From: Candidatus Methylomirabilota bacterium
GTDB lineage: Bacteria > Methylomirabilota > Methylomirabilia > Methylomirabilales > 2-02-FULL-66-22
Direction of reading: 5' to 3'
Length of the DNA stretch: 64,000 nucleotides
Assembly (NCBI GenBank): GCA_016209735.1
Contig: JACQVN010000014.1
Span: 4,633-68,632, forward strand
This document shows, in pieces, positions 1-64,000 of the stretch. A model generated the notes under the pieces. The model worked only from the letters and a program-made list of their open reading frames with translations, was not told the origin of the DNA and searched no databases. Numbering within the stretch: the stretch's first letter is position 1; each line of letters starts with the position of its first letter. Position numbers and translations under genes: made by a program.

Positions 1-298
1 CCTTGCCCTTGACCCGCGTGCGATACTCGAAGGGGTTCCCGCGGTTGGTCGTCCCCAGAATTGTCCCGCCCATGGTGAGGATGCCGGCAACGTCGCGCGC
101 GGTCAGCTTCTTGGCCATCCCGGGCCTGAAGAGCCCATCGAAGCCCCGCTGGATGCCGACCACCTCCCAGCCCAGGTTCAGGGCCGATTTCACGGCCGCC
201 CGGATGACGGCATTCAGGCCAGGGGCATCCCCGCCCCCCGTCGAGATCCCAATGCGGCGAATCTTGGGCTTGCCTTCACCTGTCGCGCTCGTCGCCAT
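1..298 (-). CDS. pfkA: 6-phosphofructokinase, N-terminal part (gene runs off left edge)
   Basis: Absent from the ORF track because it is truncated by the window edge. Reverse translation from ATG at 298 gives MATSATGEGKPKIRRIGISTGGGDAPGLNAVIRAAV...GFDGL...GGTILGTTNRGNPF, the PFK-family GGGDxPG/GLNA signature. GGAGG lies just upstream. Confidence 0.8.
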   Translation of the reverse strand, partial: MATSATGEGKPKIRRIGISTGGGDAPGLNAVIRAAVKSALNLGWEVVGIQRGFDGLFRPGMAKKLTARDVAGILTMGGTILGTTNRGNPFEYRTRVKGK

Positions 299-317
299 GA
301 GGCACCTCCCCTGCGGG

Positions 318-414
318 GAATGCAAAATTAGAAACCGAGAAGTAAAAACCGGTCAGTGGCCGGGGACGGCTCCTGTTGGCCGGTTTTCCATTTTGCATTT
401 TCCATTTTGCATTC
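318..414. repeat. word-repeat hairpin, family A (TTTTGCA words, AAAACCGG/CCGGTTTT inner stem)
   Basis: GAATGCAAAAT..AAAACCGGTCAGTGGCCGGGGACGGCTCCTGTTGGCCGGTTTT..ATTTTGCATTTTCCATTTTGCATTC. Outer and inner arms are reverse complements. The core is about 85 percent identical by eye to 13311-13406. Confidence 0.85.
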
Positions 415-430
415 GCGCGGCTCTACATCC

Positions 431-514
431 TGCCGGGCGGCCGCACAGGGCCGCCCCTACGGTGCCGGGCGGCCGCATGGGGGCGGGCGGCCGCATGGGG
501 CCGCCCCTACGCGG
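431..514. repeat. tandem GC-rich mini-hairpins
   Basis: Repeated unit TGCCGGGCGGCCGCA(nn)GGGCCGCCCCTACG. Each unit is itself a GGGCGGCC/GGCCGCCC stem. Confidence 0.75.
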
Positions 515-1502
515 GTTGATGGATCGCCGACAGCCGCCAGGGATTCGGCCCGACGGGGCGAACCCAGGTCCAGTACTCCTCGAATTTCATCGGTTCGGCG
601 ACGCTGCCCGCCACCACCTTCCCCGACACCTCTTCCACCGTGTAGTCGAGGAGATTGGCCAGGAACCGCACCGTTACGTAATCCTGCCCTCGCTCTTGCC
701 AGGCTTCGGTGATCTCCACCGAGCGGACGGTGATGTTCTCCAACCGGTTGACCTGCCCCCGGGCCTGGGCCGCCTCCATCTGCTCCCGGAAAGACGCCGC
801 CATCTCCTCCGTGAGGACCGAACGGAGGCCCTCGATCTCTCGCCGCATCCAGGCCGCCTGGATGCGGAAAAAGGTGTCGGTGCACCACTCCGTGAACGAC
901 GGCTCGTTGAAGCCGGGATCCATCTGCCGGATGTGCCCTATCCCGCGCACCCTGTCCTCAGCGGCGGCCGTCGCCGCCGGCTCCAGGGTGGAAACGGCGG
1001 CCGCTTCGGTCCGGGCATACGGCTCGGCCGCCGCGCCCTCGTAGTAGCCGGAAACCGGGGCCTCTCGGGCCCGATTGCGCCGGAACATCCAAAACACGAG
1101 ATAGGCAATCCCGCCCAGGAGGAGCAGATCCATGAGACCGAACCCCCATCCGCCGCCCGCCCCGAAGCCCCCTGCGTGCCCGAAGCTGCTGAACAGGAGA
1201 CCGCCCAGCATCCCGCCCAGGACGCCGCCGGCCATGGTCCGCCAGAGGCCCCCCATGGGCGAGGGAGCCGGCTGTTGGGTCGGCGTCGGCGTCGCCTGCG
1301 GACCGGAAGGCTGCGGCTTCGGTGCCGTCAAGGGGGAGGGAGCGCTGTAGGTGCGGCTGGGACGCGAGAAAGTCCGGGTGCCGCGGCTCCCAAAGCTCCC
1401 CCCGCCCCCGGCGCGGGCGAGGACATCGTCCGGAATGGTCAGAACGACTACTGTTACCCCCAGAACGACCGCCAGAAAACTCAGGAACCTGTCATGCCTC
1501 AT
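507..1502 (-). CDS. Tim44-like domain membrane protein
   Basis: Real start taken as ATG 1502 (MRHDRFLSFLAVVLG..., AGGAG upstream) inside track ORF 507..2159. Has an N-terminal TM helix, a Gly-rich segment with a second TM, and a C-terminal domain (FFRIQAAWMRREIEGLRSVLTEEM...VTVRF...WTWVR) resembling Tim44-like family proteins. Confidence 0.7.
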   Translation of the reverse strand: MRHDRFLSFLAVVLGVTVVVLTIPDDVLARAGGGGSFGSRGTRTFSRPSRTYSAPSPLTAPKPQPSGPQATPTPTQQPAPSPMGGLWRTMAGGVLGGMLGGLLFSSFGHAGGFGAGGGWGFGLMDLLLLGGIAYLVFWMFRRNRAREAPVSGYYEGAAAEPYARTEAAAVSTLEPAATAAAEDRVRGIGHIRQMDPGFNEPSFTEWCTDTFFRIQAAWMRREIEGLRSVLTEEMAASFREQMEAAQARGQVNRLENITVRSVEITEAWQERGQDYVTVRFLANLLDYTVEEVSGKVVAGSVAEPMKFEEYWTWVRPVGPNPWRLSAIHQPA

Positions 1503-1652
1503 TCGTGGAATCTCCTCTTGTCGGCAAGGCCTATGGGTGAATGTCCGGCCGGCATTATCGGCGAAATGGCACCGGTTGGCAAGGACAACAAGCGGATGCT
1601 CGTGGCGTGTGGCGGTTCCCTCCATCAGCCATGAGCCCAAATAGTGCAGTTG

Positions 1653-1808
1653 CACCACGGAGGCACGGAGAACGCTGAGGAAACCCGGGATATATATTGT
1701 CGCAACGGACATCAGTAGCCGAGACCCCGGGAAACATTTCCTGCCGAGACTGGATTGTGTCAACCCCTTGATCTGGGCCTCCTCCGTGTTCTCCGTGTCT
1801 CCGTGGTG
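1653..1808. repeat. inverted-repeat cassette without intact cargo (ACGGAG words)
   Basis: Left arm CACCACGGAGGCACGGAGAACGCTGAGG (1653-1680). The right arm, at about 1781-1808, is its near reverse complement CCTCCGTGTTCTCCGTGTCTCCGTGGTG. About 100 nt lie between them. The arm style matches the GxxExxY cassette at 54793-55305. Confidence 0.7.
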
Positions 1809-1839
1809 AAATATTCGGGCATGAGCCATGAGCGACGAG

Positions 1840-3288
1840 CTACCCCCGTTCGTTCGCGGCCCGCCGTTCCAGGACCGCGACCGCTTCCAGGTGGAAGGTC
1901 TGGGGGAAGAGGTCGACGGGCTGGATCCGCACACAGCTATACCCGACCCCGGCGAGGAGGCCCAGGTCCCGCGCCAGCGTGCTCGGATCGCAGGAGACAT
2001 AGACGATCCTCGGCACACCGAGCTGTCCGAGCGCTTCCAGAACCCGCCGGCTGGCGCCCTGTCTCGGCGGGTCGAGGACCGCCAGGTCCCACGACTCCCC
2101 CGCCAGGTCCGGCAGAAGCTGCTCGACCTGCGCCTGGAGGATCCGCACATTCCCGGCATCGTTCACTCGCACGTTGTAGAGGGCATCCGCCGAAGCCGAC
2201 GGGTGCGACTCGATGCCCACCACCTCCCCTGCCAGCCTGGCCAGAGGGATGGTGAAGGTCCCGACGCCGCAGTACAGGTCCAGCACCCGCTCTTTCCCTG
2301 TCAGCGCGGCCGCCTCGGCCACCAGGGCGGTCAGGGTCTCGGCCGCCAAACTGCTCACCTGGAAGAAGGCGGTGGCATCCACCCGGAACCGATGCTTGCC
2401 GACCTGCTCCAGGATGGCCCCGTGGCCGTGGCGATCCACGAACCGGGGCTGCTGCCGCGACTCGCCTTCCAGGAGGACCACTCCCTGCAGGCTGGGCACG
2501 GATTCCCGCAGGCGATGGAAGAGGAGGCGAAGGGCCGCCCGCTCCCGCACATGGGCGAAGAGCGCCACCATGGCCTCGCCCGTCCCGGCTCCCACCGCCA
2601 TCCACACCTCACGCAGGCCGGGGAAGAGCTGGGAGAGCATGGGCGCGCGCATGCCGCGCAGCCCGCGTAAGAGCGCATTCAATGTCGGGTGCAAGAGCGG
2701 GCACTCTTCCACATCCACGACCTGGTGGCTCTCCCGCCGGTGAAAGCCAATCCGAAGGGCGGACCCGGATTCCTGCCTGCCGTCAGCTATGGGCCCCCTG
2801 GAGCCCCTGCGGCCGCCTCCGGCTCTCGGATCGGAACCCCCCGAGAGCTTGAGCTGTGCCCTGGCCCGGTATCCCCAAGGCGGAAGCGGATTGAGGGGTG
2901 GCTCAACCGGCACGTCAGAGAGCTTCCCAACGCGCACGAGGAGTTCCCGCAGGATCTCCGCCTTCCAGGCGACTTGCCCCTCATGCGTGAGATGCTGCCA
3001 CTGGCATCCGCCGCACGTCCCGAAGTACCGGCAGGCCGGCTGTGCCCGAATGGGCGAGGCCTCCAGGAGTGCTGCCGCCTCGCCGCGGGCAAAATCCCCC
3101 CGTCCCGGCAGCAAGCGAACTTCCAGGAGGTCCTGGGCCGCGCTCAGGGGGACGAAGACGACGCGGCCGTCCTCCAGCCGCCCCAGGCCGTCTCCCTGAA
3201 AAACAAGGCGCTCAATGCGCACACGGACGCCGGGCCCCTTCTCCCGAGGCGCGCCTGACGTGTCGCTCGATGGGAATTCCGATGCCAT
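1840..3288 (-). CDS. 23S rRNA (uracil-5)-methyltransferase family (TRAM + SAM MTase, RlmD/RumA-like)
   Basis: 482 aa. N-terminal TRAM-like region, Fe-S cysteine cluster CRYFGTCGGCQWQH, and SAM-MTase motifs VLDLYCGVGTFT and DPPRQG. Confidence 0.9.
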   Translation of the reverse strand: MASEFPSSDTSGAPREKGPGVRVRIERLVFQGDGLGRLEDGRVVFVPLSAAQDLLEVRLLPGRGDFARGEAAALLEASPIRAQPACRYFGTCGGCQWQHLTHEGQVAWKAEILRELLVRVGKLSDVPVEPPLNPLPPWGYRARAQLKLSGGSDPRAGGGRRGSRGPIADGRQESGSALRIGFHRRESHQVVDVEECPLLHPTLNALLRGLRGMRAPMLSQLFPGLREVWMAVGAGTGEAMVALFAHVRERAALRLLFHRLRESVPSLQGVVLLEGESRQQPRFVDRHGHGAILEQVGKHRFRVDATAFFQVSSLAAETLTALVAEAAALTGKERVLDLYCGVGTFTIPLARLAGEVVGIESHPSASADALYNVRVNDAGNVRILQAQVEQLLPDLAGESWDLAVLDPPRQGASRRVLEALGQLGVPRIVYVSCDPSTLARDLGLLAGVGYSCVRIQPVDLFPQTFHLEAVAVLERRAANERG

Positions 3289-3306
3289 GGATCCACCACC
3301 CGTTGG

Positions 3307-3364
3307 GAAGTTCGAGGGTTCAACGTTTAACGTTTAACGTTCAACGTTTAATGTTTAACGTTCG
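3307..3364. repeat. tandem AACGTT-word repeat
   Basis: GAAGTTCGAGGGTTCAACGTTTAACGTTTAACGTTCAACGTTTAATGTTTAACGTTCG. It is self-complementary because the word is palindromic. The same words recur at 11128-11146 and 30796. Confidence 0.85.
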
Positions 3365-3448
3365 CCGCGTTCTTCAGTCCGCCAGGAGTATACTACATTA
3401 CCAGAGGGCGCTGGACGTTCGGAGGGAGATTGAAGGAGGTTATCAGAG

Positions 3449-3547
3449 GAATGACCAATGAGCATCCGGTTTCTCATTTGCTCATTGGTCATTGCGTCAT
3501 CGCTTCATTGCTTCATTGGTCATTGAGAGGTCATTGAGAATTGGTCC
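3449..3547. repeat. word-repeat hairpin (CAATGACC / GGTCATTG words)
   Basis: GAATGACCAATGAG-loop-CTCATTGGTCATT followed by tandem CATTG(C/G)T units. Abuts the stop codon of the DUF3106 gene. The same word occurs at 9801 and 36262. Confidence 0.85.
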
Positions 3548-3964
3548 TTACCTGCCGGGACCTCCGCGCTGGCCGGGAAACCGTGGCCGAGGCTGACCGG
3601 GCGCCTGTGGACGCGGACGGTCCTCCTCCCTCCGGTCGCGCTGGCGTCGGAATTCCTCGCGGAGGCGCTGCCGCTCCTGGGGCGGTAGCTTCCGATAGGT
3701 GTCGAGGTTTCGCCGGATGCGCTGCTTTTCCTCGGGGGAGAACTGCTTCCAGCGTTCGTAATTCTCCCGGATGCGCCGCTGCTCCTCGGGGGACAGCCGC
3801 TGCCACCGTTCGAGATTCTCCCGGATCCGCGTCTGCTCTTCGGGGGAGAGAGTCTCCGGGCCCGCCACGGCCCCGGCGGAATGCGCCGGCCGGGAGGGGC
3901 CCGGACCGCCGACAGTCAGCACCACCAGCACGGCGCCCCCCAGGACAAGGAGCGGCCGCCTCAT
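3548..3964 (-). CDS. DUF3106-like periplasmic repeat protein
   Basis: Signal peptide followed by four repeats of SPEE(Q/K)xRIRxNxxRW(Q/K). It follows an ECF sigma/anti-sigma pair, which is usual for this family. Confidence 0.75.
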   Translation of the reverse strand: MRRPLLVLGGAVLVVLTVGGPGPSRPAHSAGAVAGPETLSPEEQTRIRENLERWQRLSPEEQRRIRENYERWKQFSPEEKQRIRRNLDTYRKLPPQERQRLREEFRRQRDRREEDRPRPQAPGQPRPRFPGQRGGPGR

Positions 3965-4197
3965 GGTCTTGCCTGCTCCTGAGACCCCGCCTGGGCCGCC
4001 AGCGGGGGCCGGATCCCTTCGGGCTGGCGAGGGAACTCGAGGTGGCGCAGAACTTCCGGCTCCCTCAACATGTCTCCAGCTCCACTCGAGGCGCGGGCCG
4101 GGGGGCGGCCTCCTGGCGGTCTGGCGTCCCTCCTGCCGACCGCGTGGCCGCCGCCACGCCCGACATGGACATTACCGGGCCCGCCATGGCGCGGTCC

Positions 4198-4761
4198 TCA
4201 CGTATACCTTGTCGATTCTGCACGGCCCAGCCGGACCACCTGCCCCTCTCCCCCCGGCGTGAGGGTGGGAAGCGAATCCAGGACATCGATGTCTTCGAGA
4301 AGGTCGAGGTCGCGCAGCACCTCGAGGTTCATGCCGATTCCCAGGGTGTCCCCAACGGCGATGGGGTCCGCGGACGGCCGCTCCAACGGCTGCGGCATGC
4401 GCGCAAGACCGACGGCCAGGATGACTCCGAGGGCAGCCGCCGCCCCCAGCGCCGGGACCGGCCGCAGGAACTCCATCCCGCGAAGCCACTCGACCATCCG
4501 CAGCCCGAGGGATGGGCGTGGCGGCGGGACAGCGGCAATGCGCCGACGCACACCCTCGGAGAAGGCATCCCAGGACTCTCCAGGCGGCTCCGGCACCGGC
4601 AAGGATTCCAGCAAGCCTCGGGTAACCCGCAGGCTTGCCAGCTCCTGAGCGCAACTCGGGCACTCCGCCAGATGAGCCTCCACCCGCCGGCGCCCTAGGG
4701 CGCTCACCTCCTCTTCGAGGTAGTCCAGCAGCAGGTCGCGCACTTCAATACACCGGATCAT
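4198..4761 (-). CDS. anti-sigma factor (zf-HC2 type)
   Basis: N-terminal C-x..H-x3-C-x2-C motif (HLAECPSC), a central TM helix, and a position immediately downstream of the ECF sigma gene. Confidence 0.85.
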   Translation of the reverse strand: MIRCIEVRDLLLDYLEEEVSALGRRRVEAHLAECPSCAQELASLRVTRGLLESLPVPEPPGESWDAFSEGVRRRIAAVPPPRPSLGLRMVEWLRGMEFLRPVPALGAAAALGVILAVGLARMPQPLERPSADPIAVGDTLGIGMNLEVLRDLDLLEDIDVLDSLPTLTPGGEGQVVRLGRAESTRYT

Positions 4762-4775
4762 GATCGTCCCTACGC

Positions 4776-4811
4776 GGAATTCGAAATTCGAATTCCGAAA
4801 TTCGAGATTCC
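4776..4811. repeat. GAATTCG-word palindrome between sigma and anti-sigma genes
   Basis: GGAATTCGAAATTCGAATTCC (4776-4796) is a perfect 21-nt palindrome, followed by GAAATTCGAGATTCC. It fills the 52-nt gap between the sigma stop and the anti-sigma start. Confidence 0.85.
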
Positions 4812-4813
4812 CC

Positions 4814-5398
4814 TCATACCTGCCGGAAGCTCTGGAGCTTCCGCTGGAGCGTCCGGATGGCGTGAAAGTAGTTGGCCTTGGCCGTCCCCTCGGCGCACCC
4901 CAGGGTCTCGGCGATCTCGCGGTGACTCAGGCCTTGCTGAACCCGGAGGGTGAGCGTGGCGCGCTGCTGGGGGGGCAAGGCGGCGATGGCGGCCTCCAGG
5001 GCCTGGTCTCGCTCCGCCGCCTCCAGGACGGCCAGGGAGTCCTTCCGTTCGTCCCGCAGACGCTCGTCCGGCTCGCCGGAAACCTCCCGGGCGGCCGCCT
5101 TCTGGTGGTTCAGGCAGAGATTCATGGCGATCCGGTACAGCCAGGTCGAGAACCTCGCCTCCTGCCGAAAAGAGCCCAGGCCTCTGTATGCCTGGACGAA
5201 GGCCTCCTGAGCCAAGTCCTTGGCGTCCTCGGCATTCCGGGTCATCCGGTACGTTAGTCGAAAGATCGGCGCCTGATACCTCCCCACCAGGAGGTCGAAG
5301 GCCTCGACCTCCCCCGCTAGGACGCGCCGGATCAGGTCGTGGTCTGCCACGCTCACGGTCGGCTCGAATGCCCCGCCCCCAGGTTCGCAGGCACCCAT
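4814..5398 (-). CDS. ECF (RpoE-like) RNA polymerase sigma-70 family factor
   Basis: Region 2 (DLAQEAFVQAYR...FSTWLYRIAMN) and region 4 (LSHREIAETLGCAEGTAKANYFHA). The start is ambiguous: ATG 5398 is chosen, and the track ORF extends to 5479. Confidence 0.9.
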   Translation of the reverse strand: MGACEPGGGAFEPTVSVADHDLIRRVLAGEVEAFDLLVGRYQAPIFRLTYRMTRNAEDAKDLAQEAFVQAYRGLGSFRQEARFSTWLYRIAMNLCLNHQKAAAREVSGEPDERLRDERKDSLAVLEAAERDQALEAAIAALPPQQRATLTLRVQQGLSHREIAETLGCAEGTAKANYFHAIRTLQRKLQSFRQV

Positions 5399-5734
5399 GG
5401 AAACCGCGAGCGCGGCGCCCGGGAAACCTCCCCGCCGGGGGGTGTGAGGCAGCTCTCCCGGCCGTCCTTTCCCCGCCACACTCGATTAGATCACTTGGGC
5501 GGGAAAAGGTTGTATTGGCCGGGGGTTCACCCGAAGAAAACAGGGCCGGCTCCCCCCACTTCCCCTCAAGGATGAGGAGGAGGGGAGCCAGCCCCGGGCA
5601 TCCATCCGCGGCGATTTACTGCTTCGACTCGCAGCTCCGATAACAATTCATGCGAGACGATCTGCTGAAGAATGCTCGTTCAGCACTTTGCCCTGAGAGA
5701 GGAAATACGTTGGCGTATCTCCGAATCGAAGGAC

Positions 5735-5827
5735 CTAACCGCGGCGCTGATGTCTGGTCTTCTTGAGCAATTTCTTATACTTGTGCTTGCGGATCTTCTT
5801 TCGGCGCTTCTTGACGACGCTGCTCAT
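5735..5827 (-). CDS. 30-aa highly basic protein, AURKAIP1/COX24-domain (ribosomal bS22-like)
   Basis: Below the ORF-track size cutoff. Translation: MSSVVKKRRKKIRKHKYKKLLKKTRHQRRG. Pattern matches remembered mycobacterial bS22 ([30 protein letters not shown]...). Its ATG overlaps the TGA of the upstream regulator as ATGA. Confidence 0.65.
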   Translation of the reverse strand: MSSVVKKRRKKIRKHKYKKLLKKTRHQRRG

Positions 5828-7326
5828 GCCATCCCCCCTTTCCGGACCTCGGGCTCTTGCTCCGTTTGCGGGCCGTCAACCGCCGTCGGCTGCGGCGATC
5901 CCTCGGCCCCCGCATTCTCTCCGCCGCCGTCACGGCGGATGTGATACTTCTCGAGCCGGTATTGGAGCGTGCGGTAGCTCAAGCCCAGGAGCTTGGCCGC
6001 CTTGGCCACCACCCCGCCTGACTGCTGCATGGCCTGTAGGATGAAATCCCGCTCGACCTCCTCCAGATTGATCCCCTGCGGGACGAGGAGATAGCGCGTC
6101 CCTCCGGCGGATGCCGCGGGGGGCGCCTGGGGCTCCTCCTGGGGGAGGGTCGAGAATCGGACCTCGATGGGAAGATCCGCGATGTCGATCCTCTTGCCGT
6201 CCGACAGGAGGGCCGCCCGCTGCAGCACCGCCTCCAACTGTCGGACATTGCCGGGCCAGGGGTATCGGGTGAGGAGGCGCATCGCCTCCGTGGTGATGGG
6301 CAGGGGCGGACGCCCCCCTTCCCTGCAGACCCGGGCGACGAAGTACTCCGCCAACTGCGGGATATCGGTGCTCCGCTCCCGCAGGGGCGGGACAGTGATG
6401 GTCACCACGTTCAACCGGTAGTAGAGATCCTCTCGGAACGCCCCCCGGCGGACCTCGGTCTCCAAGTCTTTGTTGGTGGCCGCCAGGATCCGCACGTCCA
6501 CCTTGATGTCCTCGCGGCCGCCCACTCGGCGGATGGTGCGCTCCTGGAGCGCGCGCAGGACCTTCGCTTGCATGTTGACGGACAGCTCGGCCACCTCGTC
6601 CAGAAACAACGTGCTCCGGTCCGCGCCCTCGAAGAGGCCTTGGTGGCGGCCGATCGCCCCGGTGAACGACCCCCTCTCGTGCCCGAACAGCTCACTCTCG
6701 ATGAGGCTGTCGGGAATCGCCGCGCAGCTCACGGCCACGAAGGGTCGGTCCTTGCGTGGGCTATTCCGATGGATGGCGCGCGCGATCAGCTCCTTCCCGG
6801 TGCCGGTCTCCCCGGTGATCAGCACGGTCGAGGTGCTGTTGGACACCTTGTGAATCTTGGCGAACACCTCCTGGAGGCGGTAGTGGCTGCCCACCAGCCC
6901 TTCCACCCGGAACCGCTCTTCCAGTTGCCGCCGCAGGAGGCGATTCTCCTCGATCAGGCGGATCCGCTCGAAAGCCCGGCTGACCGTGTGAAGCAAGTCC
7001 TCGCGGTTGAGTGGCTTCGTGAGGTAATCGAAGGCGCCCTGGCCCAGGGCCCGCTCCGCCGAGTCCATGGACCCGTACGCCGTCATCAGGATGACGAGGG
7101 TGGGAGGGTCGTCCCGGGTAAGCCGCTGGATGAGCGACATCCCATCCTCGCCCGGCATGCGGAGATCGGTGAGCACCAGGTCGAACCGGGTGGCCTCGCT
7201 CAGGGCCACGGCCTCGGCCACGCTTCCCGCCGACTCCACCCGGTAGCCGTCGGCCCCCAGGATCGTGCGGAGGATCTCCCGCTGCGCGGCCTCGTCATCC
7301 ACCACCAGGATCTGCCCCTTGCTCAT
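5824..7326 (-). CDS. sigma-54-dependent response regulator (REC + AAA+ + Fis-type HTH; NtrC family)
   Basis: DDE...D receiver domain, GETGTGKE Walker [16 protein letters not shown] (GAFTGA-type loop), and C-terminal HTH LLGLSYRTLQYRLEKY. Confidence 0.95.
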   Translation of the reverse strand: MSKGQILVVDDEAAQREILRTILGADGYRVESAGSVAEAVALSEATRFDLVLTDLRMPGEDGMSLIQRLTRDDPPTLVILMTAYGSMDSAERALGQGAFDYLTKPLNREDLLHTVSRAFERIRLIEENRLLRRQLEERFRVEGLVGSHYRLQEVFAKIHKVSNSTSTVLITGETGTGKELIARAIHRNSPRKDRPFVAVSCAAIPDSLIESELFGHERGSFTGAIGRHQGLFEGADRSTLFLDEVAELSVNMQAKVLRALQERTIRRVGGREDIKVDVRILAATNKDLETEVRRGAFREDLYYRLNVVTITVPPLRERSTDIPQLAEYFVARVCREGGRPPLPITTEAMRLLTRYPWPGNVRQLEAVLQRAALLSDGKRIDIADLPIEVRFSTLPQEEPQAPPAASAGGTRYLLVPQGINLEEVERDFILQAMQQSGGVVAKAAKLLGLSYRTLQYRLEKYHIRRDGGGENAGAEGSPQPTAVDGPQTEQEPEVRKGGMA

Positions 7327-8936
7327 TCCCCGGGTACTCCTGCCGGAAGGCGCACGCAGGCCACCGTGCCCTTTCCGGGGGTGCTGGTGAGGGAGATCTC
7401 GCCGCCGTGCTCCTCGATGATCTTCCTGGTCAGGGCCAGGCCCAGGCCGATCCCCACCTCCTTGGTCGTGAAGTACGGCTCGAAGATCTTGCCCAGATTC
7501 TCCTCGGAGATCCCAATCCCGGTGTCGCGCAGCTCCACCTCAACCCAGTCGGTGGATGGCAGAGGTCGGGGGTCGGGGATTGACGAATGACGAATGACGA
7601 ATGACGATTGCAAAGCGTCCCCCGGCCCCCCGGCCCCTGGCCCCTGGCCCCCATCCCTCTCGCCCTGTGCGCCGTGCGCCGTGCGCCGTGCGCTATGCCC
7701 CGTGCCCTGTGCGCTGTGCGCTGTGCCCCGTCGCGTCGCCACCGACAGCTCGCCCCCCTCCGGCATGGCCTGCAGGGCGTTCAACGCAAGGTTCACGAAG
7801 CAGGTCTTCAAGTGTACCGGGTCCGCCCACAGTGGGGGGAGACCCTCCTCGGCGGTCCGGCGCAGCCGGACTCGCTGTGCGGCGGCGCGGGGCGCCGCCG
7901 TCTCCATGACCTCGTCCAAGAGGGTCGACAGGTTGCAGGCGCGGCGCTCCAGCTTGAGGGGCTTGCCGTACTTGAGGAAGGTCTCGATCATCTCGTTCAG
8001 CCGCCCGATCTCACCCATCATCATGGACGTGAGGCGCTGGAACTCCTCGCGGGCCTCCGGCTCGCGGGGTGCATGCTGGGCCGCCAGATGGCCGATGGTC
8101 ATGCTGATGGTGCTCAGCGGGTTCCGGACCTCGTGGGCGATGCCCGAGGCGAGATGGGCAATGGCCGATAGCCGCTCCGCCCTGTGCAGACGCGCCTCCA
8201 GGTCCACTTTCTGCCGCAAACCGTCCACCATCTCGTTGAAGCTCCGATTCAGCTCGCCGATCTCGTCCCGCCGGTTCACCGGCAGCCGCTCTTCGAGATG
8301 CCCCTGGGCGACGCGCTGGGCGGCTTCGACGACGCGGAAGATCGGCTTGTGGTAGGTCCAGGCCAGGACGACGGCGCCACCCATTCCGACGCCGAAGACC
8401 AGGACCGTGGCCACCAGTCGCTTCAGGAAGTTGATCCGGGACAGCTCCGCGAAATCGTCCAGGATCATGCTGATCAGAATGTACCCGCTTCGCTGGTTAT
8501 TCACGACGATCGGCACAATCAGGTTGTAGGTCCGCTGCGGGAAGTCGCGGGTGGGAGTCCCCTCCCCCAACCGGGCCGTGATCAGAAGGTCCTTCCGCCT
8601 GGGGTCCACCCGGACTCCGACCCGCCGGGGGTTGGACGAGGCGATCACCTCCTCCTCGTTGCTCACGATCGAGATCTCCCGGACGCCGCGCCGCTGGAGC
8701 CGCTGCACGTAGTCGTTCAGCCGCGCTTCCGTCGTGCGGCCCCGGGAGGTGAGCTGCTCCACACTGATCTGGATGGCCGTGCTCAGATCGGTCGTATGCC
8801 GCTCGACCTGGGAAATGAGCTGGATCTCGGCTCGCCAGTAGAGCAGAAAGAGGGTTGCCAGGATCAGCATCAGCAACCCGAACATCATGGCGAGCATTTT
8901 CCCTCGGAGTCCGAGGGTGAGCATCCGCGGCCACAT
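7323..8936 (-). CDS. sensor histidine kinase (TM-HAMP-HisKA-HATPase_c) with low-complexity insertion
   Basis: H-box SGIAHEVRNPL, N-box FVNLALNALQA, G-boxes DTGIGI and GIGLGL. ATGA overlap with the downstream response regulator. Start taken at ATG 8936 (MWPRMLTLG...). Confidence 0.9.
   Translation of the reverse strand: MWPRMLTLGLRGKMLAMMFGLLMLILATLFLLYWRAEIQLISQVERHTTDLSTAIQISVEQLTSRGRTTEARLNDYVQRLQRRGVREISIVSNEEEVIASSNPRRVGVRVDPRRKDLLITARLGEGTPTRDFPQRTYNLIVPIVVNNQRSGYILISMILDDFAELSRINFLKRLVATVLVFGVGMGGAVVLAWTYHKPIFRVVEAAQRVAQGHLEERLPVNRRDEIGELNRSFNEMVDGLRQKVDLEARLHRAERLSAIAHLASGIAHEVRNPLSTISMTIGHLAAQHAPREPEAREEFQRLTSMMMGEIGRLNEMIETFLKYGKPLKLERRACNLSTLLDEVMETAAPRAAAQRVRLRRTAEEGLPPLWADPVHLKTCFVNLALNALQAMPEGGELSVATRRGTAHSAQGTGHSARRTAHGAQGERDGGQGPGAGGPGDALQSSFVIRHSSIPDPRPLPSTDWVEVELRDTGIGISEENLGKIFEPYFTTKEVGIGLGLALTRKIIEEHGGEISLTSTPGKGTVACVRLPAGVPGE
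7563..7730. repeat. intragenic word-repeat block inside the kinase ATP-binding domain
   Basis: Serial blocks of GGTCGGGG x2, GACGAAT x3-4, CC(C)CTGGCC x3 and GTGCGC(C/T) x7. Translated in frame as GTAHSAQGTGHSARRTAHGAQGERDGGQGPGAGGPGDALQSSFVIRHSSIPDPRP. The same words occur in intergenic elements at 11055 and 38970. Confidence 0.8.
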
Positions 8937-9309
8937 CTGCCTAGCCTCCAACCCGGGATAGTGTATCCAAGCCTTGGCCCCCCTGTAAAGGCCGAACCCT
9001 CTCCGGAGCGGAAAGCCGACCATTCGACGCCCCGGCGGCGAGGCGCCTCGGCTTGCAGATTTCGAGTATCCTACCCCTCAGGGCGTTGCGGCTCAACCTC
9101 ATTGCGTCGCGGCGGGAAGGTTTTCCCGCTGCCACAGGCGGACGATGGAACGGGGCGGAGGATACTCGGGCAAGCGCCGGTCCGCAAGGCTCACCTGGGT
9201 TGCGCCAACCCGGGCGAAGCTGTTTCTCGCGTTCGGGGGAGATCGGCGGCGTGAAATGGCCGTCAGGTCCGGCCTGACAAGGCGGGGGGGAATGTGTTAG
9301 CATGCGGCC

Positions 9310-9813
9310 ATGTCCGGCGATCATGCCGCCAATCCGGCTGCCGAGCCGCCGCGCTTTCTCGTGGACACCATGCTGGGCCGACTGGCCACCTGGCTGCGGA
9401 TCCTGGGGTGTGACGCGGCATACTTTCGGGGGGAGGATCGCGCCCTCCTCGACCAGGCTTGGCGGGAAGATCGCATCTTGCTGACCCGGGACGCGCGGCT
9501 GCTCAGGCGTCGCCGGCTGCCGCCCCACCTGACCATTACCAGCGACCGCGTGGCGGAGCAATTGCGGCAGGTTGTCCGGGCCTTCGGCCTGCAGCCGTCC
9601 CGCCTGCCCGCCCGGCGCTGCCCGCGCTGTAATCTCCCCCTGACGGAGAGGGACAGGGAGAGCGTGGCGGGACGGGTGCCCGAATTCGTCTGGAGTCACC
9701 ACGAGGCCTTCTGGGCCTGCCCCGGCTGTCAGCGGATCTACTGGGCCGGCAGTCACCGGCGGCGGATGGAGGAATCCCTGCGGCGACTCGCCGCAGGGAT
9801 TAATGACCAATGA
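9310..9813 (+). CDS. Mut7-C RNase domain protein (PIN-like + Zn ribbon)
   Basis: FLVDTMLGRLATWLRILGCD..., LLTRD, and C-terminal CPRCN...CPGC zinc ribbon. The stop codon lies inside the repeat at 9801. Confidence 0.8.
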   Translation: MSGDHAANPAAEPPRFLVDTMLGRLATWLRILGCDAAYFRGEDRALLDQAWREDRILLTRDARLLRRRRLPPHLTITSDRVAEQLRQVVRAFGLQPSRLPARRCPRCNLPLTERDRESVAGRVPEFVWSHHEAFWACPGCQRIYWAGSHRRRMEESLRRLAAGINDQ

Positions 9814-9935
9814 ACCAATGACCAAATCCCAATGGGGCGCCACTGTCTTGGTGAATTAGTCAACAAGTCGATTCATCGATTGGGGGTCTGTAGTCGGATT
9901 TCACTTGTCGGTTGTCGGTTTTCACTTTTTCATTG
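9801..9935. repeat. word-repeat elements (CAATGACC block 9801-9835; TTGTCGG block 9897-9935)
   Basis: TAATGACCAATGAACCAATGACCAAATCCCAATGG and GATTTCACTTGTCGGTTGTCGGTTTTCACTTTTTCATTG. Both words recur at other loci (3449, 36262; 32283). Confidence 0.8.
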
Positions 9936-9945
9936 AGTCCATTCC

Positions 9946-10896
9946 ATGCGACTGGTGTTCATGGGAAGCCCAGCCTTTGCCGTGCCCGCGCTGGAACGGC
10001 TGCTGGCCGACGGGCACAGCCTCCCTCTGGTGGTCACGCAGCCGGATCGGCCGGCGGGCCGGGGGCAGTCCTTCGCCTCCCCGCCGGTGAAGGTGGCGGC
10101 GACGCGCCATGGCCTCCCCCTGCTGCAGCCTCACCGCCTCGCCGATCCGCCCACCCTCGCCACGCTCCGCGCGGCCGCCCCCGAGCTGATCGTCGTGGTC
10201 GCCTTCGGCCAGTTCCTCCCCCGGGCCATCCGGGAGCTCCCGCCCATGGGCGCCGTGAACGTCCACGCGTCCCTGCTGCCGAAGTATCGCGGGGCGGCCC
10301 CCATCAACTGGGCGATCATTCGGGGGGAGCGAGAAACGGGAGTGACCATCATGCGGGTCGAGGCCGGCATGGATTCCGGCGCCGTGTTGCTGCGCCGCGC
10401 CTGCCCCATCCTGCCGGAGGACGAGGCGGGGACGCTCCACGACCGGCTGGCTCTCCTCGGCGCCGACGCCTTGGCGGAGGCCCTCTCGCTCATCGCCCGC
10501 CATGAGGATTCCTGGCGGCCGCAAGACGAGGTCGAAGCGACCTTCGCCCCGAAGATCGGCGATCGGGACTGTCAATTGGATCTGTCGCAGAGCCCCGCCG
10601 ATCTGGTCAACCGGATCCGGGGACTCTCGCCTGCCCCCGGGGCCTACCTCCGCGGGGCGAGCGGGCGGCGCCTCAAGGTGCTGCGGGCGGCGGCGGCGGA
10701 CGGGGCAGGCAAGGCCGGAACAGTCATATGCGTGGACGGCGACGGTCTGGTCATCGGGACCGTCGGCGGACCCGGGGGGATTCCCGCTGCGGGCGCCCTG
10801 GCCCTGCTGGAGGTCCAGCCTGAAGGCAAGCGGCGGATGAGCGGGAGCGAATATGCCCGAGGACGGCGTCTGGTCGAGGGGATGCCTTGCATCTGA
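9946..10896 (+). CDS. fmt: methionyl-tRNA formyltransferase
   Basis: MRLVFMGSPAFAVP...VVTQPDRPAGRG...NVHASLLPKYRGAAPI, the canonical Fmt motifs. Confidence 0.95.
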   Translation: MRLVFMGSPAFAVPALERLLADGHSLPLVVTQPDRPAGRGQSFASPPVKVAATRHGLPLLQPHRLADPPTLATLRAAAPELIVVVAFGQFLPRAIRELPPMGAVNVHASLLPKYRGAAPINWAIIRGERETGVTIMRVEAGMDSGAVLLRRACPILPEDEAGTLHDRLALLGADALAEALSLIARHEDSWRPQDEVEATFAPKIGDRDCQLDLSQSPADLVNRIRGLSPAPGAYLRGASGRRLKVLRAAAADGAGKAGTVICVDGDGLVIGTVGGPGGIPAAGALALLEVQPEGKRRMSGSEYARGRRLVEGMPCI

Positions 10897-10899
10897 GAA

Positions 10900-11147
10900 G
10901 GGGGACGATGGGGAGACGGACTATGGACCATGGACGGTGGACCATAAGAATTGGGACGGGGGAACGGACGATGGGAACACCGACCATGGACGGTGGACCA
11001 TGGTCCACAAGAACTGGGGACCGTCTCACCCGCTCCCCGCCCCCCACGCCATGCGCCGTGCGCTGTGCGCTTTGCTCTGTGCGGTTCTTATCGTCCATGG
11101 TCGATGGTCCATGGTCCGTCTTCCCGCACGTTCAACGTTTAACGCTC
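10900..11147. repeat. composite nested word-repeat element filling the fmt-rsmB spacer
   Basis: GGACCATGG words (10921-11005) face CCATGGTCC words (11093-11118). Between them are GTGCGC words (11050-11085), and AACGTT words sit at 11128-11146. Confidence 0.85.
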
Positions 11148-11161
11148 ACAATGGGATAGCA

Positions 11162-12547
11162 ATGGGGCGCATGGCTGATGGCTCACGGCAGGCGGGACCG
11201 GCGACGGCGCGGGGTATCGCCTTCGAGGTTCTCCGGCGCGTGGAAGCCACAGAGGCCTATGCCAACCTACTGCTGGATGCCCGGTTGGGCCGGGCCCGGC
11301 TGAGCCTGCCGGACCGCGCCTTGGTCACCCACCTCGTTTACGGGGTGCTGCGCTGGCGCGGCAGGCTGGACTGGATTCTGGCTCAAGTTCTCGATCGACC
11401 GCTGGCCGAGGTGGAGCCCCGAGTGCGACACGTCCTCCGCCTCGGTGCCTACCAGCTCTGCTGCCTCGACCGCGTGCCTGCCTTTGCCGCCGTCGATGAG
11501 AGCGTGAGCCTGAGTCGCACCGCCGGCGCCACCCGGAGCGCCGCCTTTGTGAATGCGGTCCTCCGGGCAGTGGCCCGTCGCGCGCCCTTCCCGGAACCCT
11601 CCGCCGCGGAGGATCCGGTCGGCTTCTGGTCCAGCGTGGGCTCGCACCCGCCCTGGCTCGCCGAACGGTGGATCGCACGGTACGGCCCCGGAGAGGCCGG
11701 CCGGTTGATGGCGGCCAACAACGAGATTCCCCCGGTCACCGTGATTGCCAACCCGCAACGCATCGATCCGGAGAGCCTGAGGCGCTCCCTGAGCGGCGCG
11801 GGGCGGGAAATCGCCCCCGGCCGCATGGCCCCCGGGATCTTCCACGTGACCGGAGGGGGCGCTCTGCAAGACCTGCCGGGATACGCCGAGGGGCATTTCG
11901 TCCCCATGGACGAGGCGGGGATTCTTCCCGTGCTGGCCCTCGATCTTGCCCCGGGCCAGCGGGTGCTCGACGCCTGCGCCGGCGGCGGCGGGAAGAGTGC
12001 GCTCATCGCGGCCCGGGTGGGCCGGGAGGGGGTCGTCACGGCGGTGGACGTGAGTCCCCGGGCCATTCGGCGCCTGTCCGTGGCGGCGGCACGGCTGGGC
12101 TTGGAGTTCATCCGGACGGAACTCCAGGACGCCAGGACCTTGGGGAGATCGTTGCCGGGCGAGTTCCCTCGCGTCCTCCTGGACGCTCCCTGCACCGGCC
12201 TGGGGACCTTGCGTCGCCGACCGGAAATCAAGTGGCGCCGCCGCCCCGCCGACGTGACACGTGCCGCCACCCTCCAGGCCGAGCTGTTGGCGGGCGTCGC
12301 CGGCGCGGTGGCGCCGGGCGGACTTCTGGTGTACAGTACCTGCAGCCTTGAGCCGGAGGAAACGGAGGCGGTGATCGCCGGATTCCTGGGTACGCATCGT
12401 GAGTTCCGGCCGGCCGATCCGCCGGCCGCAGAGTCCGGCACGGCCCTGGCAGAGCTGGCCGACCCGACGACGGGCTTCCTGCGGAGCATCCCGCACATCC
12501 ACGGGTCGGACGGCTTCTTCATCGCGCGCCTCACCCGAACATGCTGA
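11162..12547 (+). CDS. rsmB: 16S rRNA (cytosine967-C5)-methyltransferase RsmB/Sun
   Basis: NusB-like N-terminal domain, SAM motif LDACAGGGGKS, catalytic DAPCTG and YSTCS. Start at ATG 11162 inside track ORF 10853..12547, whose first 100 aa are repeat-encoded. Confidence 0.9.
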   Translation: MGRMADGSRQAGPATARGIAFEVLRRVEATEAYANLLLDARLGRARLSLPDRALVTHLVYGVLRWRGRLDWILAQVLDRPLAEVEPRVRHVLRLGAYQLCCLDRVPAFAAVDESVSLSRTAGATRSAAFVNAVLRAVARRAPFPEPSAAEDPVGFWSSVGSHPPWLAERWIARYGPGEAGRLMAANNEIPPVTVIANPQRIDPESLRRSLSGAGREIAPGRMAPGIFHVTGGGALQDLPGYAEGHFVPMDEAGILPVLALDLAPGQRVLDACAGGGGKSALIAARVGREGVVTAVDVSPRAIRRLSVAAARLGLEFIRTELQDARTLGRSLPGEFPRVLLDAPCTGLGTLRRRPEIKWRRRPADVTRAATLQAELLAGVAGAVAPGGLLVYSTCSLEPEETEAVIAGFLGTHREFRPADPPAAESGTALAELADPTTGFLRSIPHIHGSDGFFIARLTRTC

Positions 12548-13293
12548 GATCCCGGTCCGCACGCCCACCGTCTCGCACGAAACAGGCGCTCCGGCGCCTG
12601 CTCAAGGGGACCGCCATTCTCACGGGTCTCCTGGCCCTGGGGGTGCTCTCCGGATACGTGGCCATGCTCCTCTCCGTGGAGCCGGACCTCGTGGGTGTCC
12701 CGCGGGTCATCGGCGTGGAGTCCGTGGCGGCCGGCGAGATCCTCAAAGAGGCGGGCCTCACGCCCCGCATCATCGCCGAGGAGTTCAGCAGCCACCTCCC
12801 CAAGGGCCACGTGACCAGCCAGCGGCCCGCCGGGGGCAGCCGGTTGAAGATCGGGAGCGAGGTGCGTCTCATCCGGAGCCGCGGCAGCGACCAGTTGGCC
12901 GTCCCGGATGTCCGGGGCCAAGAGCTACCCCAGGCGCAGCGCACCCTGATGGAGGCCGGCCTCACGGTGGGCGGCGTCATCCAGATCCACTCCGACGCCC
13001 ATCCCCGGGAGGTGGTCATCGGTCAAGACCCCGCCCCTGGCGCTCCCGCCGTGCGGGGGAATCGCATCGTCCTGTTGGGGAGCATCGGCCCCCTCGACAA
13101 CCTCGTGGTCGTCCCCGATCTGCGGGGCCGGGAAATGGTCACGGCGCTGAACCTCTTGAAGGAGCTCCAGGTGGAAGCCCGCGTGAGCTTCCGGCAGGAG
13201 GCCTCAGCGCAGGGTCACGTGATCGCCCAGGAGCCTGCTCCTGGCGGCAAGGTGCGAGTGGGCGGGCAGGTCGAGCTCACCATCGGCGAGTGA
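12541..13293 (+). CDS. membrane-anchored PASTA-domain protein (three PASTA repeats, no kinase or PBP domain)
   Basis: Short basic N-terminus, a TM helix (AILTGLLALGVLSGYVAML), then three units of about 65 aa of the type VP(D/R)V.G....A...L...GL. Confidence 0.8.
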   Translation: MLRSRSARPPSRTKQALRRLLKGTAILTGLLALGVLSGYVAMLLSVEPDLVGVPRVIGVESVAAGEILKEAGLTPRIIAEEFSSHLPKGHVTSQRPAGGSRLKIGSEVRLIRSRGSDQLAVPDVRGQELPQAQRTLMEAGLTVGGVIQIHSDAHPREVVIGQDPAPGAPAVRGNRIVLLGSIGPLDNLVVVPDLRGREMVTALNLLKELQVEARVSFRQEASAQGHVIAQEPAPGGKVRVGGQVELTIGE

Positions 13294-13310
13294 GACGCCA
13301 GCACACGGGG

Positions 13311-13406
13311 GAACGCAAAATGCAAAACGGACAATGAAGAACCGGTCAGCGGCCGATGGGGCTCCTGTTGACCGGTTTTCAATTTTTCATTTTCCATTTT
13401 GCATTC
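13311..13406. repeat. word-repeat hairpin, family A
   Basis: GAACGCAAAATGCAAAAC..GAACCGGTCAGCGGCCGATGGGGCTCCTGTTGACCGGTTTTC..CATTTTCCATTTTGCATTCC. Homologous to 318-414. Confidence 0.85.
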
Positions 13407-13455
13407 CGCTGCCTTGGCGTCATGGCAGCGGAAGAATCTCGGATTGGGGGGATTT

Positions 13456-14130
13456 ATGTGGGGACAGGGAGGCGAAAAAGTCGTCAAGATCGCTCCGTCG
13501 GTCCTCTCGGCGGACTTCGCCAGTCTGGCGGAAGAGATCGCCAAGGTGGAAACCGCGGCGGACCTCCTGCACGTCGACGTGATGGATGGACACTTCGTAC
13601 CCAACATCACCGTTGGCCCGCTGGTCGTCGAGGCCATGCGGAAGCGCACCCGCCTCCCTCTGGATGTCCACCTGATGATTGAAGCGCCGGAGCGGTACAT
13701 TGCCGCCTTCGCCCGGGCCGGGGCCGCCTCCCTCACCGTGCACGTCGAGACGTGCCCCCACCTCCACCGCACCCTCCAGCAGATCCGCGAGGCAGGCCCC
13801 AAGGTCGGCGTGTCGCTGAATCCCGCCACTCCCTTGGCCGCGCTGGATTACGTGCTCCCCGACGTGGATCTGGTGTTGGTCATGTCGGTGAATCCGGGGT
13901 TCGGCGGGCAGCGATTCATCCCCGCCGCCCTGGGGAAGATCGCAGAGCTGGCGCAACGTGTTCGCGCCCTGCCGTCGCCGCCGGAGCTGGAAGTGGACGG
14001 GGGCATCAAACTGGAGAACTGTCGCGAGGTGGCCGCCGCCGGCGCCACAATCCTGGTGGCCGGATCCGCCATCTTCGGCGCGGCCGATCCCCGGGCAGCG
14101 GTTGAGGAAATGCGGAGGCGAGTGGGATAA
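13456..14130 (+). CDS. rpe: ribulose-phosphate 3-epimerase
   Basis: IAPSVLSADF...HVDVMDGHFVPN...MSVNPGFGGQ..VDGG. Start at ATG 13456 inside the track ORF. Confidence 0.95.
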   Translation: MWGQGGEKVVKIAPSVLSADFASLAEEIAKVETAADLLHVDVMDGHFVPNITVGPLVVEAMRKRTRLPLDVHLMIEAPERYIAAFARAGAASLTVHVETCPHLHRTLQQIREAGPKVGVSLNPATPLAALDYVLPDVDLVLVMSVNPGFGGQRFIPAALGKIAELAQRVRALPSPPELEVDGGIKLENCREVAAAGATILVAGSAIFGAADPRAAVEEMRRRVG

Positions 14131-14134
14131 GAGT

Positions 14135-14170
14135 CCGGCGGTTCGGCAGTACGGCGGTACGGCAGTACGG
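14135..14170. repeat. left arm of cassette bracketing the four-helix-bundle gene (GTACGGC words)
   Basis: CCGGCGGTTCGGCAGTACGGCGGTACGGCAGTACGG. Its reverse complement matches 14630-14656 (CCGTACTGTCGTACTGCCGAACC). Confidence 0.85.
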
Positions 14171-14187
14171 ATGGAAGAGACGAGAAG

Positions 14188-14610
14188 ATGGCGGGAATCA
14201 GACGGTTTGAAGATCTAATATCCTGGCAGGCGGCTCGTACTCTTGCACGTATGGTCTACCAATTGACCAAGGGCGAGGCATTCGAGGCAGACCGCGACCT
14301 TCGCTGGCAGCTCCGAAGCTCCGCCGTTTCGCCAATGTCCAATATCGCTGAAGCCTTCGGGCGGTATTCCTTCGAGGACAAGCGCCGTTTTCTCGACATT
14401 GCCCTCGGATCCTGTAAGGAAGTCCAGAGCCATCTGTATGTGGCCATCGATCAGGGCTACATTACCAGGGGCCAGTTCCGGGAGACTTACGACCAAGCCG
14501 AGACCGTCGGCAAACTGGTCACAGGCAGTCTGGCCAGCCTTGAAAACCAACTCACCAACCGACGGCCCGACCGAAGACGGTCACGCCCGGGCACGAGACA
14601 ATCCGCATGA
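14188..14610 (+). CDS. four-helix-bundle protein (23S rRNA intervening-sequence protein family)
   Basis: FEDLISWQAARTLARMVYQLT...LRWQLRSSAVSPMSNIAEAFGR....D..RFL.IALGSCKEVQSHLYVA...GYI, matching the remembered family pattern. Confidence 0.85.
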   Translation: MAGIRRFEDLISWQAARTLARMVYQLTKGEAFEADRDLRWQLRSSAVSPMSNIAEAFGRYSFEDKRRFLDIALGSCKEVQSHLYVAIDQGYITRGQFRETYDQAETVGKLVTGSLASLENQLTNRRPDRRRSRPGTRQSA

Positions 14611-14626
14611 TAATTACATCCGCTAT

Positions 14627-14730
14627 CGAACCCGCCGTACTGTCGTACTGCCGAACCCACCTCCCGCCGTACTGCCCTGCTTTCGTGCCCTCGTACCGTC
14701 GTACTGTCGTACCGTCGTACCGCCGTACCC
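14627..14730. repeat. right arm of the four-helix-bundle cassette (GCCGTAC words)
   Basis: CGAACCCGCCGTACTGTCGTACTGCCGAACCC...CCGTCGTACTGTCGTACCGTCGTACCGCCGTACCC. Expanded tandem words complementary to the left arm. Confidence 0.85.
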
Positions 14731-14749
14731 TCACGGCAGGAGCCAGGCC

Positions 14750-15328
14750 ATGTCATTTCACATCGATCCCCAGGCGGATGCGCTGATTGTGGTCGACGTC
14801 CAGCGGGACTTCTGCCCGGGAGGCGCGCTGCCCGTGCCGAATGGAGATGCGGTAGTCCCCGGGGCGAACCGGGCCCTGGCCGTGGTCCCCTGGCTGACGG
14901 TGGCCACCCGAGATTGGCACCCGCCGGCCCACTGCTCTTTCATCCCCCAGGGCGGCATCTGGCCCGTCCACTGCGTGGCCGGCACCCCCGGCGCGGCCTT
15001 CCATCCGGACCTGGATGTCGGCCGCATCCGGTGGATCGTGGACAAGGCAACGACCAGGGAGATGGAAGCGTACTCGGGCTTTCAGGGGACTGAACTGGCG
15101 GCCCGGCTCACCGCCGCGGGCATACGCCGGCTGTTCGTCTGCGGCCTGGCCACGGATTACTGCGTCAAGGCCACCGCCCTGGACGGCCGACGGGCTGGCT
15201 TCGAGGTCGTCCTGCTCACGGACGCCATCCGCGCCGTCGAGGTGAAGCCCGGGGATTCCGAGGGGGCGCTCGCCGAGATGCGGGCGGCGGGGGTCAGTCC
15301 GGCCAGGAGCGACGAACTACGCGCCTAG
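14750..15328 (+). CDS. pncA: nicotinamidase/pyrazinamidase (isochorismatase family)
   Basis: ALIVVDVQRDFCPGGALPV...TRDWHP..H.SF...WP.HCV....GA.FH...LFVCGLATDYCV. Start at ATG 14750. Confidence 0.9.
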   Translation: MSFHIDPQADALIVVDVQRDFCPGGALPVPNGDAVVPGANRALAVVPWLTVATRDWHPPAHCSFIPQGGIWPVHCVAGTPGAAFHPDLDVGRIRWIVDKATTREMEAYSGFQGTELAARLTAAGIRRLFVCGLATDYCVKATALDGRRAGFEVVLLTDAIRAVEVKPGDSEGALAEMRAAGVSPARSDELRA

Positions 15329-15436
15329 GACGATCCCGACGCATGCACGCTTCTGTTTCAGCAACTCGGGCGGCCTCATCGAATCCGTCCCGGGCGGGGG
15401 CGATCGGCCGCCGCGCTTCTCGGCTGGACAGACGGC

Positions 15437-15703
15437 TTGCCGTTCGGCAAGGTGCAACCGCTCGGCCTGCCCGAGGGCATCAACCTGGTCAATCCGCTGC
15501 ACGACGTGGTGGAGATGAACACCCGCATCCAGCGTCATCAGGCGAAGTACAACCAGAAGGTGGCCGCCTCCCTCACGTCGACCCTCATCCAGCAGCGGTA
15601 TCTGGAGAAGTGGGACGGCAAGCTCCCGCAGTTCTCCATGGGGACCGGGAGCGGCGGGCCCGGCATCCTGCTCAACCTGCCCCTCCCCGCGCCCGGCAAG
15701 TAG
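15437..15703 (+). pseudogene. internally deleted SPFH/prohibitin-family remnant
   Basis: The N-terminal SPFH strand pattern (G..FGKVQPLGLPEGINLVNPLHDVVEMNTRIQ; in-frame sequence extends upstream to about 15404) is joined directly to a C-terminal pattern (QQRYLEKWDGKLPQ...GILLNLP). The TM helix and core domain are absent. Confidence 0.4.
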
Positions 15704-15747
15704 CCCAAATCATTCGCGAACCCGTTGGCGGATGATTTGGGCTAAGC

Positions 15748-15892
15748 AGGCTGCTGAAAAAGGCATGTTCATGCTTCGATCCTTCGACAAGCTCAGGACT
15801 CAGCATGAAAGGAAACACGTCAATGATTTCAAGCCAACCCCCGCTCGCCCTGAGCCCGTCGAAGGGCGAGCGGAGGGTTTTTCAGCAACCTG
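15748..15892. repeat. MITE-like element with internal hairpin CCGCTCGCCCT/AGGGCGAGCGG
   Basis: Flanking GGCTGCTGAAAAA / TTTTTCAGCAACC inverted ends. The core CTTCGATCCTTCGACAAGCTCAGGACTC...GCCCTGAGCCCGTCGAAGGGCGAGCGG has a reverse-orientation copy at 47589-47693. Confidence 0.75.
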
Positions 15893-15916
15893 TTAGAGGA
15901 GGAGGGTTCTTACCGC

Positions 15917-17266
15917 ATGAAACCAATGGGTCACTGCACGGCCACGGAGGCGGAGGGGGCAATTCGCCGCGGAGAACTGACGTCCGAGGCCTACACTGCG
16001 GCCTGCCTCGCGCGGATCGCGGCCATCGAGGGGACGGTCGGGGCGTGGGCGTTCCTCGATCCGGAGCGGGCTCTCGACGAGGCCAGGGCCGCCGACGCGG
16101 CGCGAGGTGCGGGGAAGCCCCTCGGTCCGCTGCACGGACTGCCCGTCGGGGTGAAGGACATCATCGACACCGCCGACATGCCCACCGAGAACGGCACCCC
16201 GCTGCACGCCGGACGACGACCGACCGAGGATGCGGCCGTGGTGGCATCCCTCCGGCGGGCCGGGGCCGTTATCCTGGGCAAGACGGTCACCACCGAACTT
16301 GCCGTCTACTCCCCTGGCAAGACCCGGAACCCCCGCAATCCCGGCCACTCGCCGGGCGGCTCATCCAGCGGCTCCGCCGCAGCCGTGGCTGCCGGCATGG
16401 CGCCGCTGGCGGTCGGCAGCCAGACCAACGGGTCGGTCATCCGCCCGGCGGCCTACTGCGGCGTGGTGGGCTACAAGCCGACATACGGCTGCATCTCGCG
16501 GCACGGAATGCTCCGGCAGTCTCCTCCCCTGGACCAAGTCGGGCTGTTCGCAGACACGCTCGAAGACGCGGCCCTCCTGGCCGAGCCCTTGATGGCCTTC
16601 GACCCGCGGGATCCCGCGATGCGGCCGGGTGGCCGCCGAGAACTCCTGGAGGCGCTCCGCCAGGATCTCCCGACCCGGCCCCGCCTCGGTTTCGTGAGGT
16701 CGCCCTACTGGGAGCAGGCCGCACCCGATGCGCAGTCTGCGTTGGCGGCCCTGGCGGGGCGCCTGGGAGGAGCCGTGGAGGAGGTGCAACTGCCGCCCCC
16801 CTTCAGCGAGGCCGCATCCATCCACCGCACGATCATGGAGGCGGATTTTGCCGTCAGTTTCGCCGCGGAGTATGCCCGGGGCGCCGACCGGCTCAGCCCC
16901 ATGCTCCGGACGATGATCGAGGGGGGTCAGAAGACGACCGCGGCGGACTACCGGCAGGCCCTCAGCCGATCCGCCGGGCTCAAGGCCAACCTGGACGCCC
17001 TCCTCGCCCCCTTCGACGGCTGGATCACTCCCGCCACGACCGGCGAGGCTCCCGCCGGGCTGGCATCGACCGGAAGCCCGATCTTCTGCACGACCTGGAC
17101 GCTCTGTGGCGTCCCGGCCGTGACCGTGCCGCTCCTCACCGGTGCGACCGGCCTGCCCATCGGCGTGCAGGTGGTCGGGCGCGCCGGGCAGGACAGCCGC
17201 CTGCTTCGCGTGGCCCGCTGGCTGGAAGAGACCCTCGGCCGCCCCGACTGCCCCCTGGCCGTGTGA
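15917..17266 (+). CDS. amidase (amidase-signature family, GatA-like)
   Basis: GLPVGVKDIIDTADMPT, GGSSSGSAAAVAAGMAPLAVGSQTNGSVIRPAAYCGVVGYKPTYG (AS signature with the Ser-cisSer-Lys context). Confidence 0.9.
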   Translation: MKPMGHCTATEAEGAIRRGELTSEAYTAACLARIAAIEGTVGAWAFLDPERALDEARAADAARGAGKPLGPLHGLPVGVKDIIDTADMPTENGTPLHAGRRPTEDAAVVASLRRAGAVILGKTVTTELAVYSPGKTRNPRNPGHSPGGSSSGSAAAVAAGMAPLAVGSQTNGSVIRPAAYCGVVGYKPTYGCISRHGMLRQSPPLDQVGLFADTLEDAALLAEPLMAFDPRDPAMRPGGRRELLEALRQDLPTRPRLGFVRSPYWEQAAPDAQSALAALAGRLGGAVEEVQLPPPFSEAASIHRTIMEADFAVSFAAEYARGADRLSPMLRTMIEGGQKTTAADYRQALSRSAGLKANLDALLAPFDGWITPATTGEAPAGLASTGSPIFCTTWTLCGVPAVTVPLLTGATGLPIGVQVVGRAGQDSRLLRVARWLEETLGRPDCPLAV

Positions 17267-17272
17267 AAATGA

Positions 17273-17382
17273 CCTGGTTTTTGCGCTGAGCGCGCAAAAA
17301 CCAAAACTGAAAGGCATCGGAACCCCTATGGGATTGGTTCGGAGTAAACAACGACCAAGCCGAAAGGCGGCAACCCCGATGG
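17273..17382 (+). repeat. about 110-nt repeat family D, copy 1 (hairpin GGTTTTTGCGC/GCGCAAAAACC plus conserved tail)
   Basis: CCTGGTTTTTGCGCTGAGCGCGCAAAAACCAAAACTGAAAGG...GGGATTGGTTCGGAG...GACCAAGCCGAAAGG..AACCCCGATGG. Aligns along its full length with 25970-26081 and partly with 21704-21795. Confidence 0.8.
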
Positions 17383-17385
17383 TCC

Positions 17386-18141
17386 CTATTCTCGGGTCAG
17401 GGTTTCTTTCTTGAGCAACGAGGCCGAGGCGGCGTCCAGGAAGAGGTGGCAGCGCGGGTGGGTGCGGAGGACCGAGGCCGGGAAGAGAGGGCTGATCTGG
17501 CCTTCCAGGCAAGCCTGGACCGCTTTGGCCTTGCGTTGATCCGGGACCGTGCCGACGATGTGGGCCGCCTTCAGGATCTGTCTGATGCTCATGGAGACGG
17601 CCAGGCGCGGGACGTGGTCCAGGGTCTTGAACCAGCCTTCGCCCATCTGCTGCCGCCGGCAGGCCTCGTCCAGCGGCACCACGATGAAGGGCATCTCGGT
17701 GGCGAAGTCGGCGGGGGGATCGTTGAAGGCCAGGTGGCCGTTCTCCCCGATCCCCACGAAGGCGGCATCCACCGGCGTCGCGGCGATGATGGCATTCAGC
17801 CGTCGGATCTCCGCGGCCAGGTCGGGCGCATCGCCCGTAATGAAGTGGACCGTCCCGATGGGCACCTTGCCGGTCAACCGCTCGCGGAGGTAGCGGCGGA
17901 AGCTGGCCGGGTGGCTCGCCGGCATGTCGATGTACTCGTCCAGGTGGAACATGGTGATCCGCTCCCAGGGGATGCCCTGCGCCGCGGTGAGATGCTCCAA
18001 GAAAGCGAACTGGGACGCCCCCGTGGCGGCGACGAAGGCGGCCCGGCCCTTCTCGCGGATGGCGGTTCGCAGGATCTCCGCCGCGCTCTCGGCGGCGGTG
18101 CGGGACATCTCCGCGGCGCTTGGAAACACCGCGATCTTCAT
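17386..18141 (-). CDS. nagB: glucosamine-6-phosphate deaminase family protein
   Basis: Start at ATG 18141 (MKIAVFPSAAEM...). ATGASQ..., MFHLDEY, GIGENGHLAFNDP. Confidence 0.85.
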   Translation of the reverse strand: MKIAVFPSAAEMSRTAAESAAEILRTAIREKGRAAFVAATGASQFAFLEHLTAAQGIPWERITMFHLDEYIDMPASHPASFRRYLRERLTGKVPIGTVHFITGDAPDLAAEIRRLNAIIAATPVDAAFVGIGENGHLAFNDPPADFATEMPFIVVPLDEACRRQQMGEGWFKTLDHVPRLAVSMSIRQILKAAHIVGTVPDQRKAKAVQACLEGQISPLFPASVLRTHPRCHLFLDAASASLLKKETLTRE

Positions 18142-18158
18142 CTGGCCCCCGGGCGGAA

Positions 18159-18253
18159 CTTGCCATTTGCGATTGCAGATTGAAGGCTTGCCTGATTCAA
18201 TCGCATCCCGAAATCTGAAATCGCACATCGCAAATCGAAAATCTGAAATCAGG
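18159..18253. repeat. word-repeat hairpin (GCGATT/AATCGC, CAGATT/AATCTG words)
   Basis: CTTGCCATTTGCGATTGCAGATTGAAGG..TGATTCAATCGCATCCCGAAATCTGAAATCGCACATCGCAAATCGAAAATCTGAAATCAGG. Lies between the smpB stop and the nagB start. Confidence 0.8.
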
Positions 18254-18755
18254 CCTCGTACCGGTCGGCGCGTCCCCGCGAGGCCCGCGCCACCTCTCGC
18301 TCGGCTTCCCGGGCCTTGATATCCTCCCGGCGGTCGTATGCCTTCTTCCCGCGCGCCAGCCCCAGCGACACCTTCACGTAGGGCCCCTTCAGGTACAAGC
18401 TCAGCGGCACGAGGGTCAGACCCTTCTCCTCCACCTTGCCGATGAGGCGCCGGAGCTGCTCTCGGCGCATCAGGAGCTTCCGCGGCCTGAGCGGATCGGC
18501 GTGGAATCTCCCGGCCTGCTCGTACGGGCTGACGTGGCAGTTCCGCAGAAACAATTCCCCGCGCTCGAAGGCGGCATACCCATCGCGCAGGTTGGCCCGC
18601 CCCTGCCGGATGGACTTGACCTCGTTTCCCTGGAGGACGATGCCGGCCTCGAAAGTCTCCTCGATATGGTAGTCGTGGCGGGCCTTGCGGTTGCCGGCCA
18701 GGAACTTCACGCCTTCGGCGCCGGTCGTGGCGGATTTCCGCTGGACATGGGCCAT
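18249..18755 (-). CDS. smpB: SsrA-binding protein
   Basis: Start at ATG 18755. NRKARHDYHIEETFEAGIVLQGNEVKS.R.G.ANL.D.Y......E.FL.N.H.SPY...........R.RKLL..R.E...L. Confidence 0.92.
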   Translation of the reverse strand: MAHVQRKSATTGAEGVKFLAGNRKARHDYHIEETFEAGIVLQGNEVKSIRQGRANLRDGYAAFERGELFLRNCHVSPYEQAGRFHADPLRPRKLLMRREQLRRLIGKVEEKGLTLVPLSLYLKGPYVKVSLGLARGKKAYDRREDIKAREAEREVARASRGRADRYEA

Positions 18756-18789
18756 GGCGGACCGCGTTATCTGCCCGGCCGAAAGAGTC

Positions 18790-19254
18790 TCACGCCCGTT
18801 CCGGCCCGAGGATGTCGCCGAGGGAGTCGAGGCACACCTGGGAAAGCTCCTCGACCCAGCGAAGACCGTATATGGCCCGGTCCGAAGATTCTCCGGGCAG
18901 AAGCGATGTCCACACCACTTCGGCCGCCAACCGGGACGCGATCGTCGCGCCGGGGAGCCAAATCTGTAGCCGCGTGCGCGGGGGGAGAGAGACGCCCCGG
19001 AGCCTGAGCGCCGCCCCACTACGGCTCACATTGAGCAGGGATCCGGCGAAGGCACGGCCGAAGGAAACCTGCCAGGCATGGATGAGGGCGGCGCGAACGG
19101 GAATCACCGCCCTGCGCCGGGGGAACCGGCGGGGAACCTGCGCACTCTCGGATGGTGGCGCCTTCTGACGCTGGAGACCAGACTCACTCACCTCCCCCTC
19201 CTGGGGGGACGCACGGCCCGCTGGTTCTTCTTGCCCGTCACGCGTATTGACCAT
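18790..19254 (-). CDS. PilZ domain protein
   Basis: RRFPRR...V.V... and LLNVSRSGAALRL, which fit the PilZ RxxxR / (D/N)xSxxG motifs. The N-terminal 40 aa are low complexity. Confidence 0.6.
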   Translation of the reverse strand: MVNTRDGQEEPAGRASPQEGEVSESGLQRQKAPPSESAQVPRRFPRRRAVIPVRAALIHAWQVSFGRAFAGSLLNVSRSGAALRLRGVSLPPRTRLQIWLPGATIASRLAAEVVWTSLLPGESSDRAIYGLRWVEELSQVCLDSLGDILGPERA

Positions 19255-19320
19255 AGCACGTCAACTCCTTTTCCCGCCACCTCTTTGTCGCAGAGCTTCC
19301 CCGAGGCGATTCCCGGCGGG

Positions 19321-20853
19321 CTAACGGCGAGGGCCGCGGTCCAGCGAGCGGTACTGGATGGCTTCGGCCACTTGCTCGGCCTGGATGCCCTCCACCCCCG
19401 CCAGGTCGGCGATCGTCCGCCCCACCTTGAGGATCCGGTCGTAGGCGCGGGCCGAGAGGCCCAGGCGGTCCATGGCCCGCTCCAGGAGGCTCCTGGCCTC
19501 GCCGTCCACCTGGCAGAATCGTCGGATCTGCCTGGTGCTCATGTGGGCATTGCAGTAGATCTTGCTGCGGCGGAATCGCTCCTGCTGGAGCTGGCGGGCA
19601 CAGCGCACCCGCTCCCGAATGGCTGCCGAGGGCTCGCCCGACGGCTCGCCGGTCAGCTCCCGCTGCTTGACCGGCGGCACGTCGATGTGGATGTCGATTC
19701 GGTCCAAGAGCGGCCCAGAGATGCGGGCCAGGTATCGCTGGATCTGAAGCGGCGTGCAGGAGCACTCCTTGGTGGGATCGGTGGCGTAGCCGCATGGGCA
19801 CGGGTTCATGGCCGCCGCGAGCATGAACCGAGCCGGGTAGGTGAGCGAGGAGAGGGCGCGCGCGATGGTCACCTGCCCGTCCTCCAGGGGCTGCCGCAGC
19901 ACCTCCAGCACATGCCGCTTGAATTCGGGCAGCTCGTCCAGGAAGAGAACCCCGTGGTGGGCCAGGCTCACCTCCCCCGGCCGGGGGATGTTCCCGCCCC
20001 CGATGAGGCCGGCGTCCGAGATGGTGTGGTGCGGCGCCCGGAATGGCCGCGTGGCCAGGAGGGCCTGCCGGGGCGGGAGCAGGCCGCAAATCGAGTGGAC
20101 CTTGGTGGTGGAGATGGCCTCCTCCAGCGACAGGTTCGGGAGGATGGTGGGCAGGCGGCGTGCCAGCATGGTTTTCCCCGAGCCGGGGGGGCCGATGAGC
20201 AGAATGTTGTGCCCCCCGGCCGCCGCCACCTCCAGGGCCCGCTTGGCGTGCTCCTGGCCCTTGACGTCGGAAAAGTCCACCTGGTAGTCCGCCGATTGGG
20301 CGAAGGCAGCCTCCAGGTCGATGCGGGTCGGCGCGAGCGGCTGCTCATCGTTGAGCAGGGCCAGGGTCTGCAGCAGGCTCGCCACGCCGAGGACCGGCAT
20401 CCCCTCCACCACCGCGGCCTCGGCGGCATTTTCGGCCGGGACGATGATCCCGTCCAGGCCGGCCTCCTTGGCGGCCACGGCCATGCACAGGGTGCCCCGG
20501 ATCGGCCGCACCGAGCCGTCCAGGGAGAGCTCGCCCAGGATGGCGAGGCGGGGCAGCCGGTCGGGCCGGATCATCTCCTGCGCCGCCAGGATGCCCACGG
20601 CCGTGGGCAGGTCGAAGGCCGCGCCCTCTTTCTTGATGTCCGCGGGGGCGAGGTTGACCGTGATCCGCTTGGCGGGAAAGTCGAAGCCGGAGTTCTTGAT
20701 GGCGGCCTTCACCCGGTCCCGGCTCTCCTTCACGGCCATGTCGGGCAGGCCGACCGTGTTGAAGGTGGGGAGGCCGAGGGCGATGTCCACCTCGACCGCC
20801 ACCAGGTAGGCATCCACGCCGAGGACCGCGCTGGACCAGACCTTGGCGAGCAT
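19321..20853 (-). CDS. comM: YifB/ComM family Mg-chelatase-like AAA+ ATPase
   Basis: [23 protein letters not shown]..., Walker [26 protein letters not shown]-terminal [21 protein letters not shown]. Confidence 0.95.
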
Positions 20854-21311
20854 CGGGCGCCTCCCGTCTGGGGGGGGAACGGAGGCCAGGCATTGCCGGA
20901 GCGTCTGTTAGCACGAACGACGGGCAGGCGTCAATGGAAAAGCTCCGTCTCGATGCCCCTTGCCCTTCCGAGCAAATCGTGGTATCAGCTTTTTGGCGAG
21001 TCATCCGCCGGCAAGAGGAGACGCCATGGAGAGTCGCGGTGTATTTCCCCCTTGCGCGGGATGCACTCCGCCTGTGGCCGCGGCACCACCTTGCCCACCT
21101 GTCGGGTCCATCGGTCCCTGGTACCCTCGGATCTATTCCATGCTCCGCCGGAGGTGACCCGAACCGTCGCGAACCTCGAAGTTCCGGAGGTGGTTCAACC
21201 CGAACCCATCGCTGGATCACGGCCCCGGCGATGGGCGTTTAAGGCGACACGGGCTTTTTTCAGTGAAATGGGTAGCAAAGAGCGCTACCCCCAAGAGAGG
21301 AGGGCAGACAC

Positions 21312-21701
21312 ATGGCGAAGGTTACCCATCTCGTCCTGAACCTGCAGAGCAAGCCTGGCGTGCTGGCAAACGTGGCGGGAATCCTGGGCAAAGCGGGGGT
21401 CAACATCGAGGGCATCTGCGCCGTAGAGACGGCCGGCCGCGGAAAGATCCGCCTCCTTGTCTCTGACCCGGCCAAAGCGGAGGCGGCGTTGAAGGAGGCC
21501 AAGATCCGCTGCGGACACGAGGATGCGGTCGCCGTGTCCCTGGAGAATCGACCGGGCGCGCTGGCCGAGGCGGCGGGAAAACTGGCCCGAGCCAAGGTGA
21601 ACATCAAGGGGGTGTACGCCTCCGCCATCGCCACGGGACCGGCGGCGGTTGTCCTGACGGTCTCCAACGTCCCGAAGGCCCTGGCGGCCCTGGGCGGCTA
21701 G
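21312..21701 (+). CDS. ACT domain-containing protein (two ACT repeats)
   Basis: Two repeats of the type L.N.PG.LA.....L..A.VNI.G. Strong GAGAGGAGGG Shine-Dalgarno. Confidence 0.75.
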   Translation: MAKVTHLVLNLQSKPGVLANVAGILGKAGVNIEGICAVETAGRGKIRLLVSDPAKAEAALKEAKIRCGHEDAVAVSLENRPGALAEAAGKLARAKVNIKGVYASAIATGPAAVVLTVSNVPKALAALGG

Positions 21702-21703
21702 TG

Positions 21704-21795
21704 CCTGGTTTTTGCGCCGCGTGCGCACGAACCAATTCCTTGCACCACCTGGTGGGATAGATCGAACGGCGGTGCACAATGCAGGCAATACCCGG
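21704..21795 (+). repeat. repeat family D, divergent copy 3
   Basis: CCTGGTTTTTGCGCCGCGTGCGCACGAACCAAT...GGTGGGAT..., starting 2 nt after the ACT gene stop. The hairpin is partly degraded. Confidence 0.55.
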
Positions 21796-21937
21796 CCTAC
21801 CCTGACGGAGGGCGGGGCGGCAGGGCAGCGGGGCGCTGCCCTGCCGCTTTCACCGTTCGAGCGGTTCCCGGACGGGCCCTCCGCCCATCGTCCGATCACT
21901 GCTTCCTCTCCGGACCACGAACCGGTCGGTCCTGGGT

Positions 21938-22147
21938 GCCCCGCGCAGTATCTCCCAGCGGGCGGGGCTGGCCGCCCTGGCGATGATGCAGTACCTCTAC
22001 GCGCGGGGGCTGGCCGTCCGGCCCGGCACCGAGTTCGGCGCCCGGGGGGAGAGGCACATCCGATTCTCCTTCGCCCCCGCGGTCGGCGTGATCGAGGCCG
22101 GCGTGGCCCTCTTCCGGGCGGCGCTGGCGGAGTTGCAGGCGGGGTGA
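21938..22147 (+). pseudogene. C-terminal remnant of a class I/II aminotransferase
   Basis: In-frame translation APRSISQRAGLAALAMMQYLYARGLAVRPGTEFGARGERHIRFSFAPAVGVIEAGVALFRAALAELQAG-stop matches the aminotransferase tail pattern (G.av.PG..FG..g..h.R.sfa). No upstream body or start codon. Confidence 0.5.
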
Positions 22148-22494
22148 GGCGCGAGGCGGCCGGCCCAAAACGGGTTCCCGGTGAAACGATGAAGGGTGGA
22201 CTCGGATGGCTGTTCACACGCCGAGGGTGAGGTCCGACCGCACGAGCGTGAGCGCCCAGTCCAGCTCCGCCGTGTCCTGTTTGTCCAGTCGGGCGGCGGC
22301 CTTTCCAGAATTGCAGCGGGCGGACAATGGACATATAATCCCCTCCTCCGACGACAAACGCGTCGAGCGGACCGCCCTGCACCTCACTCCCGCTTCACCG
22401 ATCCAGGTCTGGGCTCGGCGCGAAGCATGCGACCCGGCAACGGCCGGCGCGAAGGGGCGCCGGATGGTCTTCGGCCCCTCACCGTGGAGGCAGA

Positions 22495-24576
22495 ATGGAC
22501 GTTGGACTCGCCGATCTCCTGGCGTCTTTGACCGCGATCGGGCACTCGCTGCAGGAGGCCTTCGATCCCCAGCGGTTCCTGGCGGAGTTCTCCGCGCCCG
22601 TGGAGCGGCTGGTACCGCACGACCGGCTCATGATCTCCCACCTCGAGGAGGGCGGGCGGCTCTCCGTTTTTGCCGAGTATGCCCGGCGCGGCCCCCTGGT
22701 CCATGTGGGGCACTACACCATCGACTTCGACGCGGCGGGTCACTACGACCCTGGCGAGCAGCTCTTGAGCTCCGTGCTGGCGGACGAGCCCATGCTCGTC
22801 GCCGACATCCAGAATGATGCCCGGTTCGGCCGGGCGGGCGGCGTGCTGTCGAAGGTGCTTCAGTCCGGGCTCCGCTCGCGGTTGGCGGTTCCCATGACGA
22901 GTCGTGGCCGAATCATGGGAACCCTCTCCGCGACGAGTTATGAGCCGGGCCGCTACACCGAGGATCACCTCCGAACCCTCCAGCAAGTAGCGGACCTGAT
23001 CGCGCCCTTCATCGAGAACGTCGTCCTTCTCCACCGCGAACGGCGCCGCCGGCGTCGGCTGGCCGCCCTCTCGGACCTTGCCCGCGTCTTCGGCGCCAGC
23101 CTGGACATCAAGGAGCGCTTCGACCAACTGGCGGAGGCCGTGCGGCCGCACCTGGATTTCGACGTCATGGGGGCCAGGGTCCTCGGGGCGAGCGGGCGGG
23201 ACCTGGAGATCGTGCGCCAGGTGAACGACGCCTACGGGGTGCCCTTCCCGGACCGGATCCCCCTGGACCACCTGTCCTTCTTCCCCCGCCTCGAGGCGGG
23301 GGAGCCGGTGCTGATTCGCGACACGCTGGCGGAGCTCGACCGCGGGCGCCCCGGGGATCGCGGCATCATGGAGGGTGGGAGCCGCTCGAACCTCCTCGTC
23401 CCCCTCCGGACTTTCGAGCAGGTGATCGGGTACCTGTTCTTCGGCAAGCGGCAGCCCAACTGGTTCAACACGACAGACGTGGAGATCGCCAGCGCCATAG
23501 CGGCGCAGGTCGTGGTGGCGCTCCAGCACCAACGGCTCGCCGAGGAGCGAGAGGGGCGCGCCCGTGTGGAGGGGCGCGCCCGCCAACTGGAGGAGCGGCT
23601 CGTCACGCTCCGGCAGAAACTGGACGAGCGGTACGGCTTCGACCGGATCCTCGGGACGGCGGCGGTCTTCCGGGAGGCCCTGGAGCGCGCGGCCAAGGTG
23701 GCGCCCACCGAGACGACGGTCCTGCTCACCGGGGAGAGCGGGACCGGGAAGGAGCTGGTCGCCCGGGCCATTCACCATGGCAGCCCGCGCGCCGAGGGCC
23801 CCTATGTGGCCCTCAACTGCGCGGCGCTTTCCGAGACGCTGGTGGAGTCGGAGCTGTTCGGCCACGAGCGCGGCGCCTTCACCGGCGCCGACCGGCAGAA
23901 ACCCGGCCGCTTCGAGCTGGCCGCCGGGGGAACGCTCTTCCTGGACGAGGTGGCCGAGCTGCCGCCCAGCGTCCAGGCCAAGCTCCTCCGCGTCCTCCAG
24001 GAGCACGAATTCCAACGCGTCGGAGGGACCGCGACCCTCCGGGCCGACGTCCGCCTCATCGCCGCCACGAACCGCGATCTGCCGCGGGCCGTGTCAGACG
24101 GCACGTTTCGCGAGGACCTGTTCTACCGCCTCAACGTCTTCAGCGTCCATCTGCCACCGCTGCGGGAGCGGGGCGACGACGTGCTCTTGCTGGCGCGCCA
24201 CTTCGTGTGGGAGATCGGCGAGCGCCTGGGGAAGAGCGAGTCGAGGCTCAGCCCCGAAGCGCAGGACGCGCTGCTGGCCTACCGATGGCCCGGCAACACC
24301 CGGGAACTCGAGAACGCCATCGAGCGCGCCCTCATCCTCGCGGAAGGGGGCGTCCTCACGCCGGCCTATTTGGGTCTGGGCGGGGTGGGGGAGCAGCGGC
24401 CAAGCGACGGGGGTTCCGAGAGCAAGGCCGAACCGCAATCCCTCGCCGAGTTGGAGCGGCACGCCATCCTCGCCGCCCTGGACAACACCCACGGCAACAA
24501 GACGCGTGCTGCGGCCCTCCTCGGGATCACCCGGACGCAGCTCCACACCCGCCTGAAACGCTTCGGAATCCCGTAG
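22495..24576 (+). CDS. sigma-54-dependent transcriptional activator with two N-terminal GAF domains
   Basis: Two GAF-like regions, GESGTGKE Walker [16 protein letters not shown], and C-terminal [24 protein letters not shown]. Confidence 0.93.
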
Positions 24577-24612
24577 ACGTCGGCCGTCCAATTCTACACA
24601 CCACTGTCCACC

Positions 24613-24634
24613 GTTACGCAGTCCATTGCGTAAC
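24613..24634 (+). promoter_or_regulatory. candidate enhancer (UAS) inverted repeat
   Basis: GTTACGCA-N6-TGCGTAAC, perfect 8-bp arms. Lies about 75-95 nt upstream of the sigma-54 promoter, with AT-rich sequence between the two. Confidence 0.4.
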
Positions 24635-24705
24635 CATACACGCCTCGTTCGATCTCATTTCTATAGAATTGCGTGTTTTAAATAAGTTATGTTGCTTCCC
24701 GCAAG

Positions 24706-24721
24706 TGGCACATGCGCTGCA
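24706..24721 (+). promoter_or_regulatory. sigma-54 (-24/-12) promoter
   Basis: TGGCAC-ATGCG-CTGCA. GG and GC are spaced exactly as in the TGGCAC-N5-TTGCA consensus. Lies between the activator gene and the next + strand gene. Confidence 0.6.
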
Positions 24722-24968
24722 TGTTCTTCATTCTGGTAACAGTTCGGCGAGTGGAGAGTGGTGCCGGACGGCGACCCGCGACACGACGATACGGATGAGT
24801 TGCTGGCGTGCCCAACCGGTGGCCTCGTGAGGTACAGGAGATCAAGGGAGAGCGCAGGGGTCGCAGCAACGGCACAGTGGCTTGTCGAGAGTGCGACGGC
24901 AATGGGCAGCCACTGGGTACGCCCCTACGGTGAATTGAATGGGAGACAGCAGGGAAGGAGGCATCTTC

Positions 24969-25559
24969 ATGAGGAAAAAGAGGTGGTGCTGGTGGCAACC
25001 CGTGATTCTTTTTCTGGGATTGGTTCCCGCCCTGGTGCGTGCACAAGCACAAAGGGTGAACCCGCCCTCGACTCCGCTCCTGGCGCTGCCGGCCGCAGAC
25101 GTGTCGACCCGGATTCCCGGGGAGCCCGGGGGCCTGGCGATCCTGCTCTTCATCGTCGTGACAACGCTGGTCCTCGCGGCCATCATCACGGCGAACGAGG
25201 TCCGGAGAAAGCGAGAGGAGGAGACGGTCGCCCTCGAAACGCGAATCAGCGGCGCGTTGCTGGAGACCCCGGGTCTGGTCAGCTCCTCGGCCACGCCGAC
25301 CGTTCACATTCCGTTCTGGAGGGGCGCCCCGGTCAGGATCGAAATGACGGGGAAGGTTCCGACGCCTTCCCTGGAGCAATCGGCTCTGCGGGTGGCGGCG
25401 CAGGTGGCCTCCAGGTTCCGGCCCGACTCCTCCGTGGAGAACCGACTGGCGGTTGCCCCGCCAAATGGCGCACGCGCCACCGAACGGTTTCGCCCGAGCA
25501 CGCAGATGCCGGCGCGAAAAGAGAACAACACCTGGTTGGCCGCCTCACAACACTCATAG
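24969..25559 (+). CDS. secreted/membrane protein with C-terminal BON-like domain
   Basis: Start at ATG 24969 (GGAAGGAGG upstream). Signal peptide ...LVRAQAQ, a TM helix, then VRIEMTGKVPTPSLEQSALRVAAQVASRF....SVENRLAV, which resembles a BON domain. Confidence 0.5.
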   Translation: MRKKRWCWWQPVILFLGLVPALVRAQAQRVNPPSTPLLALPAADVSTRIPGEPGGLAILLFIVVTTLVLAAIITANEVRRKREEETVALETRISGALLETPGLVSSSATPTVHIPFWRGAPVRIEMTGKVPTPSLEQSALRVAAQVASRFRPDSSVENRLAVAPPNGARATERFRPSTQMPARKENNTWLAASQHS

Positions 25560-25663
25560 CACGCAAGTCCCTGGCGGCGAACGCGGCCAGGGTCGCCCTG
25601 CGCAAGTTCGTGTTCCTGCCAGAGCACCTGGCCCATTAGGCCCAATATTGGCAGCGTTCGAGC

Positions 25664-25709
25664 AAATCCCCCCCTCCCCCCTTTACCAAAGGGGGGCGAG
25701 GGGGGATTT
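25664..25709. repeat. C/G-tract hairpin
   Basis: AAATCCCCCCTCCCCCC-TTTACCAA-AGGGGGGCGAGGGGGGATTT, just 3-prime of the 80-aa gene. Confidence 0.8.
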
Positions 25710-25716
25710 CGCCCGG

Positions 25717-25959
25717 CTAGCTCTTCGTCTTCAGGCGGCCTTCGTTCTCGGCGATGAAGGCCTTGATCTCCTCCGCCATGCCCAGGAGCTTCAGCCACTG
25801 CTCCTTGTAGAGCGTGACGGGGAAACGGCCCAAGCCGTAGATCGAGACCGCTCCCTTCTCGCTCACCCGGATCGACGTGCCCCGACTCGTTCGCGCCTTG
25901 AGCGCCGCGTTCTCCGCCTTCAGACGTTCCAGCTCCGCCCTCAGATCCTCTTCCGGCAT
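25717..25959 (-). CDS. conserved hypothetical 80-aa protein (coiled coil + VSEKGAVSIYGLGRFPVTLYKEQW motif)
   Basis: GGAGG Shine-Dalgarno and protein-like composition. Both ends are flanked by repeats (25664 and 25970). Confidence 0.65.
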   Translation of the reverse strand: MPEEDLRAELERLKAENAALKARTSRGTSIRVSEKGAVSIYGLGRFPVTLYKEQWLKLLGMAEEIKAFIAENEGRLKTKS

Positions 25960-25969
25960 GGTTCACCTC

Positions 25970-26081
25970 CCTGGTTTTTGCGCTGAGCGCGCAAAAACCA
26001 ATAGTGAAAGACCTGGGGGAACCTCGGTGGGATTGGTCGGGAGCAAGCACCGGCCAACCCGGGAGCAGGTAACCCCGACGG
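25970..26081 (+). repeat. repeat family D, copy 2
   Basis: CCTGGTTTTTGCGCTGAGCGCGCAAAAACCAATAGTGAAAGACC...GGGATTGGTCGGGAG...CCGGCCAACCCGGGAGC..AACCCCGACGG. Confidence 0.8.
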
Positions 26082-26201
26082 TTATGCGCGACCGTGATTT
26101 GGTCTACTTTCTATACCATCTTGTTTCTTGGCGTCAATCGGAATCCGGATCGAGAATCCGCGTGCCCGCCCCGGCTTCCCCTCCCATAGCGCGCATGCGG
26201 G

Positions 26202-26231
26202 TTGACCCTCGGCCCGGCAGCGTGGTAGCGT
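26202..26231 (+). promoter_or_regulatory. candidate sigma-70-type promoter of rnc
   Basis: TTGACC-N18-TAGCGT, ending 10 nt before the rnc ATG, so the transcript would be nearly leaderless. Confidence 0.35.
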
Positions 26232-26240
26232 CCACCACAT

Positions 26241-26966
26241 ATGGAGACACCCGGAACACCCCCGTCCGATCTCGACGCGGTCCGAGAGACAGTTCAGCTC
26301 AGCCTGGGCTATCGCTTCCGCGACCCTGCGCTCCTCGACGGCGCTCTCCGCATCCTGTTCCCCCCCCTCACGCCGGAGGCTGCCGCCAAGAGGCAGCGTC
26401 TGGAGTTTCTGGGCGACGCGGCCTGGGACTGCGCGGCGGCCTGGGTGGCCTGCACCCTATGGCCGGAGGCTTCCGCCGGGGATTTGACCCGCTTCCGCTC
26501 GTCCTGGACCAGTGCCGAGGGTCTCGCCCGACTGGCCAGGGTTCTCGGACTGCCGGGGCCTGACAACCCAAGTCCGAACGGCCCCAGCGAACGGGCGCTG
26601 GCCGAGATGCTGGAGGCCATCCTCGGCGCCATGATGCTCGACGGCGGGTTCGAGACCATTCGGGATCTCGCCGGCCGGGTCATCGTCGCCGACGGCTCCC
26701 CGCAGAAGCCCCCACCCCTGGATGCCAAGTCTCACCTCCAGATGCTGGCCCAGGCGAGCCGCGTCCGGCTCCCTTCCTATCGACTCCTGGAGCGCTGGGG
26801 GGCCCCCCACCAGCCGATGTTCCGGGTGGAAGCCACCTTCTACGCCCCCTCGGGCGAGATCCGCGCATCGGCTGAGCGTCCCAACCGGCAAGCCGCGGAA
26901 CAGGAGGCAGCGCGCCTGATCCTCGCCGAACTGGAAGCCGCCTCCGACTCCACGGGAACCGATTAA
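26241..26966 (+). CDS. rnc: ribonuclease III (divergent)
   Basis: QRLEFLGDAAW signature, LAEMLEAILGA, C-terminal dsRBD (KSHLQMLAQ...P.Y.......PH...F.V). In a by-eye alignment to E. coli, E38 aligns to Q and E65 to A. Confidence 0.85.
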   Translation: METPGTPPSDLDAVRETVQLSLGYRFRDPALLDGALRILFPPLTPEAAAKRQRLEFLGDAAWDCAAAWVACTLWPEASAGDLTRFRSSWTSAEGLARLARVLGLPGPDNPSPNGPSERALAEMLEAILGAMMLDGGFETIRDLAGRVIVADGSPQKPPPLDAKSHLQMLAQASRVRLPSYRLLERWGAPHQPMFRVEATFYAPSGEIRASAERPNRQAAEQEAARLILAELEAASDSTGTD

Positions 26967-27077
26967 CCGTGAATCCCGCCACAGGCGGGACTCCGACCTC
27001 GAACCGCAGTACCCCCTCCCAGCCACAATATATCGTGGGGAAATGCCTGCATTAACCCCACGCGTAGTATTTCCGGC

Positions 27078-27107
27078 TTGACAGGCCATTCTGTTGCGTG
27101 ATAGCGT
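27078..27107 (+). promoter_or_regulatory. candidate sigma-70-type promoter of smc
   Basis: TTGACA-N18-TAGCGT, the same architecture as upstream of rnc. Confidence 0.4.
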
Positions 27108-27178
27108 GCACGAAATCGAATTGGATTCATCGGTGGCGGCTCGTCTCTTCAACGATTACCTCGGAGCGTACCGTACCC

Positions 27179-30100
27179 ATGCACCTCGCAAAAATCGCCC
27201 TTTTTGGTTTTAAATCTTTCGCCGACAAGGTCGAGCTGGAGTTCCGGCCGGGGATCACGGCCATCGTCGGGCCCAACGGCTGCGGCAAAAGCAACGTCTC
27301 GGATGGCATCCGCTGGGCCTTGGGGGAGCAAAGCGCCAAGCTGCTCCGCGGCGATCGGATGGACGACTTCATCTTTGCCGGAAACTCCAGGCGAAAGCCG
27401 CTGGGGTTGGCCGAGGTTGCCCTGACTTTTACCCGGAATAACGGCGCACTTCCCACCGAGTACGAGGAAGTGAACGTCACCCGCCGCCTCTACCGGTCGG
27501 GCGAGAGCGAGTACCTGCTGAACAAGGTGCCCTGCCGTCTGCGCGATATCACCGACATATTCATCGATACCGGCCTGGCTGGGGAGCCGTACGCCCTGAT
27601 CGAGCAGGGAAGCATCGGCGGCGTCGTCAATGCCCGGCCCGTGGAACGCCGCGTCCTGATCGAGGAGGCGGCGGGCATCATGAAGTACAAGAGCAAGAAG
27701 CGGGCGGCGACCGCCAAGCTGGATGCCACAGAGCAGAATCTGCTGCGGATCCGCGACGTGATTGCCGAGGTCGAGCGGCAGCGCAATTCCTTGAAGCGCC
27801 AGGCCAACAAGGCCGAGCGCTACAAGGCGCTCGACCAGCGCTCCACCGAGCTGAAGCTGTACCTGAAGTTCCGCGAGCATGAGACGCTGTGGGCGAATCT
27901 CCAAGCCGCCCTGGCACGGCTCGGCCCCTTGCAGGAACGGCTGCAGAGGGTGCGGGCGGAGCTTGGCGCGGCGGAGGCGGCGCTGGAGGCGGAGCGCCTG
28001 GCGGCGCTCTCCGGCGAGCAGGCGGTGAGCGCGGCCCAGGAGGCCCTGTTCACCCTGCGCTCGCAGATCGACCGCGACGAGGCCGAACTGCGGCGCCTGC
28101 TGCAACACGCGGAAGACACCCGCCGCCGCCAGGCCGAGCACGAGGCGTCCCTGGCCGGTCTGGGGGAGACGACCCGCGCTTTTGTCGGCGACCTCGAGGT
28201 CGCCGGCTGTCGCATCGTCACCCAAGAGGAAGAGGTTGCCCGCCTGGCCTCCCTGCTCGAAGCGGAGGGCAAGACCCTGCGCGAGGTGGAGGCCGCGCTG
28301 ACCGCCGCCGCCGCGGAGCACGGGGAGATGCGCCAGCAGGCGGCTCACCGGGGAGGGCAGCTTGCCCTCAAGCGGAGCGAACTGGCCACCCTGCTGGAGC
28401 GCAGCCGCCAGATGACGGCGCAAGCGGACCGGCTGCGCCAGCGCCACGCGGAGGCCACCACGCAGCGGGCCGGCGCCGAGGCCTCCTCCACGGCCGACGA
28501 GGCGCGGCGGGCCGATGTCCACCAGCGGCTGCTGGACGGTCGCGCGGCGCGGGAGGCGGCGCAGATGGATGCCGCCCGAGCCCGCGAGGCTCGGCGCCAC
28601 CTGGAAGCGGAGATCGCCGGCCTCAGCGCCGACGTGGAGCGGCAGCGCGGCCGCCTCGGCTCCCTGCGCGAGCTGAAGCTGCAATTCGCCGACTTCTCCG
28701 AGGGGAACAAGCTGCTGCTCCAGGCTGGACGGGACCGGCGCCTGCTCGGCGTGGCGGGCCCCCTGGCGGAGATCCTGGAGCCCTCGCCGCGCCACGAGAA
28801 GGCCCTGGAGGCTATCCTGGACAGGTACCTGCAAGGGGTGCGGATGGAGACGTGGGCCGAGGCGCAGGAGGCCCTGGCCCACCTCTTCCGAACCGGCCAG
28901 GGCCGGGCCACGCTCCTCGGGCCGATGCCGCAGGGCGAGGGAACCTGGTCCGAGTCCGCCCGGGCGGATCTGGCCGCCCAAGTCGACCACCTGCCCAAGG
29001 AGCTCCAGGCCCATCTCGAGGGCATGGTCCTCGACCTCATCCGCTCCCCCGAGGGAACGGCCCCCTGGCTCTTGCCCCTCCTGGCGGACGCGATCATCGT
29101 GAGCGACCTGGACGCCGCCCTGGCCATCGCGCGGGAGTTGACCGGCTCCTTCACCCTGGCCACGTTGGCGGGGGAAGTCCTCACCCACCGGGGCGCGCTC
29201 ACCGGCGGGACGCCCGCCCCCCAGGGATTGCTCGGCCAGCGCCGGGAGCTCAAGCAGCTGGAGGAGGCCCTGGTCATCAGCGAGACGGGGCTGGCCGGCC
29301 TGCGCGAGGCGCTGGGTATCGTGACGGACGAGCTGGCCGGCGCCGAGCGGGCGGCGGAGGCCGCCGGGCTGGCCGAGCGCCAAACCGAGCTGGACCTCTT
29401 GTCCATCGAGAAGGACCTGGCCGCCCGCCGGGCCGAGGAGCAGCGCCTGAGCCAGCAGCTCGAGCTGTTCGGGATCGAGTTGCAGACGGTCGAGGCCGAC
29501 CTGGCGCGGATCACCCTGGAGGTGGAAGGGCTGCGCGGGGCCATTGCCGAGGAGGAGGCTGCCGTGGCCGCCCTGGGCCACCGGCTCGGGCTCTTCGAGG
29601 CGGAGGTCGCGCGGCTTCGGGAGCGGCGGGAGACGGTGGGAAGCGGCGTGGGCGAGACGCGCGTTGCCCTGGCCTCCGCCATCGCGCACCGCGACGAGAC
29701 GTCCCGCAACATCGAACGCATGCGCCACGATCTGACGGCCGCCACGGAGCAGATCGCCCGGCTGGAGCAGGAGACCGCCGACTCCGCCTCTCAACTGCAG
29801 GCGACGGCGGCTGCCGAGGGCCGGCTGCGCCAGGAGCTCGGCGCCCTCAAGGAGGATGAGGGAGAGCGACAGGGGACGCTGGTGCGCGCCCAGGAGGCCC
29901 GCGCCGCGACCCAGGCCGGCATTCAGCGGCAGGAGGAGCTCCTGCGCACACAGCGGCAGGAAGAGGCCCGCACCTTCGAGGAGATCGCCGGTCTGGAGAC
30001 CCAGCGGGCGGAGCTGAAGACGGCCCTCACCCACCTGGAGCACGACCTCACCCAGGAGCACGCCGTGGGACTGCCCGAGCTTCGCGACCGGTTCGCCGAG

Positions 30101-30781
30101 ACGCCGCTGGAGGTGGAGGCGGCCCAGACCGAGCTGGAGGAGCTGCGCCAGAAGCTCTCCGATCTGGGGCCGGCCAACCTCGGCGCCCTGGAGGAGTACG
30201 AGGCCCTCTGCCAGCGGTACGAGTTCCTCACCTCGCAGGCGGAGGATCTGACCAAGTCCGTGGCCTCGCTCCGCCAGGCCATCAGCGAGGTCAACCGCAC
30301 CATCCAGACCATGTTCGCCTCCACCCTGGCGGCGGTCAACGAGCAGTTCGACCACTACTGGAAACGGCTGATCGGTGGCGGCAACGCCGAGCTGCGCCTG
30401 ATCGACCCGCCGGAAGAGGAGACGGAGACGGAACCGGGTGTGGAGATGATGATCCGCATTCCGGGAAAGCGCTCGACGGTCCTCTCGCTGCTCTCCGGGG
30501 GCGAACGCGCCCTGGCGGCCCTGGCCCTCCTGCTGGCTCTCTTCGCGGTCCGGCCCAGCCCCTTCTGCGTCCTCGACGAGGTGGATGCGCCGCTGGACGA
30601 TGCCAACGTGGAGCGGCTGGTCGTTCTCCTGCGCGAGATGTCCGCGCAGTCGCAATTCATCGTCATCACCCACAACAAGCGAACCATGGAGGCGGCCGAC
30701 ATCCTGTACGGGATCACCATGGAGGAAGAAGGGGTCTCCAAGATGATCTCCGTCCGCATGCATGAGGAGGCCGCAGTCTAG
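27179..30781 (+). CDS. smc: chromosome segregation protein SMC
   Basis: Start at ATG 27179. FKSFADKVELEF.PGITAIVGPNGCGKSNVSD, long coiled coils and a hinge, C-terminal LSGGERALAALALLLALF...PFCVLDEVDAPLD. Confidence 0.95.
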   Translation: MHLAKIALFGFKSFADKVELEFRPGITAIVGPNGCGKSNVSDGIRWALGEQSAKLLRGDRMDDFIFAGNSRRKPLGLAEVALTFTRNNGALPTEYEEVNVTRRLYRSGESEYLLNKVPCRLRDITDIFIDTGLAGEPYALIEQGSIGGVVNARPVERRVLIEEAAGIMKYKSKKRAATAKLDATEQNLLRIRDVIAEVERQRNSLKRQANKAERYKALDQRSTELKLYLKFREHETLWANLQAALARLGPLQERLQRVRAELGAAEAALEAERLAALSGEQAVSAAQEALFTLRSQIDRDEAELRRLLQHAEDTRRRQAEHEASLAGLGETTRAFVGDLEVAGCRIVTQEEEVARLASLLEAEGKTLREVEAALTAAAAEHGEMRQQAAHRGGQLALKRSELATLLERSRQMTAQADRLRQRHAEATTQRAGAEASSTADEARRADVHQRLLDGRAAREAAQMDAARAREARRHLEAEIAGLSADVERQRGRLGSLRELKLQFADFSEGNKLLLQAGRDRRLLGVAGPLAEILEPSPRHEKALEAILDRYLQGVRMETWAEAQEALAHLFRTGQGRATLLGPMPQGEGTWSESARADLAAQVDHLPKELQAHLEGMVLDLIRSPEGTAPWLLPLLADAIIVSDLDAALAIARELTGSFTLATLAGEVLTHRGALTGGTPAPQGLLGQRRELKQLEEALVISETGLAGLREALGIVTDELAGAERAAEAAGLAERQTELDLLSIEKDLAARRAEEQRLSQQLELFGIELQTVEADLARITLEVEGLRGAIAEEEAAVAALGHRLGLFEAEVARLRERRETVGSGVGETRVALASAIAHRDETSRNIERMRHDLTAATEQIARLEQETADSASQLQATAAAEGRLRQELGALKEDEGERQGTLVRAQEARAATQAGIQRQEELLRTQRQEEARTFEEIAGLETQRAELKTALTHLEHDLTQEHAVGLPELRDRFAETPLEVEAAQTELEELRQKLSDLGPANLGALEEYEALCQRYEFLTSQAEDLTKSVASLRQAISEVNRTIQTMFASTLAAVNEQFDHYWKRLIGGGNAELRLIDPPEEETETEPGVEMMIRIPGKRSTVLSLLSGGERALAALALLLALFAVRPSPFCVLDEVDAPLDDANVERLVVLLREMSAQSQFIVITHNKRTMEAADILYGITMEEEGVSKMISVRMHEEAAV

Positions 30782-30783
30782 GA

Positions 30784-30888
30784 CGGGTGTGCGGAAGTTC
30801 GAGGGTTCGGGGGTTCGGGGTGCGAGTATTCGAGTGTGCGGCGGTTCTGGGTGTCGTCGCTTCCCGAACCGTCGAACCGCGGAACCGG
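30784..30888. repeat. word-repeat hairpin (GGTTCGG / CCGAACC words)
   Basis: GGGTGTGCGGAAGTTCGAGGGTTCGGGGGTTCGGGGTGCGAG...TTCCCGAACCGTCGAACCGCGGAACCGG. Occupies most of the 117-nt smc-Roadblock spacer, beginning 3 nt after the smc stop. Confidence 0.8.
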
Positions 30889-30898
30889 AGGCTTTCCC

Positions 30899-31264
30899 AT
30901 GTCTCACTTTGAGGCAACGGAGGCCCTCACCGATCTGCTCGGCCGGGTGGCCGGAGTTCGCTCGGCCCTGCTGCTCGACGCAAACGGATCGCTCGTTGCC
31001 CAGGCGGATCGCGAGGGCCTGGCCGATGCTCCGCTGTTCGCCATCTCCTGCCACCGCGTGGCCCGCGAAACCCTGGCAGCGGCCGAGCGCCTGGGACAAG
31101 GCCCGGTCGGCCAGATCCTGCTGGAGGCCGAACGCGGCGCTTTAGCCATCCTGCCTTGGCAGGATGGCCGCGTGCTCTGCCTGGTCCTCTCCCCGCTGAG
31201 TATTCCGGGACAGGTCTTCTTCGAGGCTCGTCGCCTCATGGCGGCCCTCTCCCCCGCACCCTGA
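30899..31264 (+). CDS. Roadblock/LC7 (MglB-like) domain protein
   Basis: Start at ATG 30899 (GGAGG upstream). GVRSALLLDANGSLVA...ILLEAERGALAILP....VLCLVLSP....G.VFFEARRL matches the Roadblock pattern. Its stop overlaps the ftsY ATG (TGATG). Confidence 0.75.
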   Translation: MSHFEATEALTDLLGRVAGVRSALLLDANGSLVAQADREGLADAPLFAISCHRVARETLAAAERLGQGPVGQILLEAERGALAILPWQDGRVLCLVLSPLSIPGQVFFEARRLMAALSPAP

Positions 31265-32178
31265 TGGCGCTGTCCGGATTCTTCTCCCGCCTCCAGGAAG
31301 GTCTCAAGAAGACCCGCGATACCCTCCGGACGAAGCTGGACGTCCTCTGGGGCTCCGCCCCCATCGACCCGGCCCGCCTGGAGGAACTCGAGGAGGCGCT
31401 GCTGGCGGCCGATCTGGGCCCGGCGACGGTGGAGGCCGTTCTCGAGCCCGCCCGCAGGCTCTTCCGCCAGGAGGGGGCGACCACGGCCGAGGCCATGCGG
31501 CGGCTCCTGGCCGAGCGCATCGCCGACCTCTTGACGGTCCCGTCCCCGAAGCGCCCGGAGACGGCGGCACCCCACGTCACCCTGTTCGTGGGAACCAACG
31601 GCTCCGGAAAAACCACCACCATCGCCAAGCTGGCCAAGCGCTACCGGGACGGCGGCGAGGAGGTCCTCCACGCCGCCGCCGACACGTTCCGGGCCGCGGC
31701 CATCGAGCAGCTCCAGATCTGGGGGCAGCGGATCGGATCGGACGTGATCGCCCACCGGCCGGGAGCGGACCCGGCGGCGGTGGTCTTCGATGCCTGCAAA
31801 GCGGCGACCGCCCGCGGCGCCCCGCACCTCCTCATCGACACCGCCGGCCGGCTGCACACCAAGCATAATCTGATGGAGGAGCTGAAGAAGATCCACCGGG
31901 TCATCGCCCGCGAGATTCCCGGGGCCCCCCACGAGACCTTCCTGGTTCTGGACGCCACCACCGGCCTGAACGCCTTGGCCCAGGCCCGGGAATTCCATCG
32001 GGCGGTCTCCCTCACCGGCCTCATCGTCGCCAAGCTGGACGGGACCGCCAAGGGCGGGGCCGTCATCGCCATCGCGTCCGACCTCGCGCTCCCGGTCCGC
32101 TACGTGGGCGTGGGCGAGTCCGCCGAAGACCTCCAGCCCTTCGACCCTCACGAGTTCGCCCTGGCCCTCTTCTCGTGA
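31264..32178 (+). CDS. ftsY: signal recognition particle receptor FtsY (NG domain only)
   Basis: GTNGSGKTTTIAKLA, AADTFRAAAIEQL, DTAGRLH, AKLDGTAKGG. 304 aa with no acidic A domain. Confidence 0.95.
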   Translation: MALSGFFSRLQEGLKKTRDTLRTKLDVLWGSAPIDPARLEELEEALLAADLGPATVEAVLEPARRLFRQEGATTAEAMRRLLAERIADLLTVPSPKRPETAAPHVTLFVGTNGSGKTTTIAKLAKRYRDGGEEVLHAAADTFRAAAIEQLQIWGQRIGSDVIAHRPGADPAAVVFDACKAATARGAPHLLIDTAGRLHTKHNLMEELKKIHRVIAREIPGAPHETFLVLDATTGLNALAQAREFHRAVSLTGLIVAKLDGTAKGGAVIAIASDLALPVRYVGVGESAEDLQPFDPHEFALALFS

Positions 32179-32185
32179 ATCGAAT

Positions 32186-32353
32186 CAATGCAAAATCGAC
32201 AATGAAAAACTGAAAACCGATCAATGAAGTCCTTGACCGGTTTTGAATTGTCGGTTTTCAATTTTGCATTGGCTCTCGTCGATTGTCGGTTTTAACTTGT
32301 CGGTTGTCGGTTGTCGGTTTTGCATTCTCCACGAGCCATCAGCCATCAACCAC
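32186..32353. repeat. word-repeat element (family A hairpin 32186-32271 plus TTGTCGG and GCCATCA tandem words)
   Basis: CAATGCAAAATCGACAATGAAAAACTGAAAACCGATCAA..TTGACCGGTTTTGAATTGTCGGTTTTCAATTTTGCATTG, then CGATTGTCGGTTTTAACTTGTCGGTTGTCGGTTGTCGGTTTTGCATT, then GCCATCAGCCATCAACC. Confidence 0.85.
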
Positions 32354-32877
32354 ACCCGAGGCAGCCGCTCTCGGCACATTGTCCCGTGATTCGGATGGGT
32401 ACGACGAAGGCTTTGAGCAAACCGCTCGAAGCGCGGCGAGTCCCTGAAGTAGAACAGGTGGCCCGGGCAGCGGCAGTCGGAGGCCCCGAAGCCGCGGAGG
32501 GGGATGTCGCATCCTGGCAGCCCAGAGAGTATGGCGGCCCAGTCGTGCTCCCGCGGGACGGGATCGGACGTGGCCCAGACCTCGACAGGCTGCGCGGCCG
32601 CCCGGAGATAGTCCACGTGCCAGCGGGGGCGGCCGTCGCCACGAAGATGGCGGGAGACCCGCGCCTGCAGGCCGCCGGGGCCGAAGGCGCTGCCCACGTA
32701 GAGGTACCAGCCCGGCCGCAGCGCCAGCCGGCCGAGCCGGCCGACCGTGATGGACCGCTCGGTGAGGACCCGGAAGACCACCGCGTAGGTTCCGGGCCGC
32801 GCCGGCAGACGTTGCGCAGTGGTAGCCCGGATGGAAAAGCAGCGGGCCGCGTCCGATTCCGACGCGGTTCGTTTCAT
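32221..32877 (-). CDS. GIY-YIG nuclease superfamily protein (DUF123/Uri-like), C-terminus encoded by repeat
   Basis: Start at ATG 32877 (GGGGGAGG upstream). GTYAVVF......GWYLYVGSA.G.GGL..R..RH......RWHVDYL, then ..C.CPGHLFYF. The last 45 aa or so (MADGSWRMQNRQPTTDKLKPTIDESQCKIENRQFKTGQGLH) lie within the repeat at 32186-32353. Confidence 0.75.
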   Translation of the reverse strand: MKRTASESDAARCFSIRATTAQRLPARPGTYAVVFRVLTERSITVGRLGRLALRPGWYLYVGSAFGPGGLQARVSRHLRGDGRPRWHVDYLRAAAQPVEVWATSDPVPREHDWAAILSGLPGCDIPLRGFGASDCRCPGHLFYFRDSPRFERFAQSLRRTHPNHGTMCRERLPRVWLMADGSWRMQNRQPTTDKLKPTIDESQCKIENRQFKTGQGLH

Positions 32878-33083
32878 CTCGGATACCTCCCCCATTCGTT
32901 CCCCAGTGCTGGCGACAGATTCCCGTCGAGGCACTTCATGGAGAGCCAACCGGTCACAACCTGACCCACGTGCCAACATTTGACTTGGACATACCGACCA
33001 ACAAGTTAAATGAGTAAACTACGTCCCCCTCATGAGTGCAATTGACATCCGTCGGCGCCGTGGCTGGATCGAGGCTGGGAGGG

Positions 33084-33677
33084 TTACTCGCGGGGGAGGC
33101 CTTCGAAGATCTCGGCGACGGTCACCGTGAGGCCGGGGACGACGTGACTTCGCAAGATGTCCCCGGGTTTTGCGATGGCGTGGGTGCGCCAGGCTCCGGC
33201 CTCCAGGAGGCGCTGTTCGAACTCGTGCCGGGTCAGGTTCACCAACCACAGTTCAGGAACCTTCAGGGCCGCGTAGGTATCCGCTTTCGTCTGTCGGTCG
33301 TACAATTCCGTGCGCTGGGAGAAGGCTTCCACAACCAGATCCGCGCAGCGAAGCTCGCCGAGCCCGGTGACGGAGGGCAGGCGCTCCCTGCTCACGAACA
33401 TCAGGTCCGGCGCCAAGTACGTGTTCTCCGGTGTCCAGATGGCAGCCCGGGGGACGTACAGTTCGCCGAGACCGGGGTGCCGGTCCAGGAAGCCGGCAAT
33501 CCGTCGGTTGAGCCGGGCGACTACCAGGTTATGCAGCTCTGAAGGGGGAGGGACCATGTAGAGCACTCCGGCGATAAGTTCATGGTGACCACCCTGAGGG
33601 GGAGCAGGGAGGTCCCAGAACTCCCTGAGAGTGTACTGTCGTACCAGGGGGGACGTTGTGACGATTCCTGAAGTCAT
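33084..33677 (-). CDS. Uma2 family endonuclease (DUF820, PD-(D/E)XK)
   Basis: ELI.GVLYMVPPP...H......L...........G.......A........PDLMFV.......CADLVVEAFS......D...K...YA...VPELWLV. Confidence 0.88.
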   Translation of the reverse strand: MTSGIVTTSPLVRQYTLREFWDLPAPPQGGHHELIAGVLYMVPPPSELHNLVVARLNRRIAGFLDRHPGLGELYVPRAAIWTPENTYLAPDLMFVSRERLPSVTGLGELRCADLVVEAFSQRTELYDRQTKADTYAALKVPELWLVNLTRHEFEQRLLEAGAWRTHAIAKPGDILRSHVVPGLTVTVAEIFEGLPRE

Positions 33678-33903
33678 CGGCGCTGGCCTACTGACAAAAG
33701 GAGTTGATTAATTGATTGGCCGGTACGAATTTGCCTTTCGGCTGCCGGGCGCAACACCCACCGCCGCGCCCGCCGGCCCCCAAGGGACTCAGCCGCAAAT
33801 GACGATGGCCGGATTCGTGCGCTGTGTCAAGGAAAAATGCCTGCGATCTGCAAGCGCGGCGAGACCGCTTCGCACGATGGGGGACGCAGGGGAGGAAACG
33901 CGG

Positions 33904-35007
33904 CCGTAACAGGGGACGCCCATGAAATTATGATATTCTCAGCTCGCGAAACGAGACGCCTGTCGTCACCCCGTAGCGCTCGCCGCGGCACACCGCCCGG
34001 CTGACCGCCGACTGCGTGATTCCCAGCGCGGCTGCCACAGCCGTCCCGGGCAGCCCCAATTCGCGCACGGCCCAGTAGCAGACAAGGCTCCGGGCCTGGG
34101 TGCGCCGGGGTTGCTTACTAGGGACTCGCAGTTCCTCGGGCGTGAGCGCGAAGCGCGCAGCCACGCGCCGGAGGAGCGACTCCAGATCCACCCCGCGTGC
34201 CCGAAGTTGGTCTCGCCGCTCTCGCTGTTCCTCTGCCGCCCGCAGGGCGCTCTCGACAAACTCGCCGTCTCCGAGGATTCGCTCGTCTCCTTTCACCCGC
34301 TCGGTCCGCCGCTGCGCTGTGAGAGCCCGCCAGCCGCCTGCACTCCGGACCAGGCCTCCCCCGGTCAACTCAGAACGGCGGCCGAGCGGGATCCCCTCCG
34401 CCACGAAGGCCCAATACCGCCTTCTGGCGGTCGCGACCCGGCGCCCGAACTGGGCCAGCACTGCGTCCGTGTCCTGCCACGGACTCTCCGCTTTCCCCAT
34501 CAGGCGACTGTGGCCACCATAGGCGTACCGATCCAGGGCCGGCAGGGCGTCCACCAGCTTGGCACGGAGCGGGTTCAGGTGGAGGTAGCGGACAAGTTCG
34601 AGAAAGTACGATTCCTCCTGGCATAGGATGGACTTGTACCGGTTCTGGAAGAGGTAGCCGTGTCGTCGGTGGCGCCGGTTGTAGCTCGCGGCATACCCGG
34701 TGAGGATGCGGCTCATGACAGTCGGCAGAGGGACCGTTCCTGTTCGGAGGAGGAGGTGCACATGGTTCGGTAGGAGGGACCACGCATAGCAGGAGGTTCT
34801 CGTGCTGGTCAGTATATTTCCGAGGCGGGCCACAAAGTCGTCCCTGTCCGCATCGTCGCGGAACACAGGCTGCCGCTCGATGCCGCGGCAAATGACGTGG
34901 TGGAGCGCCCCGGGCGCATCCAGGTGAGCTCGGCGAGGCATAGAAAGTTTATAGCACAACCCTCACGAAGAAGAAACTCATGATTTCATGGCCGTCCCCT
35001 ATTAACC
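33904..35007 (-). mobile_element. RAYT-type (IS200/IS605-like Y1) transposase unit with imperfect terminal inverted repeats
   Basis: Left end CCGTAACAGGGGACGCCCATGAAATTATGA (33904-33933, overlapping the CDS stop). The reverse complement of the right end (34978-35007) is GGTTAATAGGGGACGGCCATGAAATCATGA. About 24 of 30 positions match. Confidence 0.7.
33928..34941 (-). CDS. REP-associated tyrosine transposase (Y1 HUH) with C-terminal DnaA-C-like HTH
   Basis: Start at ATG 34941. HHVICRGIERQPVF, HUH motif LLPNHVHLLL, YLFQNRYKS, catalytic-Tyr context VRYLHLNPLRA, C-terminal LPGTAVAAALGITQSAVSRAV. Confidence 0.85.
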   Translation of the reverse strand: MPRRAHLDAPGALHHVICRGIERQPVFRDDADRDDFVARLGNILTSTRTSCYAWSLLPNHVHLLLRTGTVPLPTVMSRILTGYAASYNRRHRRHGYLFQNRYKSILCQEESYFLELVRYLHLNPLRAKLVDALPALDRYAYGGHSRLMGKAESPWQDTDAVLAQFGRRVATARRRYWAFVAEGIPLGRRSELTGGGLVRSAGGWRALTAQRRTERVKGDERILGDGEFVESALRAAEEQRERRDQLRARGVDLESLLRRVAARFALTPEELRVPSKQPRRTQARSLVCYWAVRELGLPGTAVAAALGITQSAVSRAVCRGERYGVTTGVSFRELRIS

Positions 35008-35126
35008 CGTGGGATTCGCGGTGGATCTTGCACACCGTTCTTGACCTTAGGCATTCGCGGCACTACACTTCAGCCGAATCGTTGCGTTTGAACCGCAAGG
35101 CGGCGCAGGGCCTGGGTATCGGGATC

Positions 35127-36257
35127 ATGACCAGTGAGCAGAACATCATCGATCGGTCCTACATGCGGCGGGCCCTGGAACTGGCGGTGAGCGCCCGGGG
35201 CCGGACGAGTCCGAATCCCATGGTGGGCGCCGTCCTGGTCAAGGACGGCAGGGTGGTGGGCGAAGGTTTCCACGCCTTTGCCGGATCCGATCACGCCGAG
35301 TGCGTGGCCGTCCGGGATGCGCAGGGGCAGGCCCGGGGCGCCACGCTCTACGTGAACCTGGAGCCCTGCTGCCACTACGGCAAGACGCCGCCCTGCGTCG
35401 AGCTGATCATCGGCGCGGGGGTCTCTCGGGTGGTGGCCGCCTGCCAGGATCCCAATCCAGCCGTAAACGGCAAGGGCATCGAGGCTCTGCAGGCGGCGGG
35501 TATCGGCGTGGAGGTCGGCTGCCTGGCGGACGAGGCGGCCCGGCTCAACGAGGCGTTTTTCACCCACATGCAGTTGGGACGCCCCTTCGTGCTCATGAAG
35601 GTCGCCTCCAGCCTGGACGGCAAGATCGCCACTCGGACCGGGGAGTCTCGCTGGATCACCGGGGAGAGCGCCCGCCAGCACGTCCACCGGCTGCGCAACA
35701 TGGTGGATGGGGTGCTGGTGGGCATCGGCACGATACTCCGCGACGACCCCATGCTCACCACGCGGCTCGGGATCGAGGACCAGCGGGACCCCGCGCGCAT
35801 CATCGTGGACAACCTGGCCCGGCTGCCGCTCCGGGCCAAGGTGATCAATCGGGCCTCCACGGCCCCGACGTACATTGCCGTGTCGGCCATGGCGCCCCCG
35901 GCCCGGCTCGAGGCCCTGGAGCGAGAGCAGGTGCAGATTATTCGCGTGGAGGACAGCCCGCGACGCGTCTCCCTCGCCCGCCTGCTCCAAACGCTGGCGA
36001 AGATGGGGCTCCTCTCGGTGATGATCGAAGGGGGCGCGGAGATTTACGCCTCGGCCCTGAAGGAGGGGGTCGTGGACAAGGTGCTCATGTTCCTGGCGCC
36101 CATACTCGTCGGCGGGAAGTCCTCGGCCTCGGCAGTGGCCGGCGAGGGGATCGACACGTTCTCCCAGGCCGTCCGGCTCGCCGACGTCCGCATTGAGCGC
36201 TTCGACAGCGACATCCTGGTGGAGGGATATATCCGTGGCCAGCAACAGGCCCCGTAA
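35127..36257 (+). CDS. ribD: bifunctional diaminohydroxyphosphoribosylaminopyrimidine deaminase / 5-amino-6-(5-phosphoribosylamino)uracil reductase
   Basis: Start at ATG 35127. NPMVGAVLV, HAECVA, LEPCCHYGKTPPC (CDA zinc motif), and the reductase half ..KVASSLDGKIAT. Confidence 0.93.
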   Translation: MTSEQNIIDRSYMRRALELAVSARGRTSPNPMVGAVLVKDGRVVGEGFHAFAGSDHAECVAVRDAQGQARGATLYVNLEPCCHYGKTPPCVELIIGAGVSRVVAACQDPNPAVNGKGIEALQAAGIGVEVGCLADEAARLNEAFFTHMQLGRPFVLMKVASSLDGKIATRTGESRWITGESARQHVHRLRNMVDGVLVGIGTILRDDPMLTTRLGIEDQRDPARIIVDNLARLPLRAKVINRASTAPTYIAVSAMAPPARLEALEREQVQIIRVEDSPRRVSLARLLQTLAKMGLLSVMIEGGAEIYASALKEGVVDKVLMFLAPILVGGKSSASAVAGEGIDTFSQAVRLADVRIERFDSDILVEGYIRGQQQAP

Positions 36258-36378
36258 ATGAAATGGCCAATGACCAATTCGCAAATCCCAATGGCGTCGG
36301 ACTCCTCTTGCGCGATGGTGTGCGCCGCCACTGGAAACGGGGTCCCGTTTGGCTATCGCGAATTGGGATCTGGCCAAT
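36256..36378. repeat. word-repeat hairpin (CCAAT/ATTGG words) in the ribD-ribE spacer
   Basis: AAATGAAATGGCCAATGACCAATTCGCAAATCCCAATGG ... about 55-nt loop ... ATCGCGAATTGGGATCTGGCCAAT. Begins inside the ribD stop codon. Confidence 0.75.
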
Positions 36379-36416
36379 AAGCCCGGGTGCGTAGCAGCCG
36401 GGCTGACGGGTGGGAC

Positions 36417-37067
36417 ATGTTCACCGGGATCATCGAAGGCATCGGCACGGTGACGGCCTACATGCGGCAGGGCGCGGAGGGCCGTGTGGAGATCGATGGT
36501 GGCCCTCTGGCGGCGGGCCTGCGCCTGGGGGACAGCATCGCCGTGGACGGCGCCTGCCTGACCGTGAGCGTCCTGGCCGGCGAGCGCTTCACCGCCGATC
36601 TCTCCGTCGAGACCCTCCAGCGCACGACTCTGGGGAGGCTGCGGGCCGGGTCCCGGGTGAATCTGGAGCGGCCACTCCGACTGGAGGACCGGCTGGGCGG
36701 CCACCTGGTCACCGGGCACATCGACGCCGTCGGACGGATCGCCGCTCGCACTCCCGAGGGGGCGGGGGAGCGCCTGCGCGTCCGGTATCCCCAGGCCCTG
36801 GCTCGGCTGCTGGCACCGAAAGGCTCCGTGGCCGTGGACGGGATCAGCCTCACAGTGGCGGCGCTCACCACGACGATGATGGACTTCGCCCTGATTCCTT
36901 ATACCATCCGGCAAACCACCCTGGCCGAGAAACGACCGGGCGCCCCCGTCAACCTGGAGGCGGATCTCGTCGGCAAGTACGTGGCCCGCCTGGCCGGAGG
37001 GTCGTCGCAGGCGGACCGCCCGGAAGGAGTGACCATGGCGAAGCTCCGGGAGTACGGATTCGCATGA
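36417..37067 (+). CDS. ribE: riboflavin synthase alpha chain
   Basis: Start at ATG 36417. [12 protein letters not shown]..., [13 protein letters not shown], and the second repeat [12 protein letters not shown]. Confidence 0.93.
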
Positions 37068-38452
37068 CCGCTCGCACGAAGAGCGCAGCGCGAAGCGCCG
37101 CGGCCAGCGCCGGCTCGACCGGCTCCGGCCGGCACCCCGCCAACCCCGGGCAGGCCCGGCTCCGTCCGCCGCCGGGGAAAGGCTTCGCCCGGATCGAGGA
37201 CGCCATCCGGGCCATCCGGGCCGGCAAGCTGGTCATCGTGGTGGACGACGAGGACCGGGAGAACGAGGGTGACCTCACCATGGCCGCGGAGAAGGTGACC
37301 CCCGCTGCCATCAATTTCATGGCGACCCACGGACGCGGCCTGATTTGCCTCCCCATCGTCGGCGAACGGCTGGACCAATTGAAGATCCCGGCCATGGTGA
37401 GCGAGAACACCTCCCCCTTCGAGACCGCCTTCGCCGTCTCGGTGGAAGCCAAGCGGAACGTCAGCACGGGGATTTCCGCCTTTGACCGGGCGGCGACTGT
37501 CAAGACCATCCTCGACCCCAGGACCCGGCCCGACGACCTCAGCCGCCCGGGCCACATGTTCCCGCTGCGGGCTCGGGAGGGGGGGGTCCTGGCGCGGGCG
37601 GGACAGACCGAGGCGGCGGTGGACCTGGCGCGCCTGGCCGGCCTCTACCCGGCCGGGGTGATCTGCGAGATCATGAATCCCGACGGCTCCATGGCCCGCG
37701 TGCCGGAGCTGCTCCGCTTCGCCCGCAAACACGGGCTCCCGCTCATCACCATCAAGGACCTCATCGATTACCGGATGCGGCGGGAGAAGCTGGTGAGCCG
37801 CGTGGCCACCACCTCCCTGCCGACTCGGCACGGCAGCTTCCGCGCCCTGCTCTACCACAGCCAGGTGGATAACAAACACCACCTGGCGCTGGTGCGGGGC
37901 GAGGTGGCGACGGCGGAGCCGGTCCTGGTCCGCGTCCACTCCGAGTGCCTCACAGGCGACGCCCTGGGATCGCTGCGCTGCGACTGCGGAGCCCAGTTGG
38001 ACCGGGCCCTGGCCATGATCGCGGCGGAGGGGCGGGGCGTGCTCCTGTACATCCGGCAGGAGGGGCGGGGCATCGGCCTGGCCAACAAGATCCGGGCCTA
38101 CGAGCTGCAGGACCAGGGGTTCGACACCGTGGAGGCCAACGAGCGGCTCGGCTTCAAGCCCGACCTGCGCGATTATGGCGTGGGCGCCCAGATCTTGGTG
38201 GATCTGGGAATCGCCAACCTGCGCCTGATGACCAACAACCCCCGAAAGATCGTCGGGCTGGAGGGCTACGGCCTCCGGGTGGTGGAGCGGGTTCCCCTGG
38301 TCATCCAGGCCTCGGCCGCGAACCGGGAATACCTGGCCACCAAGCGGAAAAAGCTGGGCCACCTCATCCAGCCGCCGGATCCCCGGCCACGCGGGTCCCG
38401 GCGGGCAGCGCCGGCGCCGGTCCGAGCCGGGGCCGGCCGGGCCGAGGAATGA
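37064..38452 (+). CDS. ribBA: bifunctional 3,4-dihydroxy-2-butanone-4-phosphate synthase / GTP cyclohydrolase II
   Basis: ATGA overlap with rib[57 protein letters not shown]. Has an Ala/Ser/Arg-rich N-terminal leader of about 37 aa. Confidence 0.93.
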
Positions 38453-38487
38453 GAGGGGTCTCCCCGACGGGAGAAAGGAGCCACGCG

Positions 38488-38955
38488 ATGGCGCAGACCT
38501 GGGAAGGGAACCTGTTGGCGTCGGGCCTCCGCTTTGCCCTCGTGGTCAGCCGGTTCAACGACTTCATCACGGCTCGCCTCCTGGACGGGGCGCTGGATGC
38601 CTTACGGCGCCACGGCGCGGAGGAGGAGCGGCTGACCGTGGTCCGGGTCCCCGGATCTTACGAGATCCCCCTAACCGCCAAACGGCTTTCCGCGTCGGGT
38701 CGGTACGATGCGGTAATCTGCCTCGGCACGGTCATTCGCGGCGCCACCCCGCACTTCGACTACGTCGCCAGCGAGGTGGCCAAGGGGGTGGCCGCCGCGG
38801 CGCTGGAGACCGGTGTCCCCATCACCTTCGGGGTTCTTACCACCGAGACCCTGGAACAGGCAATCGAGCGAGCCGGCTCCAAGGCGGGGAACAAGGGCTT
38901 CGACGCCGCCTGCTCGGCCATCGAGATGGCAAATCTCTTCAAGCAGATGAAATAG
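38488..38955 (+). CDS. ribH: 6,7-dimethyl-8-ribityllumazine synthase
   Basis: Start at ATG 38488 (AAAGGAG upstream). [40 protein letters not shown]. Confidence 0.95.
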
Positions 38956-39058
38956 CAGGGATCAGGGATCGGGGGCCGAGAGCCGGGGGTTGGGGGTTGG
39001 AGCTGATCAGCCGCCCGCTCCCGTCCCCTAACCCCCGACCCCCGGCTCCTGATCCCTG
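38956..39058. repeat. word-repeat hairpin (GGGATCA / GGGGGTT words) in the ribH-nusB spacer
   Basis: CAGGGATCAGGGATCGGGGGCCGAGAGCCGGGGGTTGGGGGTTGG ..loop.. CCTAACCCCCGACCCCCGGCTCCTGATCCCTG. Starts 1 nt after the ribH stop. Confidence 0.85.
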
Positions 39059-39071
39059 CCGAAAGCTGATC

Positions 39072-39497
39072 ATGGGCAAACGACATCGGGCGCGCGAACT
39101 CGCCTTGATGATCCTCTACGAACTGGAGTTTCGACCGGGGGATGTCCGGGACCTCCTCGCCGATTTCTGGAAGGAGCGCCCGGCCCTGCCGGAGGTTCGG
39201 GAGTTCGCCGACAGTCTCGTCGGGGGAGTCACCGCGCACCTTTCCGCCATCGACGAGACCATCGCCAAGAACGCGGCCCACTGGAGCCTGGCGCGGATCG
39301 CCCCCGTGGAGCGCAACATCCTCCGCCTGGCCACCTACGAACTGCTCCAGCGCTACGACATTCCCGAGCGGGTGGTCATCAACGAAGCCATCGAGCTGGC
39401 CAAGATGTACGGCAGCGAGGAGTCGGGCGCCTTCGTGAACGGCATCCTCGATCACATCCGCATCCACCTTCACCTTCCACAGCGCTCCCACGCCTGA
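39072..39497 (+). CDS. nusB: transcription antitermination factor NusB
   Basis: Start at ATG 39072. RARELALMILYELEF..., W.L.R....ERNILRLATYEL, INEAIELAK.YG......FVNGILD. Confidence 0.93.
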   Translation: MGKRHRARELALMILYELEFRPGDVRDLLADFWKERPALPEVREFADSLVGGVTAHLSAIDETIAKNAAHWSLARIAPVERNILRLATYELLQRYDIPERVVINEAIELAKMYGSEESGAFVNGILDHIRIHLHLPQRSHA

Positions 39498-39498
39498 G

Positions 39499-40026
39499 AT
39501 GCAGCTCCAGAACACCACCGCCCCCCTGGAAGACATTCCGGCCGACGTGCTGATCCTCTTTCACCTGGCCGACGAGCCGGCGCCCCGCGGCCGCCTCGGG
39601 CACGTAGACTGGATCCTGCTGAGCGCGCTCTCGCGCCTCACGGTCCGCGGGAAGTTTGCCGCCGAGCGCGGCGTGTCGGTCCTGCTCTCCTCCGGCGGGA
39701 AGCTTCACGCCGACTGGGTCTTGGTGATGGGACTGGGGCGGCGGGCGGACCTCACCATGACCGCGCTCTACCGTCTGTCCTATCTGGCGGCGGAGACGAT
39801 CCTGAAGCTGCGGCGGACTCGGATCGTCCTGGAGCTTCCGCTGCGCGGCTTCCCGACGGAGCCGCCGGACCGGATCCGGCACGCCTTTCTGGAGGGGTTC
39901 CTGGCGGAACTCACGCGGGGACGGCCCGAGGCTTCCTTCACCGTGTCGCTACTGCCTCCGGAAGAGGGGAGAGGCTGGGCCGAGGCAGAGATGCCGAGGC
40001 CGGCCAGACCGGGTCGGCACCAGTGA
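39499..40026 (+). CDS. hypothetical protein (conserved-looking, follows nusB)
   Basis: Starts 1 nt after the nusB stop and has coding-like composition. I recognise no family signature with confidence. Confidence 0.5.
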   Translation: MQLQNTTAPLEDIPADVLILFHLADEPAPRGRLGHVDWILLSALSRLTVRGKFAAERGVSVLLSSGGKLHADWVLVMGLGRRADLTMTALYRLSYLAAETILKLRRTRIVLELPLRGFPTEPPDRIRHAFLEGFLAELTRGRPEASFTVSLLPPEEGRGWAEAEMPRPARPGRHQ

Positions 40027-40075
40027 ACCCACCCGTTTCAGTCTGGGCTGTGGTCGGCGGCCCCGGTCGCGCCGC

Positions 40076-40648
40076 TTATAGCCGGAAGGCCTTGAGGGCG
40101 GCCTCGATGCCGGCGAGGTGAGCTTCCAGCTCCCGGAGGCGTGCGGCAGCCTCCGCCGAGGTCGGTGCGGCCTGGACCGCCTGGAGGTGCGTGCGGGCCT
40201 GCCCGGTCTGTTCCCGGATCTCCAGGACCGCTCCGCGGAAGGTGCCCACGACCGCATCCAGATCCGCAGCAATCTCGTGCAGGTCGTCCCCTTCGCGGAT
40301 GCGGACGGCCTCGGGCAGCTCCCCCGCCGCCAGCCGCTTTCCGATTCGCTCCAACCGCACCAGCGGCCCGGCCACGGTGTGGGTCGCCAGGACGCTCAAG
40401 CCCGCCACCAGGAGCATGCTCAGAAAAATCGCCGGCCACAGCCGCCGGCCGACCAGGCCGAGGCAGCTCGAGGCCACCACGGCGTCGAAGTCCGCCGGAT
40501 TGTTGAGGACCAGGAGATTCAGCGGCAGGAACGCCAGGAAGAACATGGCAACGCTGCAGAGGATCAGGGGGATGAGCGACAGGGCCAGATACTTGCGCTG
40601 GATGGGATGAACGTAGAACCGCCGGCGCCACAGCGGAGGTCTGCTCAC
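40076..40648 (-). CDS. HAMP domain-containing membrane protein
   Basis: GTG start at 40648 (GGGAGGGAG upstream) is chosen because the track ORF otherwise overlaps fabF. Two TM helices, then THTVAGPLVRLERIGKRLAAGELPE..IREGDDLHEIAADLD (HAMP) and a C-terminal coiled coil. Confidence 0.6.
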   Translation of the reverse strand: MSRPPLWRRRFYVHPIQRKYLALSLIPLILCSVAMFFLAFLPLNLLVLNNPADFDAVVASSCLGLVGRRLWPAIFLSMLLVAGLSVLATHTVAGPLVRLERIGKRLAAGELPEAVRIREGDDLHEIAADLDAVVGTFRGAVLEIREQTGQARTHLQAVQAAPTSAEAAARLRELEAHLAGIEAALKAFRL

Positions 40649-40722
40649 GGCTCCCTCCCCACCCCTGGCCCGGCCTCCCGGCCCGACCGGGGGATTCTGA
40701 CTGTCCGACCGCCGGCGCGGCG

Positions 40723-41955
40723 CTAGGCCTCGTATCTTCGGAAGGCCAGGGTGGCGTTGGTGCCCCCGAACCCGAACGAGTTCGTCATCGCCACCCGCAC
40801 AGGTTTCGGGCGCGCCGCATTCGGCACGTAGTCCAGATCGCACTCCGGGTCGGGCGTCTCGTAGTTGATGGTGGGCGGCAGGAGGCCCCGACCAATGGTG
40901 AGGACCGTCACCACCGACTCGACCCCCCCGGCCGCCCCCAGGAGGTGACCCGTCATGGACTTGGTGGAGCTGACGGCCAGCTTTCGCGCATGCTCGCCGA
41001 ATACCTCTTTCAACGCCTGAGTCTCGTTGATGTCTCCCGCCGGCGTGGAGGTCCCGTGGGCGTTCACGTAGTCCACCTCGTGCGGGGACAGCCCGCCGTC
41101 CTTCAGGCAGAGTCGCATGGATCTGACGGCACCGTCGAGAGCCGGCAGCGTGATATGGTAGGCGTCCGCCGACATCCCGTAGCCCACTATTTCTGCATGG
41201 ATCCGGCCTCCCCGCGCCCGGGCATGCTCCAGGGCCTCCAGGACCATGATGCCCGACCCCTCGCCCATGACGAAGCCGTCCCGCCCCTTGTCGAAGGGGC
41301 GGCTAGCCCGGGTGGGCTCGTCGTTTCGGGTGGAGAGGGCCTTCATGGAGGCGAAGCCGCCGATGGTCAGGGGCGTGATGACGGCCTCGCTTCCCCCGGC
41401 GAACATGACGTCTGCCTCCCCCCGCTGGATGATGCGGAAGGCGTCTCCCAGGGCGTGATTCCCCGTGGCGCAGGCGGTGCACACGCAGGAGTTGGGGCCT
41501 TTGACCCCGAAACGCATGGAGATCTGTCCCGACCCCAGGTTGGTGATGATGGAGGGGATGAAAAAGGCGCTGATGCGCCCCGGGCCCCGCTCCAGGAGCA
41601 CACGGTGCGATTCCTCCAGGGCGGGGATGCCCCCCATGCCGGTCCCCACGAAGACGCCGATGCGCTCCCGGTTCTCCTCGGTGACCTTGAGGCCCGCGTC
41701 GTCATAGGCCATCTGCGCGGCCGCGATGGCGTACTGGATAAAGAGGTCCATCTTGCGGACCTCTTTCTTTTCGATCCATTGGAGCGGATCGAAGTTCTTG
41801 ACCTCCGCCGCGATCCTCGCATCGTGCCTGCTAGCGTCGAACCGGGTGATCGTGTCCACCCCAGACACCCCGTTGGTCAGGTTCTGCCAGAACGGCTCGA
41901 CCCCTATCCCATTGGGGGCCACCACCCCCAGTCCGGTGACAACCACGCGCCTCAT
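40723..41955 (-). CDS. fabF: beta-ketoacyl-ACP synthase II
   Basis: MRRVVVTGLGVVAPNG..., active-site CTACATG, NAHGTSTP, SFGFGGTNA. Confidence 0.97.
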   Translation of the reverse strand: MRRVVVTGLGVVAPNGIGVEPFWQNLTNGVSGVDTITRFDASRHDARIAAEVKNFDPLQWIEKKEVRKMDLFIQYAIAAAQMAYDDAGLKVTEENRERIGVFVGTGMGGIPALEESHRVLLERGPGRISAFFIPSIITNLGSGQISMRFGVKGPNSCVCTACATGNHALGDAFRIIQRGEADVMFAGGSEAVITPLTIGGFASMKALSTRNDEPTRASRPFDKGRDGFVMGEGSGIMVLEALEHARARGGRIHAEIVGYGMSADAYHITLPALDGAVRSMRLCLKDGGLSPHEVDYVNAHGTSTPAGDINETQALKEVFGEHARKLAVSSTKSMTGHLLGAAGGVESVVTVLTIGRGLLPPTINYETPDPECDLDYVPNAARPKPVRVAMTNSFGFGGTNATLAFRRYEA

Positions 41956-42041
41956 TATTGTTCCTCTGTCTTTCTCTGCCGCGGCTTTGCCGGCGAATCC
42001 GGCAGGCCGCGGAGCCGCCGGCCCGGCCGGGCCCTGGCGTC

Positions 42042-42278
42042 CTACTTTTTGTGCCCCTCGATGTAATCGATGGCATGTTTCACGGTGACGATCTTCTCGG
42101 CCTCCTCATCCGGTATCTCGATCCCGAACTCCTCCTCCAGCGCCATGACCAGCTCGACCGTATCCAGGGAGTCCGCACCCAGATCCTCGATGAACTTGGC
42201 TTCCGGGGTCACGGAGGACTCTTCCACGTCCAATTGCTCGACGACGATCTTCTTGACCTTCGCCTCGATCTCGCTCAC
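42042..42278 (-). CDS. acpP: acyl carrier protein
   Basis: GTG start at 42278 (AAGGAGG upstream). [20 protein letters not shown] phosphopantetheine attachment site. Confidence 0.95.
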
Positions 42279-42309
42279 GCTCGCCTCCTTTTCCGACCGG
42301 ATGATCGGA

Positions 42310-43056
42310 TCACGCAAACCATAAGCCGCCATTGACGTGAATGACCTGTCCGGTGATGTACGCCGCCGCCCCGGAAGCCAGGAAGGTCACGAGGGCGGCC
42401 ACCTCCTCCGGCCTGCCGAATCGGCCCAAGGGAATCTGCCCGCGGAAAGTCTCTTTCACGGTATCGGACAGGCCAGCCGTCATGTCGGTCTCGATGAACC
42501 CGGGGGCGATACAGTTGACGGTGATTCCGCGAGGGGCCACCTCTCGCGCCAGCGCCTTGGTGAGGCCGGTCAGTCCTGCTTTGGCCGCGACATAATTGGC
42601 CTGGCCCGCGTTTCCCATGCTCCCGACCACAGAGCCGATGTTGATGATGCGGCCCCCCTGCTTCTGCTTGAGCATGGGTTTGAGCGCGGCCCGGGCGCAA
42701 TGGAAAGCTCCGCTCAGGTTCACGGCCAAGACGGCGTCCCAGTCCTCGTCCTTCATCCGGAGGATCAGGCCATCCCGGGCAATCCCGGCGTTGTTGACCA
42801 GGATGTCCAGCCGGCCGAAGCGTTCCAGGCAGCGCTCGACCACCCTGCCCGCATCCTCCGACCGGCCGATGTCGGCCGCCACAGCCAGCGCTTGCCCGCC
42901 GCGCACCGTCACGCCCTTCGCCACCTGCTCGGCCGCCTCCAGGTTCCGCGCGCAGAGCGTCACGGCGGCCCCGGCGTTGGCCAGGGTCTGGACGATGGCT
43001 TGGCCGATTCCCCGAGAGCCGCCGGTCACCATGGCCACCTTCCCGGAAAGGCTCAT
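42310..43056 (-). CDS. fabG: 3-oxoacyl-ACP reductase
   Basis: Start at ATG 43056 (ATGA overlap with the fabD stop). [20 protein letters not shown] (YxxxK), [15 protein letters not shown]. Confidence 0.96.
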
Positions 43057-43973
43057 CCCAGGGCCTCCAGGCTGGCCGCCAGGGAGGCGCGGTCCTCCAC
43101 GTTGAGGATCCGGACCCCGGGCGCGATCCGCTTGATGAGGCCCGAGAGGACCTTCCCCGGCCCGATTTCGACGAAGGTGGACGCCCCCTCCTTCACCAAC
43201 CGGCGCACGACCTCTTCCCAGCGCACGGGGGAGGTCACCTGCCGCACCAGCGTGTCCCGCAGCCGGCTCCCCTCCGTGATGGGTTCGGCATCCACGTTCG
43301 TCACCAGCGGCACGGCCAGATCGCGAAACGGGAGCGGCGTTAGCACGGCTTCCAGCCGACGGGCCGCCGGCGCCAGCAGGGCGGAATGGAACGGCGCACT
43401 GACCGGCAAGAGGACCGCTCGCTTGGCGCCCCTGGCCCTGCACAGCTCCGCCGTCCGCTTCACGGCCGCCGTGGTCCCCGCGATCACCGTCTGGTCGGGA
43501 GCGTTGAGATTGGCCACCTGCACCTGGCCGCTGTCCGCGGCCTCCAGACAGGCCTCGGCGATCTTGGTCCGGTCCAAGCCCATGACGGCCGCCATGGCCC
43601 CCTCGCCGGGCGGGACGGCCTCCTGCATGAACTGACCGCGGGCACGGACCGTCCGGACGGCGTCGGCAAAGGTCATGGCCCCGGCCGCGACCAGGGCCGA
43701 ATACTCGCCCAGGGAGTGCCCGGCCACGAAGCCGCACCGCACCCCGGCCGCCGTGAGGGCGTCCAAGGCGATGATGCTCACCGTGAGGATCGCGGGCTGC
43801 GTGTTGGCCGTGAGCAGAAGCTCCGCCTCGGGTCCCTCGAAGCAGAGGCGCCGAAGGTCGAAGCCCAGAGCCGCGCTGGCATCCGCCCAGCGGGGCGACT
43901 CTTCGCCCAGCTCCCGCCCCATGCCGACTGCCTGCGATCCCTGCCCCGGAAAAACGAATGCGATCGAACTCAT
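43053..43973 (-). CDS. fabD: malonyl CoA-ACP transacylase
   Basis: Start at ATG 43973. FVFPGQGSQ, active-site GHSLGEYSALV, PFHS. Confidence 0.95.
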   Translation of the reverse strand: MSSIAFVFPGQGSQAVGMGRELGEESPRWADASAALGFDLRRLCFEGPEAELLLTANTQPAILTVSIIALDALTAAGVRCGFVAGHSLGEYSALVAAGAMTFADAVRTVRARGQFMQEAVPPGEGAMAAVMGLDRTKIAEACLEAADSGQVQVANLNAPDQTVIAGTTAAVKRTAELCRARGAKRAVLLPVSAPFHSALLAPAARRLEAVLTPLPFRDLAVPLVTNVDAEPITEGSRLRDTLVRQVTSPVRWEEVVRRLVKEGASTFVEIGPGKVLSGLIKRIAPGVRILNVEDRASLAASLEALG

Positions 43974-43983
43974 GGCGCCTCGC

Positions 43984-44973
43984 TCAGAAACGGACCAGGG
44001 CGGCGCCCCAGGTGAGCCCCCCCCCGAACGCCGCAAAGAGCAGGAGGTCCCCCTCTTTCACCCGGCCCGCGCGCACCGCCTCATCCAATGCCAGGGGGAT
44101 GGAAGCCGCCGACGTATTCCCCACGCGCTGGATATTGTGGTAGATCTTTTCCTCGGGTAGCCCGAGCCGCTGGCCGAGGGCACCGATGATCCGGAGATTG
44201 GCCTGGTGCGTGATGACCAGGCCGACGTCCTTGATATCCACACCGGCCTGCTTGAGGACCGTCAGGGAAGCCTCCTCCATGGCGCGGACCGCCAGCTTGA
44301 AGACCTCGTTGCCGCCGGCCATCTGGATGGTGTTCATCTTGGCATCCAGCACCGCCTGGGAGTTGGGATGCCGCGAGCCGCCCCCGGGCAGCATGAGGAT
44401 CGGCCCCTTCGATCCATCCGAACGAAGGCTGGTGGCGAGGATCCCGCGCTCCCCCTCGGAGGCGCGCAAGACCAGCGCCCCGGCGCCGTCGCCGAAGAGG
44501 ACGCAGGTGTTCCGATCCTGCCAGTTCACGATGCGGGACAGCGTCTCGGCCCCGAGCAGGAGGAGCGTCCGGATGGTGCCCGTGCGCAGCAAGCCGTCGG
44601 CCACCGCCAGCCCGTACACGAACCCCGAACAGGCCGCCGCGATGTCCAGCGCCCCCGCCCGCTTGGCCCCCAGCCCTTCTTGCACGAAACAGGCCGCGGA
44701 AGGGAAGATCATATCCGGCGTGATGGTGGCCACCACGATCATGTCCAGCTCGGCAGGATCGAGCTGGGCCATCTCCAGCGCCTGGCGGGCGGCCCGCATG
44801 GCGAGATCCGATGTCGCCTCCTGCTCCGCGGCGATGTACCGCTCCTGGATGCCGGTGCGCGTCCGGATCCACTCGTCGCTGGTTTCAACCATCTTCTCCA
44901 GTTCGGCGTTGGTCAGCACCCGGCTGGGCACGTACGAGCCGGTGCCGACTAAGCGTGCAACGGGCATACTCAC
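43984..44973 (-). CDS. fabH: beta-ketoacyl-ACP synthase III
   Basis: GTGSYVP..V.TN.ELE..V.TSDEWI..RTGI..R, AACSGF (active-site Cys), HQAN, GNTSAASIP. Confidence 0.96.
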   Translation of the reverse strand: MSMPVARLVGTGSYVPSRVLTNAELEKMVETSDEWIRTRTGIQERYIAAEQEATSDLAMRAARQALEMAQLDPAELDMIVVATITPDMIFPSAACFVQEGLGAKRAGALDIAAACSGFVYGLAVADGLLRTGTIRTLLLLGAETLSRIVNWQDRNTCVLFGDGAGALVLRASEGERGILATSLRSDGSKGPILMLPGGGSRHPNSQAVLDAKMNTIQMAGGNEVFKLAVRAMEEASLTVLKQAGVDIKDVGLVITHQANLRIIGALGQRLGLPEEKIYHNIQRVGNTSAASIPLALDEAVRAGRVKEGDLLLFAAFGGGLTWGAALVRF

Positions 44974-45004
44974 CCCCGCGTTATTCCGCGGCGCGAAATC
45001 TCGG

Positions 45005-46027
45005 CTAGCTCAGCCCGCCCGCCACCGCGATCCCCTCCCGGATGTGGGCGATGACGTGATTGCCCGCACAGCCGGCGGCCGCCCGGATCGCATTCTTGAT
45101 GGCCTTGGCCGTGGATCGGCCGTGGCTGATGACGCAGACCCCGTCCACCCCGAGGAGGGGCGCCCCGCCCCACTCGGAGTAGTCCACCCGGCGCCGGAAG
45201 CGGCGGAAGGCCGGAAGCAACAGCACCGATCCGGCCCGTGCCACCACATCCCGCTGCAACTCCTCCTTCAGGAGGTGAAACATGGCATCGGCCAGCCCCT
45301 CAGAGATCTTGAGGGCCACGTTGCCCGTGAAGCCGTCGCAGACGACCACATCCGCGGTGCCGCCGAAGACATCCCGGCCTTCCACGTTGCCCAGGAAATT
45401 CAACCCCGCCTCGTCCTCCAGCTCCTTGAACGTCTCCCGGGTGAGCTCATTCCCCTTGGACTCCTCTTCGCCGATGCTGAGGAGCCCGATTCGCGGGGCG
45501 GAGAGACCGAGGGTGTCCCGGGCATACACATGGCCCATGATGGCGAACTGGAGGAGGTGGCGGGCCTTGCAATCCACATTGGCCCCCACATCCAGCATCA
45601 CCACCCGCCCGGTCAGGGTGGGCATCACCACGGCGATGGCCGGTCGCTCCACCCCCGGCAGCGCGCCCAGGACCATCAGGGCCGTGGCCATGACGGCGCC
45701 GGTATTGCCGGCGCTGACGAAACCGTCCGCCTCCCCCTGGCGGACCAGCTCCAGCCCGATCCGGATGGAGGAGCGCTTCTTCCTGCGCAGCGCCACCACC
45801 GGGCTCTCCCCCATCCCCACCACCTCGGGGGCGTGGCGGACGGCAATCGGAAGCCCCGCGGTGTTGTGCCGCCGCAGCTCGCCCTGCAGTGCCTCCCCGT
45901 TCCCGACCAGGATCACGGCCGTCCCTGCCTCACGGGCGGCCGCGACGGCACCCTCCACGTTCACTTCGGGTCCGCGGTCTCCCCCCATGGCATCCAGGGC
46001 AATCCGGATTGGGCCTTCCGGCGACAT
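45005..46027 (-). CDS. plsX: phosphate acyltransferase PlsX
   Basis: IALDAMGGD.GP, VSAGNTGA, VVCDGFTGNV.LK, ISHG.S. Confidence 0.95.
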   Translation of the reverse strand: MSPEGPIRIALDAMGGDRGPEVNVEGAVAAAREAGTAVILVGNGEALQGELRRHNTAGLPIAVRHAPEVVGMGESPVVALRRKKRSSIRIGLELVRQGEADGFVSAGNTGAVMATALMVLGALPGVERPAIAVVMPTLTGRVVMLDVGANVDCKARHLLQFAIMGHVYARDTLGLSAPRIGLLSIGEEESKGNELTRETFKELEDEAGLNFLGNVEGRDVFGGTADVVVCDGFTGNVALKISEGLADAMFHLLKEELQRDVVARAGSVLLLPAFRRFRRRVDYSEWGGAPLLGVDGVCVISHGRSTAKAIKNAIRAAAGCAGNHVIAHIREGIAVAGGLS

Positions 46028-46045
46028 GGGCTGGCCTAGGGCGGG

Positions 46046-46228
46046 CTACTCTTCGGATTTCCTGACCACCTCGCGCCCGCGGTAGTAGCCGCAGCTCCGA
46101 CAGGCGCGATGTGGCGGGGTCAAGGCCTGGCAGCGGGGGCAGCGGGACACGCCCGCCGGCCGAAGCGCATCGTGCGCTCGTCGCGTGGCGGTTCGCTGTT
46201 TGCTGTGCCGTCGCTTGGGAAGCGGCAT
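46046..46228 (-). CDS. rpmF: 50S ribosomal protein L32
   Basis: MPLPKRRHSKQRTATRRAH... with a CPRC...CRSCG zinc ribbon. Confidence 0.95.
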   Translation of the reverse strand: MPLPKRRHSKQRTATRRAHDALRPAGVSRCPRCQALTPPHRACRSCGYYRGREVVRKSEE

Positions 46229-46297
46229 CGATCCATCCTCACTTTCACGCGTCCATTCGGTGTGGGGGTGAGCCCGCCACGGGCGATCCCCGGAGGA

Positions 46298-46810
46298 CTA
46301 GCGCAGTTTCCGCAACGCCTGGAACCGCAGATCTCCTTGGGGCGGCGCGCAGCTACAGGCCTCGTGGTTCAGGTTGGCGCCGCAACGCGGGCAGAGACCC
46401 CGGCAGTCCTCGCGGCATAAGGGCTGCACCGGCAAACTCAGCAGGACGCTCTCGCGGAGGAGCCGATCGGTATCGATCCGACCCTCCTCCAAATACGTCA
46501 CATCCAGGTCGTCGGGGCTCAGCTCGATTTCCTGCTTGGACTGGCCCGTACCGGCCGTCTCGCAGTACAGGGCCAATCGCTCCTCGCTGCGAAAGGGGAA
46601 CCGCTCAAGGCAGCGGCTGCAGAGCAAGGCGATCTGGCCTACCATCTCGCCGCTGATCAAGAGGCCGCGTCCCGACCGGCCGATGTGCATCGTGGCCCGA
46701 ACGGTCGCGGCTCCCTCCCAGACCTGGGCGGAGCTCCCAATATCCAGCTCTTCCTCCGGGAGGTCTACATCCACTCCCTCCGGAGGAATCTGCAAAACAT
46801 CGATCAGCAT
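46298..46810 (-). CDS. yceD: YceD family (DUF177) protein
   Basis: Canonical position upstream of rpmF. C-terminal CREDCRGLCPRCGANLN...C.C. Confidence 0.9.
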   Translation of the reverse strand: MLIDVLQIPPEGVDVDLPEEELDIGSSAQVWEGAATVRATMHIGRSGRGLLISGEMVGQIALLCSRCLERFPFRSEERLALYCETAGTGQSKQEIELSPDDLDVTYLEEGRIDTDRLLRESVLLSLPVQPLCREDCRGLCPRCGANLNHEACSCAPPQGDLRFQALRKLR

Positions 46811-46839
46811 TGATCAAAGTCCGGGCAAAAAGCTCGCGT

Positions 46840-46868
46840 AGTATACTGATGGCCCCGGGGGGTGTCAA
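46840..46868 (-). promoter_or_regulatory. sigma-70 promoter of the yceD-rpmF-plsX-fab operon
   Basis: The minus strand reads TTGACA-17 nt-TATACT. The -10 element ends about 30 nt upstream of the yceD ATG. Confidence 0.6.
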
Positions 46869-47023
46869 GGAAAAAGCCCGCCGCAGCCCGTCCCGAAAAA
46901 TCTTGAAAATGCCAACAGTATCGCGGAGTTGCGCTGGCAATCGAGCACCGCATTCCGGCCCCCCTCCCCGCACCCCGATGCGGGCGACGGCAGGGAAAAG
47001 CCTCCCCCCGCAAAGCGTCCCGC

Positions 47024-47458
47024 TCAGGCGGTGCGGTCATCTCCGAACTGCTCCAGCGCGGAGAAGAAATAGGGAATCTCGTACGCCGCCGACGTGAGGG
47101 AATCCGAGCCGTGGACAGCGTTCTGCTCCACGTTCCGGGCGAATTCCTTGCGGAGGGTTCCCGGGTCCGCCTTGGCGGGATCCGTTGCCCCCATGAGCTG
47201 ACGGACCTTGGCGATGGCCCCCTCCCCCTCCAGGACCATGGTCACCGTCGGACCCGAGGACATGAACTGGGTGAGACTGGGGAAGAACGGTCGCTCGCGG
47301 TGAACCTGGTAGAATCCCTCCGCCTCGCGCCGGTCCATGCAGACCAACTTCAGGGCGCGGATGGCCAGCCCGGCCCCCTCAAATCGCCGGATGATGCTCC
47401 CCACATGCCCGCCCCGAACCGCATCGGGCTTGATCATGACCAGGGTTCGCTCAACCAT
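47024..47458 (-). CDS. ndk: nucleoside-diphosphate kinase
   Basis: [25 protein letters not shown] (active-site His). Confidence 0.95.
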
Positions 47459-47491
47459 CGTCGTCCTTTCGGGGGGTGAATCTGGTTAGCA

Positions 47492-47531
47492 CAAATGGCA
47501 ACTGGACAACCTGGCAACTGGGCGATTGGGC
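47492..47531. repeat. left arm of cassette (GGCAACTGG words)
   Basis: CAAATGGCAACTGGACAACCTGGCAACTGGGCGATTGGGC. Its reverse complement matches the words of 47961-48028. Confidence 0.8.
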
Positions 47532-47588
47532 TCACAGGCCTCCTCGAACAATGTCTCATAAGTTCGGCGACGTATCTTGCGACAATGA

Positions 47589-47693
47589 GCCCGCCCTGCT
47601 TCCCGCTCACCCTTCGACGGGCTCAGGGTGAGCGGGAGGGACGACATACCTGGATCCGCGCACCCCGAGTCCTGAGCTTGTCCCAGGATCGAA
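47589..47693. repeat. reverse-orientation copy of the 15.8-kb MITE-like core
   Basis: The reverse complement reads CTTCGATCCTGGGACAAGCTCAGGACTC...CGCTCACCCTGAGCCCGTCGAAGGGTGAGCGG, aligning with 15774-15875. Confidence 0.75.
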
Positions 47694-47960
47694 GTGGGAG
47701 CGGGTCTAGTTGCGTCGCCGGAATCTCGGCCGCTAGTGCCCAGCCTCTGGCACTCCCCATCGCTAAGTCCTGCCGTTCGCAATTACGCTCACATGAGTCG
47801 GATATCCGTTCGCCCTGCGTAGGGGCGAAGCATGCTTCGCCCCTACATGTCGAAGGGCGACGCGACGTTCGTGGTTCGACGGGCTTCGTCGCGAGCTCAG
47901 CCGAGCGGCTCACCACGAGCGGGCGGAATACGTTAGCGTAATAACGACCGAGAGCACTAA

Positions 47961-48028
47961 GTCGCCCAGTTGCCCGATTGCCGTTCTTCCGTTCCCAGTT
48001 GCCCAGTCGCCTGGTTGCCGGATTGCCG
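47961..48028. repeat. right arm of cassette (CCAGTTGCC words)
   Basis: GTCGCCCAGTTGCCCGATTGCCG...CCCAGTTGCCCAGTCGCCTGGTTGCCGGATTGCCG. Ends 3 nt before the sucD stop codon. Confidence 0.8.
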
Positions 48029-48031
48029 TAT

Positions 48032-49084
48032 CTACCGCCGCTTGCCCCGCCTCGTGCCGGCGGCCTTCCGTGCGGAGCGCACCGGCTTCCCGCGAGACCT
48101 GCCGGCGCGCGTCGCCGCTTCCGCCGCCTTCACGGAAGGGCGGGGCTTGGTCGCCTGTCTCTTCGGGGAGAACGGCCGGGGAGCGGGCCTGGCCTTTGTC
48201 GCGGGGGCGGCCCCCGCCGCCAGGACCCGGGCGATCGCCGCCCCCATGTCCGCAGGGCTGGTCACCACCGCGATCCCGGCCGCTCGCATGGCCGCCATCT
48301 TCTCGGCGGCTGTCCCCGTCCCGCCCGAGATGATGGCCCCGGCATGTCCCATGCGCCGGCCGGGCGGGGCGGTCTGCCCGCAGATGAAACCGACCACCGG
48401 CTTCGTCACGTGGGCCTTGACGAAGGCCGCCGCGTCCTCCTCGGCCGTCCCCCCGATCTCGCCGATCATCAGGACGGCATCCGTCTCCGGATCGTCTTGG
48501 AACAGGCGCAGGACCTCCACAAAGGCGGTCCCGATGATGGGGTCGCCTCCGATTCCCACGCAGGTGGATTGCCCGATGCCCCGCGCCGTCAACTGGCCGA
48601 CTGCCTCATAGGTGAGCGTGCCACTCCGGGAGATGACGCCGACCCGGCCCGGCAGGTGGATGCGGGCCGGCATGATGCCGACCTTGGCCTTGCCCGGCGA
48701 GATGGCGCCGGGGCAGTTCGGCCCGATGAGCCGGACCTCCCGCCCCGCCAGCGCGCGGGCCACCCGCACCATGTCCAGGGCCGGGATCCCCTCGGTCACG
48801 CACACGATGACCCGGATCCCGGCATCCGCCGCTTCCAGGATGGCCTCGCCGGCGAAAGCGGGCGGGACGAAGATGAGCGACGCGTTCGCGCCCTCCTTGG
48901 CCACCGCCTCGGCCACGGTGTTGAGCACCGGGATGCCCTCGTGCAGGATCCCACCCTTGCCGGGGGTCACCCCGGCGACAACCTTGGTGCCGTACTCCCG
49001 GCAGGCCAGCGCGTGGAAGGTCCCCTCCTTGCCCGTGAGCCCCTGCACCACGACCCGGCTGTTCTCGTCAACAAGGATACTCAT
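48032..49084 (-). CDS. sucD: succinyl-CoA synthetase alpha subunit with basic C-terminal tail of about 55 aa
   Basis: [34 protein letters not shown]. It then continues ...[62 protein letters not shown]. Confidence 0.93.
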
Positions 49085-49111
49085 GTCGATCCCGTCCTGT
49101 GCCGGGGCGGG

Positions 49112-50275
49112 TCACGCCGCTTGGGCGGCCCGCACCGCCTTCTGAGCGGCGTCCTTCATCCCCCGCGCCGCGAGGAAGTTGAGCCCGGACTCGGCCAGCA
49201 TGCGCTGGCCGAGCTCCACGTTCGTGCCCTCCATCCGGATGACCATGGGCAGCCTGACGTCGAGGGTGCGCACGGCCTTGATGACCCCCTCCGCCAGCCG
49301 GTCGCACCGGAGGATGCCACCGAAGATGTTGATGAGGACCGCCTTGACATGGGGGTCCGAGATCAGGATGCGGAAGGCGTTTTCGATCTGCTCCGCGGAG
49401 GCCCCACCGCCCACGTCCAGGAAGTTGGCGGGCTCCCCGCCGGCCTGCTTGATGATGTCCATGGTGGCCATGGCCAGCCCGGCGCCGTTTACCATGCAGC
49501 CGACGCTGCCGTCCAGCTTGATGTAGCTCAGGTTGTAGCGCAAGGCCTCCACCTCCAGCGGCGACTCCTCGTCCAGATCCCGCAGGGCGAGGAGTTCGGG
49601 GTGGCGGAAGAGGGCGTTGTCGTCGAAGTTCAGCTTGGCGTCCAGGGCCAGGAGCCGCCCCTCCGTCGTGATCACCAGGGGATTGATCTCCGCCAGGGAG
49701 CAGTCCTCGGCGTCGAAAGCCCGGAAGAGGGCGGCCACGAACTCGCCGAAGGCTTCCTGGGCCTCGCCGGCAAGCCCCAGCCCGAAGGCCAGCTTCCGGA
49801 TGTGGAAGCCCCGCACCCCCGTGGCAGGATCCACGTGGACCTTGACGATGGCTCCGGGCCGCGTCCGGGCCACCTCCTCGATCTCCATGCCGCCCGCCCC
49901 GGAGACCATGATGACCGGCAGCCCCATCCGCCGATCCAGCACGATGCCCAGGTAGAGCTCCTGGCGGATGGCCATGCCCTCCTCCACCAGGACCCGCTGC
50001 ACGCGCTGGCCCAGCGGGCCCGTCTGGTGGGTCTTCAGCATCATCCCCAGGATCTCTGCGGCGGCCCGCTCCGCCTCCTCGGGGGAGGCGGCCAGCTTGA
50101 CCCCGCCCCCCTTGCCGCGCCCCCCGGCGTGGATCTGGGCCTTGACCACCACGGTCCCGCCCAGCTCCGCCGCGATGGCCCCCGCTTCGCGGACCGTCGC
50201 GGCGACCCTGCCGCGCGGCACGGGAACGCCGAATTCCGCCAGGATCCCCTTGGCCTGGTACTCGTGGATCTTCAT
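49112..50275 (-). CDS. sucC: succinyl-CoA synthetase beta subunit
   Basis: MKIHEYQAK.ILAEFGVPVP, VVKAQIHAGGRGKGGGVK, NIFGGI.RCD. Confidence 0.96.
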   Translation of the reverse strand: MKIHEYQAKGILAEFGVPVPRGRVAATVREAGAIAAELGGTVVVKAQIHAGGRGKGGGVKLAASPEEAERAAAEILGMMLKTHQTGPLGQRVQRVLVEEGMAIRQELYLGIVLDRRMGLPVIMVSGAGGMEIEEVARTRPGAIVKVHVDPATGVRGFHIRKLAFGLGLAGEAQEAFGEFVAALFRAFDAEDCSLAEINPLVITTEGRLLALDAKLNFDDNALFRHPELLALRDLDEESPLEVEALRYNLSYIKLDGSVGCMVNGAGLAMATMDIIKQAGGEPANFLDVGGGASAEQIENAFRILISDPHVKAVLINIFGGILRCDRLAEGVIKAVRTLDVRLPMVIRMEGTNVELGQRMLAESGLNFLAARGMKDAAQKAVRAAQAA

Positions 50276-50285
50276 CGGTTCTCCC

Positions 50286-50405
50286 TAGCCCGCAGTCTTC
50301 GCGAACACGACTCGCGAATCCTGCGGGCTTAGCAAAATGCCTCGTGCTCAGCGACCAAGTAGCCCGGATTCTTCGCGCTCCCTTTGCGAAGAATCCGGGC
50401 TACTT
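50286..50405. repeat. two stacked hairpins (TTCGCGAA words); the second has a perfect 19-20 bp stem
   Basis: H1, 50286-50331: TAGCCCGCAG..TTCGCGAACACGACTCGCGAA..CTGCGGGCTTA. H2, 50357-50405: (A)AGTAGCCCGGATTCTTCGC-9 nt-GCGAAGAATCCGGGCTACT(T), overlapping the stop codon of the lipoprotein gene. Confidence 0.85.
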
Positions 50406-50696
50406 CCGCGGCTTGAGCGGCGGCTTGGTGCCCGGCTTGACTGCGGCCCTGGCCTCGATCAGCTTGATCTTCTCCTCCAGTTCCTGCTTTTCCTGGGTGA
50501 GGGTCCCGACCCGCTTCTTCGTGGCATCCAGGTCGCCCTTGAGGCTCGCCACCTGCCCCTTCAGCTCCTGATTCTCCTTCTGCATGGTGCTGACCTGCGT
50601 CCTGAGCTGCTCGTTCTCCCGCGCGATCTCCCGCCCACAGCCGGCGAGGAGCACGGCCGCGGCCAGCACGAGCGCGGCGCACAGACCTACTCGCAT
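50400..50696 (-). CDS. coiled-coil lipoprotein
   Basis: Lipobox LLAGC after a signal peptide, heptad-rich body, and a Lys/Pro tail. Confidence 0.7.
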   Translation of the reverse strand: MRVGLCAALVLAAAVLLAGCGREIARENEQLRTQVSTMQKENQELKGQVASLKGDLDATKKRVGTLTQEKQELEEKIKLIEARAAVKPGTKPPLKPRK

Positions 50697-50727
50697 CCGA
50701 GTCGACCCTCCCGCGAAGACTACCGGC

Positions 50728-50802
50728 GCTCAGCCATCAGCGGTCAGCCATCAGCAACCCTGAGCGGCCGGCGTGCCGGGCTGACCGCTGATTGCTGATT
50801 GC
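50728..50802. repeat. word-repeat hairpin (CAGCCATCAG words)
   Basis: GCTCAGCCATCAGCGGTCAGCCATCAGCAACC..loop..GGCTGACCGCTGATTGCTGATTGC. Lies between the mdh stop and the lipoprotein start. Confidence 0.85.
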
Positions 50803-50806
50803 TCTC

Positions 50807-53036
<2,230 letters not shown>

Positions 53037-53154
53037 TGCGTGATTGGAAGAATGGAATGCGGGCGCGATGCCCCGTCGCGGAGGGTACGCGAATCGCCGC
53101 GCAGTTAGATGGCCCGGATCCCGCAGCGTCGGGTCCGGACCTGAATATGCGATT

Positions 53155-53184
53155 CTGCTAACACAGGACCTTGGGAGGTGTCAA
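53155..53184 (-). promoter_or_regulatory. candidate promoter of icd
   Basis: The minus strand reads TTGACA-N18-TAGCAG, the same TTGAC-N18-TAGC layout seen upstream of rnc and smc. Confidence 0.3.
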
Positions 53185-53237
53185 GCACAACTCCGAACCT
53201 GATGGATGCAAGAGACAACTGACAAGCCCGCCGCCCC

Positions 53238-54734
53238 TCACGGGGTCTCCAGGATGAGGTCCGCCACTGCCGTGGCCCCCTCCACCACGTCCGAGACCAG
53301 CCGCCCCGGGTGCGTCCAGGCCCCGGCCCACAGCATGCCGGTCCAGCCCAGCCGATGGCCAAATCCGCGCCGACCGAGGTATTCGGGAAGCGTTCGGGCG
53401 TAGCGGAGCACCGCCCGGGGGCGGCCCCAGAGTCCCTCCAGGGTTGCCGGCCCGAACGTCTGGGAAGCGGTGCGGAGCCGGGAGACCCCCGGCAGCACCT
53501 GATCGAGGGCCTCAAGCAGGCTGGCCTCCATGACACCCTCGTCCTGGGGGGACCCGCTCGGGGTGAAGCGGCAAACCGTGAGGGTCCGGCCGTCCGGAGT
53601 GCCGGCGATCCCCCCGGCTTCCTGGCCGGCGTGTATGGCGGCGAAGTTCCCGTCGCGGACGGGTCGTTCGGCGGACGGAACGACCAGGCACCGCCCTGAA
53701 AGCTCCGCGGGAAAATAGCGCTCGGGGACGCGAACGGCCGCCGTGGCGGCGGAACACTCTGCGAGCCATGGGCCGGCCACCGGCGCCGTGCGCCTCAGCC
53801 AGCCCCGCCGGGAAGGCAGCAGTCGCCCGGCCAGGACCTCGGGCGGGGTCGTGCTAATCACCCACCGGGCGCGGATCGATTCGCCGGCGGCGGTGATGAC
53901 CCCGGCCACCCTCCGGCGCTCGGCCAGGCAGCCGGCCACCTCCGTCTCCAAACGCACCTGTCCTCCCGCCTCCCGGAAGCGTTCCTGCAGCGCCTCAACC
54001 AGCGCCGGCATGCCCCCTGAGACGGTCACGCTCCCTTCCCGCAAAGCATGCAGCGCCATGGCGGCTTCCAGGGTCGAGCATTCGTCGGCGTCCCGCAGCG
54101 AGAGATACCACAGGAGGGCGTCGATCATCTGCTGGCCGGCGGCACCCAGCCCGTGGCGGACCAGCGCGGCTCGCGCGGGAATGTTTCCGGCTTCCGTGAC
54201 CATCCGCACCGCCTGCTTCCGCTGTCCAGAGATTCTCCCCAGCCACAGGACCCGCCAGGCTGCGAGGCGGCTCCGCCAGCCGTCCGGCGGGTGAAGGGGA
54301 AGGACCGCGGCCAGGTTGCGCTGCTCCCGGGCCAGGAGATCCATCTCGAAGAGGAAGGCCCGCCACCCTGCCTCCTCCGCGGGGAACTCCCGTCGCACCT
54401 CGCGCCACAGCCGGGCGGGGTCGGCGAAGAAGCTCAGCCGGTGTCGCTGCGTCGCCACCTGGACGATCGGCTCGCACGGATGGGTGGTCAGGCGAATGCC
54501 GAGGCGATCGCAGAGATGGCCCACCGAGCCGTCGGGCCCGAATCCGGTGAGCATGGCGGCACCCAGTTCGACCCGGCCCGCGGCCGAGTCCACCGCCCGG
54601 CACACGCCCCCGACCTCCGCCCCGCGCTCGAGCAAGAGCACCGAGCGGCCCGCGCGCGCCAGGAGCGCGGCCGCGGCCAGCCCGGCGATCCCGGCGCCGA
54701 CCACGATCACGTCAAAGTCCGGGTTGCTGCTCAC
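53238..54734 (-). CDS. FAD-dependent oxidoreductase (phytoene desaturase/amine oxidase-like)
   Basis: GTG start at 54734. FDVIVVGAGIAGLAAAALLARAGRSVLLLERGAEVGG dinucleotide-binding motif. The track ORF extends further upstream into the repeat cassette. Confidence 0.8.
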   Translation of the reverse strand: MSSNPDFDVIVVGAGIAGLAAAALLARAGRSVLLLERGAEVGGVCRAVDSAAGRVELGAAMLTGFGPDGSVGHLCDRLGIRLTTHPCEPIVQVATQRHRLSFFADPARLWREVRREFPAEEAGWRAFLFEMDLLAREQRNLAAVLPLHPPDGWRSRLAAWRVLWLGRISGQRKQAVRMVTEAGNIPARAALVRHGLGAAGQQMIDALLWYLSLRDADECSTLEAAMALHALREGSVTVSGGMPALVEALQERFREAGGQVRLETEVAGCLAERRRVAGVITAAGESIRARWVISTTPPEVLAGRLLPSRRGWLRRTAPVAGPWLAECSAATAAVRVPERYFPAELSGRCLVVPSAERPVRDGNFAAIHAGQEAGGIAGTPDGRTLTVCRFTPSGSPQDEGVMEASLLEALDQVLPGVSRLRTASQTFGPATLEGLWGRPRAVLRYARTLPEYLGRRGFGHRLGWTGMLWAGAWTHPGRLVSDVVEGATAVADLILETP

Positions 54735-54792
54735 GCCATGCCCTCGTTTGATTGAGCAAGATACAATTTCATAACCGTAACCTCGCCCCGCT

Positions 54793-54832
54793 CTTACCGC
54801 GAAGGCGCAGAGGACGCCGAGGACGTCTGAGG
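54793..54832. repeat. left arm of GxxExxY cassette (GCAGAGG words)
   Basis: CTTACCGCGAAGGCGCAGAGGACGCCGAGGACGTCTGAGG. Complementary to 55273-55305. Confidence 0.85.
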
Positions 54833-54861
54833 TGAGGGCCGTATCGGCCTGGATAGCCCGC

Positions 54862-55272
54862 CTAGCCGGGATCTGCAGAGGCGGTTGAAGCATCTTTGAA
54901 ATTATGCACGAACCGCCTGATGCCTCGGCGAAGTGCCGGAACATTGAAGTTGATGAGCAATCCCCCAGACCAGCCGCCCAATTTCAGATAAGTAAGCATC
55001 TGCACCTCATGAATCGGCAGCAGGGTCTCGACCGCCTTCAACTCCACTACGACAGACCGCTCGACCAAGAAATCCAACCGATAGCCGCAGTCCAGCTGGA
55101 CATCCTTGTACGCGACGGGAAGCGGACGCTGGCGTTCGAAGGCGATCCCTCGGAGTTTCAGTTCGTGTGCGAGGCACTCCTCGTAGACCGCCTCAAGCAG
55201 GCCAGGCCCCAGAGCCTTGTGGACCTCGATCGCCGCCCCGATGATGTTTTCCGTCAGTTCGTTGATTCCCAT
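54862..55272 (-). CDS. GxxExxY protein (PD-(D/E)XK-like)
   Basis: Start at ATG 55272. IIGAAIEVHKALGPGLLEAVYEECLAHEL..RGI.......P..Y......G.RLDFLVE..VVVELKAV. Confidence 0.88.
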   Translation of the reverse strand: MGINELTENIIGAAIEVHKALGPGLLEAVYEECLAHELKLRGIAFERQRPLPVAYKDVQLDCGYRLDFLVERSVVVELKAVETLLPIHEVQMLTYLKLGGWSGGLLINFNVPALRRGIRRFVHNFKDASTASADPG

Positions 55273-55305
55273 GCCTCTGCGTCCTCTGCGCCTCTGCGGT
55301 GAAAG
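55273..55305. repeat. right arm of GxxExxY cassette (CCTCTGC words)
   Basis: GCCTCTGCGTCCTCTGCGCCTCTGCGGTGAAAG. Abuts the GxxExxY start codon and ends 11 nt from the der stop. Confidence 0.85.
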
Positions 55306-55316
55306 AACCCCGGACC

Positions 55317-56630
55317 TCACTTCCTCCCGCGCACCGACAGGCGAATCGGCGTCCCGCGGAAATCGAAGGCATCCCGCAGGCAGTTCTCCAGATAGCGGCG
55401 ATAGGAGAAGTGTAGCCCCTTGGATGCCGTCGCGAAGCAGAGAAACGTGGGTGGCTTGACCGCCACCTGCGTCGCGTAGCGTATGCGAACCGGCCGCCCC
55501 TGCTCCGCCGGCGGGGGGCGCCGCTCCACGGCCCGCAGCATCACATCATTCAATTCGGGCGTCGGAATGCGCCGCGCGCGCGCGGCGGCGACCTCGTTGA
55601 TGAGCCGGAAGAGCGACTTCACGCGAAAGCCCGTCAACGCCGACACGAACGCGACGGGCGCATAGTCGAGGAACTTGAAGTTCTCCTGCAAGGTCTCCTG
55701 GGTCCGCTCTTCCGCGTCCGCCTCCCCCTTGTGGCAGTCCCACTTGTTGACCACGAGGATGCTGGCGCACCCCGCCTCGTGGGCCTCGCCACCGACCCGG
55801 GTGTCCGGGGCGGTCACCCCCTCCACGCCATCCAGGAGAATCAGGGCCACATCCGCCCGGCGGACCGCGGCCAGCGCCCGAGAGACGCTGTACCGCTCCA
55901 CCGTATGCCCGGTGCGGCCCTTGCTTCGGATGCCGGCCGTGTCCACCAGGATGTACTCGCATCCCTGGAAGCTGAACGGGGTGTCGATCGCATCGCGGGT
56001 CGTCCCCGGCTCGGCGCTCACCACCACGCGCTCGGTTCCCAGGATCCGGTTAACCAGGGACGACTTCCCGACGTTGGGGCGCCCCACCACCGCCACGGTG
56101 ATGGCGCTCGTCTGTGCCTCGGCCTCCCCACCCTCCCCCGCCAGGGCGTACACCGCGTCCAGGAGCTCGCCGATCCCCCTCCCTTGCTCGGCCGAGATCG
56201 GGTAGATCGGATCGAAGCCGAGCCGGGCGAAGTCGGCGGCCAGGGACTCCTGCCCGACGCCGTCCACCTTGTTGGCGACCAAGAGTATCGGCTGATGCGT
56301 CCCCCGCCGCAGGAGGCGGGCCACCTCGGCATCGGCCGGAGTCAGCCCCTCCTTCGCGTCCGCCAGGAGGAGGATGACGTCCGCCTCGGCCACCGCCTGC
56401 TGGGCCTGCACCCGCACGGCCGCCATGATCCCGGTGCCGGCCGGTTCGAGTCCTCCGGTGTCCGCCAGGACGAAGCGGCGGCCGCGCCACTCCGTCTCGC
56501 CGTAGAGACGATCCCGCGTAACGCCCGGCATGTCATCGACAATCGCGCGTCGTCCGCCGATCAGGCGGTTGAACAGCGTGGACTTGCCCACGTTGGGCCG
56601 GCCGACGATGGCTACGATAGGTGTGCTCAT
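55317..56630 (-). CDS. der: ribosome biogenesis GTPase Der (EngA)
   Basis: Two GTPase domains (GRPNVGKST twice, DTGG / DTAG, NKVD / NKWD) and a C-terminal KH-like domain. Confidence 0.96.
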   Translation of the reverse strand: MSTPIVAIVGRPNVGKSTLFNRLIGGRRAIVDDMPGVTRDRLYGETEWRGRRFVLADTGGLEPAGTGIMAAVRVQAQQAVAEADVILLLADAKEGLTPADAEVARLLRRGTHQPILLVANKVDGVGQESLAADFARLGFDPIYPISAEQGRGIGELLDAVYALAGEGGEAEAQTSAITVAVVGRPNVGKSSLVNRILGTERVVVSAEPGTTRDAIDTPFSFQGCEYILVDTAGIRSKGRTGHTVERYSVSRALAAVRRADVALILLDGVEGVTAPDTRVGGEAHEAGCASILVVNKWDCHKGEADAEERTQETLQENFKFLDYAPVAFVSALTGFRVKSLFRLINEVAAARARRIPTPELNDVMLRAVERRPPPAEQGRPVRIRYATQVAVKPPTFLCFATASKGLHFSYRRYLENCLRDAFDFRGTPIRLSVRGRK

Positions 56631-56695
56631 TCCGTTTCTCCAGAAGCAGAACTTGTATCACACGAAGGCTGATATCACCAACCCCGGAAACGTTT

Positions 56696-56720
56696 CGCCC
56701 CCGGGCGTCACCCGAGGGCG
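56696..56720 (-). terminator. GC hairpin 3-prime of the DUF499 gene
   Basis: CGCCCCCGGG-CGTCA-CCCGAGGGCG, a 10-bp stem with one mismatch. There is no U tract, so function is uncertain. Confidence 0.3.
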
Positions 56721-56747
56721 GTACGAAATAGGAAGGGGAATCTTCTA

Positions 56748-59564
56748 TCAGTCGATGTCCACCTCCAGACGATCGGCCAGACCGAGGTCGCTCACGATCT
56801 GCTCGAGATCTTTCCGTAAAGGCTCGGCAGCAGTACCATCCACAGTCGAAGTCGCATTAAGATTGAGTCGAAGGTCTCCCCCGGACTTCAGCTTCGGAAT
56901 CAGTCGCGTGCCGAGACGATTCCATACCTCGGGAGGAATGCTCCCGCTGACCCGTACGGTCCGTTTGGCCGGAACGACAGGCGGGCGAACACCCTCGCCT
57001 CCTTTGGGGGCCGCTTCCGATTCGTCGGCTCCTGTCAGAATCGTCGTTTCGGGGGCCACAGGTCCTGCGGAGACACCCTCGGCTCCGAGAGGCGCCTTGA
57101 GGGCTCTCGCACGAACCTTGGTGAGGAGGAAAACGTCGCCCTCGAACGTAACCTCATCGTGGGGTACCAACTCACCCCACCACACGCGCGTAAAGCTGCC
57201 GTCCGGTAACTGCCCTGAGGCAAGACCCATCTCGCCCTTCATGACGAACTCCGGAATCTTCCCTCGCAGCACAAGATCTGGATCGACGAGTCGGGTAAGG
57301 GCGCCGTTGAGGAAGCTCTGGCGCAGCCCGGACAGAGGCCAGGCGCCAGCCTCCTTCAAGGCAGGCGGCCAGTTCCGCTCAATGTAGCCCGCACCGACCG
57401 ACTCATTCAGGAGGCCTTGAGACTTCAGTGCCGCGAGAATCCGGCCGGAGAGCGATTCCACCGCACTGGCGTGGCCCGCTCCGAGATCGATCATCTTGAG
57501 CCCACTGGCCGTCTTCTGCTCTGCCAGCACAACGAAGCGATAGGAGGCCCAGACCTCGTCCGTGACATTCTCATCGGCGTCGCGGACCTTGCCGGCCACC
57601 TCCGCCTTCTCGCCCTTCTCGAATTCGCCGCCCAGCACTCCCGTGGCGATCTCGCGCTCGTCCCGCCGCCAGGCCAGCCATGTTTCGACGGCCTCCTGGA
57701 GATCGCGATCGGGCTTCCGTATGAACCATACGAGGGCAGCAGGATACAGTCGTTTGGATTTCCCTCGCTGAACGGTCCAATCGGCAATCCATCCCCGGGC
57801 ACTTTCTGCTCCGCTCCAGGCCGCCTCTGGGTTTGCTACAACAATTGTCAGGCGGGGGGAATCGGCGATAGCCTCGGCATCCTCCGGGAAGAAGACGAGC
57901 GGCGTAGCGGCCTTGGTCTCAAACACTTTGCGGACCGCCGCTTGCGTGGTTTTCTTGATTTCGATTTCGTCCAGGGAAGCCCGGCGGTCGTTCACCACCT
58001 TGGCGAGCTTGGGGTGGAAGCCGAAACGGTAGCCGTCGGTGCCGGCCTTCCGGATATAGAAGCCGGCCTTCTCCAAGGCAATGGCCGCACTGTCAACCGA
58101 GGTGGTGTCTATCTCCGGCTCGCCCGGGGCGAAGCGGAGTTCGGGCAAGTGGGCATACTTGTCCACCATACCGCCGGAAGACTCAAAGAGGATCGTGGCC
58201 CCCACCCCACGATGAATCTCTTTCAACGCCCCCTTGGCGTCCGCATCCAGGGCTTTGGTGCGGGCCAAGTCGCCGGCAATGTCCGAGGTGATCGCCGACT
58301 CCAGCCGTGTTTCCCCGAGCTGTCCGAGGATGGTCGCCCGGAAATCGGCCGCCTCCAGGGGGGCCGACCCCAACGTGATCAGTGGCTCGCGCCGGGCGCG
58401 CTTGTAGCCGTCCCGGTACGCCCACGAGATCCATTGCGCTAGCATCGCCAGGGTGCCTCGAGTTTGCTGGTACTGTTGAAGCGATGTCCACTTCCGCTGA
58501 AAGACGGATACCGTGGAGGGGTGAAAGGGATAGCAGGCCTCGAAGCGGCCCTGGAGAAACTCACGCGCCGTGGTCCCTGCCTGCGCCGCGTTCCGCGACG
58601 CGGCAGGCAGGTCGGTGGCCGCGGAATCAACCGCTGTCCACTGCGGGGGGAGCTGTGCTCGTCGCCCGAAACACCAGTCCGCGTAAGCCTTGCCCACCGC
58701 CTTTCGGGCCTTCTCCGACCCAAGGCCCTCGAACAAGCGTCGCCGGATGACCTCGCTGATTTCAGCCTCGTCGGTGGCGATGAGGTCCTTCGCCACACGC
58801 TTGACGACCTTGGTGATCTTCTCCTGCCATTCCAGGTCATGAGATGACATCTCGACCTGGCTCCGGGGCAGGCTGATCATGGCCGCGCCGTGACTCGTCC
58901 CGGTCATGGCCACCGTCAGGTTCTGGGCAAAGGCATAGAAGCCATCCGCCAGGTCCCGATGCCGATTGATGAAGTTGAGCACCTCGTCGCAGAGGATCAG
59001 GACGCGGTCCCCCGCGGCCGTGAAGAGTCGGCACAGCGTCTCGGTCCCCGGGGCCGCCGTCTTGGCTTTCGGCCCCAGGATCGCCACGCCCGCATCGCCG
59101 GCAAGCTGACGGGCAACGTCAATCCAAGGGGTCTCTCGACCCTCTCGGGGATCCCAGGCATTCCCAACGAAAACCGCTACCCTGGCGGGCGGGATCTCGC
59201 TGAGGCCCGCGTTCTTGAGCATTCTGGCAACGCCCACTTCGTCAGCAACCTTCTTGCCGACGTTGACCAGATGGTAAAGGGCGGTCAGCGTGTGCGTCTT
59301 CCCGCCGCCGAACTGCGTGATCAGGGTGAGGACCGGCGCAGTCCGCTCGGTGAGGCCGGCTAGGCGCCGCAGGACCATTCCCGCATGCTCGCTGAGCGCT
59401 CGTGTGAAATACGTCCGGGAGAAGAACTTTACCGGATCGCTGTAATCCTCCGGCGCCGTCCCCCAGACCACCTGTTCCAGCGCGATGGCAAATTCATCCG
59501 GGTTAAACGATCGCCCTTCGCGAACCTCCGCCCGCGGTGTGGCGACCTTGTACCAAGGGTCCAT
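56748..59564 (-). CDS. DUF499-family P-loop ATPase (BrxC/PglY-like)
   Basis: N-terminus DPWYKVATPRAEVREGRSFNPDEFAIALEQVV...FFSRTYFT, Walker A ITQFGGGKTHT, Walker B VLILCDEVLNF, YPFHPSTVSVFQRKWTSLQQYQQTRGTLAMLA. 938 aa. GAGGAG Shine-Dalgarno. Confidence 0.85.
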   Translation of the reverse strand: MDPWYKVATPRAEVREGRSFNPDEFAIALEQVVWGTAPEDYSDPVKFFSRTYFTRALSEHAGMVLRRLAGLTERTAPVLTLITQFGGGKTHTLTALYHLVNVGKKVADEVGVARMLKNAGLSEIPPARVAVFVGNAWDPREGRETPWIDVARQLAGDAGVAILGPKAKTAAPGTETLCRLFTAAGDRVLILCDEVLNFINRHRDLADGFYAFAQNLTVAMTGTSHGAAMISLPRSQVEMSSHDLEWQEKITKVVKRVAKDLIATDEAEISEVIRRRLFEGLGSEKARKAVGKAYADWCFGRRAQLPPQWTAVDSAATDLPAASRNAAQAGTTAREFLQGRFEACYPFHPSTVSVFQRKWTSLQQYQQTRGTLAMLAQWISWAYRDGYKRARREPLITLGSAPLEAADFRATILGQLGETRLESAITSDIAGDLARTKALDADAKGALKEIHRGVGATILFESSGGMVDKYAHLPELRFAPGEPEIDTTSVDSAAIALEKAGFYIRKAGTDGYRFGFHPKLAKVVNDRRASLDEIEIKKTTQAAVRKVFETKAATPLVFFPEDAEAIADSPRLTIVVANPEAAWSGAESARGWIADWTVQRGKSKRLYPAALVWFIRKPDRDLQEAVETWLAWRRDEREIATGVLGGEFEKGEKAEVAGKVRDADENVTDEVWASYRFVVLAEQKTASGLKMIDLGAGHASAVESLSGRILAALKSQGLLNESVGAGYIERNWPPALKEAGAWPLSGLRQSFLNGALTRLVDPDLVLRGKIPEFVMKGEMGLASGQLPDGSFTRVWWGELVPHDEVTFEGDVFLLTKVRARALKAPLGAEGVSAGPVAPETTILTGADESEAAPKGGEGVRPPVVPAKRTVRVSGSIPPEVWNRLGTRLIPKLKSGGDLRLNLNATSTVDGTAAEPLRKDLEQIVSDLGLADRLEVDID

Positions 59565-59648
59565 TGCCAGCTCCTCAGGCGCGATGTTCGCTGACGATCG
59601 TCAGGCCAGGAAGGAAACGATATTCGTGTCGAGTAGAGCGCTCTCCAC

Positions 59649-60284
59649 TCAAACCCCCGCAGCGTTGGAAGACTCAGTTGCGACCAGGAATGCGCTAAAG
59701 TCGTCGGACTCCCATAGGTCAGCCCCCTTGCCGAATACGTCCTCCAACCGTCGGATGGGCTGAACCGCCTGCTCCCCCGCAAGCTCCTCAAGAGTCTTGT
59801 CCTGCCAGAACTTTTCCGCATCCATGATGTCGAAAGCCTCACCCTCCATGCGAGCCAGCTCGATGTCGCGTATGTTCACGCTAATCAGCCTTCCGGTCAA
59901 GGGATCCTCTTGCGCCTTTCCCGTGATCCGCACGTAGCTCCGCAGATACTCGTATACTCGCTCGGCCAGCGACTCGTCGAAGCGGCACGGGACGGGATCT
60001 CCCACCGGCGGGTGGAGGCGGCATCGCTCGCCAGCGCATCCGAAATCAGCCATGAGAAGGCGGCCCTCCAGCGTCCGCTGATTCGAAACCGGGCTTCGGA
60101 TCAGCCGCACAACCCGCTCACGGACCACCGGCGTCACCGCAGTCCTCCGGCTGAGCCTCTGTGTTCGCCATTCGATCTCAATTGCCCCGATCCCGTAATC
60201 GAGGATTCCCCCAATGTCCCGCAGACTGTGCAGGACACCGACATCGTAGCCCGCCGGCAATCCCTTCCCGTCGTGGGCAATCAC
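59649..60284 (-). CDS. hypothetical 211-aa protein of the island
   Basis: GTG start with AAGGGG upstream. I recognise no catalytic motif. The C-terminal tail TLEELAGEQAVQPIRRLEDVFGKGADLWESDDFSAFL resembles tails I associate with small antitoxin-like proteins. Same strand and short gaps to its neighbours. Confidence 0.55.
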   Translation of the reverse strand: MIAHDGKGLPAGYDVGVLHSLRDIGGILDYGIGAIEIEWRTQRLSRRTAVTPVVRERVVRLIRSPVSNQRTLEGRLLMADFGCAGERCRLHPPVGDPVPCRFDESLAERVYEYLRSYVRITGKAQEDPLTGRLISVNIRDIELARMEGEAFDIMDAEKFWQDKTLEELAGEQAVQPIRRLEDVFGKGADLWESDDFSAFLVATESSNAAGV

Positions 60285-60340
60285 TTCAACCCCTTGGAGG
60301 AAATGCTCTACCGCCTACGAAGGAGCCGTAGGTACACTCA

Positions 60341-60940
60341 CTAATGCGATTTCACTTGAACACTCAAGTCATCTATGAGGTGCTTGAGGCTCTTCTCGAC
60401 TTTTCCCGCTCGGTACAGGTCCATCGCTTCGACAAGCTCCCGCGCAAACTCAATTCCTCCCAGGGTGGAAGCATGGCCCGCACTCGCCACAGCCTTCGAT
60501 AGAATCCGCTTGTAGAGTTCTCTTCCGCACTTCCTTTTTCCCATCTTTGGTGCAATACCGACCACCTGAGTGAAGGATTCCGGATCAGCGAGGTACCACC
60601 GCTCTACATGGGGATCAGGACAGGCAACGACCGTCCGATCTCTGAAGGGAACCTCGATCTCTCCCTCAATCGCTTTCTTTGCCTCATTGAATCTCGTGCA
60701 ATTAGCATCAATCACAACCACAAGCAGGTCTGGAACCGACATGCCCCCGACACCGGTGAGGACCGCTTTCTGGTAGAGCGCAAGCTCTGAGATAGCGCGC
60801 CCGTGCCCCCCACGAGCAGAGCGGGCTCGAAGACTCACCGTCCTCTTCTCCATGCGCGCAAGGCGTTCAACCATTGCCGATAGGAATGCCTCGTGCGCAT
60901 AATCCTCAGCAAACAGGTCTACGGCAAGAGGCTTACTCAT
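60341..60940 (-). CDS. DUF4276-like (Toprim-like) protein, partner of the upstream ATPase
   Basis: AVDLFAEDYAHEAFL (acidic first strand), LLVVVIDANC (DxD-like position), ACPDPHVERWYLAD (E.W motif). 8-nt overlap with the ATPase gene. Confidence 0.55.
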   Translation of the reverse strand: MSKPLAVDLFAEDYAHEAFLSAMVERLARMEKRTVSLRARSARGGHGRAISELALYQKAVLTGVGGMSVPDLLVVVIDANCTRFNEAKKAIEGEIEVPFRDRTVVACPDPHVERWYLADPESFTQVVGIAPKMGKRKCGRELYKRILSKAVASAGHASTLGGIEFARELVEAMDLYRAGKVEKSLKHLIDDLSVQVKSH

Positions 60941-62171
60941 CGAGCATTCCCCGCAAAATCAGGCTTTCAAATAAACCATCCTCTGTGCCTGCTGTCAGCG
61001 CTCGAGCGATTTCCTCGTTCTTGAAAAGTGGTCCAGTCACCTGAAACGGCTTGACCTCGGTTCCATTCAAGCCACGCCGGACATTCAGTAGGGCAATCTC
61101 GCCCTCGCGCGACCGCGCCTGTCGCAAGACGGCATCACAGAAAAGCGGCGAATGTGTGGTGACAATGAGCTGCCTACCCTGCTCGGTGGAGAGAGACGTG
61201 AGGAGCTGAGCGATGAGCTCTAGCCGCCTCGGGTGAACCCCGTTCTCGGGCTCCTCGAAAGCTAAGAGTGCACCGGCCCAAGGGTTAACCGCAATGGCGC
61301 AAAGTGCAAGAACCCGAAGCGTTCCCTCCGACACAATTCTCGATGAGAAATCTATTCCATCCTGGCGAATCTGAATGTCCAGCGTCCCGCGACGCTTGTC
61401 GAGATCTACGGTCAAGTCCTCTACGCTTGGAATGAGCGACCGCAACGTACGCCGGACAGCATCGAACCGTTTGGACCCTTCCCCCGACCGCATTCGGTAC
61501 AGGAATGGAGCGATATCTTCCCCAAGTACACCGATATCTCGTACGTCGGCAGGTGGCCTGGCCGATCGCATCGCAACTCGCGGATCAAGGTAGTAAGTGC
61601 GCCAGCCGGATAGCTCGCCGCGACACCGATCGATCGCTCGATATTCGACGCCGCCAAGTCTCGGGTCCGACAGGGCAGAGTAATTTTGTCCAAGTAATTC
61701 GTACCGCGGCTTCCCGGGATGACTCTTCCGACGAATTCGGAGTTTCTCGTTGACGACCTCGATGGCCGGTGAACCTTTGGGATCACCTTTTTGGCTGAGG
61801 GTTGACAAGTACTCATCACGTACCGATAGACTGCCGGACTGAGGCTGGATCTCGACTGCTATTCGGTAACGCCCAATCTCCCTCGCTATCTGCAGATCCG
61901 CCTCAAGCGAAAAGCGGGCAGAACGTTCTCCAAGAAGGGCCGCAAGCCCACCGGCCGGGAAGGCAAATGCCTCAGCTGGATACCCACGGATTGGCTCGGA
62001 AAGCGCATCCGACAGAGTTCGACTTGTCCCGATTCGCGATAGAGCCTGGACAGCGTCTAGGAGGTTGCTCTTCCCGGCCGCGTTGGGACCAAAGAGGACT
62101 GTCATGCGGGGGAAGGCAACCTCGACGTTGCCGAGGGATTTGAAACCTTCAACCTTCAACCTTCTGAGCAC
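60933..62171 (-). CDS. ABC/SMC-type AAA ATPase (AAA_21/AAA_15-like, OLD/PARIS/AbiL-class)
   Basis: GTG start with GGGGGAGGAGG upstream. LKVEGFKSL..V....R.TVLFGPNAAGKSNLLDA (Walker A), LLAFEEPENGVHP (Walker B/D-loop), LIVTTHSPLF (H-loop). Confidence 0.88.
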   Translation of the reverse strand: MLRRLKVEGFKSLGNVEVAFPRMTVLFGPNAAGKSNLLDAVQALSRIGTSRTLSDALSEPIRGYPAEAFAFPAGGLAALLGERSARFSLEADLQIAREIGRYRIAVEIQPQSGSLSVRDEYLSTLSQKGDPKGSPAIEVVNEKLRIRRKSHPGKPRYELLGQNYSALSDPRLGGVEYRAIDRCRGELSGWRTYYLDPRVAMRSARPPADVRDIGVLGEDIAPFLYRMRSGEGSKRFDAVRRTLRSLIPSVEDLTVDLDKRRGTLDIQIRQDGIDFSSRIVSEGTLRVLALCAIAVNPWAGALLAFEEPENGVHPRRLELIAQLLTSLSTEQGRQLIVTTHSPLFCDAVLRQARSREGEIALLNVRRGLNGTEVKPFQVTGPLFKNEEIARALTAGTEDGLFESLILRGMLDE

Positions 62172-62793
62172 CGGAACCTCCTCCCCCTATTTTCGTGGTA
62201 CTGCCAAGAGCATGGCGTCGAGCAGGCGCTTTTCTTCGCTCTCTTTAGGGTACAACGCGGATAGGGCATTGGCCAAGCGGAGAAAGTCGGCGCTGCGCTG
62301 GATCTCGGCCTCCAGGAGCGCCCGGAGGGCGTTGGTCCGGCCGCCGGCTTGGAGGAGCATGGCGGCGTGGACGTGATCCAGCGTCGTCGCCCCTGCCTGC
62401 GCCGCGTGTCGCGCCGCGGCAGGCAGGTCCCGCCGAGTCCTCAAGGCCTTGTCCGAGATCGCAGCCCCCCTTCGGGCACGGCCGCGAACCCGGACCGGCT
62501 GCGGTTCCGTTTCCATCCTCGGAAATAGTGTCAACTGCGCCGCACTCTTGGGACTCTGTTCCAATTGGTCCGCGACGACCTCCGCCCCATCCTCGCCGAA
62601 GAGCTGCTTGGCTCGCTGCGAAACCGGCAGCAGGCGCACGATGCCCTTTTCGGTCTCGATGATCCGGCTTTCCCAATCCGGCAGATGGATGCCGAGCGGC
62701 TGGGCGAATCGACGCGCGACATCAAAGGCGAGACTGAAACCCTTGGCCCTCTTTCGCGACGTAGCCTCCTCACTGTCGTCGCCCATCTCGTCC

Positions 62794-62838
62794 CCCTCAC
62801 CCTCCCCCTCTCCCAGTGGGAGAGGGCCGGGGTGAGGG
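62794..62838. repeat. 45-nt palindromic element inserted in frame in the methylase gene
   Basis: CCCTCACCCTCCCCCTCTCCCA-G-TGGGAGAGGGCCGGGGTGAGGG, 22-nt arms with a 4-nt internal mismatch. Translated as PHPGPLPLGEGEGEG. Confidence 0.85.
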
Positions 62839-63227
62839 TCGCCGTTGTCGCCATTCGTGCTCTCGAGTGTCCAAAGGAACAAGGCGGTCAACCGCGCGTC
62901 TTCTTCCAGTGCCCCAGCAGCGCCATTGCGTGCCTTGGCCTCGGCCGTGCCCAGGACCTGCTCTAGCGCCATACGACCGACGACTTCCCAGACATAGGCC
63001 AGATACCCTCGCTTATGGGGCTCCTTCGCTTCGGGATCGCCGCCCAGCGGAATTCCCGCTCCTCGGCGTCCACAACCTTGGCGTACCGGCTGTAAATCTC
63101 CAGCGCCGGACGGATGCAGGCAAACACCAGGTCCGCCCCTCGGACGCCTTCAGATTGGAGCCGCTCCATCCAGTCGCCGACACGGATGGGCAGCTCCCGA
63201 AAGACTTCCACCCAGTCACCCACTCCT

Positions 63228-63276
63228 CCCTCACCCTCGGTCCCTCTCCCACTGGGAGAGGGACCGAGGGTGAGGG
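63228..63276. repeat. 49-nt perfect palindromic element at the first frame break of the methylase gene
   Basis: CCCTCACCCTCGGTCCCTCTCCCA-C-TGGGAGAGGGACCGAGGGTGAGGG, perfect 24-nt arms. Same family as 62794-62838. Confidence 0.9.
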
Positions 63277-64000
63277 GCGGGGGCGGCAGACCAGATGGAT
63301 ACTCGTCGCGAGCGCGGCTGAATCGCGAGCCCGTAGCCGGGTCCCGCTCTCGGTGGCAATCGGCCACGAACCGGTGATTATCCAGCCTCCTCGGATCATC
63401 CCCGAGAGCAGCGCTTCCCATCCCTCCGTTGTCGTGTGGGCAAAGACGACGGAGCCTATTCCTTCATCGCGCAGGACCCGTCGGCCCTCCGCAAATGCCG
63501 CGGCCATTGTTTCTTCAAAGAAACGGCGGTCCTTTGGAGATCCATTGAAATTCTTGGTTTCATCCTGAACGGCTTCGCGCGCCTTCGGAGTCAGATCGTT
63601 TTGTGCGTCGTATGGATCCCTGAGAAGAGGATGGCCTGGCAACACGCGCTTCAACCAGACGAAGAAAAAGTCCGAGAGGTCGGAATACGGGATCGCATCG
63701 TAGTAGGGAGGATCTGTGAACCAGATTCCTGCCGCCTCGTCAGGCAAGGGAGACTCACGGGCATCAGCCAATTGCAGTTGGCCAGACCTACCCTTCGGCA
63801 GCACATCGATCACCCTTGCCATCGTGCCGAGGGTAACAGAATAGTCTCCTGCCTGGTCGCCGAAGCGCGAGGGTTCGGCAAAATCCCACAGGATCGGAAG
63901 TGCTTGACGAGTAAAGAGGTGCCGAACCTGGGTCTTGGTGTTCTCCCACTGGCAAAGGGCATTGCCAATGTCCGCGAACCGGCTCAAGGCCAGGCCTGCG

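Follow-up and report, generated by a model that had tools for sequence, protein, structure and literature searches.

The Hma locus and its palindromes

The window, meaning the whole 64,000-nucleotide stretch analysed here, comes from a metagenome-assembled genome (MAG) of candidate division NC10 (Methylomirabilota). Two genes of an Hma defence system lie in it, hmaB and hmaC, and the position of hmaA would fall past the window end (Table 1); in the homologous loci L001, L002 and L004, an SNF2 helicase is found upstream. The window contains the C-terminal ~590 codons of hmaB, with the N-terminus cut by the window end and the DUF1156 domain proper falling outside, and its partner gene in the same system, hmaC, is apparently full length (938 aa). 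The G+C content of the defence island (0.58-0.63, against 0.64-0.74 in the rest of the window) fits a horizontal origin. With its frame changes repaired, HmaB has homologues that are 62-80% identical over 100% of the sequence. The public annotation in the MAG record (MBI4536779.1) covers positions 62187-62972 alone, as a 261-aa hypothetical protein.

Table 1. Features of the Hma locus in the window
Feature	Position	Strand	Description
hmaC	56748..59564	-	DUF499 ATPase; PADLOC HmaC E = 5.1e-83; Pfam DUF499
36-nt palindrome, second copy	58576..58611		exact 12-codon in-frame insert in hmaC (DLPAASRNAAQAG)
hmaB	62187..64000	-	DUF1156-family DNA methylase, Hma system; PADLOC HmaB E = 1.2e-54
36-nt palindrome, family CCTGCCTGC-N18-GCAGGCAGG	62392..62427		exact 12-codon in-frame insert in hmaB (DLPAAARHAAQAG)
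Copy 1	62794..62838		45-nt four-block palindrome, CCCTCACCC-TCC-CCCTCTCCC-AGT-GGGAGAGGG-CCG-GGGTGAGGG
Second frameshift	63050..63060	-	1-nt deletion near 63055 (GAA ATT to GAATT), no palindrome
Copy 2	63228..63276		perfect 49-nt four-block palindrome, CCCTCACCC-TCGGT-CCCTCTCCC-ACT-GGGAGAGGG-ACCGA-GGGTGAGGG

Two palindromes described in the initial annotation are present exactly as located there, 389 nt apart, and each folds back around a 1-nt loop. The arms of copy 1 are 22 nt long and complementary at 19 of 22 positions, and those of copy 2 are 24 nt long and 100% complementary. Copy 1 thus has three arm mismatches and not the four counted initially, and all three fall inside the 3-nt spacer (TCC vs CCG), leaving the four 9-nt blocks perfect. 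Three mismatches placed at random among the 22 arm positions would cluster in this way once in 1540. Since the mismatches are confined to the spacer and the blocks are perfect, the pattern is not one of random decay. As single-stranded DNA, copy 1 folds with -20.3 kcal/mol (z = -4.4) and copy 2 with -31.8 kcal/mol (z = -9.2).

The window contains two occurrences of the core common to both copies, CTCTCCCANTGGGAGAG, where 0.01 would be expected, and six of the block GGGTGAGGG, where 1.46 would be, four of the six within the two copies. Beyond copies 1 and 2, both in hmaB, no BoxC-type palindrome was found in the 64-kb window. The copies had been assigned to one family, and they are indeed related repeats, but they represent separate subfamilies, one with 3-nt spacers and the other with 5-nt TCGGT/ACCGA spacers. 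Copy 1 is preceded by CGTCC before CCCTCACCC and followed by TCGCC after GGGTGAGGG, the corresponding flanks of copy 2 are CTCCT and GCGGG, and 122 family members display a bias of T-C-N on the left and N-G-A on the right. No direct repeats indicative of a target-site duplication were found in the flanking sequence of either copy, and the matches from an Rfam search were all generic hairpin ones, to microRNA models, far under the gathering scores.

Identity of the repeat family

By their sequence, the two copies are members of the BoxC/PIT/TMECO motif family, and not of a lineage-specific REP family. What had been taken for an unnamed local family is therefore a motif known from E. coli and other bacteria (PMC4666352, PMC5100583, PMC2869309). 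BoxC, PIT (potential intrastrand triplex), TMECO and HPG1-HPG2 motifs have been treated by Holder et al. 2015 (PMC4666352), where the first account of BoxC is cited along with Maher et al. 2000 for PIT, and by Kaplan et al. 2016 (PMC5100583). The repeats of Enterobacter sp. 638 read 'CCCTCTCCCXX(X)GGGAGAGGG' (PMC2869309). The largest number of TMECO copies given in PMC4666352 is 143, for Enterobacter asburiae LF7a. The published TMECO pattern is CCCTCNCCC-N3-6-GGGNGAGGG-N3-GGGNGAGGG (PMC4666352). Copy 1 conforms to it on both strands (CCCTCTCCC-AGT-GGGAGAGGG-CCG-GGGTGAGGG, with GGA on the reverse strand), whereas copy 2 contains all three blocks but has a second loop of 5 nt (ACCGA) in place of the strict N3, which makes it a subfamily variant.

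The resemblance extends to individual bases, as window positions 62806-62839 are identical to E. coli K-12 TMECO no. 1 at 32 of 34. When positions 62790-62842 were searched by blastn, 4826 of the 5426 complete E. coli genomes had matches, with a median of 8 sites; the matches fall at 39357 chromosomal places and 61 on plasmids, and no annotation lies under any of the ten E. coli hits listed. Like the E. coli repeats, the two copies have the same 9-nt blocks in the same order, belong to a multi-copy, dispersed family without a transposase and could form a hairpin, G4 or triplex. There are, however, differences. In E. coli, BoxC/TMECO copies are reported to be strictly intergenic, mostly three-block and not associated with mobile elements (PMC4666352), whereas both copies described here are full four-block palindromes inside hmaB, copy 2 has 5-nt ACCGA spacers in place of 3-nt ones, and the host belongs to NC10 and is not a proteobacterium.

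The family is widespread. Among the matches listed, species genomes with the four-block pattern come from Chloroflexota, Planctomycetota, Nitrospirota, Verrucomicrobiota, Omnitrophica, cyanobacteria and Pseudomonadota. The half-site of copy 2, GGGAGAGGGACCGAGGGTGAGGG, turns up in over 120 metagenome contigs, where its usual setting is a three-block unit of 35 nt; among the metagenome matches listed, a fourth block accompanies it in none of 129 other copies. Non-complementary spacers are the family norm (76 of 122 copies). On these counts the initial proposal that perfect arms mark a recent insertion and mismatched arms an old one cannot be upheld. The mismatches of copy 1 are restricted to a spacer that usually does not pair, and the perfect form of copy 2, without parallel among the 129, is better explained by local symmetrization than by fresh insertion.

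BoxC-type repeats also settle in coding sequence, and not in intergenic DNA alone. In a sample of 123 copies from many phyla, 40 lie within long open frames, and at least 24 of the 123 (24 of those 40) are in frame inside genes with Pfam domains at E ≤ 1e-5. The domains often span the element and include aconitase, Zn-ADH, PurL, peptidase S15, RNase D, ThyX and HsdM, with HsdR, TatD, CofD, GlnE, SHMT and others as further hosts. No report of intragenic BoxC or of the peptides that it encodes was found in the searchable literature.

Reading frames of hmaB

Copy 1 lies in the acidic linker of HmaB and is translated there in the open minus-strand frame as PHPGPLPLGEGEGEG, which bears out the initial view that it is read through in the frame of the gene. 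Copy 2 sits between the conserved motifs HLVCRPR and GDW. The frame that matches the homologues is frame 1 from 63999 to 63277, frame 0 from 63227 to ~63056 and frame 2 from ~63055 to 62187; it therefore moves from 1 to 0 across copy 2 (net +2), and the palindrome lies at a frame change, as had been proposed.

The explanation originally offered, that 49 is not a multiple of three and the element is hence frame-breaking, is too simple. Deletion of all 49 nt leaves the frame broken, with stops remaining, whereas deletion of either 35-nt three-block half restores it. The repaired proteins read HLVCRPR-TEGEGGV-GDWVEVF or HLVCRPR-PSPSVGV-GDWVEVF, both colinear with the homologues. Elsewhere, cores of 47-50 nt and 35-nt three-block units are in frame in real genes, which also counters the length argument, and in frame 0 copy 2 itself reads PSPSGRGTEGEG, the peptide of in-frame copies of the same subfamily in other genomes. 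Core length modulo 3 was thus rejected as a predictor of the frame effect: that 47-, 49- and 50-nt cores and 35-nt units occur in frame implies that the inserted unit extends past the core or replaces native bases. Two narrower accounts of copy 2 were also set aside. Insertion of 35 nt alone fits the arithmetic, but a 14-nt outer arm would need to pre-exist. The ACCGA spacer might have been borrowed from native Thr-Glu codons (the closest homologues read CRPR-TEDK), but over 120 unrelated metagenome contigs contain the same 23-mer.

Near 63055 there is a second frame change, which does not figure in the initial annotation. It falls in the motif AEEREIPLGG, largely conserved among homologues, and, once repaired at 63055, the reading is identical across the junction to that of P0001, the closest homologue, and close to most others. 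In addition, ACIGPALE has become ACIRPALE, replacing by arginine a glycine that is invariant in 60 of 60 homologues. Judging from the shift at copy 2, the 1-nt deletion and the G-to-R change, hmaB is probably a recently decayed pseudogene. That the element inactivated the methylase, as first suggested, cannot be demonstrated, because the second, independent frameshift and the altered invariant glycine mean that copy 2 cannot alone be blamed. It may be either the cause of hmaB decay or a passenger.

Probable secondary origin of the copies

The sites of both copies were compared across the 60 closest aligned HmaB homologues. At the site of copy 2, all 60 have CRPR, five to six residues and GDW without an element, and at the site of copy 1 the linker element is absent from 58 of the 60. 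The DNA of P0001, the closest homologue (80% identity, 85.5% outside the linker), contains no trace of an element at either site. In a neighbor-joining tree, which is shallow and star-like, P0001 and P0002, both free of the element, are sister to the window's HmaB, and element-bearing homologues fall into at least four separate clades; in another HmaB clade, 9 residues derived from the element are inserted at a third site. Since the nearest homologues are without the elements and the bearers are scattered across the tree, the copies appear to be secondary acquisitions, in agreement with the initial claim that they entered the gene secondarily. No near-identical 'empty site' allele was found, the closest relative being 80% identical, so that insertion is deduced from phylogenetic distribution and not observed.

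The linker of a few homologues complicates this picture. In P0036, P0037 and P0086 the same linker contains similar peptides, and the DNA reveals half-decayed copies of the same palindrome; in P0037 and P0086 the decayed copy has the same linker offset and frame as copy 1. The initial annotation held that the same peptides at the same positions in orthologues would indicate native sequence. Such peptides do exist in these two proteins, but both belong to another clade and the nearest relatives of the window's HmaB are without them. That the window's gene and these two share one ancestral insertion in the linker is less likely, since the position agrees but the tree, shallow as it is, places both apart from the window's gene. 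Given that position and frame, an old shared insertion lost many times could still account for them.

A second palindrome family, of 36 nt, has also entered Hma genes (Table 1). Of the 40 homologues shown, 39 lack the insert in hmaB, and the remaining one, P0007, contains a shortened form of it there. The insert in hmaC is absent from HmaC of L002 and L004, and a third copy lies in hmaA on the contig of the closest homologue (L001, 4110-4145).

Relation to known repeats

In the initial annotation the copies were likened to Rickettsia palindromic elements (RPEs), which are Rickettsia-specific and about 105-146 bp long (Ogata et al. 2000, as cited in PMC3184786). The comparison is apt for in-frame behavior, which the sample of 123 copies indicates to be general. 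Both are palindromic repeats in protein genes, translated in frame at apparently permissive sites. This is shared behavior and not membership, for there is no sequence kinship: copies 1 and 2 are 45 and 49 nt long, unrelated in sequence and near-identical across phyla, whereas RPEs are confined to one genus.

Similar to REPs and REPINs, the copies are short GC-rich palindromes in many copies without target-site duplication, but they have no GTAG/CGTC head and no flanked RAYT, are not species-specific and belong to a family that is partly intragenic. Bacterial MITEs known to fuse with ORFs (Correia/NEMIS, Nezha, RUP and BOX) are reviewed in PMC3184786. They are likewise non-autonomous repeats able to extend or interrupt reading frames, but they measure 100-400 bp, derive from a known IS and have both terminal inverted repeats and target-site duplications. 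Copies 1 and 2, where the whole element is the hairpin, show nothing of the kind.

Alternative explanations

Copy 1 is verified, because an independent Logan assembly (run SRR12113390) is identical to window positions 59301-62835 with 0 mismatches and ends inside it. For copy 2 and both frameshifts the one source is the short-read assembly of the MAG. Exact look-ups of HmaC and of the 261-aa and 152-aa ORFs matched no record, the ATPase alone led to a Logan contig, and the homologues retrieved with the frame-1 product included no identical fragment; no independent sequence was found over 62836-64000. An assembly or consensus artefact might account for the frame break at copy 2, and possibly for the other as well, in which case the gene would be intact with the element in frame. 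We give this a modest chance. The break of the Logan contig exactly at copy 1 suggests that other near-identical copies exist in the sample, and such repeats evidently disturb assembly graphs there. As frame 0 yields the peptide found elsewhere, an error of one nucleotide in the C-run at 63277-63288, immediately upstream, would suffice, and the perfect four-block form is otherwise absent from the 129 copies of the subfamily. However, both flanks of copy 2 are colinear with the homologues, and at k ≥ 31 the palindrome should give no self-ambiguity, as its central base breaks the symmetry. The second frameshift, moreover, lies in ordinary sequence, and the replaced glycine fits real decay. It is very improbable that the copies are native low-complexity coding sequence whose palindromy is incidental. 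All homologues have an acidic, glycine-rich linker, and three of them have similar peptides, but those peptides are themselves encoded by half-decayed palindromes, the four blocks are perfect and match an E. coli intergenic repeat, the core is expected only 0.01 times in the window and the elements are missing from the nearest relatives.

Cognate REPs typically flank RAYT genes, and the RAYT of E. coli is tied to classical REPs. An association with a RAYT at 33.9 kb had been raised initially, and the ORF at 33928-34959 does contain a Y1_Tnp domain (E = 3e-8) and matches NCBIfam REP_Tyr_transpos, though with a score of 63, under the cut-off of 80. Y1 HUH transposases act on hairpins without target duplication, and none is present here either. 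The flanks of the ORF, however, contain no BoxC-type palindrome, the nearest GGGTGAGGG (at 30024) is not palindromic, and copies 1 and 2 lack the GTAG or CGTC heads given in PMC3733652; the E. coli family, too, was found to be unassociated with mobile elements (PMC4666352). We consider it quite improbable that the copies are REPs or REPINs mobilized by this protein. Nor is the hairpin at all likely to be functional, whether as a programmed frameshift signal, an attenuator or a means of deliberately splitting HmaB into two polypeptides. Copy 2 is very stable (-31.8 kcal/mol) and open in both the upstream and downstream frames, such that two ORFs overlap across it, and Rfam gives a very weak, sub-threshold match to a frameshift element (15 bits, E = 5). 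Against this, there is no slippery site, a second frameshift follows downstream, the +2 and -1 shifts do not cancel, the arrangement is found in no homologue and the Rfam matches are generic and far under gathering scores.

Proposed origin and fate of the insertions

We favor with reasonable confidence the reading that BoxC-family palindromes were secondarily acquired by hmaB, with copy 1 translated, copy 2 at a frameshift and the gene decayed. The BoxC/PIT/TMECO elements are G-rich units of 9-nt blocks (CCCTCNCCC, GGGAGAGGG and GGGTGAGGG) with the potential to form a hairpin, triplex or G-quadruplex, non-autonomous and spread over many bacterial phyla. Two members of different subfamilies would have been gained by hmaB, each where HmaB proteins vary in length. 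Copy 1 adds 15 Pro/Gly/Glu-rich residues to a disordered acidic linker. If the assembly is right, copy 2 adds a net 2 mod 3 to the variable 5-6-residue segment between HLVCRPR and GDW, past which translation runs out of frame to a stop at 63013.

In quasipalindrome template-switch mutagenesis (the Ripley model), a unit that is imperfect or has three blocks is extended to a perfect palindrome, with a change in length and a frameshift. This is a mutational mechanism and not an element family, and the complete lack of fourth blocks among 129 copies points to it for copy 2. The perfect four-block form most likely arose by local symmetrization of a standard three-block ACCGA unit, presumably through hairpin-templated copying of this type, and that step could itself have made the frameshift at copy 2. 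The independent 1-nt deletion 170 nt downstream and the G-to-R change would then have contributed to gene decay. Selection presumably sifts the surviving genic copies, favoring loops or linkers and one of the two frames per strand without a GGG-TGA-GGG stop. As to how the units spread, our best guess, held with low confidence, is mobilization in trans by a putative sequence-specific enzyme that leaves no target-site duplication; no such duplication, transposase or other mobilizing function was found at the locus or in the literature searched.

Significance

The repeat family itself was already known, and for the hmaB locus alone the result is a modest one in a probably decaying gene. BoxC/PIT/TM repeats have been studied almost only in E. 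coli, and since the 1990s there has been agreement neither on their function nor on how they spread. The present analysis shows that near-identical units exist in an NC10 bacterium and many other phyla and that about a fifth of a cross-phylum sample is in frame in genes. More tentatively, it is possible, though we rate it below an even chance, that BoxC/TM units are pan-bacterial and currently mobile and that outside enterobacteria they routinely insert into genes and stay there as in-frame Pro/Gly/Glu-rich loops, by a putative sequence-specific machinery that is widely shared. Hma and restriction-modification genes would then be recurrent targets, and hmaB would display both outcomes, one copy tolerated in frame and one that kills the gene, beside a second, 36-nt palindromic element inserting exactly 12 codons into each of the three Hma genes.

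Intragenic copies allow filled and empty sites to be compared at codon resolution, and hence the inserted unit and its target to be defined, a step towards the mobilizing activity. Such repeats break metagenome assemblies and seed spurious 'hypothetical proteins', which makes them relevant to annotation and to the decay of defence islands, and in the genes that they enter they add short protein loops or split or kill the gene, here a defence methylase.

Two BoxC-type palindromes in a Hma methylase gene

The two palindromes described in hmaB by the initial annotation are real, and checking their coordinates, arms and blocks in the sequence led to small corrections only. Four 9-nt blocks (CCCTCACCC, CCCTCTCCC, GGGAGAGGG and GGGTGAGGG) make up each element. 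Copy 1 has no mismatch in any of them; its three mismatches all fall within the 3-nt spacers (TCC versus CCG). The spacers of copy 2 are 5 nt long (TCGGT and ACCGA). The core common to both copies, CTCTCCCANTGGGAGAG, occurs at no other place in the window (0.01 expected by chance), and folding as single-stranded DNA is much more stable than in shuffled controls (z = -4.4 for copy 1 and -9.2 for copy 2). For copy 1 there is independent confirmation from run SRR12113390: a contig of its Logan assembly, identical to window 59301-62835, ends inside this copy. The BoxC-type repeat disrupts assembly graphs in this sample.

Features of the window and of the closest homologue's contig
Feature	Position	Strand	Description
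hmaB	N-terminus past window end	minus	PADLOC HmaB, E = 1.2e-54
hmaC	56748-59564		PADLOC HmaC, E = 5.1e-83
AAA_21 ATPase	60933-62171		between hmaB and hmaC; PADLOC HEC-01A-like
DUF4276 protein	60341-60940		between hmaB and hmaC
Unknown ORF	59649-60284		between hmaB and hmaC; 211 aa
Copy 1	62794-62838		45 nt; 22-nt arms, 19/22 complementary; 1-nt loop
Copy 2	63228-63276		49 nt; perfect palindrome, 24-nt arms
36-nt palindrome	62392-62427		in hmaB; CCTGCCTGC-N18-GCAGGCAGG
36-nt palindrome	58576-58611		in hmaC; same pattern
36-nt palindrome	L001 4110-4145		in hmaA of the closest homologue's contig; same pattern
RAYT-like ORF	33928-34959		Y1 (IS200-like) transposase domain fused to C-terminal DnaA_C-like HTH
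A/T-rich intergenic repeats	368-414, 9886-9934, 13310-13407, 32200-32326		TTTTGCATTTTCCATTTTGCATTC- and GTCGGTTTTCA-type units
Hairpin repeat	17273-17320, 21704-21751, 25970-26017		CCTGGTTTTTGCGC..GCGCAAAAACCA
Tandem array	7616-7755		7-nt CCGTGCG-type units, seen as 14-nt periodicity
Tandem array	14631-14734		8-nt CCGTACTG-type units

PADLOC assigns the host gene to HmaB, the DNA methylase (DUF1156 type) that belongs to the Hma (helicase-methylase-ATPase) defence system; Pfam and NCBIfam were also run. The public annotation of the MAG, which is from a candidate division NC10 bacterium (accessions MBI4536774-79), calls only the last 261 codons of hmaB, as a hypothetical protein. The G+C content of the defence island is 0.58-0.63, below the rest of the window. 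The three genes filling the gap between hmaB and hmaC (59649-62171) look like another defence module embedded within the Hma operon, and the cargo at the matching place in homologous loci differs, with an OLD-like nuclease, DUF8426 or Fic.

The four-block pattern was scanned against one genome per species. Copies were found, among the matches listed, in Chloroflexota, Planctomycetota, Nitrospirota, Verrucomicrobiota, Omnitrophica and Armatimonadota, as well as in cyanobacteria, Deltaproteobacteria, Pseudomonas, Enterobacter and Phytobacter. This spread over many phyla rules out a lineage-specific REP family. The block sequences are those of the BoxC repeat of E. coli, later named PIT element, TMECO triplex motif or HPG1/HPG2 G-quadruplex-hairpin motif, with the published pattern CCCTCNCCC-N3-6-GGGNGAGGG-N3-GGGNGAGGG (Holder et al. 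2015, PMC4666352; Kaplan et al. 2016, PMC5100583; Enterobacter sp. 638 genome, PMC2869309). Holder et al. counted 3610 copies across 262 genomes of proteobacteria. In K-12 all 23 copies are intergenic and unlinked to mobile elements; they show no activity as promoters or terminators and are associated with instability of the local sequence (PMC4666352). Copy 1 obeys the published pattern on both strands and matches K-12 copy no. 1 at 32 of 34 positions. With blastn, the NC10 sequence matched 4826 of 5426 complete E. coli genomes (median 8 sites, nearly all chromosomal), and no annotated feature lies beneath any of the ten listed matches. An Rfam search returned no family corresponding to copies 1 and 2. 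Copies 1 and 2 add to a repeat family that has long been known but whose mechanism is unexplained; they do not represent a new one. Whereas the K-12 copies are always intergenic, both window copies lie inside hmaB.

An association with the RAYT (REP-associated transposase) proposed at 33928-34959 finds no support. This ORF scores 63 against the NCBIfam RAYT model (cut-off 80), its flanks hold no BoxC-type palindrome, and no obvious hairpin of any family is present within 400 nt on either side. Copies 1 and 2 also lack the GTAG or CGTC head that the title and abstract of PMC3733652 give for REP-type palindromes. Other repeats in the window include an A/T-rich intergenic family, striking in a 67% G+C genome and partly forming long inverted repeats, and three hairpins that look like shared terminator-like elements.

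Probable insertion at variable sites of HmaB

HmaB was compared with 60 homologues (62-80% identity). At the site of copy 2, every homologue reads HLVCRPR, five to six variable residues and GDW, without the element. Copy 1 occupies a hypervariable acidic linker, and 58 of the 60 homologues lack the element there. At the DNA level, neither site shows any trace of an element in the closest homologue (P0001, locus L001). Copy 1 is carried in frame by a disordered linker that tolerates it.

The initial annotation held that the same peptides at the same positions in orthologues from unrelated genomes would mark them as native. Similar linker peptides do occur in three homologues (P0036, P0037 and P0086), but the nearest relatives lack them and the bearers are scattered over the tree. 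Their linker DNA is itself a half-decayed copy of a copy 1-type palindrome, at the same linker offset as in the window in P0037 and P0086. P0120 carries the element in a different frame, and a clade with P0114, P0010 and P0034 has a 9-residue element-derived insert at a third HmaB site. In a neighbour-joining tree calculated without the linker, the query sits beside the element-free P0001 and P0002, and element-bearing sequences are distributed over at least four clades. The alignments and the tree are most simply read as repeated acquisition at length-variable HmaB sites. A single old linker insertion, lost many times, could also produce such a distribution, as the HmaB tree is shallow.

Copy 2 and the decay of hmaB

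Three-frame translation against the homologues shows that hmaB runs in frame 1 down to copy 2, in frame 0 to ~63056 and in frame 2 to a stop at 62187. The first frame change coincides with copy 2 (net +2). The second (~63050-63060), missing from the initial annotation, is a 1-nt deletion (GAA ATT to GAATT) in the conserved AEEREIPLGG and is independent of any palindrome. Near it, the ACIGPALE glycine, invariant in all 60 homologues, is an arginine. Because of the two frameshifts and the altered glycine, hmaB looks like a recently decayed pseudogene, given a correct MAG consensus; independent sequence over copy 2 or either frameshift was sought by protein look-up and homologue search, and none was found. 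The proposal that the element inactivated the methylase is possible but unproven: copy 2 marks a single frameshift out of two in this probably decaying gene, and the stretch is known from the MAG only.

More than 120 metagenome contigs (a lower bound) contain the copy 2 half-site GGGAGAGGGACCGAGGGTGAGGG, so ACCGA is a genuine subfamily signature and was not borrowed from native gene sequence. The unit in those contigs is nearly always a 35-nt three-block form, CCCTCTCCC-N3-GGGAGAGGG-ACCGA-GGGTGAGGG; the fourth block, CCCTCACCCTCGGT, is present in none of the 129 ACCGA-subfamily copies examined. In frame 0, copy 2 encodes PSPSGRGTEGEG, and in-frame ACCGA copies yield the same peptide in long ORFs elsewhere, one of which, we presume, resembles leucyl-tRNA synthetase.

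Removing all 49 nt from the window leaves stop codons. Excision of one 35-nt half restores HLVCRPR-TEGEGGV-GDWVEVF, excision of the other restores HLVCRPR-PSPSVGV-GDWVEVF, and both readings are colinear with homologues (for example, HLVCRPR-TEDKV-GDW). We infer that a standard three-block unit was in place first, possibly in frame, and that hairpin-templated copying may later have symmetrised it, which would have changed its length and broken the frame. The numbers are explained just as well by a 49-nt insertion that removed 8 or 11 native bases. Given the inferred symmetrisation and the missing fourth block in the subfamily, the perfect arms of copy 2 are not good evidence of recency; nor are the mismatches of copy 1 a sign of age, since most members of the family (76 of 122) have spacers that do not pair.

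The ACCGA unit also forms the 3′ part of a ~90-nt repeat, CACCCTTCTCCC-GGGG-GGAGAAGGG-CTTTGCAT-CCCTCTCCC-TCC-GGGAGAGGG-ACCGA-GGGTGAGGG-AAATATGTCGGAATCGTTAT, near-identical across metagenome contigs (L128, L151, L153, L159, L172, L181, L193, L218, L229 and L231), which suggests that composite elements may be assembled from BoxC-like hairpins.

A second palindrome family in the Hma operon

The 36-nt palindromes, of which none is expected by chance in the window, are unrelated to the BoxC-type copies and represent a cleaner in-frame colonisation. Each is an exact 12-codon insertion reading (D/G)LPAA..AAQAG and absent from homologues, although a shorter form is present at the hmaB position in P0007. 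Judged from the junctions, every copy appears to separate the third base of a GAG or GGN codon from the first two. These insertions show that miniature palindromes have landed in the Hma operon repeatedly.

BoxC-type copies inside genes elsewhere

Intragenic residence is common outside enterobacteria. In a sample of 123 four-block copies from species genomes, among the matches listed, 40 are embedded in an open frame that extends 60 codons or more in both directions. All 40 frames were scanned, and 24 contain Pfam domains at E ≤ 1e-5, the match often spanning the element; examples are aconitase, zinc alcohol dehydrogenase, PurL, peptidase S15, RNase D, ThyX, HsdM, HsdR, TatD, CofD, GlnE, SHMT-GcvT, FtsJ, GATase, FAD oxidase, glycosyltransferases and a restriction helicase. 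Fifteen of the in-gene copies are from Chloroflexota and the rest from Planctomycetota, Nitrospirota, Armatimonadota and one Thiotrichaceae; none of those sampled is from a Pseudomonas or Enterobacter isolate. Restriction and defence genes with in-frame copies include the restriction helicase (two copies), HsdM and HsdR, in a Thiotrichaceae MAG (L096) and two Nitrospirota MAGs (L058 and L114).

Each strand offers only two open frames out of three, the other being closed by the stop in GGG-TGA-GGG. As the cores of in-frame copies measure 43-50 nt, the inserted unit must either run past the conserved core or take the place of native bases. A weak flank bias (T-C-N / N-G-A) favours a slightly longer unit. 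In an aconitase ORF of an Anaerolineales MAG (L014, ~6300-6500), five tandem in-frame SP(A/T)GRGEGVRG repeats lie beside a full BoxC-type palindrome, indicating that half-units can amplify in tandem within coding sequence.

In-frame residence is well known for RPE, RUP, BOX and some MITEs (PMC3184786), and the BoxC-type copies behave alike here; literature searches found no description of a BoxC-type intragenic habit or of the encoded peptides. The wider pattern outranks the locus in interest: the near-identity of E. coli and NC10 elements, the ~20% of sampled copies from other phyla that are intragenic and in frame, and the second, 36-nt element that sits in frame in each of the three Hma genes.
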